Below are positions 1 to 32,000 of a stretch of DNA of 32,000 nt, in pieces. How positions within the stretch are numbered: position 1 is the first letter of the stretch; every line of letters begins with the position of its first letter. The translations under genes were made by a program, and so were the position numbers. The stretch lies in assembly GCA_964640155.1 (NCBI GenBank), contig CAZXEQ010000002.1, forward strand, positions 1-32,000, read 5' to 3'. The notes under the pieces are model-generated. The model was not told where the DNA came from. It saw only the letters and a list, made by a program, of their open reading frames with translations, and did not search any database. The stretch is from an uncultured bacterium. Lineage in GTDB: Bacteria; Auribacterota; JACPWU01.

Positions 1-2
1 AT

Positions 3-1646
3 GTGACCCTCAAAGAGAATGTGATTCTATGGGGAAGTGGATGTGTGAACTATGGGATAGAGAGTGGAATTAGGCCTATTGTAGATGGAAGAAGCAATGG
101 TCCTTCTATCACCATGGCAGATAATACATCTATCTGGGGGATGGAGGTTATTAATACGGATATGGGGACAACACATTCATTGACTGTCCTTCCTAACATT
201 TCATATGACAGCACACGTGTTGGAATTTTTTCTGACAATAAGACCCATTTAGAAATCAGCTGCAACAATTTCATTCATTCAACTTCTGCTGGGATTGTGT
301 TAACAACAGGTTCAGTCGGTGTAGGTACTTTGTCTCCTTTTCCTTCTATGGACTTCTCATCCACTATTCAAGATAACACCATTCAAGGAAACGATTCTGG
401 AGGAATTTTGATTCTTGGAGGCTCCTCGGGGCAGTCTTTCAATACCTCCATCATTAACAATACAATTACAGGAAATTCTTCTGCAGGCATCGATGCGGGT
501 GATGGAATCAGTATTATTACTCTTGGTTATTCTTCTTATTCGGTTTTGATTCAAGGTAACACTATTTCTAATAATGATTTAGGAGGAATTGGGATTTCGT
601 CTTCCGATATCGATAGCGGTTCCGCTGTTATCAATATACTCAACAATACCCTTGATTCCAATTCATCCTACAACATTCAATCGAATATCGATGTAACTGA
701 CAGCGATATTCTTGTAAATCTGGCCAACAATTCTGTGACTAATGCAGGGGCTGATGGAATTCATATAGAAAATAGCGTTAGCTCTGGAACCGGAGGGATT
801 GAGCTAAATGTCACTAATAATAGTGTCCAAAATAGCACCGATGACAATATAGACATCACTTGTGTATCCCTAAACGCTGATCTTAACCTTACGATTACAG
901 GGAATATTGCAGAAGATGGTGGAGACGCAGGAATAAGTCTAAATGGCAGTGTCGACGGTGCAACTTCAGGAGCAATTAATGCCATGATCAATGATAATCA
1001 AATCAATAGAAATTCTAATAACTTATCAGTAACACTCACCTCGTTAAATGCTGATCTCACGATATCTGCTTCTAGAAATCAAACCAATAATGCTGGAACA
1101 GGAATTGGTTTTTATTTAAGTGGAGCGGCTGCAACAAGTGGAAATACTTTTCTTTTTCTTCAAGATAATGTCTCTAACTCAAATGCTAATACGGGAATAT
1201 TCACGCCTCTTACAAGCAGTGATGATATTACTATTACGGCAATTGGTAATGAGGTCATTGGCAATAATGGAGATGGAATGTACTTAGAAGCTCAAGCTGG
1301 AACAGGAATAGGAGATCAGGTCTCGATGTATGGAGAAAATAATGTGGCACGTAATACCCAAGGTCATGGTGTTATCTTATCTGCAAATGCCGGGGTTCCA
1401 ACATATGCTCTAGACTTTGGAGGAGGAACCCTTTCCAGCCCAGGAAATAATTCTATGACAGATAATAGTCAAGGGGGCAGTTTTTATGATCTGGTTGATT
1501 TAAGTTCTTCGGCAGGCGGCTTTACCATCAAAGCAGAAAATAATTATTGGACAGGGGGTGCTAATCCTCCAGGAGGAGCTTTAGTTCGTTCTAATAATAA
1601 TGCCATCGATGCTGATCCAGCTTTATCTTCTGACCCAAATCCATAG
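3..1646 (+). CDS. Right-handed parallel beta-helix repeat protein, 5'-truncated at the window edge (secreted/surface protein candidate)
   Basis: The ORF is open to the window start. It has periodic ~20-25-residue N/G/I/T-rich repeats ('IQGNTISNNDLGGIGIS', 'NNSVTNAGADGIHIEN', 'ITGNIAEDGGDAGISLNG', 'GNEVIGNNGDGMYLEA'). The terminal 'AENNYWTGG' block is typical of PbH1/NosD-like beta-helix proteins. No catalytic motif was recognised. Confidence 0.7.
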   Translation: MTLKENVILWGSGCVNYGIESGIRPIVDGRSNGPSITMADNTSIWGMEVINTDMGTTHSLTVLPNISYDSTRVGIFSDNKTHLEISCNNFIHSTSAGIVLTTGSVGVGTLSPFPSMDFSSTIQDNTIQGNDSGGILILGGSSGQSFNTSIINNTITGNSSAGIDAGDGISIITLGYSSYSVLIQGNTISNNDLGGIGISSSDIDSGSAVINILNNTLDSNSSYNIQSNIDVTDSDILVNLANNSVTNAGADGIHIENSVSSGTGGIELNVTNNSVQNSTDDNIDITCVSLNADLNLTITGNIAEDGGDAGISLNGSVDGATSGAINAMINDNQINRNSNNLSVTLTSLNADLTISASRNQTNNAGTGIGFYLSGAAATSGNTFLFLQDNVSNSNANTGIFTPLTSSDDITITAIGNEVIGNNGDGMYLEAQAGTGIGDQVSMYGENNVARNTQGHGVILSANAGVPTYALDFGGGTLSSPGNNSMTDNSQGGSFYDLVDLSSSAGGFTIKAENNYWTGGANPPGGALVRSNNNAIDADPALSSDPNP

Positions 1647-1714
1647 AAAAACCTTATTTGGTTAAAGCAAAAAATCTTCCATCTCCAAGAGCACAAAATA
1701 CTTCAGCAGATGTT

Positions 1715-1850
1715 GTATATAAAAGTGTGTCCTTTTGTTAAGAAGCGGGGCCTGCCACTCGTCAGCCCCACCGTGCTCATTAAAAATTGCGCGCGGTGGG
1801 GCTCCCCGCCGAGTGTCACCCGAATATATAGAGGACACACTTTTATATAC
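1715..1850. repeat. 136-bp palindromic element: perfect 18-bp inverted repeat flanking a ~69% GC pseudoknot-capable core
   Basis: GTATATAAAAGTGTGTCC (1715-1732) is the exact reverse complement of GGACACACTTTTATATAC (1833-1850). The core 1745-1815 has three perfect helices: GCGGGG 1745-1750/CCCCGC 1804-1809, CACTCG 1756-1761/CGAGTG 1810-1815, and CCCCACCG 1766-1773/CGGTGGGG 1794-1801. The first two cross each other, so they form a pseudoknot or are mutually exclusive. I counted 49 G+C in 71 nt, inside an AT-rich intergenic region. Confidence 0.6.
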
Positions 1851-1884
1851 GCAATCACTCCAGCACAACATCAATAATTTTCTC

Positions 1885-1913
1885 TTGGTTTTAAAAGCAT
1901 ACCTTAGTAGAAT
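1885..1913 (+). promoter_or_regulatory. Candidate sigma70-like promoter for the dcd/nrdD-like pair (TTGGTT-17 nt-TAGAAT)
   Basis: TTGGTT lies at 1885-1890 and TAGAAT at 1908-1913, with a 17-nt spacer. The -10 box ends 9 nt before the ATG at 1923 and no Shine-Dalgarno sequence is visible. That would imply a leaderless or near-leaderless mRNA. This is a motif match only. Confidence 0.25.
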
Positions 1914-1922
1914 ACCCACACT

Positions 1923-2480
1923 ATGCCTATTAAATCTGACCTTTGGATCAAAAAAATGGCTTTGGAACATGAGATGATTGTTCCCTTTGAAGAAAAACAA
2001 GTAAGAGAAAATGTTGTCTCATTTGGTCTTTCTTCTTATGGTTATGATCTTCGGCTTTCTAATCAATTCAAACTTTTTCAACCTTCTCCTGATGTTGTCA
2101 TTGATCCTAAAAAAGTCCCCACAGAATATTTTTCGGATATTGTCAGTGATGTTTGCATCCTTCCACCCAATACACTTGCTTTAGCTAGAACTGTAGAACG
2201 ATTTAAAATTCCTAGAAATATTTTAACTTTATGCGTGGGTAAATCGACTTATGCTCGATGTGGGATTCTGGTCAATGTCACCCCCTTTGAACCTGAATGG
2301 GAAGGTTATCCTACCCTACAGATTACAAATATTTCAGGAGCTCCCGTCAAAATTTATGCAAATGAGGGCATTGGCCAAGTCATTTTTTTTGAAAGCGATG
2401 AAGTATGCTTGACCTCGTATAAAGACAAGTCTGGGAAATATCAAAATCAGAAGCAAGAGATTACGCTCTCAAAAATTTAA
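1923..2480 (+). CDS. dcd: dCTP deaminase family protein (Dcd homologue; catalytic Glu position reads Gln)
   Basis: The 185-aa product shows the short-Dcd blocks '[20 protein letters not shown]', '[13 protein letters not shown]', '[23 protein letters not shown]' and '[14 protein letters not shown]', ending 'GKYQNQ'. The usually invariant '..T[IL]E[IF]sN' block reads 'PTLQITN' (CAG at 2320-2322). Confidence 0.9.
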
Positions 2481-2492
2481 AACGGATTATTC

Positions 2493-3944
2493 ATGGAAAT
2501 CATTGAATCCTCTTTTTCCAAAATTATTAAAAGAGATGGCTCCCCTGTCGAATTTAACCTTGACCGTATTGTGGATGCCATTTTCAAGGCAGCTCAAGCC
2601 GTAGGAGGCCAGGATAGAGATTTGGCCACTCAATTGGCGCAACAAGTCATGAATCATCTTAAAGAGAAGATTCATGATAGAGTCCCTTCGGTTGAAGAAA
2701 TACAAGATACCATTGAGAAAATATTGATTGAAACAGGACACGCTCAAACGGTTAAGGCCTTTATTCTCTATCGGGAAAAAAGAAAAGAGTTTAGAGAGAC
2801 CCGCTCTTCTTTTCTGGCTATTGAAAAAACGGTTGAGCAATACTTGCCTGATGTGGCCTCTCTGTCTCGAGGAAATACATTTCAAGGGTTGGTTCAATAT
2901 ACTTCTGAAAGCATGCTTTCCCATTATGCTCTGAATAAAATTTATCCCCCCAGCATCAGTGAAGCCCATCGCGATGGGATGATTCATATTCATCATCTTG
3001 GATCCGCTATTGCTCCGAGTTCTTTAATTTTAAAATCTCCTTTCCCCATTGAAAATTTAAATGATGCACTGATTTATTTAGAAATGATTCAATCCCTCAG
3101 GCGAGAATGGCAAGGATATTTTGTTATTACTGATTTTGAATTGATTTTCGAATTTTTAGAAAATGCACACTTCTTTTTAAGGCATCAAAGTGGACTTGCT
3201 AAAATTTTTATTCATGTTGAAAAAATGCAAACATGGAATAGACTTTGCCAATTAGCTGATCCTTGGAAAATTCCAGGGATTGTTGTCAAATCTAGTCTCA
3301 TTCAAGAAAAAGCACCTGTTTTTCCTGCTTTTTTCCAGGTTGTTAAAATGATTGAAGATTCCCCTTTTTATCCTTCCATTCTAGATTCTTCTGGGTCCCC
3401 TGCATGTTTAGGGATAGTCAGCATCAATTTAAAACGACTGGCCCAAGAAGCATTCTTTAAGAAAGATTTTTTAAGCAATCTTGAAAAATACATTATACTT
3501 GCAACACAAGCACTGCGTATTAAAAAGAAGGTTTTTGAACATCACTTCTCTCAAGGAATGTTTCAAACAACGGGGTCTCTTATCTCTAACCCTCAAGGAT
3601 TCTTAGGGATAGGGCTTTCTGGGATTTTATCTGCAGCTCAAGTGCTTACAGAAGGAGGTTTTGCAAATAGCAACACTTACACCTTGGCCTTAGAAATTTT
3701 AGATTTTTGTTTAGAAAGATTAAAAGCCATTCAAGATGAAACTCCACAATCCTTTGGAGTAGAGTTCGTTATGGATATATTATCTAAATGGCATGAACTT
3801 GAAAATATCCAAAACGATCAAATCCCTTATACTTTTAAAGAGCTTTGGCCGTTCCTTTGCCTCAGACTAGAAAACCTTGAGAAACTGAAAGAACATTCGA
3901 AAGAATACCAAGTCTATATTCATCCCTCTACCTTTCAATTTTAA
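2493..3944 (+). CDS. ATP-cone domain protein with a degenerate class III ribonucleotide reductase (NrdD)-like core, lacking the glycyl-radical/zinc C-terminus
   Basis: An N-terminal ATP-cone is present ('IIKRDGSPVEFNLDRIVDAIFKAA...FILYREKRKEFRE', about nt 2517-2783). 'AHRDGMIHIHHLG' (nt 2966-3003) lines up with the NrdD 'aHeeGdIHiHDLD' block. 'LGIVSINLKRLAQEA' (about nt 3421) lines up with the NrdD 'lGvislNLPRiA' block. The protein stops at 483 aa with no RVCGY-type glycyl-radical motif and no CxxC zinc site. It starts 12 nt after the dcd stop. Confidence 0.6.
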   Translation: MEIIESSFSKIIKRDGSPVEFNLDRIVDAIFKAAQAVGGQDRDLATQLAQQVMNHLKEKIHDRVPSVEEIQDTIEKILIETGHAQTVKAFILYREKRKEFRETRSSFLAIEKTVEQYLPDVASLSRGNTFQGLVQYTSESMLSHYALNKIYPPSISEAHRDGMIHIHHLGSAIAPSSLILKSPFPIENLNDALIYLEMIQSLRREWQGYFVITDFELIFEFLENAHFFLRHQSGLAKIFIHVEKMQTWNRLCQLADPWKIPGIVVKSSLIQEKAPVFPAFFQVVKMIEDSPFYPSILDSSGSPACLGIVSINLKRLAQEAFFKKDFLSNLEKYIILATQALRIKKKVFEHHFSQGMFQTTGSLISNPQGFLGIGLSGILSAAQVLTEGGFANSNTYTLALEILDFCLERLKAIQDETPQSFGVEFVMDILSKWHELENIQNDQIPYTFKELWPFLCLRLENLEKLKEHSKEYQVYIHPSTFQF

Positions 3945-3984
3945 GTTGAAAAAATTGGCTTCTGTGATATCCTAGCTCCTCTCT

Positions 3985-5481
3985 ATGGAACTACTAAAAT
4001 CAGCTTTTCTTGTTATTTATTTTGGCATTCTAACCATTCTTTCTATTTATGGATGCCATCGCTATTATCTTGTTTTTCTGTATTACAGACATAAGAAAAA
4101 TAGACCCAAACCTTCGTTCAAATTTGAGAAACTTCCTGCCGTTTGTATTCAACTTCCTATCTTTAATGAAATGTACGTCATCGAAAGACTTTTGAATGCC
4201 GTTGCAAACTTAAATTATCCAAAACGACTTCTCCATATACAAATTTTAGATGACTCCACAGACGAAACACAAAAAATTGTACCTCCTTTGGTAGAAAGTT
4301 TAAAACAAGATGGATTTTCGATTGATTATATTCATCGCAAGAACCGTCATGGTTATAAAGCAGGAGCCTTGGACATGGGGCTTAAAGCAACCAACAGCGA
4401 ATTTATTTATATTTTTGACGCTGATTTTATACCAGATCCTGAAATTATTAATAAAACCATTCATTTCTTTACAAATCCAAAAATCGGGATGGTTCAAGTA
4501 CGTTGGGAACATATCAATCGGGATTATTCTGTTTTAACACAAGTCCAATCTATTCTTTTGGATGGGCATTTTGTGATTGAACACACCGCTCGTAATCGTT
4601 CCGGAAAGTTTTTTAACTTCAATGGAACTGCAGGTGTATGGAGAAAAGAGGCCATTGCTTCCAGTGGAGGTTGGCATCATGACACCTTAACAGAAGATCT
4701 AGATTTATCTTATCGTGCTCAACTTCAAGGCTGGAAATTCATTTATCTTCCCCATGTTACTTCTCCTGCAGAACTTCCTGTAGAAATGAACTCTTTTAAA
4801 TCTCAACAATACCGTTGGGTCAAAGGATCTGTCGAAACAGGCAAAAAGTTACTTCCAAAGATTTGGAAAAGCTCTATTCCTTTGAGTGTCAAAATTGAAG
4901 CAACCTTTCATCTCACCAATAATATTTCTTATCTTTTAATGATCGCTCTTTTTATTCTTATTTTTCCAGCCATGCTTATTCGATTTGGGGACGCATGGCA
5001 ACATCTTGCAATGATTGATACACCTCTGTTTATTGCTTCTTTTTTCTCAATCAGTGCTTTCTATCTTTGTTCGCAAAAAGAAGTTGATGAAAAAAGCTGG
5101 GTTAAAAAAATTCGCTTTCTTCCTCTCTTAAGCTCGATGGGAATTGGACTTTCTATTAATAATGCAAAAGCTGTTTTTGAAGCTCTTTTAGGCAAAAAAA
5201 GTTCATTCCAAAGAACTCCAAAATACGGTGTTCATTCCTTAAAAGACAATTGGAAAGTTAAAAAATATAGAGGAGAAAAAACAAAACTGGCATGGATAGA
5301 ATTTGCTTTTGGAATTTATTTTGTTTTTCTTTCTTTATTTGCCTTCTTAACACAAAGATTCATCATGGTCCCCTTCTTCGCTCTTTTCTTCATCGGATTT
5401 CTCTACACTTGGTTTTTAAGTCTTTATCAAGACAGTAAAAAATCAGAGTCCGTTCTTCTTTCCCAGCCCGTAGAAGCTTAA
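3985..5481 (+). CDS. Processive family-2 glycosyltransferase (CesA/CslA/NodC-like membrane synthase)
   Basis: There is an N-terminal TM helix, then the GT2 motifs 'ILDDSTDET', 'IFDADFIP', 'TLTEDLDLSYR' and the processive signature 'QQYRWVKGS'. Several C-terminal TM helices follow. Confidence 0.8.
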   Translation: MELLKSAFLVIYFGILTILSIYGCHRYYLVFLYYRHKKNRPKPSFKFEKLPAVCIQLPIFNEMYVIERLLNAVANLNYPKRLLHIQILDDSTDETQKIVPPLVESLKQDGFSIDYIHRKNRHGYKAGALDMGLKATNSEFIYIFDADFIPDPEIINKTIHFFTNPKIGMVQVRWEHINRDYSVLTQVQSILLDGHFVIEHTARNRSGKFFNFNGTAGVWRKEAIASSGGWHHDTLTEDLDLSYRAQLQGWKFIYLPHVTSPAELPVEMNSFKSQQYRWVKGSVETGKKLLPKIWKSSIPLSVKIEATFHLTNNISYLLMIALFILIFPAMLIRFGDAWQHLAMIDTPLFIASFFSISAFYLCSQKEVDEKSWVKKIRFLPLLSSMGIGLSINNAKAVFEALLGKKSSFQRTPKYGVHSLKDNWKVKKYRGEKTKLAWIEFAFGIYFVFLSLFAFLTQRFIMVPFFALFFIGFLYTWFLSLYQDSKKSESVLLSQPVEA

Positions 5482-5483
5482 CC

Positions 5484-5903
5484 TTAAAAAGATGTGATTT
5501 TTGGATTGGGAATACTCGAAATCGGAGGATGATAGAGGATTTGAATCACGTTTCCATCTGGATCTTGGAAATAGAGGGAGCGAGCACCATCCCGATGAGT
5601 TTTAGGCTCTTTTGAAAGAGTAATCCCTTGTTCTTTCAGATATTGAGCCCATTGATCCACATCCTCTGGATTTTTAACCAAAATTCCAAAATGATCTAAA
5701 GGGCTTTCGTCCATTTTCAAAGAAGAAGATACTTGATGAAGAGCCAGATTATCTGAACCTGATGTTAAATAAAGATTATTTACGTCCGGTCGCCATTCAA
5801 TTTTAAAGCCAAGAATGTTCACATAGAAGTCTTCAGCTTTCTGAATATCTTTGACTTTTAAAGCAATATGTCTGATTCCTAAGTTTGGGGGTAAAGTTTT
5901 CAT
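5484..5903 (-). CDS. VOC (glyoxalase/bleomycin-resistance/dioxygenase) family protein
   Basis: 'IRHIALKVKDIQKAEDFYVNILGF', 'DHFGILV' and 'LYFQDPDGNVIQI' form the paired beta-alpha-beta-beta-beta metal-binding pattern. I prefer the ATG at 5903, which overlaps the upstream stop as ATGA, over the track start at 5930. Confidence 0.8.
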   Translation of the reverse strand: MKTLPPNLGIRHIALKVKDIQKAEDFYVNILGFKIEWRPDVNNLYLTSGSDNLALHQVSSSLKMDESPLDHFGILVKNPEDVDQWAQYLKEQGITLSKEPKTHRDGARSLYFQDPDGNVIQILYHPPISSIPNPKITSF

Positions 5904-7393
5904 TTTGTGTTGTCTTCCTGATGCACCCACTCAATCCCCATTTCAGGGAAAATTTCCTTAAAAGCCTCTTTGTTTTGAGACGTTGAATATCCCTTTTCTA
6001 AAATTAAATAACCATTTTGATTATAGCTCACACCCCATTTCCTACTTTTTAAAAAACAGCGATATTCATCTAAGTGATCCTTAACATATTTCAATCGAGT
6101 AAAAATAATATCTGGCTCATATTTTTTTTTAGACATCAAATCCCAGGTCATCAAATCTGCACGATTTGCACAAAAACCTGCTAAAGTATCCTCTGTTAAA
6201 AGAATTCCTTTTTTAGGCAAATAAGAAGCCGCTTGAAAGGCATCTCTCCCATTCGGATAGATAAAGCGATAAATACGATTATGATTGGCACCCAAAGGCA
6301 AAAACCCTGTTAAAACATGCCAAATAAGAACAACCATAACAATTATGTAAGCATGATAAGCATTGTTCCAAAAAGATTTTCCTTTTAGGGGTTTTGAAGA
6401 TGAATCCATTCTAAGGCTCATTGCTTCTATCAATGCTAAAGTAAAAAGCACAATATGATTTGCCGGATAATGGCTCTCCTGTCTAGAAATCCAAGAATAT
6501 CCAGAAGTAAAAGTACAAAAAATAGATATTCCCGGGAAAAGAATAAGAGGAAGCCACCCCTTTCTTCTAAAGAAAAAAATCCCCAGCATCAAATATCCTA
6601 ATAAAGGTTTAACTCTTCCCCATATTTCTGATCCTGAAAAAGCCCTTAGAATTTCAGAAAGAGACAAGACTTGTCCCCTTCTTTGCACATAGGATATTTC
6701 TCCTAACAGAGGAAATAAAATCTTAATAGCAATCACACTGTAAATAAATGAAAAAACTGCTAGAAAGAAAGCTCCCTTCCATCGGAAACGAAAAGCAAAG
6801 TAAAGAATGAAAGGGGTAATAATAATCCCTGTTTCTTCTCGCACCCCTAGCAAAAGAAGAGCAGGAGCCCAAGCAAAAATATTTTTACGAGATAAACAAT
6901 CATAAAGCCATGGCATTAACAAAAAATAAAGACTTACCCCGTGATACTCAGACAACATCACTGACTGCGTAAAGGGATTAGCAATATAAAACAAAAGGAG
7001 TGCTGCACTGATTTCAGAAGAAAAACCTTTCGTCCGAGCTATTTTCCAAATAAAACCTGCTCCAATGACAAGTTGCATCCATTGAATGACCACCAACAAA
7101 AAAGGATGATCCCATAACCCAAAAAAGGGCCCTATCAGAAATAAAGTAAATGAAAGATGTGTTCCAAGATAAGTTTCATTTATTAAATATCTAAAAGGCT
7201 GTCCATGTCCACAATTCCATATTGTATTGGTATATTCTCCATAGTCGGAAAGCGTGAACTTGCCCCATGTAAAAGCACAATAGCTTGCGTAAGGAAAATA
7301 AATGATAAAAAGAAAAGCTAAGAGGAAAAGTCCTGAAACTAAAAGGGTTTTGGATTTAAAATTTTTTTTGAAAGAAAAAAAGGCGTAAGTCAT
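5900..7393 (-). CDS. DUF2079-like polytopic membrane protein (possible GT-C-like glycosyltransferase)
   Basis: The 497-aa protein has about 10 predicted TM helices. 'SDYGEYTNTIWNCGHGQPF', 'LGTHLSFTLFLIGP', 'SEYHGVSLYFLLMP' and 'LGVREETG' match my recollection of DUF2079 blocks (DxG.f.q..wn..hG, HfSp, dFH, vKEd). The C-terminal ~130 aa are soluble. Confidence 0.55.
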   Translation of the reverse strand: MTYAFFSFKKNFKSKTLLVSGLFLLAFLFIIYFPYASYCAFTWGKFTLSDYGEYTNTIWNCGHGQPFRYLINETYLGTHLSFTLFLIGPFFGLWDHPFLLVVIQWMQLVIGAGFIWKIARTKGFSSEISAALLLFYIANPFTQSVMLSEYHGVSLYFLLMPWLYDCLSRKNIFAWAPALLLLGVREETGIIITPFILYFAFRFRWKGAFFLAVFSFIYSVIAIKILFPLLGEISYVQRRGQVLSLSEILRAFSGSEIWGRVKPLLGYLMLGIFFFRRKGWLPLILFPGISIFCTFTSGYSWISRQESHYPANHIVLFTLALIEAMSLRMDSSSKPLKGKSFWNNAYHAYIIVMVVLIWHVLTGFLPLGANHNRIYRFIYPNGRDAFQAASYLPKKGILLTEDTLAGFCANRADLMTWDLMSKKKYEPDIIFTRLKYVKDHLDEYRCFLKSRKWGVSYNQNGYLILEKGYSTSQNKEAFKEIFPEMGIEWVHQEDNTK

Positions 7394-7421
7394 GAGTTCT
7401 ATCGATTTATTTTCGGAATAT

Positions 7422-7458
7422 GCAGGGGGACATCTTATAAGGATAAGAATCCCCCTGC
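7422..7458 (-). terminator. Strong hairpin downstream of the SGNH gene (terminator-like or RNA-stabilising; no clear U-tract)
   Basis: GCAGGGGGA (7422-7430) pairs with TCCCCCTGC (7450-7458). The inner stem TCTTAT (7433-7438) pairs with ATAAGA (7443-7448) around an AAGG loop. This gives about 15 bp in a 78-nt intergenic gap. The 3' flank on the minus strand is not U-rich. Confidence 0.3.
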
Positions 7459-7471
7459 TCTATACATCTAT

Positions 7472-9139
7472 TTATCGATTTCTTGAAACTTTTTCCAATT
7501 TTCTGGCAAGGAAAAGAAAGAAGATTAAGCACAAAAGAGGTTCAAAATTAATCGGATGAGAATTCCCTGAAACCGGGCCAATGGTCCCACATCCTCCTCC
7601 TCCACCATCTCCTCCCCCTTTAATACTGCTGATGGTACTAAACCAAGTCTGTGCAATAATGCTATTTCCCGTAGCATTGAAATGAACATGGTCTACATAC
7701 AATGATCTAAAATCTGCTCTATCTCGAATAGCATTATAATTCTCCACCAGGCTAATACCTTTTCGCCCAGCCATAGCTCGAATCGCCGCGTTGGTATGTT
7801 TTACCTTTCCACTATGACCATCCAAACGAGGTGTAATGGTTGAAATAATGGGTCTAGTTCCAAAAGAAATAGAGCGATCTACCATTCGTTCTAAATTAAA
7901 TGTGATCGATTCTGGAGAGCGTTCATCACCACAATCGTTGGTCCCTTCCATCAGAAGAAGAAATTCCGCATTTGCACTATTGAGAGCACCGTTAATACGG
8001 TTTAGACCTGAGTTCGTTCTTTCTCCTCCTCGCCCTCGATTAACGACAGAAGAGCCAGGAAATCTACCATCCAGCAAACCTTGCAAATGGGGAGGATAAC
8101 CTCCTTGCGTAATACTATCTCCAAAAGCTAAATAAACATTGGGCTGCCCTGCGGCCCATGCTTCATTGATAGAAACATCAAAAAACTTCTTCAAACTCAA
8201 AAGAAGGCTCCCTGATGAACTTGCTGCAGAATCTCTGAGAAGAAGATGAATTGCACCTTTTTCTTGATTGTTGGTAAACCAAGCCCACTCAGTTCTTGAA
8301 ACACTTTGATTTTTCCAAACATCTAAAAATGTCGATTCAAGAGTCACCGAAGTTTCAACTGGACTAGTCCATGATTGCTCACTCCACTGGCTCAAAAACA
8401 CCTTTCCCCCCTGATAAAAAAGAAGAGCAGGATTTCCATTCTCAACTCTTAAAGAAGGAAACTCCACCGATGAATTTGGATCTTGAAAAAGAGCTATTTC
8501 TTCACCCCACTCTTTTCCATCCCATATTTTTTGAAAAAGTTGATATCCCTGACCATTAAAACCACTCCAAACCGCGCAAACTTTACCATCAAAAGCGAGA
8601 ATCGCAGGATCTATATCAGGACTTGCGTCTGGAAGATTAAGTTTTTCCCATCCAGACCAACCTGTAGATGTTTTTCGAATCCAGTAAATTTCATCATAAG
8701 CTCCTATATCGACTCCTTTTTCTTCGACGCCACTTGCCAAAATCCATGGCAGCCCTGCCTCATCCAATGTAATTGAAACTTGGGAAAAACGAACCCCTTG
8801 AAGATGACCTACTGTTTCTTCAGGTGACCATTCCATCCCATTCCATTTGGATAAAATGATTTCTTTGGCTTCATTTTTTTCTCTGACCCAAACAGCCCAA
8901 ACTTTTCCTTCTTGATCAACAGCGATAGAAGGAGAAGAATCTGGAGCCTGATTGCTTTGATGAAGACGTTCAGGTGTTGACCACTGTCCTGCCTTTTGAT
9001 GACTATAATAAATATCCAATTCTTCCCCTTCTGATCCAGCCCAGACCATCCATGAATCCTTCGGGGTGGCCTCTGCCCACATGTTTGAAGAACTTATCAA
9101 TATAAAAGCACCTATCAATAATCGTAAAAAACCTTTCAT
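7472..9139 (-). CDS. Secreted repeat-domain + SGNH/GDSL hydrolase with a Gly-rich, TM and basic C-terminal tail
   Basis: A signal peptide is present ('MKGFLRLLIGAFILISSSNMWAEA'). About five ~50-aa Trp-rich repeats follow ('P.IAvD..GkvWaVW......I..S.W.G..WS.PE'). All four SGNH blocks are intact: 'LAFGDSITQGG', 'GRGGERT', 'MEGTNDCG' and 'DHVHFNATG' (about nt 7640-8140). The tail reads 'GGGDGGGGGCG...INFEPLLCLIFFLFLARKLEKVSRNR'. Confidence 0.8.
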   Translation of the reverse strand: MKGFLRLLIGAFILISSSNMWAEATPKDSWMVWAGSEGEELDIYYSHQKAGQWSTPERLHQSNQAPDSSPSIAVDQEGKVWAVWVREKNEAKEIILSKWNGMEWSPEETVGHLQGVRFSQVSITLDEAGLPWILASGVEEKGVDIGAYDEIYWIRKTSTGWSGWEKLNLPDASPDIDPAILAFDGKVCAVWSGFNGQGYQLFQKIWDGKEWGEEIALFQDPNSSVEFPSLRVENGNPALLFYQGGKVFLSQWSEQSWTSPVETSVTLESTFLDVWKNQSVSRTEWAWFTNNQEKGAIHLLLRDSAASSSGSLLLSLKKFFDVSINEAWAAGQPNVYLAFGDSITQGGYPPHLQGLLDGRFPGSSVVNRGRGGERTNSGLNRINGALNSANAEFLLLMEGTNDCGDERSPESITFNLERMVDRSISFGTRPIISTITPRLDGHSGKVKHTNAAIRAMAGRKGISLVENYNAIRDRADFRSLYVDHVHFNATGNSIIAQTWFSTISSIKGGGDGGGGGCGTIGPVSGNSHPINFEPLLCLIFFLFLARKLEKVSRNR

Positions 9140-10080
9140 CCTATCTCCTCCTTAATCACATAAATAGATTTTTTCTGAGACTCGTGATACGTTCTGATTT
9201 GTATTTCTGCTAAAAGACCCATAGTAACGAATTGAAACCCCGTAAAAATCAGCAGCACTGCTAAAAGCAGAAGCGGCCGCCCCCCAATTGCTTGATTTAA
9301 GAACAGTCTTACAAAGGCCAGATAAAGACCAATGACGAAGCCTGCACCCCCCGTTAAAATTCCGAATAGACCAAAAATCTGAATGGGTTTTGTTGAATAA
9401 CTTAAAAGAAATTTAACAGTAATGAGATCCAATAGAACTCTGAACGTTCTGGAAATCCCATATTTGGATTTTCCTCGCTTTCGTTCTTGATGGCCGACTT
9501 TGACTTCTGAAACGGTCACCCCCATCCAACTCGCAATGGCAGGCAAAAAGCGATGCATTTCACCATACAATTCCAAATTTTTAGCTACTTCAGCTCGAAA
9601 AGCTTTCAGAGTACACCCATAATCATGGAGTTTTACTTTGGTTGTTAAAGAAATGAGGCCATTGGCAAGCATAGAAGGTAATCTTCGGTTAATAAAAGGA
9701 TCCCTTCGGGGATAGCGCCACCCACTGACAATATCAAAGCCCTCATTCACTTTATCTAATAATTTCCCAATATCGTTGGGATCATTCTGTAAGTCTCCAT
9801 CCAATGTAACAATAATTTTTCCACAACTTAGATCAAAACCTGCTTTCATCGCTGCCGTTTGACCAAAGTTCTTTCGAAATCGAACCAGGCGAATACGAGC
9901 ATCTTGCCCCTTGGCCTGTTTAAGGAACTCCCAGGTTCGATCTGTACTACCATCATCAATGAGAATAATCTCGTAAGAACACCCCAATTTATTTAAAGCC
10001 TCTTGAACACGAGGAATAAGCTCAGGGATATTCTCCTCTTCATTCATGAGAGGAATTACAACTGAAAGATCAAGATTCAA
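9136..10080 (-). CDS. Polyprenyl-phosphate glycosyltransferase, GT2 (GtrB/ArnC/DPM1-like)
   Basis: 'LSVVIPLMNEEENIPEL', 'IILIDDGSTDRT', 'RKNFGQTAAMKAGF' and 'LDGDLQNDPNDI' are followed by two C-terminal TM helices. The start is TTG at 10080, preceded by GGGAG 9 nt upstream. The stop overlaps the SGNH start as ATGA. Confidence 0.85.
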   Translation of the reverse strand: MNLDLSVVIPLMNEEENIPELIPRVQEALNKLGCSYEIILIDDGSTDRTWEFLKQAKGQDARIRLVRFRKNFGQTAAMKAGFDLSCGKIIVTLDGDLQNDPNDIGKLLDKVNEGFDIVSGWRYPRRDPFINRRLPSMLANGLISLTTKVKLHDYGCTLKAFRAEVAKNLELYGEMHRFLPAIASWMGVTVSEVKVGHQERKRGKSKYGISRTFRVLLDLITVKFLLSYSTKPIQIFGLFGILTGGAGFVIGLYLAFVRLFLNQAIGGRPLLLLAVLLIFTGFQFVTMGLLAEIQIRTYHESQKKSIYVIKEEIG

Positions 10081-10239
10081 GGCAAAAAACTCCCTTTTTG
10101 TTAAAAAAACAATCTACAAATTTTAGGTTAAATAGGCACCAGTTTATCATGAAATTCTCTAGATGGATAAAAAAAGATGATGTTTTTAGAAAAAATCGCA
10201 GGAAGGCAAATTTTATATAAAAACCCTTAAAAACATGAA

Positions 10240-10255
10240 AATTCTACATCATAAT
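10240..10255. repeat. Direct repeat copy 1 (AATTCTACATCATAAT)
   Basis: This 16-mer is identical to 10465-10480, and the copies start 225 bp apart. Confidence 0.9.
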
Positions 10256-10299
10256 CGTTCTATTCACATGCAACTGTTACAGTCGAGATGGTTATTCAT

Positions 10300-10434
10300 G
10301 TTCATTAGAGTGTAAGGACCATTGGAGCTCTCAGCCTCGCATGGTACCCCGATGTTTATCGGGGTGAGCGAGAGCTCCTTTGAGTTCATTTGACTCGCAG
10401 GGGCAAATGAACGTGTCCGAACGCTCTGATGAAC
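10300..10434 (+). ncRNA. Candidate structured RNA or mobile-element core (multi-helix junction, class not recognised)
   Basis: The outer helix pairs GTTCATTAGAGTG (10300-10312) with CGCTCTGATGAAC (10422-10434). Next come GGAC (10316-10319)/GTCC (10415-10418), then hairpin GGAGCTCTC (10324-10332)/GAGAGCTCC (10370-10378), which carries the apical CCCCGAT-GTTT-ATCGGGG (10347-10364). A second hairpin pairs GTTCATTTG (10384-10392) with CAAATGAAC (10404-10412). Two positions in the outer helix are G-U pairs on the plus strand but C-A mismatches on the minus strand, which weakly favours a plus-strand transcript. Confidence 0.35.
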
Positions 10435-10464
10435 AATACTTATAGGATAGGTCTGAGGCAGGGC

Positions 10465-10480
10465 AATTCTACATCATAAT
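10465..10480. repeat. Direct repeat copy 2 (AATTCTACATCATAAT), covering the last three codons and stop of the 1006-aa gene
   Basis: On the minus strand it reads ATT ATG ATG TAG AATT, which is ...I M M stop of the ORF 10469..13489. Confidence 0.9.
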
Positions 10481-13400
10481 TTCGAGATTTCCAACCTCAG
10501 CACGGTTATCCTTGTACTTTAAATTGGATTGAAGAATATTCCAACGCCTGCTACCCACCTCATACAAACCTATCTTGATCTGATAATTTTCTAAAGGGAT
10601 ATTCGTTGGAATAATCATTTTATGCTCTTTGATAAGGAACTGCCTATCCAAACCAAAGGAATGAACGTCTTTGCCTAAAAGCTTATGATCTGCCTGAAAA
10701 AATTCATTTTTGCTTTCAAAATGCAAAAAGACTGCAAGCTTGTCAGAAGCACGTTTATGATTTAATCTCCATAAAGATCTTATCCGTATTTCTTGTCCCC
10801 TCTTGCCAACACCAAGCGTAGATAAAGGCCAAACGATAGAGGGAACTTCCTCTATCTCTTGAGAATCCAACAACTGAAATCCTAATAATTGTGTCTCGTT
10901 CTCAAACTCAATCCAGCTTTTATCTTTCGAAGGAACGCTCTCAATCCAAAGCCTGCGCCGATCCTGTCTAGATTCATGAAATCTTCCTAATCTTTTTAAA
11001 GATCTAATTTTTCCTCGTCGGGCCTCTTCATGATAAGGATTATACAAAAGAGCTTTTTCATAATGAACAAGGGCGCTTTGAAAGTCCCTGGACAAAGATT
11101 TCTGCTTGGCTATATTTGCATGATTTAAACTACGTTTCGAATTAATATGAAGTAATCCAAATCCAATCCAAAAAAATCCCTTGCTATTCCCCAGAAAAGA
11201 CTGATGAGCAGAGGTCCATTCCTTAAAAGAAAATACTGCATGTCGTCCAAAAATTTTTTTCTCAAGTTCAAAACCAAACTCATGAATCATTCTAGAAAAA
11301 TAATTTTCATCTTCAATTGGAATAACAAAAGCTGTTTTAGGGCCAAAGTGAACAATCGGAGAAGGAATTCCTGCCATTCTGTAATGGGAATCTGTATAGG
11401 AAGGATATGTTTTTATTTTCCCCATTGTTTTATCTTTAATTTTTGCAGAAATCCATCGATCTGCATAGACAAAGTCAAAGGGATGGCTCATAAGATAATT
11501 CATCAAATCATCTATTTTCTCCATTGAAGACATTTCAAGGCCTAAAGGCTCATATATAAAGATTTCATTAATCCCCCAAAAAGAGCGATGTTCGCTTTTT
11601 TGAGAAAACCGGACGTATCTAGCCTGTACAGGAGAAAATCGAATTTCTAATCGATAAAGTTGAGCCCACGTGTAGAGGCGTGGTCCTGACCAATAGTAGC
11701 TTAAAACATTTTGTGAATGATCCAACTGGGCAATCTTTTCCCAATGAACTTGATCATGCGAGACTTCAACTTTAATATTTGAAGGATAAAACCGATGGTG
11801 TCCAGGTTGATGAAAAAGGCGAATCATTCCTAAAGAATGGGTTTGTCCTAAATCTAACTGAAAAGATTCTTCTTCTTTCGCTAAATTTTCACAAGTCCAT
11901 ACTGTATCTGATGAACGATCAAAGGCATGACCCCTCATTCTTGCATTTTCTGTCGTGGAAACCGTCCATTGATCAGTCAATATTTGTCGGTAAAGGGGCA
12001 AAGGTTCTTTGAAATCATAATAAATATGGAATCCTTCAACTTCTTTCAGACTGGCCGATCCTCCTAAATATTTAAGAGCTTCTTCAACCTCACGACTTGA
12101 ATACTTAAAGATAAAAGCCGGGTTGTCAGAATTCTCTACTTCATTCTGATAAGGATGATGCTTTTCCCCTTGAGGAGAGCAAAGGATGACCTTTTCATTC
12201 GATGCAAAGGTCATTCTGGGACCTAAAGAATATTCTACAATCCCCCTATTGATCCCCAACTTTAAAACAGTATCGGTTAGCTTTCTTACAGTCGCTTCTT
12301 TCACGCTTTCTATAGAATTTGATAAAACGTATCTCTGAAGGTTAGGAATCTGTAAGCCCATGAAGCTTGCCAATAAGAGGATCGGTGCCCATCTAGCCTT
12401 CCCTCCCAACCAGGCAAGAAAAACTCCCACAGTCATAGGGATGAGAGAAAATAAGGGAAGAAGATATCTTACAATACCCCGAAGACCCAATTGCGAACTA
12501 CTATAGATAAGTATGAAGAAAAGAAAAAATAGAAGAAGAATGGATGAGCCAGAAATATCCTTTCTGTAAAAACTGCCTAATTTAAGAAAATCCTTCCCTG
12601 CCTTTCCCAGAAAAAAAAGAAATGAAATGAGATAAAAAATAAGGATGCTCCAGAATAAAACGGAGAAATTTTTGTCCAGGTAAACTGCATCCAAAAAGGA
12701 TGGAATATCTTTTAGAAAGAGCTGAGAAAGCCCTTCTTTTAAATGATCAAATCTAAATCCTCCTGTAAAACCTCCTAATCCTTTACCATGTATCACATGA
12801 AAAATCCAAAAAGGCAAACTTCCAATAACAAAGCCTAGGAGACTCAAGATTCCATTCAAAAAAAATATTTTTGCTTTCTGTGTTAGAAGTATAAATACGG
12901 CTGCTGTAAGGATATAATAAATGGTTAAAGGACTTGTCCACCAGGAAAACCCTGCAGCCCAACCAACAAGAAAATATAGCAAGGTTCTCAATCTCTCAGA
13001 TTTTGTTTTTAAAAGATATACCGCAAGCAAAAGAACAAGACTTCCAAAAGTCAATGTCTCGATATATCCTCCCTGAGGATTAAGACCATAGTCCAACAGA
13101 AATCGCGGAGGGACAATACACCACGCAAGCGTCCATAGACCTACTTTCTTATTAAACAAGTTTGAACTCAATAAATACGTCACCAACATAAAGAGAGCAA
13201 AAAATGTTAATGGAGCGTAAGCCAATACCTTCGTGGAGATGCCAAACCAGTCAAAATAGACTGCACTCAGGAAAGATTCGATTGTTCCAAACCAATTTTG
13301 CCCATAGAAAAAAAAGGGAAACTCCCCTTTTAAAAAAATATTTCTTCCCATTAATGCAACCGTGTAATGATCTGGGCTAGACGTAACAGGACGTAATTCT

Positions 13401-13489
13401 AATAGAAGAAGGCGAAACAAAACGGCAATAAAAACTAAAATCAACGCAGTTATATCCAACCGATCTACATAAATTTTTTTAATTTTCAC
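10469..13489 (-). CDS. GT-C (ArnT/PMT-like, polyprenyl-phosphate-sugar dependent) membrane glycosyltransferase with internal discoidin (F5/8 type C) domain - paralogue 1
   Basis: The 1006-aa protein has an N-terminal ~400-aa polytopic region carrying 'GEFPFFFYGQNWFGTIES'. The discoidin-like block runs 'FDRSSDTVWTC...FQLDLGQTHSLGMIRLFH...VEVSHDQVHWEKI...ARYVRFSQ...INEIFIYE' (about nt 11545-11930). A TPR-like 'ALVHYEKALLYNPYHEEA' follows. The C-terminal module 'LAVFLHF...FQADHKLL...YQIKIGLYE' is common in GT39-type proteins. The start is GTG at 13489. Confidence 0.75.
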   Translation of the reverse strand: MKIKKIYVDRLDITALILVFIAVLFRLLLLELRPVTSSPDHYTVALMGRNIFLKGEFPFFFYGQNWFGTIESFLSAVYFDWFGISTKVLAYAPLTFFALFMLVTYLLSSNLFNKKVGLWTLAWCIVPPRFLLDYGLNPQGGYIETLTFGSLVLLLAVYLLKTKSERLRTLLYFLVGWAAGFSWWTSPLTIYYILTAAVFILLTQKAKIFFLNGILSLLGFVIGSLPFWIFHVIHGKGLGGFTGGFRFDHLKEGLSQLFLKDIPSFLDAVYLDKNFSVLFWSILIFYLISFLFFLGKAGKDFLKLGSFYRKDISGSSILLLFFLFFILIYSSSQLGLRGIVRYLLPLFSLIPMTVGVFLAWLGGKARWAPILLLASFMGLQIPNLQRYVLSNSIESVKEATVRKLTDTVLKLGINRGIVEYSLGPRMTFASNEKVILCSPQGEKHHPYQNEVENSDNPAFIFKYSSREVEEALKYLGGSASLKEVEGFHIYYDFKEPLPLYRQILTDQWTVSTTENARMRGHAFDRSSDTVWTCENLAKEEESFQLDLGQTHSLGMIRLFHQPGHHRFYPSNIKVEVSHDQVHWEKIAQLDHSQNVLSYYWSGPRLYTWAQLYRLEIRFSPVQARYVRFSQKSEHRSFWGINEIFIYEPLGLEMSSMEKIDDLMNYLMSHPFDFVYADRWISAKIKDKTMGKIKTYPSYTDSHYRMAGIPSPIVHFGPKTAFVIPIEDENYFSRMIHEFGFELEKKIFGRHAVFSFKEWTSAHQSFLGNSKGFFWIGFGLLHINSKRSLNHANIAKQKSLSRDFQSALVHYEKALLYNPYHEEARRGKIRSLKRLGRFHESRQDRRRLWIESVPSKDKSWIEFENETQLLGFQLLDSQEIEEVPSIVWPLSTLGVGKRGQEIRIRSLWRLNHKRASDKLAVFLHFESKNEFFQADHKLLGKDVHSFGLDRQFLIKEHKMIIPTNIPLENYQIKIGLYEVGSRRWNILQSNLKYKDNRAEVGNLEIMM

Positions 13490-13526
13490 AAGGAATTATC
13501 CAAAGCCAAATATTTAATTTTGAGCA

Positions 13527-14402
13527 TTAGATATAAATCAATGTCAAACAAATTACAAGCCACAAAAAAATATCTAGTTGAAGCGCAAAATCACAATATA
13601 AAACCTGCGTAGGATTATCCCCCATCTCTTTTTGATGAATCAGATAAAGATAACGGAAAATACCATAGATCACAAAAGGGACTGTAAAAATAAGTCGATC
13701 TGTTCCAAACCTCATCTGAACATCTCTAGAAACCGTGTAGAATGCGTACGTAACCACTGTCGCGCCTGTAATCACAGAAATCAAAGAGTCAATAAAGGTG
13801 ATACTATATTCTGAAAGTACGTGACGATGTTGTGATGCTACATGCTTTAAGATGACCATTTCTTGACGACGCTTACAAAGGGCCAAAAATAAGGCTAAGA
13901 GAAACGTGCAGAGCAAAAGCCAATTTGAAATATTCACATAAATCACAACACCTCCCGCAACAGCTCGTAACACAAAACCCATTGCAAGAAGCATCACATC
14001 TAATATCACAACACGTTTGAGACCAAAAGAATAAATCAATTGAATAAACCCATAACCAAGTAAAACAAACAAAGCACCTTTCCCAAGACCTAATCCCATA
14101 AGAAAAGAACCCATCAACAGAAGTCCCGAAAGAATACGTGCCGTTCTTTTAGAAACAGTTCCAGTAGCCAAAGGGCGAAAGCGTTTGGAAGGATGTTGTT
14201 GATCTTCTTTTAAATCCAAGAAATCATTCAAAATATAACAGGCACTGGATATCGCACAAAACGCAAAAAAAACAATGCAGACCCGAACAAAAGAAATTTG
14301 ATCAAAAAGCTGCTCTGAAAAAATTAATGCTGCAAAAACTAGCAGGTTTTTTATCCAGTGCTTAGGGCGTATGAGTTGAAACAAAGCTTTAAGATTCATC
14401 AT
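13527..14402 (-). CDS. UbiA-family polyprenyl-phosphate phosphoribosyltransferase (decaprenyl-phosphate 5-phosphoribosyltransferase/Rv3806c-like)
   Basis: The membrane protein has about 8-9 TM helices. It carries 'NDFLDLKEDQQHPSKRFRPLATG', which matches the NDxxDxxxD-x-HPxKxxRP[IL]AxG signature I recall for the DPPR-synthase subgroup. I prefer the ATG at 14402 (MMNLKALFQLIRPKHWIKN), which has AGGAAA 8 nt upstream. The track start at 14510 would overlap the upstream gene. Confidence 0.75.
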   Translation of the reverse strand: MMNLKALFQLIRPKHWIKNLLVFAALIFSEQLFDQISFVRVCIVFFAFCAISSACYILNDFLDLKEDQQHPSKRFRPLATGTVSKRTARILSGLLLMGSFLMGLGLGKGALFVLLGYGFIQLIYSFGLKRVVILDVMLLAMGFVLRAVAGGVVIYVNISNWLLLCTFLLALFLALCKRRQEMVILKHVASQHRHVLSEYSITFIDSLISVITGATVVTYAFYTVSRDVQMRFGTDRLIFTVPFVIYGIFRYLYLIHQKEMGDNPTQVLYCDFALQLDIFLWLVICLTLIYI

Positions 14403-14412
14403 CGCATGTTTC

Positions 14413-17352
14413 CTATTTCTTAACGCATATTTTGCCAATAATAGCTGCATTGTCTTTCTGTTCAAGAGATGTTTTTTTAATTTTAACGCGCTTACCAGTT
14501 CTAAGATCAAAAAGTCCTAATCTAATTTCGTATTCTCCTTCTGGCATATTTTCAGGGACTCTCAAGACCTCTTTTTCCCTAAAAACTTCTCCATCTAAAA
14601 CAGGCCACACATTTAAATTCCATTTTAAGAATTGATGATCCCCTTGAAAGATTTTAGAATTCTGAACAACATGAACAAAAACTCCCAGGCGACTCTTAGT
14701 ATCCTCCTTCAAAGACCAATAATATTGAGCCTGTGTTGGTTCTCCCGTAGATAGTTGATTGTTCCCAAATCGATATCCTAAAAATTTTATACCATTTGAG
14801 AATTCTACTTCGGCCTTGTTGAGGGGTTGTGTCTGGCGTTTCAAAATTTTTTCATGTTTAAACACTTTATCTTTTCTTCCCTGATTTTCTAAAAACTTAA
14901 TAAAGTAACGTCTGGTCGTTTGATTATTCTTATATTCTTGAAGAGATTTTTTATAAAAATGCTCAGCTTCTTTGCTTTTGCCCTCTGTTTCTTTTTTCTG
15001 AGCTAAACTTCTAAAATACTCACTTCTTTGCTTAGTATTGACCTTCACAACACCCAATCCCATCCACCACCAGCCAGGATCATCTCTCATCTGTTCTTCT
15101 TTCTCTTCCCATTGATCAAAATAAAATAACACCCACCTTTCAAAGTCTTCACGTTTAAGGAAACAACCTTCCTGACGCATCATTTTCTGAAATAAATCTG
15201 CATTATCTTTTTCCAAGACAAATCCCGTTTTGGACTCCCATTTAACAATTCTGGGGTTAAAATAGACTCTTTTTCTAGGAGAAGCAGATGTAAAAGGCTC
15301 TACTGTAGAGATGGTATTTGCAAACCGTTTTCGAATTTGTGCATTCATCCAACGATCTGAATAAATTCTGTTCAAACCTAAAGTTTTGATTCTTCTTAAT
15401 ACTTCTTCCTCTCCTTGACGACCGAGAGCAGAGGAAGAAATCCATTCATAGAGATAAGCCTCTGTAATAATCCACTCGGATCTGTTAGAGTTTTCAAATT
15501 GCCATATACGAATGTATCGAGCTTTCACAGGACCTAATCTCAATTCCCATCGATAGGCCCATTCCCAAGGATAAATCCTAGGCCCACTCCAATAAAAAAA
15601 TCCCCCTTCTGTTTGAGGACCTACCTTCAACCAAGTCTTTCCATCTTGACTCACTTCAGCTAAAGAAATATATGGAAAGCCCGCATGATACCACCCTTTA
15701 TTCCATAAACGCAGCATTCCTAAGGTATAGTCCTTTCCCAAATCAAACTGAACCCACATCCCAGATTTCTTAAGAGCTCCAGATGTCCAAGCCGTTTCCA
15801 TATTCCGATCAAGCACATTTTTCATTTCATCGCCATAATCAGAAGCTGTCGCCTTTATTTTAATCGGATTGATTTGCCTATACTGCGCCTGAGGCTCCAC
15901 AAAGTTATAAGTAATCTGATACTCTCCTACTTGATCTGTTTGACAAGTGCCACCAATCTGTTTTAGTGCTTTTTCTACTTCAGGATTTGAAATAAAAGCA
16001 GGCCGATCTGTTTCATTTAGCAAATGCATATAGGGATCATATCGCCCATTTTGGCGAGTAGCACAAATCACATCTTCATTTGATAAAAAGTTTATTTCCA
16101 TGCACCCCAAAGCATAATCAGCATAAATATATTGTAAGTTCTTAGACTTAAGATAATCAATCAAGCTCATCAGTTGAGTTGTTCTCACACATGCAGCAGG
16201 AACGTCTTTTGTTACCAGCTCCCAAATAAAAAAACCTTGGGCAAATAAATAGAGAATATAAAGAGCCAGCATTATTTTCTTCAAAAATTGTTTGGCCGCT
16301 AGAACCACAAAAGAGCATGCAATGGGGAAAAAGGAATAAAGCGCTATGACATAATGATCTTTCGGACGTCTTGCTTGAAAACTGGTAGAAAAAATGAGAA
16401 CTGTCGCCAAAAGAAGAAACACCAGGAGATAGGCTTCAGAATGTCTTGCCTTTATAAAATAATAAATCGTTACAAAAATTAAAAATGCCGCTACCACCCA
16501 AACAGCCCAGTTTCCAAATCTCTCATATCGAAATACATCCATAAGCTTGGGAGCTGCTGCAAAAAAAAAGCCATGCAACCCATTGAATAATCTATTCCAA
16601 TGGAACCCCTGTCCCATATTCAAAATTGAAGAGAAAGGATCTTTCGCATAATAATAAAAAAAAGGCCATCCACCTACAAAAAAAGAAGGGAGGGCAAACA
16701 AAAGTCCATATTTGATAGCCCTCATTCTTTCATAAAGGACCAGATACACCATAATAGGTAAAAAATAATACATCAACAAAGGACTTGCCCACCAAGCAAG
16801 ACCTCCTGTCACTCCTAGGGAAAGATAAAGCAATTTTTTATTTTTTTTAGAATCACTTTTCCGAATTCGAATGGCAATCCAAAGCACCAAACTTCCAAGG
16901 GTTGGGGTTTCAAGATAATGCGTATGTGGGACCAAACTATATTTCGTTAAAAGTAAAGGGGCGCAAAAGCACCATAAAACGGCTCCCACCCCTACCTTTT
17001 CATTGTGCGCATCTCTGCCGATCAGATAGGTGAGCATGCAAAAAAGAAAAAAAAAGAAAAGTGTTACCAAACGCAAGGGCCATGCATAAACTCCAAAAAA
17101 ATAAAAAGAAACAGCGTAAAGCAAAGATTCCAAACCCCCAAACCAGTTTTGTCCCATAAAGAAAAAAGGAAATTCCCCTCTTTCAAGGGCATGCTTCCCC
17201 ATCAAAGCTGTAACAGCAAGATCTGAGTCTACAAAACCTGGGAAAAGCTTTAAGGTAAAGGGACATTGCAATCCAATGACAAAACGAATAGCAACAGCCA
17301 GAACAATGATGAGAAGAGAGATATATTCATATTTTGAAGTTTTATACTTCAT
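14413..17352 (-). CDS. GT-C membrane glycosyltransferase with internal discoidin domain - paralogue 2
   Basis: It has the same architecture as paralogue 1 and long identical blocks with paralogue 3 ('GEFPFFFMGQNWFGGLES', 'VPHTHYLETPTLGSLVLW', 'PQAQYRQI', 'VLDRNMETAWTS', 'LGMLRLWN', 'YWSGPRIYPWEW', 'LRLGPVKARYIRI'). The discoidin block lies at about nt 15445-15830. I prefer the ATG at 17352 (AAGGA 7 nt upstream) to the TTG at 17367. Confidence 0.75.
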   Translation of the reverse strand: MKYKTSKYEYISLLIIVLAVAIRFVIGLQCPFTLKLFPGFVDSDLAVTALMGKHALERGEFPFFFMGQNWFGGLESLLYAVSFYFFGVYAWPLRLVTLFFFFLFCMLTYLIGRDAHNEKVGVGAVLWCFCAPLLLTKYSLVPHTHYLETPTLGSLVLWIAIRIRKSDSKKNKKLLYLSLGVTGGLAWWASPLLMYYFLPIMVYLVLYERMRAIKYGLLFALPSFFVGGWPFFYYYAKDPFSSILNMGQGFHWNRLFNGLHGFFFAAAPKLMDVFRYERFGNWAVWVVAAFLIFVTIYYFIKARHSEAYLLVFLLLATVLIFSTSFQARRPKDHYVIALYSFFPIACSFVVLAAKQFLKKIMLALYILYLFAQGFFIWELVTKDVPAACVRTTQLMSLIDYLKSKNLQYIYADYALGCMEINFLSNEDVICATRQNGRYDPYMHLLNETDRPAFISNPEVEKALKQIGGTCQTDQVGEYQITYNFVEPQAQYRQINPIKIKATASDYGDEMKNVLDRNMETAWTSGALKKSGMWVQFDLGKDYTLGMLRLWNKGWYHAGFPYISLAEVSQDGKTWLKVGPQTEGGFFYWSGPRIYPWEWAYRWELRLGPVKARYIRIWQFENSNRSEWIITEAYLYEWISSSALGRQGEEEVLRRIKTLGLNRIYSDRWMNAQIRKRFANTISTVEPFTSASPRKRVYFNPRIVKWESKTGFVLEKDNADLFQKMMRQEGCFLKREDFERWVLFYFDQWEEKEEQMRDDPGWWWMGLGVVKVNTKQRSEYFRSLAQKKETEGKSKEAEHFYKKSLQEYKNNQTTRRYFIKFLENQGRKDKVFKHEKILKRQTQPLNKAEVEFSNGIKFLGYRFGNNQLSTGEPTQAQYYWSLKEDTKSRLGVFVHVVQNSKIFQGDHQFLKWNLNVWPVLDGEVFREKEVLRVPENMPEGEYEIRLGLFDLRTGKRVKIKKTSLEQKDNAAIIGKICVKK

Positions 17353-17373
17353 CCTGATATCCTTCAAGAAATA

Positions 17374-20300
17374 TTATTCTCTAATTTTGATGGAGCCAAT
17401 AAAAACACCTTTATGTTCTACTTTGAGAGAAGTATTCTTTATTTTTCGGCGTTTACCATTTTCTAAATTAAAAAGACCTAAGTAAATTTGATATTCTCCG
17501 GCAGGAGTATCTACTGGTATTTGAATAAATTCTTTCTGTCGAAAAACTTCTCCTTCCACGCAAGGCCATATATAAAGATGCCGATTCAAAAAACTGTGAT
17601 CTCCTTGAAATAATTTTCCTTGGCCCTTAACATGAACAAAAACAGCCATGTTATTTCCAGGATTTTCTTTAAGTCTCCAATAATACTGAATAGCAATTTT
17701 TTGACCTGCCTTGACACCTGTAACAGAAGCAGAAACAGGGTAAAGGGTGTACCCTAAAAACTCTATCCCCCTTTCAAATTCAACAAAAGCGGAATAATGC
17801 GGTTTTATCCGCTTTAAAAGGTGGCTTTCTTCTTCACGAGCTTCTTTTTCTTGCCCCCTTCTTTTTAAAACGTTTATTTTCCCTTCCCTGGCCTTCACTT
17901 GATTCGGATAACTTTTCAAAGCCTTTTGATAATATTTGAGAGCTTTCTCAAAATGTCCCTCTTCTTCAAATTTGCTTGCCTTCATTCTTAATTGCTCGCT
18001 ATAAGCCTTATTATTAACACCCACAACTCCCAGTCCCATCCAATACCAGCCTAAGTTTGATTTTAACTTTTCTTCATTTTCACTCCACTTTGGAAAATAA
18101 AATAAAACCCAACGAGAAAAATTTTTTCTTGCAAGATGAATCTCTTGCTTTTCAATTGTCTTTTCAAATTCATCTGCATCGGCATCTTCCAAAATAAAAC
18201 CTATCTTTGGACCCCATGTCACCAATCGACCTGGTAGACGAACAGTATCTTTTTTATCGGTAAGACTAAAAGGTTCTATTGTTTGAATGGTTCCATTACT
18301 TATCTTTCTAATCTGAGAACTCATCCAGCGATCAGCATAAACTTTTTCTAATTTTAAAGCTTTCACAGTTGAAAAAAGTTCTTGTTCCCCCGAGGCAGCA
18401 AAACTTTCTTCCTTTATCTGCTCATAAAAATATACTTCGCTGATACGCCAGTCCAAACGACTTGAAGAATCATGCTGTACAACACGCACAAATCTGGCTT
18501 CAACAGGCCCTAGACGAAGCTCCTGACGATAAGACCATTCCCAGGGATAAATTCTTGGTCCACTCCAGTAATAGAAATCACAAGGTTTGGGCTGAAGAAC
18601 TTGCGTCCATTGATGTCCATCCAAACTTACTTCTACACTTAAATGGGCAGAAAAATAAGGATGCAATTCTCCCCGATTCCATAACCTGAGCATACCCAAA
18701 GAACAGGGTCTACCTAAATCAAACTGAATCCACATCCCCACTTGTCTAGCAATGACACTGCTCCAACTCGATTCCATATTACGATCCAAAACCTTTTTTG
18801 CTTGTCTAGATTCATGAGAAGAAGCCGTCTTAATCTTCTCAGGTGATATCTGACGATACTGAGCCTGAGGCTCTCGAAAATTATAATAGACATGGAATCG
18901 ACCCTCCTGATAACTTTGACACTGTCCCCCAATCATCCCAAAAATATTCTCAAAAACACCGGATCTATTTTCAATGAAAGCAGGATAAGGACTTTCATCT
19001 AAAAGAAGTTCGTAAGGTCGATACCTCTCTTGAGTAGGTGTCGCGCAAATCACTTCTTCTTTCGCCATAAATGTAATATCTGCAGCCCCAGAAGAAGCAT
19101 CAAATCGATAATCCATATACGCATGCTGAATCCCGTGCTTTTTTAGAAAATCGATAAGCTTTAGCTTTTCCACAGCTTCTGCTTGATAACCAGGAACTTC
19201 CTTAGATAACCAATCCCAAACAAAAAAACTTTGCCCAGCGCAATAAAACAAGGCCAATGCAACCGTTAACCATCTCCAATGCTTACGTACTTGCCATACA
19301 GCATAACCAAACACAATAGGGACAAGAGAATAAAGAGCAATCACATAGCGAGGTCTAAAACGTCGAATGGCATCATGGCTAGAACAACATACGACAACAA
19401 TTCCTAAGAGGAGAAACATCAAAATCCCACGAGCATGGCTCAATGGCAATATTTTTTTGCGAAGTCCGGCCGGTAAAAATGGGAGATCTTTTAAAAAAGA
19501 ATAAAAAAGATAAAAAAAATCTTTCATATTTGAAGACAAGAAGCGTAAAAAAATATACACGTAAAATAAAGCAATCGCTATAAAAGCCCACATTCCAAAG
19601 TGCTTATACTTGGGAATATCTAAAAGCTCTGGCCCTGTTGCTAATAATAAGTTTTTAAAACCTACAGGGAAATAGACAAAAGAAAATTTGCCTCCCATTC
19701 CTAAAACACTAGAATAAGGATCCATGGCATAATAAATAAAATAAGGAGCTCCTCCGATAAAAAAAGCAGGTAAACTCAAGAGAATTCCCCATTTCACCGC
19801 TTCCCAACGTAATCTGAAGAACATGAAACCCGCAATACCCAAAAGATAATAAATCATCATCGGGCTCACCCACCATCCCAGCCCACCAAAAAACCCTAAC
19901 ACAAAATATAGAAATCTTCGTACCTTCATTGAAGTGGAGAGAGTAAGTCTAATCGCAAGCCAAATAATCAAACTTCCCAACACCGGGGTTTCCAAATAAT
20001 GCGTATGTGGAACTACGCTCAATTGAGTTAAATAAACTGGTGCAAACACGCACCAAAGAAGTGCTACCAGTGCAACACCATCATTAAAAAGATCTCTGGC
20101 AATGAGAAAAGTCAAAATACAAAAAAAAGCAAACAGAAAAAGAGGGGCAACACGCATCGCCCACGGAGTGACGCCAAAAATCCAGAAGGCAACCCCATGA
20201 AGCATCGCCTCTAGCCCCCCAAACCAATTCTGCCCCCAAAAGAAAAATGGAAACTCTCCCAACTCCAATGCATGCTTTGACATTAACCCAATAATGCCTA

Positions 20301-20448
20301 AGTTATTGACAACGCATGTGTGTGCTAAATAAGTACTATCGGGACCTAATAAAGAAATAAAAAATCTAATGCTGACTGCAATGATCAGAAAGAGAAAGAA
20401 AAAGAGAAGAGTAAGCGGCTTTTCAAATTTTAAAGATAATATTTTCAT
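17374..20448 (-). CDS. GT-C membrane glycosyltransferase with internal discoidin domain - paralogue 3
   Basis: The architecture matches the other two ('GEFPFFFWGQNWFGGLEA', 'VPHTHYLETPVLGSLIIW', 'VLDRNMESSWSS', 'LGMLRLWN', 'YWSGPRIYPWEW', 'LRLGPVEARFVRV'). The discoidin block lies at about nt 18420-18800. I prefer the ATG at 20448 (MKILSLKFEKPL...), because the track start at 20526 would overlap the upstream gene by 59 nt. Confidence 0.75.
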   Translation of the reverse strand: MKILSLKFEKPLTLLFFFLFLIIAVSIRFFISLLGPDSTYLAHTCVVNNLGIIGLMSKHALELGEFPFFFWGQNWFGGLEAMLHGVAFWIFGVTPWAMRVAPLFLFAFFCILTFLIARDLFNDGVALVALLWCVFAPVYLTQLSVVPHTHYLETPVLGSLIIWLAIRLTLSTSMKVRRFLYFVLGFFGGLGWWVSPMMIYYLLGIAGFMFFRLRWEAVKWGILLSLPAFFIGGAPYFIYYAMDPYSSVLGMGGKFSFVYFPVGFKNLLLATGPELLDIPKYKHFGMWAFIAIALFYVYIFLRFLSSNMKDFFYLFYSFLKDLPFLPAGLRKKILPLSHARGILMFLLLGIVVVCCSSHDAIRRFRPRYVIALYSLVPIVFGYAVWQVRKHWRWLTVALALFYCAGQSFFVWDWLSKEVPGYQAEAVEKLKLIDFLKKHGIQHAYMDYRFDASSGAADITFMAKEEVICATPTQERYRPYELLLDESPYPAFIENRSGVFENIFGMIGGQCQSYQEGRFHVYYNFREPQAQYRQISPEKIKTASSHESRQAKKVLDRNMESSWSSVIARQVGMWIQFDLGRPCSLGMLRLWNRGELHPYFSAHLSVEVSLDGHQWTQVLQPKPCDFYYWSGPRIYPWEWSYRQELRLGPVEARFVRVVQHDSSSRLDWRISEVYFYEQIKEESFAASGEQELFSTVKALKLEKVYADRWMSSQIRKISNGTIQTIEPFSLTDKKDTVRLPGRLVTWGPKIGFILEDADADEFEKTIEKQEIHLARKNFSRWVLFYFPKWSENEEKLKSNLGWYWMGLGVVGVNNKAYSEQLRMKASKFEEEGHFEKALKYYQKALKSYPNQVKAREGKINVLKRRGQEKEAREEESHLLKRIKPHYSAFVEFERGIEFLGYTLYPVSASVTGVKAGQKIAIQYYWRLKENPGNNMAVFVHVKGQGKLFQGDHSFLNRHLYIWPCVEGEVFRQKEFIQIPVDTPAGEYQIYLGLFNLENGKRRKIKNTSLKVEHKGVFIGSIKIRE

Positions 20449-20467
20449 GATATATATTTCTTCTATC

Positions 20468-21451
20468 TCAAGAAATTTTAGAGAAAGTTTCTTTTTCTCT
20501 CCCCAAAAAATAGAATACTCCCCCAATTAAATTACCAATGGTTGTTGTTACTCTGCTAGCCAAAGCCAAAAGGAGGGCATCTGTTTTACTTAATCCTACC
20601 AGAGGGAAAAGAAGTACATAAAGACCCTCCAAGATACCAATAGCATCTACCGAAATAGGGATTCTAGCTATAAAATAAATAAAAGGGATCACCATAAAAT
20701 AATTTAAAGCAGAGCCTGGCAATTCAAAAGCTCTCGCCAAAACAAAAGTAGAAATAAAAGGAACAAACTGTTCAAAAAAAGAGAGAATAAAAAAAGCCAA
20801 CATGGCTTTGGGATAGTATCTAAATTGTTGATAGGAAGAAACAACATTGCCTAGCTTTTTAAAAAATTTTCCTTTAAATCTATCTGATTTTGAGCGAGGC
20901 AAATAATAAAGAGAGCCCACAAAAAAAACACTTACCGTGATTAAAAAGAATAAAATAAAATAAAAATATTTCCAATAAATCTCTGAGAAATTTTGTATAA
21001 GCAAAAATGAACAAATACACACCAACAACAACATCGCAAATAGGCCTAAGACTTTTTCAACAACAATACTGGCTGCAATTTTTTCTCTTTCTCCTTCTCG
21101 CACAGAGAAACTCATGAGACGCATCACATCGGACCCCACACTGGTAGGAAGTACCAGTCCCAATAAAGAAGCCATAAAATAAGAGCGTATACAACTCAAG
21201 AAAGAAGCCCGAATACTTTGAGCCCTGAGAAGGATCATCCATTTTGCTCCCATCCAGATGCGATCGATAAGAACAATTGTTATGGCAAGTAGTATAAAAC
21301 TTAGATGAGCTCGAGATAAAACACGAGAAAACTCTTGATAATCAACAAGCGTCAAAAGGTATATGAGAAGGCAAAGCCCAACAGCCCAACGGAAGATGGA
21401 GGATCTATGAATTGACATGGGATATAGGATATAGTTTTTGATGTCAAGCAT
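20468..21451 (-). CDS. UPF0104/LPG-synthase-TM (MprF flippase-domain-like) membrane protein
   Basis: The 327-aa protein has about 8 TM helices. 'LRAQSIRASFLSCIRSYFMASLLGLVLPTSVGSDVMRL' resembles the family's conserved 'lP...G.d..R' loop. An alternative start exists at 21418 (MSIHRS...). Confidence 0.6.
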   Translation of the reverse strand: MLDIKNYILYPMSIHRSSIFRWAVGLCLLIYLLTLVDYQEFSRVLSRAHLSFILLAITIVLIDRIWMGAKWMILLRAQSIRASFLSCIRSYFMASLLGLVLPTSVGSDVMRLMSFSVREGEREKIAASIVVEKVLGLFAMLLLVCICSFLLIQNFSEIYWKYFYFILFFLITVSVFFVGSLYYLPRSKSDRFKGKFFKKLGNVVSSYQQFRYYPKAMLAFFILSFFEQFVPFISTFVLARAFELPGSALNYFMVIPFIYFIARIPISVDAIGILEGLYVLLFPLVGLSKTDALLLALASRVTTTIGNLIGGVFYFLGREKETFSKIS

Positions 21452-21528
21452 TCAACATCTAACTTTAATAAATATGCTTTAACTTTGACTTCTTAACCAG
21501 AGGTTTTTTTAGAACATTCACTCACACA

Positions 21529-22221
21529 TCAATTATCTATTTCCACCCACTGAACCGCATGACGTACCAGTTCAGTCGCATTTTCTAATTTCATTTTCTG
21601 TTTGATATGTTCTCGATAGGTTTCAACTGTTTTTATGCTCAGATGCAATTCTTTCGCAATCTGTCGCGTGCCACAGCCTTTCCCAATCAATTGAAACACT
21701 TCTAACTCTCGATCACTTAAAAGATCCAGAGGAGAAGTTCCTTTTTCAGAACCTCCATCCACACATTTTTCGAGCATCCTTGCTGCAATCTTTTCGCTGA
21801 CGTAAATTTCGCCTTTCAAAACTTTACGAATAGCAATTAAAACTTTTCCTGTTGCTTCTTGCTTCATAATATAGCCCCTCGCTCCCGCTCTCAGCACACG
21901 CTCTGCATAGAGAGACTCATCATGCATCGAAAGCACAAGAATAGGTAACTTTACATACCGTGTTTTAATGTTTTTAATCAACTCAATCCCATTCATGCCT
22001 TTCAAAGAAATATCCACAATCACAACAGAAGGCTTTAACTTTTCAATAGCATCCAAGCCCTGATAAGCGTCTTCCACGCTCCCACAAACCGTAAGATCCT
22101 CTTCCTGATTAATAAGTTGAGAAATGCCTTCTCTTAGAATAGGATGATCATCTACAATCAAAACTTTGGCAATCAAACTCATTTTAGATCTTTCTTCTTT
22201 ATTCTGTTTAATGGTTTTCAT
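21529..22221 (-). CDS. Response regulator, NarL/FixJ family (REC + LuxR-type HTH)
   Basis: 'VLIVDDHPILREG', 'VVIVDISLKGMNGIE' and 'ILVLSMHDE' form the receiver domain. 'LSDRELEVFQLIGKGCGTRQIAKELHLSIKTVETYREHIKQKM' is the LuxR-type HTH. The ATG overlaps the kinase stop as ATGA. Confidence 0.9.
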   Translation of the reverse strand: MKTIKQNKEERSKMSLIAKVLIVDDHPILREGISQLINQEEDLTVCGSVEDAYQGLDAIEKLKPSVVIVDISLKGMNGIELIKNIKTRYVKLPILVLSMHDESLYAERVLRAGARGYIMKQEATGKVLIAIRKVLKGEIYVSEKIAARMLEKCVDGGSEKGTSPLDLLSDRELEVFQLIGKGCGTRQIAKELHLSIKTVETYREHIKQKMKLENATELVRHAVQWVEIDN

Positions 22222-23453
22222 TTTCCATTTTTCCTTTTAATCAACGCAAGAGAATTAGAAAAACCACATCTTACTGTTGTCCCTCTTTCTTCATCTCGTT
22301 CTACATTTAAAGAGGCATTAATCATCTCTGCACGATAACTCATAATACGAAGTCCCATCCCCTTACTTTTTTTTATTTTTGATGGAATTCCAATGCCTTC
22401 ATCCTTAATTTCTAGAACGATTTTGTCTGCATGGCGAAGTAGCCGAATATAAATATGTTTTGTCCCACTATGTTTTACCGCATTATTAACAGCCTCTTGT
22501 GCAATCCGGTACAAATGAGTTGCCATCACATGATCATGGATTAAAATTGGCTGATCACAATTAAAATGGCAAGAAACATCAAATATTTTTTCTGTATTAG
22601 AAGCCAACTCTTGAAGTGCAGACATCAATCCATTAGACTCTAACTCCACAGGATAAAGTCCTCTTGCTAAACCTTTCGTTTCAGCAATGGTCTGATTCAC
22701 CAGTTCAACAATTTTTTTCACCTGGGCGACTTCAGAAATTGATTTAACAGACAATTTTTGTTCTAAAACCTTTGCTAAAAAAGCGATTCCCGTTAATTCC
22801 TGAGACAAACCATCATGTAAATCTTGACCAATTCGCCTCTGTTCCATTCCACTGATATCTAATATTTCTTTTTCTAGTCGTTTACGATCTTTAATGACTT
22901 TCTCAAGCTCTTTATTTGCTGCTTTAAGTTCAAAAGTCCGTTCTTCAACTCGCTTTTCCAGTTCATCATGGGCTTTTTTTAACTCTTCTTCCGCCTCTTT
23001 CAGTTTCGTAATATCATTGTTGATTTCAAGAAAGGCAATGGGTCTGCCCTTTTCATCTCGTTGCAATGTCCAACGACTTGAAACAATCACTTTTGATCCA
23101 TCTTTCTTTTTATGAAGAAGCTCTCCTTCCCAATATCCTGTTCTTAAGGCTGTTTTAAGAACCTCTTTCAAAGGTTCCGGGAACATTGTTTTCAAAAAAG
23201 TGTGGACATGTTTTCCAAGGGCTTCTTCTTTACTCCATCCATAAAGCCGAACAGCTCCTTGATTCCAGTAAATGATTTTGTCTTTGAGATCACGAATCAT
23301 GATGGTATCATCCGCAAAATCTATCATCTGGACATGTTTTCGAAGAGCATCTTCAATTTTTTTACGCTCAGAAAATTCTCGTTTAATCGCTCTTCGAACG
23401 GACAAAGGGACATCTTTTCTATCTAAATATTTTTCCAAGATATCCGTTTTCAA
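22218..23453 (-). CDS. Cytoplasmic PAS-domain sensor histidine kinase (HisKA_3/NarX-DegS type)
   Basis: There are no TM helices. The PAS domain reads 'DTIMIRDLKDKIIYWNQGAVRLYGWSKEEALGK', followed by a coiled coil. The H-box is 'IGQDLHDGLSQELTG', the N-box 'EAVNNAVKHSG', and the G-boxes 'IKDEGIGI' and 'GMGLRIM'. The start is TTG at 23453. Confidence 0.9.
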   Translation of the reverse strand: MKTDILEKYLDRKDVPLSVRRAIKREFSERKKIEDALRKHVQMIDFADDTIMIRDLKDKIIYWNQGAVRLYGWSKEEALGKHVHTFLKTMFPEPLKEVLKTALRTGYWEGELLHKKKDGSKVIVSSRWTLQRDEKGRPIAFLEINNDITKLKEAEEELKKAHDELEKRVEERTFELKAANKELEKVIKDRKRLEKEILDISGMEQRRIGQDLHDGLSQELTGIAFLAKVLEQKLSVKSISEVAQVKKIVELVNQTIAETKGLARGLYPVELESNGLMSALQELASNTEKIFDVSCHFNCDQPILIHDHVMATHLYRIAQEAVNNAVKHSGTKHIYIRLLRHADKIVLEIKDEGIGIPSKIKKSKGMGLRIMSYRAEMINASLNVERDEERGTTVRCGFSNSLALIKRKNGK

Positions 23454-23509
23454 AAAGTATCTGCCTTTTTCTTACTAACAAGAACAAAATGAATAGCTTA
23501 AGATAGGTT

Positions 23510-24238
23510 CTAAATCTGTTTGATAACTCTTGCAGGAACTCCGACTGCAATTGACTTTGCGGCAATAGGCTCTGTAACAATAGCCCCGGCACCAATGACA
23601 GATCCTTCTCCAATTGAGGCCCCATCCATGACAACAACTTTTGCTCCCAACCAACAATTACTTCCAATTAAAAGAGGGCCTTTAGAAGTGGCTCCCGTTT
23701 GATCAGCAAACTTTATCTCAGAACGATAATCATAATTTCCCCCACTCATCAGACAACAATCCGCTGCGAGCATTGTCCCAGCACCTATCCTAAGTTCATT
23801 AGATGAGAAAATAAGTGTCCGATGCCCTACATTCACACGATCTTCTAAAAATAAATTTCCGCCCTTACAATAAACAAGAGAATTCCTTCCGATATAAACA
23901 CCTTTCCCCATTTCAATTCCAATATTGTCACTGCCTTTGGCATCTAATAAACAAAAGTCATCGATCAACGTATCGTCCCCAATTTTAATTTTTTGAGGAT
24001 GACGAAAAGTAATATGATGTCCAAAAATAACACCTTTCCCAACTTTTCCTAAAATGAAAGGATAAGTCCATTTTCTTAAAAAAATGCCTAACGCCCCTGG
24101 AATAGATCCAAAAAATAAAACGATCAACTCAAATTTAATCAAAAACCAAAGACTGGGATTTCCAATGACAAGTTCTTGATATTTTTTTAAAGAAGAACTT
24201 TTTTGTTTCTGTGATTTTTGAATCTTGAATGTGCTCAT
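23510..24238 (-). CDS. Hexapeptide-repeat (left-handed beta-helix) acyl/acetyltransferase with N-terminal membrane anchor (WcaF/WbbJ-like)
   Basis: An N-terminal hydrophobic segment is present ('LWFLIKFELIVLFFGSIPGALGIFL'). Tandem [LIV]-G-x-x-x-x hexapeptides follow ('IGDDTLIDDFCLLD', 'IGRNSLVY', 'IGSNCWLGAKVVVMDGASIGEGSVIGAGAIV'). Confidence 0.8.
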   Translation of the reverse strand: MSTFKIQKSQKQKSSSLKKYQELVIGNPSLWFLIKFELIVLFFGSIPGALGIFLRKWTYPFILGKVGKGVIFGHHITFRHPQKIKIGDDTLIDDFCLLDAKGSDNIGIEMGKGVYIGRNSLVYCKGGNLFLEDRVNVGHRTLIFSSNELRIGAGTMLAADCCLMSGGNYDYRSEIKFADQTGATSKGPLLIGSNCWLGAKVVVMDGASIGEGSVIGAGAIVTEPIAAKSIAVGVPARVIKQI

Positions 24239-24273
24239 AGAAATATGTGGTTCGATAAATTAAAACTAATTTT

Positions 24274-26163
24274 TTATTTCAAAACAAAAAGCTTATGCCA
24301 CAAAGCAAGATTCATTAAGGCCCAAAGAATATGATTATGATTATGGGTTCTGGCCAGATGTTGTTCAATCAGAAGACGAATATAATCAACCTTAAGGGAT
24401 TCTCGAATCAAAGGAGATTCATTCAATAATTCGATCATGTAACTTTTTAGTTCTTGCCGAAGCCAGTTCTTGATTGGGAAACTATATCCTTGTTTCCCTC
24501 GCTCACAAATATTGGGAGGAAGAATTCCATTTAAAGAATCTCTAAAAATCGCTTTGGTTCTAAACCCTTTGAGTTTCAGCGAACTTGGAATCGTTGCACA
24601 AAATTCTATAAACTCATAATCTAAAAAGGGGACACGTACCTCTAAAGCGGTTGCCATGCTCATTTTGTCTACTTTCATTAAAACGCTATCAGGCATGGTA
24701 AATCTTAAGTCGATATAAATCTCTTGGTCCAATCGATTCTTAGATGAACAATTTTGAAGTACTTTTTCAATAAGCCCAAATGGATTTGGATTAACCTGAT
24801 TTAAAACCTCATCCGAGAATAAAAGATGATTCTTGGTGGGATTTAAAAAATACTGCCATCTCATATGATGCCCCGATTGAGACAGATTAGAACCGTCCAT
24901 AAAACGTCGAATAACGTTAAAAAGACCTTTTTTCTGAGATTGATCTGGTAATTTCTGAATCAACGGATTTAAAATATATTGTCTGATGGGAGCAGGAATT
25001 TTTTGAAACATTTGATCAAATTTACTGGCCTTAAATCGGTCATATCCCACAAAAACTTCATCTCCACCTTCCCCACTGAGACAAACAGTTACCTTCTCCT
25101 TAGCTTTTTTGCAAATGAGCATAAAAGGAATAGTCGAAAGATCTGTCATGGGCTCGTCTAAATGCCAAACTGCTTTTTCAAAAAGAGGAACGCTCAAGGG
25201 CTCAATGATAATTTCTGTATGTTCTGTTTTAAATTGTTTTGCGATCTGACGTGCATAATCTAATTCACTGAAGGATGGATCTTCATACCCTAGAGAAAAG
25301 GTCTTCACAGGTTCTTTCATGTGACGTGTCATTAAGGCAACCACTGAACTTGAATCCAAACCTCCTGACAAAAACACCCCTAAGGGGACATCACTGATCA
25401 ATCTTTTTCTTACTGACTCGCTCAGCCGGTCAATGATTTCGTTTTGAATTTTCTTTTCATCTTTACCGGAGAGTTCTTTTTCAGGATTAAACTGAACATC
25501 CCAATACCGCCCAATCTGAATCTGCTTATTTTTAAAAATGAGATAATGACTGGGAGGAAGTTTATAAATATCCCTGAACATCGTTTGTGTTGCAGGAACA
25601 AATTCATACCCTAAATAATCATAAATGGCCTTGGGATTAACTTCTCGAGAAATCGAGGGATCTTTAAGAATGGCCTTAATCTCAGAAGCAAATATAAATT
25701 TCCCATCCTTAAAATAATAGTAAAGAGGTTTTACTCCTAGCCGATCACGCGCAATAAAGAGTTCTTTATTTTGAATGTCCCAAAGAGCAATTGCAAACAT
25801 TCCATTGAAATGGTGTATGCAATCCTTTCCATACTCTGCATAAGCATGAAGAATCACTTCTGTATCACATGAACTTGTAAAGACATGCCCCTTACTTTCT
25901 AATAAACGGCGAACTTCCTTGAAATTATAAATTTCTCCGTTAAAAACTACCCAAAGAGGATGTGCGCATTTGGCACAAGAGATATTCGACATAGGCTGGC
26001 GCCCATGCTCACTTAAATCCAGAATGCTTAAGCGTTGATGGGCAAGCGAAATCTCATCATCGACATAGACGCCCTGCTGATCAGGACCTCGATGAGCAAT
26101 TTCATGCCCCATGGCCTGTGCCAAAGCTTGATCTTTCCAGTTAAAACCCGCAATTCCACACAT
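24274..26163 (-). CDS. asnB: Asparagine synthase (glutamine-hydrolysing) family amidotransferase
   Basis: The Ntn nucleophile requires the start 'MCGIAGF' (ATG at 26163), not the track start at 26199. The PP-loop 'GVFLSGGLDSSSV' is present. The glutaminase and synthetase halves are collinear across 629 aa. Confidence 0.88.
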   Translation of the reverse strand: MCGIAGFNWKDQALAQAMGHEIAHRGPDQQGVYVDDEISLAHQRLSILDLSEHGRQPMSNISCAKCAHPLWVVFNGEIYNFKEVRRLLESKGHVFTSSCDTEVILHAYAEYGKDCIHHFNGMFAIALWDIQNKELFIARDRLGVKPLYYYFKDGKFIFASEIKAILKDPSISREVNPKAIYDYLGYEFVPATQTMFRDIYKLPPSHYLIFKNKQIQIGRYWDVQFNPEKELSGKDEKKIQNEIIDRLSESVRKRLISDVPLGVFLSGGLDSSSVVALMTRHMKEPVKTFSLGYEDPSFSELDYARQIAKQFKTEHTEIIIEPLSVPLFEKAVWHLDEPMTDLSTIPFMLICKKAKEKVTVCLSGEGGDEVFVGYDRFKASKFDQMFQKIPAPIRQYILNPLIQKLPDQSQKKGLFNVIRRFMDGSNLSQSGHHMRWQYFLNPTKNHLLFSDEVLNQVNPNPFGLIEKVLQNCSSKNRLDQEIYIDLRFTMPDSVLMKVDKMSMATALEVRVPFLDYEFIEFCATIPSSLKLKGFRTKAIFRDSLNGILPPNICERGKQGYSFPIKNWLRQELKSYMIELLNESPLIRESLKVDYIRLLIEQHLARTHNHNHILWALMNLALWHKLFVLK

Positions 26164-26235
26164 GGGCGATATGATAGCAATTGCCCTTATGGGAATCAAG
26201 CTTTCAAGGGTAAATCCCTTAATACTTAAAGAGAT

Positions 26236-27291
26236 TTAGCAACAGGTTTTCCGACCTGCCATCGTAAAGCAATTGAATCGTGTCCCAAATAAGAACCATA
26301 TCATTTGAGACATGACTCTGGAGAACACATTTGGACGCTTAAAAATATGACGAGCCCCATTCACCTCCTGCTTAACAACACGTGATGAGATTTTATTCAT
26401 CAGGGCTGATGTCCACCGAAAGATGGGAAATCCCGAAAAGGTATTTTTAAATTTATGATACTCTGGCAAAGAAAAAGCATAGAAGTAATCAGATAAACGT
26501 AAAGGGGCAAATGATCCCATGTATTCGATATGATTCTGATCAAACCACTTTAAAACTTCTCCTCCTGTATGTAAGCTTTCGTGAGGGAAACCAAAAATAT
26601 CATAACTGATCGCTTCATAATTACTCTCATGATACCTCTTATTCAGAGAATACATGGTGAGAGGGAAAAGGATCCTTCCTATCTTTGCTCTTTTCTCAAT
26701 ATTGTCCCCACCTAACCACTTACAAATGGTTTGCTTCATGCGAAGACGAATTCTACTATAGGTATTGTACAAGCTCACAACGACAATTCCGTCCGGTTTT
26801 GTAACCCGACAAAGATGCTGAAAACCCTTATACGGATTTCCGGTATGATGCAAAACTCCCACAGAGTAGGCATAGTCAAAAGAGTTATCTGGAAAATCTA
26901 ATTCCAAAATATCTTTTTTAATAAATTGAACGTTTTTTAACCCCGAAGCCTCTTTCTTTTGATTTGCCAAAGCCAAAGATCCATCTGAAAGATCTACCCC
27001 AATTACTTCTTTAGCTCCATTGGCAGCATACCAAAGAGCATATTCTCCTGTTCCACAACCTAATTCTAAAACTCTTTTTCCCTGAAAATCTTCCTTTTTG
27101 ATCCCCAACATTCTCAAACGCCAACCCATTTCTTCATCTGCTTCCCTTGTGCTTGGCCATGGATGCTTAGAATACATGCCCACAACTCTTTTCTGTATTT
27201 CTTTAATCTCTTCAGGTTTTGCTTGCTTCTCGCCTAAAAGTGCTTCCATCTTTTCTAAACTCCTTCTTATAATCAGGTGATTGAATATCAA
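26236..27291 (-). CDS. Class I SAM-dependent methyltransferase with C-terminal extension
   Basis: Motif I is 'RVLELGCGTGEYAL', followed by 'VIGVDLS', 'FDYAYSVGVLHH' and 'KPDGIVVVS'. The start is uncertain (27291 or the ATG at 27249). Confidence 0.8.
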   Translation of the reverse strand: MIFNHLIIRRSLEKMEALLGEKQAKPEEIKEIQKRVVGMYSKHPWPSTREADEEMGWRLRMLGIKKEDFQGKRVLELGCGTGEYALWYAANGAKEVIGVDLSDGSLALANQKKEASGLKNVQFIKKDILELDFPDNSFDYAYSVGVLHHTGNPYKGFQHLCRVTKPDGIVVVSLYNTYSRIRLRMKQTICKWLGGDNIEKRAKIGRILFPLTMYSLNKRYHESNYEAISYDIFGFPHESLHTGGEVLKWFDQNHIEYMGSFAPLRLSDYFYAFSLPEYHKFKNTFSGFPIFRWTSALMNKISSRVVKQEVNGARHIFKRPNVFSRVMSQMIWFLFGTRFNCFTMAGRKTCC

Positions 27292-27436
27292 TATTCGAGC
27301 CTAACATCTGGATGTAGTCAACTCAATAAATACCGTTTAGAAAAAAGACTGAATCTTATATAGGGGATTATCCTATGCGATAAATGACCTCTGGCTTCCC
27401 CTAAAAAATAAAAGTTTTTCTTTTAAAAGGCTAAGG

Positions 27437-30316
27437 TTATCCTTTAGAAACTAAATTTGAAAAATATTCATCCAGAAAAACTAGTCTTTTTTTAATCCAT
27501 TCCCTTTTTTGAGTAATTTCTCTTTCCCTTGTAATACCAGGAGGTAAAGGCCATAACTCAAAATTTCTTTTTACTCGATATTTTATTTTGTTTTCTATGT
27601 CATCTATTTGTTTCATTAAAGATTTTTCAGAAAGAATATCTTTTCTTAACTCTTTCCATCGTTCACAAAGAGCTTTTTTGTAAAAAGGGAGTTTCATGAG
27701 TCGATTAAATAAATGATTAGTCCAAATCTGATCAATGGGGCCATCGAGACTACGATCATAATCCCAGGCAATGATAAAAAATTTCTCATTTGGCCCACTA
27801 TTTCTAGCAATAAAAAGATTATGCCCTTCTCCTCCATCCTCCTGATTTATCAAAGTTGTCAAAATCTGAAAATGCATCACATTTTCTACATCTAGCACTT
27901 CTTTAGCTCTTCTCTCAAAAACAGCATCTGAAGATTGTCCTAAAAATGAAATTAACTCATAATAAGGGGCCCAATATTCACCATGTTCAAGATGAGGGTA
28001 TTGTTGCAAATAGTAATCTTGAGAAAAACGCTCAAAGTTTGCACCATTCACCTCAGCTTTATAAAGCACGCTGTGATTTTTTTCACCTTTTTGATATTTC
28101 CTTAAACCGAGCATTTCGGCGCTAACATCTTCCGAAAATTCATAAATCCCACGAAATTCTCCGTTAATAAAAAACTCTGTAAAGTCATGTTTAGGAGCAG
28201 ATTTAAAATGACTCGATTTAGAAATCAGTCTGGAAACATCATAAGCAAACTTATTTTTTATAAAAGAGATATCATAATAACTTGACATAAGAATTAAACT
28301 TGAGAGGGGATGAAAGTCTAAAAAAGCATGGTTTCCCAATCGAATCTTATAAGATTTTTTGGGGAAACCTAATGCAGAATTACCTTGAAGACGAATTTTC
28401 GCTGGAGTTTTTTTGCTTTTTATATTTTTGTTTGCATCTATAAATTCTACAAGGCATGGAGAATATATATATCTACCTGCTCTGCGATAATTCCATACCG
28501 CCAAAACATTCATTTTTAAAATAACAGGCATCACCGTAAAGTGAAATATCTTTTGGGTTTGATAATCTCCTTTAGCAAATGACACCTCTACTTCTACCGT
28601 TTTTGGCTCCTCTTCGTTGAGACGATTTATTTTACCCTCATGACTGATGAATTCTTCTTTTTTGGATCTCCAATTTATTCTCACTCCATCTATTTCTTTT
28701 ACTGAAAAATCTAAATTCCATAACACGCATTCCCTTCCAGGATTCTCCCCCAAAACCATCTCCTCTTTAAAATATTCTCTCACCTTCTCTACTATTTTTT
28801 TATCCTCTTTTTCATATTCTTCTAAATTCATCTTTCTGATTCTTTTTCTATCCTGCTTTATTCCGTACAAAATTTCTCGACTTCCCATAGGGGCTGTATG
28901 ATCTGACATCAATAGTTTGCCATATCTTTTCCTGAGCTCATCATATTCTCTTAATACATCTGTCTTACTGATGGGAAGCTTTTTCAAGAACTCTTCTATC
29001 TGCCAAGCCTCATGTACCTGCCCTTCATAGGCAAAAAATCCTGCATCCTCATAATAATAGAGCCCTTGATACTCACGGTTGATCCATACAACACCTAAGC
29101 CTCCTTGCGAACCTAAACAATGGTATTTCTTTTCTAAGTATTTTTTGAAGAGGGCCCTCAAAAGTCCATTCTCCTCAGGGGGAACAAATATGATTTTATT
29201 CATACCCTGATACTGACCTTCCTTTCCTAATTCTATACTAAAGGTCTTTTTCCCATATCGACTTAAACGCCCAGCATCTCCACATAATTCCATTTGCGCT
29301 TGTTCTAGCACGCCTCCCACTTCTATTTCTATTTTTCTTGTTTTTGATATTTCCTTTGGAACAATCCCATGTTTGAGACTAAGATAATGATACCGATTGA
29401 ATGCTTTTTTATCTTTTTTGCTCAAATAGAGATGAAACTCAGGCAAATCTGCCTTTAAAACCCTGCCTCTGCCATAATAGGGATTTAAAAGATCCAAACT
29501 TTTTATAATTCTTTGTAATCCCTTTCTCACTTCCTCCATTATTTTCTTAAGTAGGACTCGCCCTTTGTTTATCCTGTACGGATAAGCTTCTTTTGCTTGG
29601 CTCTCTTTTCTTATTTCTTCTTCCCCCATGACATAATTTCTTATCATTACTTCATCTAATATGTAGTTTAGAACACCCATCCCTTTGTACTGACCCAATA
29701 GCAATTTTTCTGGACGATGAGAGATGGAAATAACTTTTTCTCTATCCATGAGAACACCATTCTCATACACGCATGCTTGCCGAGATTGAAGAGAAAAAGT
29801 TAAAGCGATATGAACAAATTTTCCATATTGTTTAAATGGATAGGAGAGAATTTTGCTGGAGGTTTTAGCTTCAATCATTCTAAAATGAAGCTGGTCTTTT
29901 TCTAACCAAATAAAATTGACACGTCCTGTGTGATTTTTAAGGATGTATTGACAATCCTCTTGACTTCTATCAATCTTTATCCAAAAAGAAATAGTATATG
30001 CTTCCTTAAGCTGTCTAAAGTCAGAATCAATATACAAAGAATTATGAGGCCGCCCATGAAACCATCTTCCTTTTCCATACTTACCATTGACAAGCGTTGT
30101 TCCAGCATTGATCGCTTTCTTACAACTGACTTGATTCACAGGAACAGATTCATCCAAGGACCAATATCCCAAAACTCCACGAGAGATTAAATCCTTTTGA
30201 TTTTCTAACTCAATATCACTCAGACGAAGGGCAAGATTTTCTACTAGAAGAATATCCGCTTGATAAAAACAGACGGCCGCAAGAGCAATCACCCCCAATA
30301 GTTTGATTCGACTCAA
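27437..30316 (-). CDS. Exported LamG-like + CotH kinase-family protein (partial N-lobe-like CotH segment plus one complete CotH domain)
   Basis: A signal anchor is present ('IKLLGVIALAAVCFY'). The LamG/ConA-like block runs 'LVNGKYGKGRWFHG...YTISFWIKI...FVHIALTF...VYENGVL' (about nt 29611-30139). A CotH-like segment reads 'GKKTFSIELGKEG...VWINREYQGLYYYED' (about nt 28996-29449). The full CotH domain reads 'IRLQGNSALGFPKKSYKIRLG...FINGEFRGIYEFSED...HNLFIARN...IIAWDYDRSL...REWIKKRLVFLDEYF' (about nt 27440-28430). The start is TTG at 30316, overlapping the upstream stop. Confidence 0.75.
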   Translation of the reverse strand: MSRIKLLGVIALAAVCFYQADILLVENLALRLSDIELENQKDLISRGVLGYWSLDESVPVNQVSCKKAINAGTTLVNGKYGKGRWFHGRPHNSLYIDSDFRQLKEAYTISFWIKIDRSQEDCQYILKNHTGRVNFIWLEKDQLHFRMIEAKTSSKILSYPFKQYGKFVHIALTFSLQSRQACVYENGVLMDREKVISISHRPEKLLLGQYKGMGVLNYILDEVMIRNYVMGEEEIRKESQAKEAYPYRINKGRVLLKKIMEEVRKGLQRIIKSLDLLNPYYGRGRVLKADLPEFHLYLSKKDKKAFNRYHYLSLKHGIVPKEISKTRKIEIEVGGVLEQAQMELCGDAGRLSRYGKKTFSIELGKEGQYQGMNKIIFVPPEENGLLRALFKKYLEKKYHCLGSQGGLGVVWINREYQGLYYYEDAGFFAYEGQVHEAWQIEEFLKKLPISKTDVLREYDELRKRYGKLLMSDHTAPMGSREILYGIKQDRKRIRKMNLEEYEKEDKKIVEKVREYFKEEMVLGENPGRECVLWNLDFSVKEIDGVRINWRSKKEEFISHEGKINRLNEEEPKTVEVEVSFAKGDYQTQKIFHFTVMPVILKMNVLAVWNYRRAGRYIYSPCLVEFIDANKNIKSKKTPAKIRLQGNSALGFPKKSYKIRLGNHAFLDFHPLSSLILMSSYYDISFIKNKFAYDVSRLISKSSHFKSAPKHDFTEFFINGEFRGIYEFSEDVSAEMLGLRKYQKGEKNHSVLYKAEVNGANFERFSQDYYLQQYPHLEHGEYWAPYYELISFLGQSSDAVFERRAKEVLDVENVMHFQILTTLINQEDGGEGHNLFIARNSGPNEKFFIIAWDYDRSLDGPIDQIWTNHLFNRLMKLPFYKKALCERWKELRKDILSEKSLMKQIDDIENKIKYRVKRNFELWPLPPGITREREITQKREWIKKRLVFLDEYFSNLVSKG

Positions 30317-31005
30317 CGAATTCCCCCGGGGCGATTAAAAAAGATATGGATAGATTGACTTTCAGATAGAGATTTTATTTCAGACTGAACTTCTTCTACA
30401 GGTTTTTTTAAACCCGAAAATGAAAAATGAATCGAGGCTATCGCGTCTCGACTCGACGCACTCTCTAATACATTTCTAGAGGTATGTTCTTTCAGATAAG
30501 CGCAAACTTGCTTCAATTTTTCTGCCGCCTTTTCTTGAGTCATTGTCAAAATCAACATCCCATCTCTTCCTCGATGTTTCAGCAATCTTTTTCCTCGCAA
30601 AGCAAATAAGGTTACGATCGCAACCAAATACAGCACCATTAATAATTGAAAATTAAAAGTTGCGCAAGTAATTGATGAAGCAATTAAAAGCATGATAAAA
30701 CCAACTTCTTCTGGTTCTCGAATAGGAGTTCTAAACCTCACAATAGACAAGGCTCCTAATAAGCCAAGGGACAGAGGCAGCGACATTTGTACCCCCAAAA
30801 ATAAGGTTGTAATAGAGATCCCTAGCAATGGGAAGGCACGATGAACTTGACTCCCAGTTCCTCTATTTTCATAAAAATAAGTATAAAGGAGACTTGCGAC
30901 CAGGGCCGACACAAGAGACACTACGAGGGCTAGCACAAAACTACTAGGATCTATTCTGTTTGCTGCTTCTCGACTTAATTCTAAAGTTTTAAATACATTA
31001 TTCAT
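30313..31005 (-). CDS. DUF4956-like membrane protein
   Basis: The 230-aa protein has about 4 TM helices. The motif 'LGLLGALSIVRFRTPIREPEEVGFIMLLIA' matches the 'LSIVRFRT' signature I recall for DUF4956. The C-terminal half is soluble. AAAGG lies upstream of the ATG at 31005. Confidence 0.65.
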   Translation of the reverse strand: MNNVFKTLELSREAANRIDPSSFVLALVVSLVSALVASLLYTYFYENRGTGSQVHRAFPLLGISITTLFLGVQMSLPLSLGLLGALSIVRFRTPIREPEEVGFIMLLIASSITCATFNFQLLMVLYLVAIVTLFALRGKRLLKHRGRDGMLILTMTQEKAAEKLKQVCAYLKEHTSRNVLESASSRDAIASIHFSFSGLKKPVEEVQSEIKSLSESQSIHIFFNRPGGIR

Positions 31006-31033
31006 ACCTTTGTTCCTTTTTTATTAACATATT

Positions 31034-32000
31034 TCATTGTATCTGAGTTTGTCCAATTTGTGCAAAATACTGATCTAAAAAAACAAGTCTTTTCTTAATC
31101 CATTCTCTCATTTTATTCACAAAATCTTCTCGCGTTTCTGTCGTGGGAGAAGGCCATATTTCAAAATTTCTTTTGACACGATACTTCACCTTTTCATCAA
31201 TTTCATCCATCCTCTTCATTAAGGCGTCTTCAGAAAGAATATCTTTTCTTAACTCCTGCCATCGCTTATATAGATTTTGATTATAACCTGGGAGCACCTT
31301 CATCAATCTATTAAACAAATCATTGGTAACAATCCGGGTTTCCTCTCTCCCAAAACTTTTGTCATAGTCCCATGGCACCAGAAAAAATAAATCCTCAGTC
31401 CCATTGTTCCTCGCAATGAAAAGGTTATGATTGGGACCATCCATTTGATTTACAAAATTAAGCAATATTTGAAAATCCATCACATTATTGATATCCATAA
31501 CTTGATGGACCTTTTTTTTGAATTCCTCGTCCGAAGAGTTTCCTAAAAAAAGAATCAATTCTTCATAAGGAGCCCAATATTCTCCAAACTTTAAATGAGG
31601 TTCCTTTTGCACATAAGCTTCTTTTGCTAGACGGGAAAAACTAGCCGTTCTATTTTCTGCTTTATAAATAACACTGTGCCTGGCATCCCCTTCACGATAA
31701 GGTTCTAATTGCAGTAAATCTATTTCGATATCATTTTCAAACTCGTAAATCCCCTGGAATTCATGATCAATAAAAAGCTCTATAAGAGAGTGATGCGGAG
31801 CATATCGAGGATTCTGAATGGTAGAGAAACTCCTGAAAAGATCATAGGCCATTTGATTTCTCATAAAGGAAAGATCAATGTAACTCCCCATTAAAACCAA
31901 TTCATCCGCATGAGTCCCTAAAAGATCATGAAAGCGTTCCATACAAATTTTGTAAGATTTTTTAGGATAATTAAGCGCCGTATTACCATGGAGTTTGGTT
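31034..32000 (-). CDS. CotH kinase-family protein, 5'-truncated at the window edge (paralogue of the C-terminal half of 27437..30316)
   Basis: The reading frame stays open upstream of the track Met at 31942 up to the window end. That extension translates as '...TKLHGNTALNYPKKSYKIC', which aligns with 'IRLQGNSALGFPKKSYKIRLG' of the neighbouring CotH. The downstream blocks are collinear ('FIDHEFQGIYEFEND', 'HNLFIARNNG', 'LVPWDYDKSFG', 'REWIKKRLVFLDQYF'). Confidence 0.75.
   Translation of the reverse strand, partial: TKLHGNTALNYPKKSYKICMERFHDLLGTHADELVLMGSYIDLSFMRNQMAYDLFRSFSTIQNPRYAPHHSLIELFIDHEFQGIYEFENDIEIDLLQLEPYREGDARHSVIYKAENRTASFSRLAKEAYVQKEPHLKFGEYWAPYEELILFLGNSSDEEFKKKVHQVMDINNVMDFQILLNFVNQMDGPNHNLFIARNNGTEDLFFLVPWDYDKSFGREETRIVTNDLFNRLMKVLPGYNQNLYKRWQELRKDILSEDALMKRMDEIDEKVKYRVKRNFEIWPSPTTETREDFVNKMREWIKKRLVFLDQYFAQIGQTQIQ

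Follow-up and report, generated by a model that had tools for sequence, protein, structure and literature searches.

The closest described systems include the three-component pentofuranose systems of Citrobacter youngae O1/O2, in which ORF15 is the PPPRS, ORF14 a MATE flippase and ORF12 a GT-C of family GT136 with a C-terminal carbohydrate-binding module (CBM) (Kelly et al. 2024, PMC11127046). The same work showed the combination of UbiA-type synthase, flippase and GT-C/CBM experimentally, described it as widespread, and already noted "more elaborate" loci with several GT-Cs. The mycobacterial arabinan machinery (Rv3806c DPPRS, Rv3807c, DprE1/E2, EmbC/A/B and AftA-D) also makes its donor inside the cytoplasm and uses it outside, with tandem GT-C paralogues that carry carbohydrate-binding modules. 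In the attachment of aminoarabinose to lipid A (ArnC-ArnE/F-ArnT) and in O-antigen glucosylation (GtrA-GtrB-GtrC), events run from donor synthase to flippase to GT-C. Finally, proteins that join a PMT_2 (PF13231) GT-C to an F5/8 type C domain are widespread and uncharacterised, and occur in Anaerolineae, Thermodesulfobacteriota, Nitrospirota and Ratteibacteria.

Here we analysed a window of 32,000 nucleotides, the whole stretch of DNA under study, whose host is an uncultivated PVC-group bacterium with Candidatus Auribacterota as its nearest relative. Unlike the mycobacteria, this host is AT-rich and non-actinobacterial, and its phylum also sets it apart from C. youngae. We consider it rather likely that a gene block in this window makes two lipid-linked sugars, which ArnT-like enzymes attach to an extracytoplasmic surface glycan, the whole serving as a periplasmic glycan-decoration (or glycan-building) system.

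Organization of the locus

Every gene across positions 5484-32000 lies on the minus strand. From a flippase-like gene (20468-21451) through P1 (10469-13489), the first of three GT-C-like paralogues, genes are spaced by ~10-40 bp. A 388-bp gap then separates P1 from a GT2 gene (9136-10080) and probably splits the block into two transcription units. Within this gap, directly 3′ of the P1 stop, lies a single-copy, strongly structured element on the minus strand (10300-10450), which folds with an MFE of -58.7 kcal/mol (z -5.86) and for which no Rfam family match was found.

Upstream of the block, the gene for a PAS sensor histidine kinase (22218-23453; HisKA_3/HATPase_c by Pfam) overlaps by 4 bp with that for a NarL/LuxR-type response regulator (21529-22221; Response_reg and GerE matches), and the two probably control expression of the block; a PAS-GerE regulator is also present in L002, a distant related locus. 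At the other end, a DUF2079 polytopic membrane protein (5900-7393; Pfam 100.1 bits) is 79% identical to its orthologue in the related contig L003, and a profile comparison gave no similarity between it and the GT-C paralogues.

Three paralogues with an ArnT-like membrane domain

P1 (1006 aa), P2 (14413-17352; 979 aa, counted from the ATG that matches orthologue P0002) and P3 (17374-20448; 1024 aa) are co-directional and alignable along their full length, with 44% identity between P2 and P3 and 29-32% between P1 and either. As the initial annotation had proposed, they share one architecture, with a polytopic ArnT-like N-terminus, a discoidin domain and a C-terminal beta-sandwich. The discoidin domain (F5_F8_type_C) exceeds the Pfam cut-off in all three. 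The N-termini received no Pfam or NCBIfam call, all three lying below the PMT_2 cut-off (17.2 bits in P3, E 0.0063, against 26.1), and sequence searches found no solved GT-C. Among 59 family representatives, PMT_2 is matched by 44, F5_F8_type_C by 39 and a TMEM260-like model by one.

The AlphaFold (AF2) model of P2, with pLDDT of 80-95 in the membrane part, has ArnT (5f15/5ezm) as its top solved fold match (E 2.6e-7, TM 0.58-0.60 on ArnT, ~560 columns), followed by AglB/STT3 and AftD. The modelled domains are the GT-C with a periplasmic alpha/beta part (residues 1-495), the CBM32 (500-640), an alpha/beta domain (645-770), about four TPR-like helices (773-841) and the beta-sandwich (845-979), whose presence is thereby confirmed. 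The alpha/beta domain and the helices, which lie between the discoidin domain and the beta-sandwich, had not been listed before. Judged by the modelled fold, the membrane domains of P1-P3 are ArnT/PMT_2-like GT-C and not Emb/Aft (GT53), and their ArnT-like family is uncharacterised.

The PMT_2-like N-terminal family counts 7540 representatives at E<=1e-3, of which 1812 remain at E<=1e-30. The window proteins share with it the loop-1 motif D-x(14-15)-G-E-F-P-x-F-F-Y-G-Q, the CBM32, and the tandem arrangement of genes, which is seen in 15 of 80 family loci. They differ in being divergent and in their UbiA neighbour, which most members lack.

The Emb/Aft likeness that had been suggested for these GT-Cs therefore gives way to an ArnT/PMT_2 one. 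A polymerase of that kind, in which the paralogues would successively build an arabinan- or ribofuranan-like pentofuranose homopolymer in the manner of EmbC/A/B and the Aft enzymes, seems to us quite improbable. It would account for tandem GT-C paralogues with carbohydrate-binding modules adjoining a DPPRS homologue, and for tandem arrays that reach five paralogues in the family (L009), and AftD does appear among the P2 fold matches. However, it is only rank 22 there, the nearest fold being ArnT, a single-sugar transferase; P1-P3 have no Arabinose_trans/GT53 signature; P3 is without the conserved Asp discussed below, and the position of P1 is not conserved. Furthermore, the GT2 is a second, unrelated donor synthase and a fixed part of the block, which suits two-sugar decoration better than a homopolymer.

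The PMT_2 model is named after protein mannosyltransferases, and the paralogues might also be PMT/TMTC-like O-glycosyltransferases of secreted or surface proteins, with the TPR-like helices and the beta-sandwich recognising protein. The PMT_2 and TMEM260-like matches of the relatives fit this idea, as do the helices, and Pseudomonas pilin arabinosylation is a precedent for the use of a DPPRS-derived donor on protein (summarised in PMC11127046). Nevertheless, such helices are few, all three paralogues carry a discoidin domain whose neighbours in structure are CBM32s that bind galactose or GlcNAc, and the C-terminal sandwich is similar both to the carbohydrate-binding domain of Wzt and to generic Ig or ML folds. 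Polysaccharide-type genes also surround the block, encoding a WcaF-like acetyltransferase, a GT2 of the PgaC/cellulose-synthase kind and an AsnB resembling XrtA-type amidotransferases. A protein acceptor is thus unlikely in our judgement, and we prefer a surface glycan.

Conserved residues in the paralogues

The catalytic Asp of GT-C enzymes lies just after TM1 (PMC11127046). An Asp at this position is conserved in 101 of 102 family sequences, which parallels the C. youngae enzyme. P1 retains it (Asp40) together with Arg341, and P2 has Asp44. A conserved Arg-Tyr pair follows further along the membrane domain, being R349/Y350 in ORF12 and corresponding here to the RY motif at P2 positions 333/334; P2 itself has His333 where the family has Arg (82% conserved). 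In P3, Asn49 replaces the near-invariant Asp, and the same Asn occurs in its orthologue P0004 and in P0011. From these residues P1 and P2 look catalytic, while P3, being without the Asp, is more likely non-catalytic or an altered partner. P1, for its part, is not fixed in the block, and its position is lineage-specific: the slot is empty in the related contigs L163 and L164, and in L003 is taken by a membrane protein of 532 aa that is unrelated. The three paralogues are real, but the proposal of three specialised transferases is weakened both by the Asn of P3 and by the missing P1.

A UbiA homologue of the DPPR synthase type

Between P1 and P2, with gaps of 10-37 bp, is wedged the gene for a UbiA-family polyprenyl-phosphate 5-phosphoribosyltransferase homologue of the DPPRS/PPPRS type (13527-14402). 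It scores 305 bits against NF008977, the NCBI-curated model for decaprenyl-phosphate phosphoribosyltransferase (cut-off 234), and 37 and 35 bits against quinone and haem prenyltransferase models. Its match to M. tuberculosis DPPRS (8j8j) has E 7e-35, and the alignment includes the N-D-x-x-D-x-x-x-D and HPxKRxRPxAxG motifs. By these sequence criteria it groups with the DPPR synthases and not with quinone or haem prenyltransferases, as had been predicted.

The window genes that were scanned yielded neither a DprE1/E2-type epimerase nor a phosphoribose 5-phosphatase, which makes ribofuranose likelier than arabinofuranose as the sugar. This again separates the locus from the mycobacterial machinery and counts against a homopolymer of the Emb/Aft kind. 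The system is thus not self-contained, contrary to the initial annotation, and arabinan-like chemistry is not indicated. The window also lacks a PAP2 phosphatase, its CBM type (CBM32) differs from that of the mycobacterial enzymes, and its candidate flippase is of the UPF0104 family, whereas Rv3789 is of the SMR type.

The GT2, the SGNH hydrolase and the candidate flippase

The GT2 gene encodes an ArnC/GtrB/DPM1-type protein with two C-terminal TM helices (Glycos_transf_2 at 2.3e-33). Its matches are ArnC (9bhc, E 7e-58), GtrB (5eke, 4e-38) and DPMS (5mlz, 4e-24), in agreement with the type first assigned to it. ArnC, GtrB and DPMS are polyprenyl-phosphate glycosyltransferases, and the GT2 is a candidate polyprenyl-phosphate sugar synthase on the strength of these matches. 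The locus resembles the Arn and Gtr systems in the nearest relatives of both its GT2 and its GT-Cs. However, the GT2 scores 221 bits against the ArnC equivalog, below the cut-off of 529; ArnA/B/D genes are absent; the GT-Cs carry large periplasmic extensions that are missing from ArnT and GtrC; the flippase family is another one; and a PRPP-dependent synthase is added.

Next to the GT2 is a gene that had not been listed as part of the system, encoding a secreted SGNH/GDSL hydrolase with an N-terminal BNR/GH43-like (propeller) region (7472-9139; Lipase_GDSL_2 at 1.4e-21). The block has kept this gene in all four related contigs, with orthologues in L003 (79% identity), L164 (51%), L163 (45%) and L002 (31%).

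The flippase-like gene, whose stop is 19 bp ahead of the P3 start, encodes a UPF0104/LPG_synthase_TM membrane protein of the PplT, AglD2/YbhN type (116.9 bits by Pfam, cut-off 33.4; 44.2 against the TIGR00374 flippase-like domain, cut-off 43.2). The family assignment made earlier thus holds, but the link to the block was observed in the window genome only: no such gene lies within 10 kb in L002, and just one other of the 80 GT-C family loci has one. A role in flipping lipid-linked sugars is suggested for this candidate by the literature on UPF0104 proteins (bioRxiv 10.1101/2022.03.11.483950; PMC12713373).

Recurrence of the block

The expectation that the gene neighbourhood would recur is borne out. 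Two GT-C/CBM32 genes, UbiA, GT2 and SGNH esterase are kept in this order in L003, L163 and L164, with UbiA directly between the GT-C genes and the GT2. The more distant L002 has the same components rearranged (GT-C 24-26% identity). Orthologues of the UbiA homologue in these clusters are 82% (L003), 64% (L163), 61% (L164) and 47% (L002) identical. In the wider GT-C family, UbiA occurs in one of 80 genome-scan loci (L003) and, by separate look-up, in L002; conversely, the P1-P3 GT-C family is all but missing from 80 loci of UbiA relatives (2 weak matches). The pairing of the two families is thus confined to a small clade.

A GT2, on the other hand, is found within 10 kb in 12 of the 80 wider-family loci, and in L004 and L022 it is the immediate neighbour, whereas UbiA is limited to Auribacterota-like loci and L002. 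Given also that ArnT is the top structural match of the GT-C and ArnC that of the GT2, the paralogues could form a pair of the ArnC/ArnT or GtrB/GtrC type with the GT2 and use just its product, a hexose or amino sugar, while UbiA works for some other pathway or acceptor. We regard this as a minor possibility: in the window, where it is wedged between two paralogues, and in all four related loci the DPPRS-like UbiA clusters with both the GT-C genes and the GT2, and its retention argues for membership of the same pathway.

A proposed two-donor pathway for glycan decoration

With the GT-C fold, the UbiA clade and the neighbourhood all as predicted, the general logic first put forward stands, namely cytoplasmic synthesis of lipid-linked donors and their use outside by GT-Cs with carbohydrate-binding modules. 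For the two-sugar decoration that we favour, the UbiA homologue would move ribofuranose-5-phosphate from PRPP onto polyprenyl phosphate at the cytoplasmic face, and the product would be converted to polyprenyl-P-ribofuranose by a phosphatase whose gene lies elsewhere. With a nucleotide sugar as its source, the ArnC/GtrB-like GT2 would charge polyprenyl phosphate with a second sugar, and both donors would cross the membrane, probably via the UPF0104 protein. Outside, the ArnT-like paralogues, with a presumed division of labour among P1-P3, would pass the sugars on to an envelope glycan, which their CBM32 and C-terminal beta-sandwich domains would hold, and the secreted SGNH enzyme would probably add or remove an acyl group on the same glycan. 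Of this scheme, the folds, families, motifs and order of the genes are shown, and the substrates, the flipping, the acceptor and the roles of the single paralogues are inferred.

As in C. youngae, a DPPRS-type UbiA adjoins a GT-C with a periplasmic carbohydrate-binding module and a candidate flippase, and the nearest solved relative of the GT-C is ArnT in both systems. In contrast to C. youngae, the GT-C here is PMT_2-like with CBM32, TPR and beta-sandwich, and is present as two to three paralogues, one without the Asp; the candidate flippase is UPF0104 instead of MATE; no HAD phosphatase domain is fused to the UbiA, and neither a phosphatase nor an epimerase lies nearby; and an ArnC-like GT2 and an SGNH enzyme are fixed in the block. 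To place the locus "outside its usual context" overstated its novelty. Since the UbiA, flippase and GT-C/CBM logic was published in 2024, the locus is a variant of a known strategy and not a new kind of system.

Organization of the block

Between 5484 and 32000, all genes of the window (G+C 34-41%) lie on the minus strand. In transcription order, the block opens with a PAS histidine kinase (22218-23453) and a NarL/LuxR response regulator (21529-22221), followed by a UPF0104/LPG_synthase_TM protein (20468-21451), the GT-C/discoidin paralogues P3 (17374-20448; 1024 aa) and P2 (14413-17352; 979 aa), a UbiA homologue (13527-14402; 291 aa) and the third paralogue, P1 (10469-13489; 1006 aa). An intergenic gap of 388 bp (10081-10468) separates these from a GT2 (9136-10080), an SGNH/GDSL protein (7472-9139) and, last, a DUF2079 membrane protein (5900-7393). 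The genes from UPF0104 to P1 are spaced by only about 10-40 bp, and the GT2 and SGNH genes overlap by 4 bp; with the 388-bp gap in between, two transcription units are likely.

Past the P1 stop, the gap contains an element of nested hairpins (10300-10450, minus strand; -58.7 kcal/mol, z-score -5.86 against shuffles) with no following U-tract. It occurs once in the window and is absent from all loci fetched, and an Rfam scan of the window matched no family, this element included. It may help to stabilise or process the transcript, or may mark a scar left by P1 insertion.

Upstream of the two-component genes, 23510-27291 encodes a WcaF-like hexapeptide acetyltransferase with a hydrophobic segment at its N-terminus, an AsnB paralogue that most resembles the amidotransferase of the XrtA/PEP-CTERM system (574 bits, under the cut-off of 817), and a class I methyltransferase. 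Together, these genes suggest an exosortase-type exopolysaccharide context, and the WcaF-like acetyltransferase, the XrtA-like AsnB and a PgaC/cellulose-synthase-like GT2 fit a surface-polysaccharide region. Further along (27437-31942), a DUF4956 membrane protein lies between two CotH kinase-like proteins, one of which carries Laminin_G_3 and atrophied Ig domains. On the plus strand, a 483-aa ORF (2493-3944) joins an ATP-cone to a region that covers only part of the model of NrdD, the anaerobic ribonucleotide reductase (profile positions 278-412 of 562), and may be a short or unusual form of that enzyme.

The three paralogues combine an ArnT-like membrane domain with CBM32

P1, P2 and P3 align end to end; P1 shares 29-32% identity with the other two, and P2 and P3 are 44% identical. 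F5_F8_type_C exceeds its Pfam cut-off in each of them and is followed by weak TPR matches. Their N-terminal 400-500 residues are called by no curated model, and a hydropathy scan finds about 10-13 hydrophobic segments within residues 1-400. PMT_2 scores 17.2 bits in P3 (E 0.0063) and 10.5 bits in P2, both under the gathering cut-off of 26.1, and gives no match in P1. When the PDB was searched with paralogue profiles, TPR and discoidin matches were returned but no GT-C; hence the GT-C call rests on a fold match and on transitive PMT_2 matches.

As to the latter, an exhaustive search with the N-terminal profile collects 7540 representative proteins at E<=1e-3, 1812 of which reach E<=1e-30. PMT_2 is detected in 44 of 59 sampled homologues (best E 2.3e-13) and F5_F8_type_C in 39 of the 59. 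As to the fold, the AlphaFold2 model of P2 has a mean pLDDT of 78, with 80-95 in the membrane part. Word-indexed homologue searches recover only 8-11 proteins, even from a 59-sequence profile, so the alignments behind the AlphaFold2 models are shallow (13 and 8 rows). Foldseek places ArnT (5f15/5ezm) first, with E 2.6e-7, a TM-score of 0.58-0.60 on ArnT and about 560 aligned columns; archaeal AglB, eukaryotic STT3 and, at rank 22, mycobacterial AftD are also matched, and the middle domain finds CBM32 modules. The PMT_2 homologues and the P2 fold match are thus two independent lines that, with the fold taken from a model, place the N-termini of P1-P3 in the GT-C superfamily.

Modelled separately (pLDDT 84), the last 340 residues of P2 contain, besides the beta-sandwich, an alpha/beta domain and four TPR-like helices. 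Matches of the sandwich to NPC2/ML domains, the Wzt carbohydrate-binding domain and RbmA (E ~1e-5), and to Ig folds, are generic and point to no particular ligand. The initial annotation had placed a discoidin domain between a GT-C N-terminus and a C-terminal beta-sandwich; fold, Pfam and models agree with this, and add further domains in between. Its expectation of a GT-C fold or profile match is borne out by the fold and by the homologues, although P1-P3 themselves stay below the PMT_2 cut-off.

The paralogues differ at conserved membrane-domain residues

An Asp shortly past TM1 (D44 in P2), where the first extracytoplasmic loop would begin, is kept in 101 of 102 members of the GT-C family and precedes a G-E-F-P-x-F-F-Y-G-Q motif. 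In GT-C enzymes, catalytic Asp residues sit at such a position after TM1 (PMC11127046). The residue is D40 in P1 and Asn (N49) in P3. Asn also occupies the site in the P3 orthologue of the sister genome (P0004) and in another homologue (P0011), while P0003 and P0006, more distant P3-like proteins, retain Asp; the Asp-to-Asn change of the P3-type paralogue is retained in at least three lineages. A later Arg-Tyr pair in the membrane domain (Arg conserved in 82% of the family, Tyr in 88%) reads RY in P1 and P3, and HY in P2 and its orthologue P0002. The Asn of P3 and the HY of P2 indicate that the three paralogues are not equivalent. Judged by its residues, P3 may be no conventional transferase and is likely a pseudo-enzyme paralogue.

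Partner enzymes encoded in the block

The UbiA homologue reaches 305.3 bits on NF008977 (decaprenyl-phosphate phosphoribosyltransferase; cut-off 234) and 211.6 on NF008978 (cut-off 207), against 37 bits on haem O synthase and 34.6 on UbiA proper. Having passed a curated equivalog cut-off, it is of the DPPRS type and not a quinone or haem prenyltransferase, as had been proposed from the sequence. M. tuberculosis DPPRS (8j8j, 8j8k) provides its sole PDB sequence matches (E 7e-35). Three motifs, N-D-x-x-D-x-x-x-D, HPxKRxRP and KRxxE, line up with 8j8j: the first, in cytoplasmic loop II, reads YILNDFLDLKEDQQHPSKRFRP in the UbiA homologue and YLVNDVRDVEADREHPTKRFRP in 8j8j, and K-R-x-x-E, in loop IV, lies within CKRRQEM and GKRYAEL, respectively. 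The residues of the two loop motifs are named as essential in PMC11127046. The 291-aa protein carries no additional domain.

The GT2 matches Glycos_transf_2 at 2.3e-33 and can be aligned over its whole length (5-311) with ArnC 9bhc (E 7e-58; GtrB 4e-38, DPMS 4e-24), including the TLDGDLQ/TLDADLQ (DXD) motif and a pair of C-terminal TM helices. This places it among the polyprenyl-phosphate glycosyltransferases of the ArnC/GtrB/DPM1 type, with a GT-A catalytic domain. It scores 221 bits on the ArnC equivalog model, under the cut-off of 529, and is therefore no ArnC orthologue. The UPF0104 protein scores 116.9 bits on PF03706 (cut-off 33.4) and 44.2 on TIGR00374 (cut-off 43.2). For this family, lipid flipping is predicted but unproven (bioRxiv 10.1101/2022.03.11.483950; GpgF in PMC12713373).

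The SGNH protein matches none of the NCBIfam models. Its C-terminal ~55 aa (7475-7639) run from a Gly-rich stretch, GGGDGGGGGCG, through FEP and a hydrophobic helix to the basic end ARKLEKVSRNR; by sequence, this tail looks like a sorting signal of the PEP-CTERM or GlyGly-CTERM type. The DUF2079 protein was considered as a further GT-C, and profile comparison with the GT-C N-terminal alignment gave nothing. Among the 20 window ORFs scanned, there is no HAD, PAP2, MATE, GtrA, FAD_binding_4/ALO or short-chain dehydrogenase gene; nor do the window genes scanned include an Arabinose_trans match or a DprE1/DprE2-type pair.

Conservation of the neighbourhood

The nearest genome locus (L003) belongs to a Candidatus Auribacterota MAG, a sister species, whose proteins share 76-95% identity with their counterparts in the block. 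Auribacterota is a phylum of the PVC group, in keeping with the AT-rich, non-actinobacterial host that had been surmised. L003 carries P3-like and P2-like genes, UbiA (82%), a 532-aa membrane protein, GT2 (95%), SGNH (79%) and DUF2079 (79%). The 532-aa polytopic protein (L003 7060-8658) occupies the slot of P1 and is unrelated to it; neither Pfam nor NCBIfam gives a match, and as it shows no profile similarity to the GT-C paralogues, it is not claimed as a further GT-C. Two independent metagenome contigs show related orders. One (L163) has a GT-C, UbiA (64%), GT2 (77%) and SGNH (45%); the other (L164) has two GT-Cs, UbiA (61%), GT2 (77%) and SGNH (51%) and, after these, a third GT-C paralogue represented by its N-terminus.

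These gene orders define a conserved core of two tandem GT-C/CBM32 genes, UbiA, GT2 and SGNH, and the third GT-C is variable in position. The UPF0104 gene is seen with the block in this genome only, because the other contigs stop short or lack it. The predicted recurrence of the neighbourhood is thereby confirmed for the core in L003, L163 and L164, and GT-C, SGNH, GT2 and UbiA also occur together in a distant locus, L002 (32% G+C). This locus contains several GT-C/discoidin genes (24-26%), SGNH (31%), a short GT2, a PAS-GerE regulator and a DPPRS-like UbiA (47%), as well as a second, divergent UbiA (373-1263) directly after another GT-C gene. The DPPRS-like UbiA of L002 adjoins an acylphosphatase and a YdjM-type membrane hydrolase (15305-16977), both possible candidates for the missing step that takes off the 5-phosphate.

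In the wider GT-C family, neither UbiA nor UPF0104 is a general neighbour (80 genome loci): UbiA is nearby in one of the 80 (L003), L002 being the other case, from a separate look-up. Of the 80 loci, 12 have a GT2 less than 10 kb away, and 15 have at least two paralogues, with a maximum of five in a Nitrospiria MAG. Conversely, DPPRS-like UbiA is not generally linked to the GT-C family, since UbiA relatives (37-49% identity) have it nearby in 2 of 80 metagenome loci, as weak matches only; the genes around these UbiA relatives are mixed, with FAD_binding_4 in 5 of 97 and adh_short in 3 of 97. Tandem GT-C/discoidin arrays of up to five genes without a UbiA neighbour are found in the Nitrospiria MAG (L009, 5847-16064) and in L053, L060 and L069. 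Hence, paralogue expansion is a habit of the family, independent of the DPPRS link.

Relation to known systems and proposed pathway

The initial annotation filed the block as Emb/Aft-like. The defining features of that system are not found: the window genes scanned include no DprE1/E2 pair and no GT-C with GT53/Arabinose_trans features, and AftD, though among the fold matches, is only the 22nd. The outline of that interpretation holds, while specifics such as Emb/Aft do not. Nor is this an Arn system, as the GT2 is no ArnC orthologue and ArnA/B/D genes are absent.

The closest published logic is the Citrobacter three-component pentofuranose system, comprising PPPRS, a MATE flippase and a GT136 GT-C with a CBM; such systems are widespread, loci with several GT-Cs are mentioned, and their phosphoribose phosphatase is either fused, as a HAD domain, or encoded separately (PMC11127046). 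The GT-Cs of both are ArnT-like by fold, and the UPF0104 protein is in the position where the three-component system has its flippase. Five differences set the block apart, however. Its GT-Cs belong to a PMT_2-related family, probably distinct from GT136; its flippase candidate is UPF0104 instead of MATE; the 20 window ORFs scanned include no phosphatase or epimerase; and it adds a fixed second donor synthase (GT2), an SGNH enzyme and an Asp-less paralogue.

Given the folds, family assignments, motifs and synteny observed, the best-supported reading is periplasmic glycosylation fed by two polyprenyl-monophosphate donors. The identity of the substrates and of the acceptor, the flipping of the donors and the way in which P1-P3 share the work are inferred. 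The UbiA homologue would make the first donor from PRPP, with ribofuranose as the most likely sugar because no epimerase is nearby, and the GT2 would make the second from a nucleotide sugar. Both would then be flipped, with the UPF0104 protein as candidate, and used by the ArnT-like GT-Cs, whose CBM32 and beta-sandwich would hold the glycan acceptor. The conserved secreted SGNH enzyme would probably acylate or deacylate that glycan.

A more specific joint reading is one that we regard as improbable in its entirety: an unstudied envelope pathway in which two lipid-linked donors serve to build or decorate a ribofuranose-containing surface glycan, UPF0104/PplT flips polyprenyl-phosphate sugars, and a dead P3-type GT-C serves P2 as its glycan-binding partner in a hetero-oligomer, an echo of EmbA/EmbB. 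To our knowledge, UPF0104/PplT proteins have so far been linked to phospholipids only; the block gives them a candidate role in flipping polyprenyl-phosphate sugars.

If the biochemistry holds, the 2024 'three-component' concept would be extended to a two-donor, multi-GT-C format and new enzymes for glycoengineering would become available, with current understanding not overturned. Besides the candidate UPF0104 role and the likely pseudo-enzyme, the points of interest are a predicted PRPP-dependent, lipid-linked pentofuranose donor beyond Actinobacteria and Proteobacteria and a GT-C family, uncharacterised and with thousands of representatives, that pairs an ArnT-like core with CBM32. We know of nothing on the envelope glycans of Auribacterota, and of little on those of most uncultivated PVC-group bacteria; the block offers a concrete, testable pathway.

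Follow-up and report, generated by a model that had tools for sequence, protein, structure and literature searches.

Aptamer-like and protein-binding regulatory RNAs typically combine a closing helix that covaries freely with a junction and loops that are near-invariant. Some riboswitch-related RNAs are not simple mRNA leaders: Listeria SreA and SreB are orphan or trans-acting sRNAs derived from riboswitches, and AspocR is an antisense RNA controlled by a B12 riboswitch. Among small mobile DNA elements, the ends of a MITE are conserved while its interior drifts, and direct repeats at the 3' ends of genes are often left by integrases. Target duplications measure 14–15 bp for casposon/Cas1-type integration and 7–20 bp for eukaryotic SINE retroposition, and they are long in some IS families.

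The element described here lies in a 32,000-nt stretch of DNA from an uncultured member of the Candidatus Auribacterota (the window, i.e., the whole stretch that was analysed), and it recalls systems of both kinds. As in riboswitch-type RNAs, it has a structured core with covarying helices and invariant junctions and loops; as in an att footprint, a 16-bp direct repeat includes the last three codons and the stop of a neighbouring gene. Comparison of its copies indicates that it is very probably a real conserved structured element under selection. The best reading overall, to which we give about even credence, is that it belongs to a new structured regulatory RNA family, and that the window copy was inserted with a 16-bp target duplication.

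The repeat, AATTCTACATCATAAT, occurs exactly twice in the 32-kb window (Table 1), with no third match there when up to two mismatches are allowed; shuffled windows contained 0.05 matches on average, and none of 100 shuffles contained two or more. It is the sole exact repeat of at least 14 nt in the window whose copies are less than 500 nt apart, and when 150-nt flanks were compared along the whole window, this pair was the extreme of the shared-k-mer distribution. The duplication is not a product of chance. As the initial annotation had noticed, its second copy covers the stop-codon region of a gene: it encodes the last three codons (I-M-M) and the TAG of a 1006-aa ORF (10469–13489, − strand; the TAG reads CTA at 10469–10471). 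Because the C-terminus of the 1006-aa protein has the same aligned end as two tandem paralogues and database homologues, this gene end is intact and in its ancestral position. The next gene, which encodes a family-2 glycosyltransferase (GT2), starts at 10080, and the spacer from 10081 to 10468 (388 nt) is the longest in the window; every large ORF near the element lies on the − strand. The 209 nt between the repeats are richer in GC (48%, and 51% in the core) than the window (37%), and they hold neither terminal inverted repeats nor an ORF of at least 50 aa. The two repeats stand 43 nt and 29 nt away from P1, the outer helix of the core.

On the + strand, the 10240–10480 region folds with a minimum free energy of −88.9 kcal/mol (z = −6.1), a value equalled by 0 of 200 shuffles, and on the − strand with −72.8 (z = −4.0). 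The fold contains the helices first proposed for this GC-rich core, namely an outer helix of 13 bp, a 4-bp helix and two perfect hairpins, one of which bears an apical 7-bp stem (Table 1). Two further pairings, tertiary or alternative, might form between invariant segments: CUCGC in the P4 loop (10394–10398) with GCGAG at the base of P3 (10368–10372), and ACCAU in J2/3 (10318–10322) with AUGGU in the P3 internal loop (10341–10345). In the homologue described below, G-A and A-G mismatches replace the two P3 pairs that would compete with the candidate CUCGC–GCGAG pairing. An anti-SD-like CUCCUUU lies inside the element, where it is paired to GGAG. A small ORF within the element (MVP...) was rejected by inspection, as its frame and length differ between copies.

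Table 1. Positions of the structured core, its helices and the flanking repeats and promoter-like sites in the window.
Feature	Position	Strand	Description
Conserved structured core	10299–10435	+	137 nt, 51% GC; P1, P2 and a three-way junction with P3/P3b and P4
P1, 5' arm	10299–10313	+	Pairs with 10421–10435; 13 bp (10299–10311 with 10423–10435), 15 bp in the window copy
P1, 3' arm	10421–10435	+	Includes CUGAUGA, which is not kept in the homologue
P2, 5' arm (GGAC)	10316–10319	+	4 bp with GUCC, 10415–10418
P3 and P3b	10324–10378	+	P3 of 9 bp (10324–10332 with 10370–10378); internal loop GCAUGGU / AGC conserved
P3b, apical 7-bp hairpin on P3	10347–10353 with 10358–10364	+	Tetraloop variable
P4	10384–10392 with 10404–10412	+	Perfect 9-bp hairpin; 11-nt loop with a small apical extension
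39-nt block, CTCCTTTGAGTTCATTTGACTCGCAGGGGCAAATGAACG	10375–10413	+	End of P3, J3/4 (UUUGA) and all of P4 (10384–10412); same in both loci
3' tail motif, TACTTATA	10437–10444	+	TACTTGTA in the homologue; UACUU(R)UA
Direct repeat, copy 1, AATTCTACATCATAAT	10240–10255		In the spacer, 160 nt upstream of the GT2 gene start
Direct repeat, copy 2, AATTCTACATCATAAT	10465–10480		Overlaps the end of the 1006-aa gene
Segment between repeats, putative inserted DNA	10256–10464	+	209 nt: 43-nt leader, 137-nt core, 29-nt tail
Promoter-like TTAAAA-17-CATAAT	10227–10255	+	Consensus match only; the −10 CATAAT is the last six bases of repeat copy 1
Promoter-like TTGGAA-17-TAGAAT	10466–10494	−	Consensus match only; the −10 TAGAAT lies in repeat copy 2

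An exact 20-mer scan of the GTDB species representatives with the P4 loop returned a single match, in a Candidatus Auribacterota MAG (JAYRIK010000162.1, hereafter L005). The homologue (L005:3740–3873, − strand) occupies the spacer between two divergent genes, one for an lpxA-like acyltransferase and one of the LOG/TIGR00730 family; it is co-oriented with the LOG gene and ends ~50 nt before the LOG ATG. Its predicted fold has the same architecture (z = −6.0). In the alignment of the window and L005 copies, which is one pairwise comparison (two full sequences and one partial are known), all 47 consensus pairs are standard in both sequences and seven show compensatory double changes, five of them in P1, one in P2 (G-C to A-U) and one in P3 (C-G to A-U); two further pairs switch between G-U and Watson-Crick. 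The 13 aligned pairs of P1 include seven that differ from the homologue, all of them still paired, and these comprise the five double changes. When the 3' partners were slid by one to three columns as a control, pairing was 35–48% and double changes numbered 0–1. The 39-nt block formed by the junction and P4 is identical in the two copies, and beyond P1 their similarity is limited to the 3' tail motif, other flank homology being non-significant (p = 0.25–0.5).

At the LOG locus of a related genome (L007), the stretch that runs from the 3' half of the element through its tail and spacer as far as the LOG start matches L005 at 95 of 96 positions, whereas the coding DNA is 89.3% (LOG) and 90.9% (HAD) identical. 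The 108 differences in LOG fall mostly at third codon positions (84), so that over 96 nt one would expect ~10 differences at the overall coding rate and ~24 at the third-position rate, against the one observed. Conservation of this order next to coding DNA of ~90% identity indicates that the LOG-locus copy is under purifying selection. The structured ncRNA that the initial annotation had offered as one possibility is strongly supported by a second locus, in another genome, at which every predicted pair is kept; the covariation that it proposed to look for in homologues is seen in this comparison.

The number of copies per genome was approached through Logan contigs from run SRR8893623. One is identical to the window and stops at 10412, the end of P4; a second begins with P4, goes on with the 3' arms of P2 and P1 in their LOG-locus form, and reaches a LOG gene that shares 96% identity with its L005 counterpart. 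A shared block of 39 nt breaks an assembly graph built at k = 31, so that contig breaks at this very block suggest at least two diverged copies in the source organism (a LOG-locus copy orthologous to that of L005, and the glycan-locus copy of the window), with the caveat that the pair comes from one metagenome and possibly from different organisms. The lpxA–LOG spacers of relatives whose LOG proteins are 76% and 72% identical lack the element, and a covariance model trained on both copies detected none beyond these, degenerate ones included, in the window (filters off) or in L001–L015 (~190 kb of related loci). A degenerate P4 pattern gave one match in a metagenome scan (L006), which lies inside a coding region and was rejected as chance. 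The element is previously undescribed and, in these searches, has so far turned up only in two closely related Auribacterota genomes.

Comparison with known RNA families was negative, in line with the first reading of this locus. Across the whole window, Rfam 15 covariance models gave no match at the gathering threshold, and at E-values up to 10 the two copies drew only noise, from families that differ between the loci (sub-threshold scores: STnc150, 16 bits vs. 60 needed; C/D-box snoRNAs, 12–18 vs. 38–60). ARAGORN found no tRNA or tmRNA genes in the window, and the literature retrieved on Auribacterota, and on TIGR00730 in connection with riboswitches, describes no RNA element. A hammerhead ribozyme, with its CUGANGA and GAAA core flanked by three stems, was rejected, since CUGAUGA of the window becomes CUUAGGA in the homologue and no Rfam hammerhead appeared at E-values up to 10; a C/D-box lead (UGAUGA) fell for want of conservation of the motif in the homologue. 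An integron attC was likewise set aside, as the arms GTTCAT...ATGAAC and GTTCTCC...GGAGAAC have a polarity opposite to RYYYAAC...GTTRRRY, with no integrase. The same holds for retron msr/msd, IS200/605 omega RNA and IS110 bridge RNA, given that no reverse transcriptase, TnpB/IscB or DEDD recombinase adjoins the element, which is surrounded by glycosyltransferase genes in the window and by those for lpxA, LOG and HAD in L005.

The window copy sits in a glycan/envelope cluster with three ~1000-aa F5/8-type-C membrane proteins, UbiA, an LPG-synthase-like protein, GT2, a GDSL esterase, DUF2079, CotH kinases and a two-component system. The sister genome, the same MAG to which L005 belongs, carries a 95% identical GT2 orthologue (JAYRIK010000213.1, L011), with gene order kept on both sides. 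By blastn, colinear homology with L011 covers window positions 19750–13526, which takes in UbiA, and resumes at 10110 (GT2), leaving 13525–10111 without an L011 counterpart (3.4 kb, i.e., the 1006-aa gene, both repeats, the element and ~130 nt of spacer). In L011 this place is taken by an unrelated gene of 532 aa plus a spacer of 158 nt, and another Logan contig (L012) also has an unrelated 532-aa gene upstream of GT2. On this alignment, the element lies in a segment that was swapped as a unit. At its end, the L011 532-aa gene likewise reads ...TATGATGTAA, with a 9-mer in common with the repeat, and aligners disagree there. The covariance model detected no element at the GT2 locus of L011 and others. 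Since the whole segment, 1006-aa gene included, is replaced by unrelated DNA, L011 is not a true empty site; the further copies and empty sites sought at the outset have materialized as a homologue at the LOG locus, but not as a clean empty site at the sister glycan locus. Conservation as a part of the glycan cluster was rejected, given that 1006-aa homologues are at most 41% identical and show no gap or element after the gene.

For the window copy itself, a discrete insertion with target duplication seems slightly more likely than not, given that the 16-bp duplication is perfect, that the gene end is intact and that the 209 nt are GC-rich and foreign-looking. Its P1 and flanks show no relation to their LOG-locus equivalents, so that it cannot be a recent copy of the LOG-locus element, and the perfection of the duplication therefore requires a recent arrival from an unseen donor copy. 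The empty allele expected from such an event would have ...CTCGAAATTATGATGTAGAATT joined to TTCATGTTTTTAAGG, and would differ by exactly 225 bp.

A miniature mobile element with an att-like or target-duplication footprint had been raised in the initial annotation, and part of that proposal stands: the duplication is real, the element is absent from the glycan locus of the sister genome (as well as from the LOG locus of more distant relatives), and the source metagenome holds more than one copy, in differing contexts. A purely DNA-level reading would see here mobile DNA that is non-autonomous, either MITE-like or left over from an att-flanked integrative element, with no RNA function, in which P1 represents terminal inverted repeats or recombinase sites and the apparent covariation reflects two ends co-evolving with their enzyme. 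A perfect repeat overlapping a gene 3' end and a position inside a swapped, variable segment of the glycan cluster would be in keeping with this, and covariation in P1 by itself fits an RNA helix or matched inverted repeats equally. However, conservation runs in the reverse of the MITE pattern, the P1 "ends" differing at 7 of 13 pairs around a near-invariant interior with 39 identical nucleotides, and compensatory changes also occur in the internal helices P2 and P3. The repeats, moreover, are set off from P1 with no inverted repeat directly inside them, P1 is not bordered by a short duplication at either locus, and around the LOG-locus copy no repeat rises above background. No integrase, transposase or reverse transcriptase domain was found in window ORFs of at least 120 aa or in L005, and neither scans of viral contigs nor "distant" blastn searches of plasmid and phage collections returned a match. 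Finally, two genomes share the LOG-locus copy in synteny, and there it is 99% conserved, vs. 90% coding identity. We thus regard a purely mobile DNA element as unlikely, and a classical MITE, with its terminal inverted repeats, adjacent short duplication and mobility genes all absent, was rejected.

If the element is an RNA, as we favour, it is probably made from the + strand of the window. The alifold consensus is more stable on this strand (−61.7 vs. −48.9), as are the single sequences (−75.0 and −65.8 vs. −60.3 and −59.3). The initial annotation had likewise taken G-U pairs to favour this orientation; two U-G pairs in the window P1 and a conserved U-G pair in the P4 apex speak for it, and one homologue position, A-C here and G-U if read from the opposite strand, points the other way. 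Promoter-like matches are weak (9/12); the one on the + strand of the window (Table 1) predicts a start ~37 nt before P1. In L005, the sense strand carries an extended −10 (TGATATAAT) 33 nt upstream of P1, and the window site is the weaker of the two. No terminator-like site was found downstream of the element at either locus, and in L005 a separate lpxA promoter-like site lies outside it, between the element and lpxA. With a −10 upstream, no terminator after and a separate site for lpxA, the element is plausibly part of the LOG mRNA leader, and a leader or aptamer-like regulatory function can tentatively be suggested for it, as a possibility rather than an expectation. Such a role could not be purely cis-acting for both copies, because the + strand copy in the window has no downstream gene.

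Read from the + strand, then, the element has a 5'-UTR position at one of the two loci (the LOG gene), whereas from the − strand it precedes envelope genes at both, with a weaker fold. This is the attraction of a − strand RNA acting as a cis-regulatory 5'-UTR leader of the GT2-GDSL-DUF2079 operon in the window and of lpxA in the Auribacterota MAG, as only this orientation places both copies upstream of a same-strand gene, in each case one for envelope glycolipid or glycan. The − strand promoter-like site just upstream in the window, which overlaps the end of the 1006-aa gene and is a candidate for antisense transcription of the element toward the GT2 operon, would fit as well, as would a − strand fold still better than shuffles and the A-C position of the homologue. 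Against it, consensus and single-sequence energies are 6–15 kcal/mol in favour of the + strand, and the two U-G pairs of the window P1 and the conserved one of the P4 apex become A-C mismatches. The sole lpxA promoter-like site in L005 lies between the element and lpxA, so that the lpxA mRNA would exclude the element, and the spacers to the two start codons (219 vs. ~70 nt) have no similarity. The agreement in orientation itself has a prior chance of one in two, since the L005 site lies between divergent genes. A − strand leader thus appears quite improbable.

It is also rather improbable that the 16-bp repeat has nothing to do with how the element arrived, i.e., that it is a duplicated regulatory box or a by-product of the segment swap, with the element merely within the swapped segment. 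The exchange of 13525–10111 as a block, with no sister-genome counterpart, would agree with this, as would the −10-like CATAAT (+ strand) and TAGAAT (− strand) inside the repeat and the 9-mer of the repeat at the end of the L011 532-aa gene. Yet an exact 16-mer exceeds the length of a promoter box, the 9-mer match differs between two alignment methods and lies in surrounding DNA that cannot be aligned, and an exact 16-bp duplication on both sides of a foreign 209-nt segment has no evident mechanism other than staggered-cut insertion or site-specific recombination. Least probable, and in our view distinctly doubtful, is a mobile sensing RNA, a new ligand- or protein-sensing class that would spread as a ~200-nt unit with a 16-bp duplication and no terminal inverted repeats, by RNA-mediated (SINE-like) retro-insertion or an unlinked staggered-cutting integrase, and whose orphan copies would act in trans or as antisense regulators.

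According to the preferred reading, a structured regulatory RNA with an inserted window copy, the core would be one copy of a lineage-specific family outside Rfam, functional from the window + strand. The molecule would have a long closing P1, a short P2, and a three-way junction bearing a bipartite P3/P3b arm and an invariant P4. P1 would need only to pair, and the invariant junction and loops could bind a ligand, a protein or another RNA. The ancestral locus would be the leader of the LOG-family (TIGR00730) nucleotide-metabolism gene. The window copy would be a secondary orphan, produced when 209 nt of DNA integrated across the 1006-aa stop codon and a staggered cut left 16 bp of target duplicated; its transcript would be antisense to the 3' end of that gene, and to any read-through or GT2-operon leader transcript.

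The element is a solid lead and not a discovery, the comparative evidence being solid but narrow (two genomes). If confirmed, it would be a new structured RNA family from Candidatus Auribacterota, a barely studied, uncultivated phylum near the PVC group, and one with a ready comparative signal, i.e., a P1 that is variable yet always paired, next to an invariant junction and P4 loop. The leader position at the LOG gene makes it a candidate for a new regulatory aptamer. For a small RNA gene, an orphan copy framed by a perfect 16-bp duplication within a swapped part of the glycan cluster is an unusual footprint, and it could reveal how such RNAs are copied to new loci.

Among known systems, casposon/Cas1-type elements, IS families with long duplications and SINEs resemble the window copy by analogy in duplication length only, and the element differs from them in having no terminal inverted repeats, Cas1, transposase, reverse transcriptase or A-tail. 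The att duplications of integrative elements and CIME remnants share a repeat that rebuilds the last codons and stop of the target, whereas here 209 bp separate the repeats, no integrase is present and the other copy is repeat-free. Small intergenic repeats (MITEs; Correia/NEMIS, ERIC, RUP and RPE) are alike in their ~100–200 bp, their stable hairpin-like fold and their occurrence in more than one copy, one of them here repeat-flanked; unlike them, the element is conserved in its interior and not at its ends, has its 16-bp repeat away from the inverted repeat, and has been seen in about two copies, one of which is syntenic and selected. SreA/SreB, AspocR and paralogous sRNA families offer a possible parallel, as structured regulatory RNAs that are likewise stand-alone or face a convergent gene and whose paralogues share a conserved core. 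Riboswitch aptamers and three-way-junction leader RNAs (purine, TPP and THF) differ in that the element matches no Rfam riboswitch, shows no recognisable expression platform or terminator, and has a second copy with no downstream gene. They share with it a freely covarying P1, a near-invariant junction and loops and a length of ~100–140 nt, and one copy of the element lies at the leader position of a LOG/TIGR00730 nucleotide-metabolism gene.

A cassette of the glycan cluster has been exchanged between the window (10111-13525) and the equivalent locus of a sister Auribacterota MAG (L011, 6218-7974), where the 1006-aa protein, the third GT-C-like paralogue of the cluster, and its downstream spacer give way to an unrelated multi-pass protein of 532 aa that has no Pfam match. 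One breakpoint of the cassette coincides exactly with the UbiA stop codon, and the other lies ~30 nt upstream of the start of the family-2 glycosyltransferase gene (GT2). At this start (window 10047-10080), the database version of GT2 is 303 aa long and covers 96% of the query, and the longest ORF, beginning with TTG at 10080, has 314 aa; the longer form is supported because orthologues have 316 aa.

The unrelated 532-aa gene likewise terminates in ...TATATGATGTAATTC (M-M-stop; L011 7826-7846). The string TATGATGTA is common to this gene end and to the exact 16-mer repeat of the window, in an equivalent gene-end position, a match that may reflect chance, or else a conserved boundary or promoter box.

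The equivalent spacers of more distant relatives (L009 8855-9143 and L013 7535-8000) hold other palindromic or nested-hairpin sequences (e.g., GTAGTCGCCCCATTTATGGGGCTGCCCGATGAATCGGGCGACTAC upstream of GT2 in L013), for which the covariance model shows no homology to the main structured element of the window. Within the window copy of that element, GTTCATTNGA opens both helix P1 (10300-10309) and helix P4 (10384-10393), and ATGAAC closes both P4 (10407-10412) and P1 (10429-10434). With these ends, P1 of the homologue, found elsewhere in the sister MAG, has only GTTC...GAAC in common.

A second structured element lies near dcd (table), its GC-rich core closed by an AT-rich outer stem that pairs perfectly over 19 bp (GTATATAAAAGTGTGTCCT / AGGACACACTTTTATATAC), and folds on the + strand with an MFE of -77.2 (z = -9.2). 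The Rfam search returned no match for it, no direct repeat was found at its flanks, and no homologue was present in the retrieved related loci.

Additional features of the window and their coordinates
Feature	Window position	Context
GC-rich structured element, unrelated to the main element	1715-1850	spacer 1647-1922, between beta-helix protein gene and dcd
Two CotH-kinase-domain genes	27437-30316 and 31034-31942	

Three tandem paralogues of ~1000 aa (1006, 984 and 1050 aa), each with an F5/8 type C domain, occupy 10469-20526 with UbiA interleaved; for the 1006-aa protein, identity to database homologues does not exceed 41%. The two CotH-kinase-domain genes, which have in common a 145-nt stretch (75% identity) as well as exact 18-mers, spaced 3603 nt apart, are paralogues inside the cluster.

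Follow-up and report, generated by a model that had tools for sequence, protein, structure and literature searches.

A rearranged VTC-DUF4956-CotH cassette with a duplicated CotH gene inside a glycan locus of an uncultured bacterium

Introduction

Sets of genes encoding a CotH protein, a polyphosphate-polymerase-like (VTC) protein and a DUF4956 membrane protein recur beside the pel loci of Gram-positive bacteria (Whitfield et al. 2020, PMC7112168). In the Streptococcus intermedius set (SIR_1592-1594), deletion of either the CotH gene or the gene for the protein with four membrane helices and an ACT domain lowers Pel and aggregation (PMC12345266). The initial annotation of the DNA considered here had given the joint role of such genes as unknown; the description of the pel-adjacent set and the effect of these two deletions qualify that statement.

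To our knowledge, all CotH enzymes characterised so far use ATP and act on proteins within the mother cell; the Bacillus protein, which is about 360 aa long and has no anchor, acts there in an ATP-dependent manner on the coat proteins CotB and CotG. The yeast VTC complex is a coupled polyphosphate polymerase and translocase, in which Vtc4 provides the tunnel domain and Vtc1/2/3/4 form the membrane channel. In animals, the xylose kinase Fam20B and the mannose kinase POMK are kinase-fold enzymes that act on glycans outside the cytosol.

Results

The four-gene block

The window is the whole stretch of 32,000 nucleotides that was analysed, and its features are collected in Table 1. The region at its right edge covers the downstream three of four genes in a block with the order VTC, CotH-A, DUF4956, CotH-B, and can be identified almost with certainty as a rearranged, CotH-duplicated version of a VTC-DUF4956-CotH cassette lying inside a glycan locus of a bacterium that probably belongs to Candidatus Auribacterota.

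Table 1. Positions of genes, domains and motifs in the window
Feature	Position	Strand	Basis or remark
CotH-A	31034 to beyond 32000	minus	321 C-terminal codons in window; gene cut by right edge
CotH-A catalytic Asp codon	31439-31441	minus	QMDGPNHN, motif read in sequence
CotH-A metal-binding Asp codon	31367-31369	minus	WDYD, motif read in sequence
CotH-A/DUF4956 spacer, 28 nt	31006-31033	minus	AAGGAA ribosome-binding-like motif precedes ATG
DUF4956 membrane protein, 230 aa	30313-31005	minus	Pfam PF16316
CotH-B, 959 aa, TTG start	27437-30316	minus	Pfam and reading of sequence
CotH-B N-terminal signal anchor, aa 6-28	30233-30301	minus	Hydropathy; R3 and K5 in front
CotH-B Laminin_G_3 (concanavalin-like lectin) domain, aa 104-235	29612-30007	minus	Pfam, E about 4e-11
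CotH-B segment resembling N-lobe of its own CotH domain, aa 353-432	29021-29260	minus	hhalign
CotH-B aBig_2 domain, aa 530-596	28529-28729	minus	Pfam, E 1.8e-7
CotH-B kinase-like domain, aa 641-948	27473-28396	minus	Pfam CotH
CotH-B catalytic Asp827 codon	27836-27838	minus	EDGGEGHN, one-residue insertion
CotH-B metal-binding Asp852 codon	27761-27763	minus	WDYD
SAM methyltransferase, downstream, co-directional	26236-27291	minus	Pfam, NCBIfam
AsnB-type amidotransferase, downstream, co-directional	24274-26199	minus	Pfam, NCBIfam
WcaF-like acetyltransferase, downstream, co-directional	23510-24238	minus	Pfam, NCBIfam
PAS histidine kinase	22218-23453	minus	Pfam
NarL/GerE-type response regulator	21529-22221	minus	Pfam

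At base 32000 (TKLHGNTALNYPKKSYKIC...) the frame of CotH-A is still open. The window edge thus truncates the gene, and the 302 aa listed for it by the ORF tool fall short of the frame that is open in the sequence. The full-length protein corresponds to P0003, which was called at 930 aa and has the Laminin_G_3, aBig_2 and CotH architecture of CotH-B; the full CotH-A is of about 963 aa and carries an anchor as well as these three domains.

A VTC gene had been guessed to lie beyond the right edge, and related contig data do place one upstream of CotH-A. The VTC protein, P0128, comes from a contig whose recorded length is 501,885 bp, and the contig bearing CotH-A and CotH-B is also 501,885 bp long. 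Of two contigs from run SRR8893623, L001 matches the window at 100% identity for 4177 nt and reaches 438 nt further, while in L091 the VTC stop lies 12 nt before the TTG opening MKRVWIFAVIILGCIFFYEGD, to which the anchor of P0002, an orthologue of CotH-A, is homologous; the join of L091 to P0003 includes about 10 inferred codons that lie between them, outside both sequences.

The VTC protein is about 226 aa long, has no strongly hydrophobic segment, and is predicted to be soluble. It matches the Pfam VTC family at E 8.4e-23, and its profile matches the Vtc4 structure 3G3Q at E 1.2e-10. Among the tunnel residues, R63 and R65 (RLRWY) and E187 and K189 (ExK) are invariant, and the N-terminal E4 and K6 (ExK) are nearly so. 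Triphosphate tunnel enzymes include hydrolases and cyclases too, and the conserved residues do not establish polymerase activity.

The CotH paralogues

Both proteins score far above the cut-off of 23.8 bits for Pfam CotH PF08757 (168.1 bits and E 4.7e-49 for CotH-A, 154.7 bits and E 5.7e-45 for CotH-B), which bears out the family first proposed for them. They had been described as having collinear C-terminal halves, and the motifs quoted for these are present (VKRNFELWP and REWIKKRLVFLDEYF in CotH-B, VKRNFEIWP and REWIKKRLVFLDQYF in CotH-A); the likeness is real, but it is not restricted to those halves, as 56% identity, far above chance, extends across about 930 residues and thus over the whole length.

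In keeping with the earlier reading of the two proteins as kinases, the catalytic and metal-binding Asp residues are retained in both, as judged from the motifs and from the subfamily alignment, where D827, N833, D852 and D854 of CotH-B are invariant columns. The subfamily profile matches Bacillus cereus CotH (5JD9) at E 1.3e-19, and in the alignment D827 and D852 of CotH-B fall on D224 and D247 of that protein, as do the equivalent Asp residues of CotH-A (in QMDGPNHN and WDYD); its counterparts of the conserved columns read DGFVHN and PWDYD, and its two Asp residues are 23 residues apart. In Bacillus subtilis CotH, mutation of D228 or D251, which are mapped to these positions from the equal 23-residue spacing and the motif and not by direct alignment, abolishes kinase activity (PMC7821199). 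One CotH subgroup has Asn where the catalytic Asp stands, and most family members retain the full motif set.

The N-terminal hydrophobic segment of CotH-B has a Kyte-Doolittle mean of 2.19 (17-aa window) with basic residues ahead of it, and homologous anchors occur in relatives. The extracytoplasmic location suggested by the initial annotation agrees with these hydropathy-predicted N-terminal anchors of the CotH proteins, and most of CotH-B is predicted to be extracytoplasmic. By profile comparison its aBig_2 domain matches that of arabinanase 5HO0. The structure model of CotH-B is of low confidence overall (pLDDT 56), with values of 70-90 in the Laminin_G_3 domain. The N-lobe-like segment (hhalign probability of 77.5%, E 1.9e-5) is probably a degenerate half-duplication.

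The DUF4956 protein

The assignment to DUF4956, made on the motif LSIVRFRT (aa 86-93), is matched by a PF16316 score of 51.4 bits (cut-off 30.6). The protein has 3765 homologues, with identities of >50% across phyla, and its length is like that of nearly all of 3557 representative clusters; the loop RFRTP..PEE at aa 90-100 is invariant (RFRTP in 76 homologues). Four membrane helices, at about aa 20-44, 54-86, 98-115 and 119-144, are indicated by the AlphaFold2 model and hydropathy, and the model (pLDDT 76.5) has a C-terminal ACT-like domain at aa 149-223 with a beta-alpha-beta-beta-alpha-beta order. The protein is thus predicted to be a four-helix inner-membrane protein in which the invariant basic loop and the ACT-like domain face the cytoplasm.

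When the model was compared with the PDB by Foldseek, the 50 matches listed were all ACT-like or ferredoxin-like and involved the C-terminal domain only, with ACT and MgtC C-terminal domains among them (2LQJ, E 1.2e-3, target-normalised TM-score 0.61; 7QA5, E 7e-3). Chains of the VTC complex (7YTJ, 8I6V) were absent from these 50 matches, and the idea of a Vtc1-type channel homologue was rejected on the lack of detectable similarity among them. Membership of the MgtC/SapB sequence family was ruled out by Pfam, which gave no MgtC match at E up to 10, and by hhalign, in which the DUF4956 profile matched Escherichia coli YhiD at E 0.14 with a probability of 0.4%.

The TTG start of CotH-B overlaps the DUF4956 stop, as first noticed, the two genes sharing the 4 nt TTGA (ATT CGT TGA / TTG AGT CGA), and a 4-nt overlap between DUF4956 and CotH is also found in the relatives L010, L092 and L093.

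Conservation and gene order

Conservation was assessed in 80 species-representative GTDB genomes or loci. The association of CotH, DUF4956 and VTC genes named in the initial annotation proved to be real and very strong: VTC adjoins DUF4956 in 79/80 loci, and the complete trio occurs in 72/80. The order VTC-DUF4956-CotH was seen in 63/80, with overlaps or very short gaps between the genes, and near-obligate adjacency, in which stop and start codons overlap, extends to at least ten phyla. A Pfam check of the calls confirmed 40/40 VTC and 39/41 CotH proteins, Laminin_G_3 being present in 35 of the latter. The N-terminus is strongly hydrophobic in 65/80 CotH proteins, and the median hydropathy maximum of the VTC proteins is 1.28. 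No clean VTC-DUF4956 fusion was found when one was sought. Among the genes flanking the trio, no Pfam family occurs in >4/125, which marks the trio as self-contained; neighbours vary outside the clade of the window, so that a link to glycans, or a glycan substrate, is not general.

The three-gene arrangement is therefore a conserved unit as VTC-DUF4956-CotH, whereas the CotH-DUF4956-CotH order from which it was first recognised is a lineage-specific derivative. Compared with the canonical order, the DUF4956-CotH-B part of the block, with its 4-nt overlap, matches, and CotH-A intervenes between VTC and DUF4956; the order VTC-CotH-DUF4956 is common only to a sister genome among the 80 loci compared. 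In the closest relative (L003), the genes downstream of VTC-CotH-DUF4956 are, as in the window, those for the methyltransferase, the AsnB-type protein and the acetyltransferase, in synteny, there is a single CotH, and exactly the CotH-B segment is missing. This comparison of sequences marks the second CotH as a duplicate specific to the lineage. Independent versions with two CotH genes occur in L049, in L067 and in Desulfonatronum thiodismutans.

The surrounding locus is of an exopolysaccharide or glycoconjugate type. The module had been described as appended to a glycan locus; the association holds, but the module is embedded, as glycan genes resume upstream of VTC. The histidine kinase and response regulator pair is linked to the trio in the relatives L003 and L004 too. 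Every testable part of the initial observation and its interpretation was upheld, with profile assignments, catalytic residues and conservation elsewhere all recovered.

Discussion

Comparison with described systems

The block shares with the pel-adjacent sets an exported CotH, a VTC-type polymerase-like protein, a protein of four membrane helices plus an ACT domain, and polysaccharide genes alongside. It differs in its PVC-group (Auribacterota-like) host, in having neither pel genes nor a DUF4832 hydrolase, in CotH proteins with Laminin_G_3 and aBig_2 where SIR_1594 has FN3, and in the order VTC-CotH-DUF4956-CotH with its duplicated CotH. With Bacillus CotH the two proteins have in common the kinase-like domain and the Asp motifs DGxxHN and WDYD; unlike it, they are of about 960 aa and membrane-anchored, with extra lectin and Ig-like domains, in a lineage that is not expected to have spore coat proteins.

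The product of the partner gene resembles the tunnel domain of Vtc4 and retains its conserved residues, and the pairing of a tunnel protein with a small polytopic membrane protein follows the yeast logic of synthase and channel. In contrast to yeast, the bacterial VTC is the tunnel domain alone, lacking SPX and a fused membrane domain, and the kinase-like third partner has no yeast counterpart. DUF4956 resembles MgtC/SapB in combining N-terminal membrane helices with a C-terminal cytoplasmic ACT-like domain, but has its own invariant RFRTP..PEE loop. Fam20B and POMK belong to unrelated families and work with ATP imported into the secretory pathway, and so serve as an analogy, with no homology claimed.

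A possible mechanism and its alternatives

The three components are predicted to occupy three compartments, with VTC soluble, DUF4956 in the inner membrane, and CotH anchored and outside. The periplasm has no ATP pool, and an exported kinase would thus need another donor. We infer a scheme in which a phosphoryl donor made in the cytoplasm is handed outward to exported kinases, although we regard this mechanism in itself as doubtful. VTC would make polyphosphate or another phosphoanhydride donor from ATP at the membrane; DUF4956 would take up this donor on its cytoplasmic RFRTP loop and move it across the membrane, a transfer that ligand binding to the ACT-like domain might gate; and the periplasmic CotH enzymes, placed by their LamG domains, would transfer phosphoryl groups from it to a surface glycan or a protein of the envelope. 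The acceptor here would most likely be the product of the surrounding locus, and the two paralogues may act on different acceptor sites. Against the mechanism stand the use of ATP and protein by characterised CotH enzymes, the dissimilarity of DUF4956 to the yeast channel, the variable flanks and the absence of a clean fusion, and the literature searched holds no measured polyphosphate, transport or kinase activity for any bacterial cassette member. Identity and mechanism taken together, this best explanation remains tentative, with somewhat less than an even chance of being right.

It is unlikely that the CotH proteins are simply protein kinases of the usual ATP-dependent kind, with envelope or secreted proteins as targets and perhaps working before export or with leaked ATP, while VTC and DUF4956 form a separate MgtC-like pair for phosphate homeostasis or regulation that is co-transcribed for regulation only. 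The characterised CotH enzymes are indeed ATP-dependent Ser/Thr kinases, and the membrane-plus-ACT architecture and the C-terminal matches to MgtC (2LQJ, 7QA5) suit such a pair, as does the link to phosphate metabolism proposed by the authors of the S. intermedius study (PMC12345266). Near-obligate adjacency and codon overlaps in at least ten phyla are, however, hard to explain without direct functional coupling, the lack of periplasmic ATP weighs against ordinary kinases, and DUF4956 does not match the MgtC family in sequence. Less probable still is polyphosphate itself as the exported product, an anionic surface or matrix polymer made and exported by VTC and DUF4956 that CotH, not being an ordinary kinase, would bind, cap or covalently anchor to the envelope or a glycan. 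There is no conserved fourth gene, as might be expected if the product needs common metabolites only; the Gram-positive sets adjoin loci for Pel, a cationic polymer; the LamG and Ig-like domains are suited to binding; and the subgroup with Asn for the catalytic Asp implies that canonical catalysis is not universal. Yet the full catalytic motifs in both window paralogues and in most of the family favour chemistry over mere binding, and no carrier of the cassette is known to export polyphosphate.

That one CotH gene is a duplicate in decay or was created by the assembly, the CotH-DUF4956-CotH layout then being functionally meaningless, is highly improbable. One might point to the closest relative, with its one CotH and the loss of exactly the CotH-B segment, and to the tendency of short-read assemblies to break at paralogues, L091 ending at the start of CotH-A. 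However, both frames are intact and full-length with all conserved motifs, their identity is that of old paralogues and neither of a recent repeat nor of a collapse artefact, independent Logan contigs give the CotH-A/DUF4956/CotH-B junctions at 100% identity, and two-CotH versions recur independently elsewhere. The cassette as such is already on record beside sugar-polymer genes, and the window adds a further copy of it, in which the CotH gene is duplicated.

A conserved VTC-DUF4956-CotH cassette

The CotH and DUF4956 genes at the right end of the window belong, together with the Vtc4-like polyphosphate-polymerase-like gene VTC, to a trio that forms a self-contained cassette. DUF4956 has 3765 homologues in a word-indexed search, with more than 50% identity across phyla, and is represented by 3557 clusters at 50% identity. 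A survey of one genome per GTDB species, the window's own genome not being among them, yielded 80 loci from at least 10 phyla, which span Verrucomicrobiota, Kiritimatiellia, Lentisphaerae, Auribacterota, Spirochaetes, Rokubacteria, Acidobacteria, Fibrobacteres, Gemmatimonadetes, Desulfobacterota and others. Genes were called with HMMs seeded with Pfam-annotated genes, and Pfam confirmed 40 of 40 VTC and 39 of 41 CotH calls, with Laminin_G_3 in 35 and aBig_2 in 27 of the checked CotH proteins. The neighbourhood association described in the initial annotation holds up in these counts: VTC adjoins DUF4956 in 79/80 loci, the one exception being cut by a contig end, and all three genes are present in 72/80, with truncation affecting at least four of the loci that lack CotH. 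The order VTC-DUF4956-CotH is found in 63/80, with neighbouring genes overlapping or only a very short distance apart. The 125 genes flanking the trio in 56 loci, in contrast, include no Pfam family more than four times, and it is the lack of a recurrent flanking family next to a near-constant trio that identifies the cassette as self-contained. On the same count, glycan genes are ruled out as general neighbours of the trio; the glycan context is clade-specific, being seen in the window, Chlamydiae-like relatives, Desulfonatronum and the Gram-positive pel loci.

The cassette itself has already been described. Whitfield et al. (2020; PMC7112168) reported an accessory set that directly adjoins pel operons in streptococci, clostridia and bifidobacteria and consists of cotH, a polyphosphate-polymerase gene, DUF4956 and DUF4832, and in S. 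intermedius deletion of either the CotH gene SIR_1594 or the four-helix/ACT-domain gene SIR_1592 lowers Pel and aggregation (PMC12345266). The same families are present in C. perfringens NELoc-2. No biochemical study of the bacterial trio turned up in the literature searched. The window copy is a version of this cassette with a lineage-specific kinase duplication and a rearranged gene order.

Gene organization within and beyond the window

The genes of the region lie on the minus strand throughout. The initial annotation had described two CotH genes flanking a DUF4956 gene, which Pfam bears out (see table), and the motifs it cited were found in the sequence. The overlap it noted between the TTG start of CotH-B, the downstream CotH gene, and the TGA stop of DUF4956 amounts to 4 nt and is shared by relatives. 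The paralogues are indeed alike in their C-terminal halves, to which their collinearity had been assigned, but the similarity is not confined there, as CotH-A and CotH-B are 56% identical over their whole length. CotH-A was listed as an ORF of 302 aa, yet its frame is open through base 32000, and thus the gene is truncated by the window edge; the full-length protein (P0003) has the Laminin_G_3/aBig_2/CotH architecture of CotH-B. The word-indexed search with CotH-B returned 6 proteins only, an underestimate, since this architecture is common in the surveyed loci. NCBIfam has no model for the VTC, DUF4956 or CotH proteins, Rfam gave no match, and promoter and terminator scans gave a signal no higher than shuffled controls.

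Features of the window and of related loci
Feature	Sequence	Coordinates	Strand	Remarks
ATP-cone protein	window	2493-3944	plus	483 aa; partial NrdD-type match (profile positions 278-412 of 562)
DUF2079 membrane protein	window	5900-7393
DUF2079 membrane protein	L003	1323-3944
DUF2079 membrane protein	L007	14091-15443
DUF2079 membrane protein	L010	2170-4788
~1000-aa paralogue	window	10469-13489	minus
UbiA prenyltransferase	window	13527-14510
~1000-aa paralogue	window	14413-17367	minus
~1000-aa paralogue	window	17374-20526	minus
PAS/HisKA_3 histidine kinase, NarL/GerE response regulator	window	21529-23453
Same pair	L003	14583-16495
Same pair	L004	7300-9211
Hexapeptide protein	window	23510-24238
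AsnB-type gene	window	24274-26199
CotH-B	window	27437-30316	minus	959 aa; N-terminal hydrophobic anchor; Laminin_G_3 aa 104-235; aBig_2 aa 530-596; Pfam CotH aa 641-948, E 5.7e-45
CotH-B middle segment	window	29021-29260		aa 353-432
DUF4956	window	30313-31005	minus	230 aa; PF16316 51.4 bits (cut-off 30.6)
CotH-A	window	start 31034, open to base 32000	minus	cut by window edge
Break inside CotH-A	L091	10694-10764
Break inside CotH-A	L001	1-438
Two-CotH cassette and neighbours	L094	4206-15647
Asn-type CotH	L049	14108-17209

It had also been suggested that a VTC gene could lie past the right edge, and this is where it was found. The closest relative, a Candidatus Auribacterota metagenome-assembled genome (JAYRIK010000103.1; loci L003 and L011), carries in order DUF2079, VTC, CotH, DUF4956, a methyltransferase, an AsnB-type amidotransferase and a hexapeptide acetyltransferase, with a PAS histidine kinase and response regulator further along; the genes it has in common with the window are 80-88% identical in nucleotide sequence, and it is without exactly the CotH-B segment. 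A search with its VTC protein recovered P0128 (81% identity), recorded on a contig of 501,885 bp, and the contig of CotH-A and CotH-B is also 501,885 bp. Two contigs of run SRR8893623 complete the picture: L001 matches the window at 100% identity along 4177 nt, and L091 encodes P0128, with a TTG 12 nt past the VTC stop that opens MKRVWIFAVIILGCIFFYEGD, a homologue of the CotH-A orthologue's signal anchor. The gap of about 10 codons from the end of L091 to the called start of P0003 is bridged by inference. Together with the synteny of the relative, these data establish the operon as VTC, CotH-A, DUF4956 and CotH-B, followed by the methyltransferase and other downstream genes. In the Logan short-read assemblies of this strain, contigs end within CotH-A, presumably owing to its paralogy with CotH-B.

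Upstream of VTC on L091 are an epimerase, methyltransferases and a GT4 glycosyltransferase; the four-gene block is embedded in the glycan locus, and not appended to it as the initial annotation had it. Wherever else a claim of the initial annotation could be tested, it was correct.

Neighbouring genes

Several observations concern the surrounding genes. The three ~1000-aa paralogues (29-43% identity), two of which are separated by the UbiA gene, have 7-8 membrane-helix-like segments in the first ~400 aa and then an F5/8 type C (discoidin) domain; they resemble large polytopic glycosyltransferase-type proteins whose lectin domain lies in the periplasm. In NCBIfam, the AsnB-type gene is best matched by the XrtA/PEP-CTERM-system amidotransferase TIGR03108 (574 bits, below the cut-off of 817), and the hexapeptide protein resembles WcaF-type exopolysaccharide acetyltransferases; by these resemblances, the two genes point to an exopolysaccharide locus. 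The histidine kinase/response regulator pair, linked to the cassette in three loci and directly upstream of VTC in L004, may be the regulator of the cassette in this clade. DUF2079 recurs near the cassette in Auribacterota and Chlamydiae-like relatives, and accounts for just 3 of the 125 flanking genes across all phyla. The ATP-cone protein is short for an anaerobic ribonucleotide reductase.

Origin of the second CotH gene

A neighbour-joining tree pairs CotH-A with the sister genome's only CotH and places CotH-B as sister to both, whereas the CotH proteins that occupy the canonical position in the next relatives (P0004, L010) fall outside this group. This topology implies that the duplication is older than the split of the two Auribacterota genomes and that the sister lost CotH-B afterwards. 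An assembly collapse in the sister is conceivable, though the flanks are contiguous. Locus L049, with the order VTC, DUF4956, CotH, partial DUF4956 and second CotH, looks like the intermediate expected from tandem duplication of a DUF4956-CotH unit. Two-CotH versions of independent origin are those of L067 and of the cultured Desulfonatronum thiodismutans, the second with the order CotH-VTC-DUF4956-CotH. In the latter (L094; JPIK01000012.1) the cassette is followed by genes for a LamG protein, a HAD hydrolase and UbiA and preceded by GT2/GtrA and GDSL genes; the UbiA, GDSL and GT2 families also occur elsewhere in the window.

Features of the encoded proteins

The VTC family profile matched the yeast Vtc4 structure 3G3Q (E 1.2e-10), with conserved RLRWY, ExK and N-terminal ExK residues, and the CotH subfamily profile matched the B. 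cereus CotH structure 5JD9 (E 1.3e-19); PDB searches with a single VTC or CotH-domain sequence gave nothing useful, profiles being required. VTC proteins have no strongly hydrophobic segment. The sole candidate for a VTC-DUF4956 fusion (L033) resembles a frameshift artefact.

For DUF4956, an AlphaFold2 model (pLDDT 76.5) and hydropathy indicate four membrane helices and then a beta-alpha-beta-beta-alpha-beta domain. Only this C-terminal domain was matched by Foldseek, to ACT domains and the C-terminal domain of MgtC. No sequence relationship was found that would make DUF4956 a member of the MgtC family. Among the 50 Foldseek matches listed, none is to the membrane channel of yeast VTC. If the cytoplasm is taken to hold both the ACT-like domain and the strongly basic stretch that follows helix 4, the invariant RFRTP..PEE loop is predicted to face the cytoplasm as well.

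In CotH, two Asp of 5JD9 that lie 23 residues apart are aligned with the DGxxHN Asp and with the first of the two in WDYD; in B. subtilis, mutation of D228 and D251, also 23 apart, inactivates the kinase (PMC7821199). Assigned from the residue numbers of Freitas et al. (2020) plus motif spacing, these catalytic and metal-binding residues, whose conservation the initial annotation had proposed to check, are retained in both window paralogues (D827 and D852 in CotH-B, with a one-residue insertion following D827), and the metal-binding Asp is 97% conserved among 79 aligned family members. An AlphaFold2 model of CotH-B built from 6 sequences (pLDDT 56) was of insufficient quality to search for related folds and was set aside. 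The middle segment of CotH-B resembles the N-lobe of its own CotH domain (hhalign probability 77.5%, E 1.9e-5), is kept in 6/6 proteins of alignment A1 and has no Pfam match, which suggests a degenerate internal half-duplication. In one subgroup of the cassette CotH proteins, Asn replaces the catalytic Asp (QN.N-GYPF) and a four-residue insertion carries His-Asp or His-Glu (loci L016, L017, L028, L035, L043, L049, L052, L054, L055, L057, L060, L062, L063 and L082); these either have a relocated catalytic acid or are pseudokinases, and L049 carries one canonical and one Asn-type copy.

Possible function of the cassette

This brings us to the question of what the trio does. In a donor relay, VTC would make polyphosphate or a related donor from ATP, DUF4956 would carry the donor across the inner membrane, and anchored extracytoplasmic CotH enzymes would transfer phosphate from it to a surface glycan or protein, the acceptor here probably being the product of the surrounding locus. 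We infer this model only tentatively, as the likeliest of the readings considered here. It is favoured because its components are predicted in three different compartments, because the three genes are nearly always together, and because the periplasm is not known to hold ATP; it is disfavoured because known CotH enzymes use ATP, because triphosphate tunnel enzymes can be hydrolases, and because DUF4956 shows no relation to the yeast channel among the Foldseek matches listed. It is rather doubtful that the trio is a trans-membrane phosphorylation machine in the strict sense, in which a cytoplasmic VTC would polymerise phosphate from ATP, DUF4956 would be a new polyphosphate conduit, and exported CotH enzymes of the kinase fold would use polyphosphate, not ATP, on surface glycans or proteins.

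The ATP dependence of known CotH enzymes and the MgtC-like fold of the DUF4956 C-terminal domain would suit independent ATP-dependent CotH kinases encoded beside an MgtC-like phosphate regulator, a rather doubtful reading to be set against the near-constant trio. That polyphosphate itself is the exported product, with CotH as its anchor, would give VTC and DUF4956 a common task; the catalytic residues are kept in both paralogues, and we consider it unlikely. That the second CotH is a meaningless duplicate is highly improbable, although the sister genome does without it: both copies retain the catalytic Asp and two-CotH versions arose elsewhere.

What the window itself contributes is little more than a new lineage and a duplicated kinase. 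The cassette, however, is widespread and strongly conserved, published genetics tie it to a biofilm polysaccharide in a pathogen, and the known biochemical role of its proteins is confined to spore formers. An enzyme devoid of hydrophobic segments, a membrane protein and a kinase that is anchored and probably exported move as a self-contained unit, a layout that replaces a vague association with a testable model of extracytoplasmic phosphorylation and polyphosphate export, for which the cultured two-CotH carrier D. thiodismutans is a possible experimental model. If the trio were indeed a trans-membrane phosphorylation machine, it would explain how bacteria phosphorylate targets in an ATP-free compartment and how polyphosphate arrives at the cell surface.
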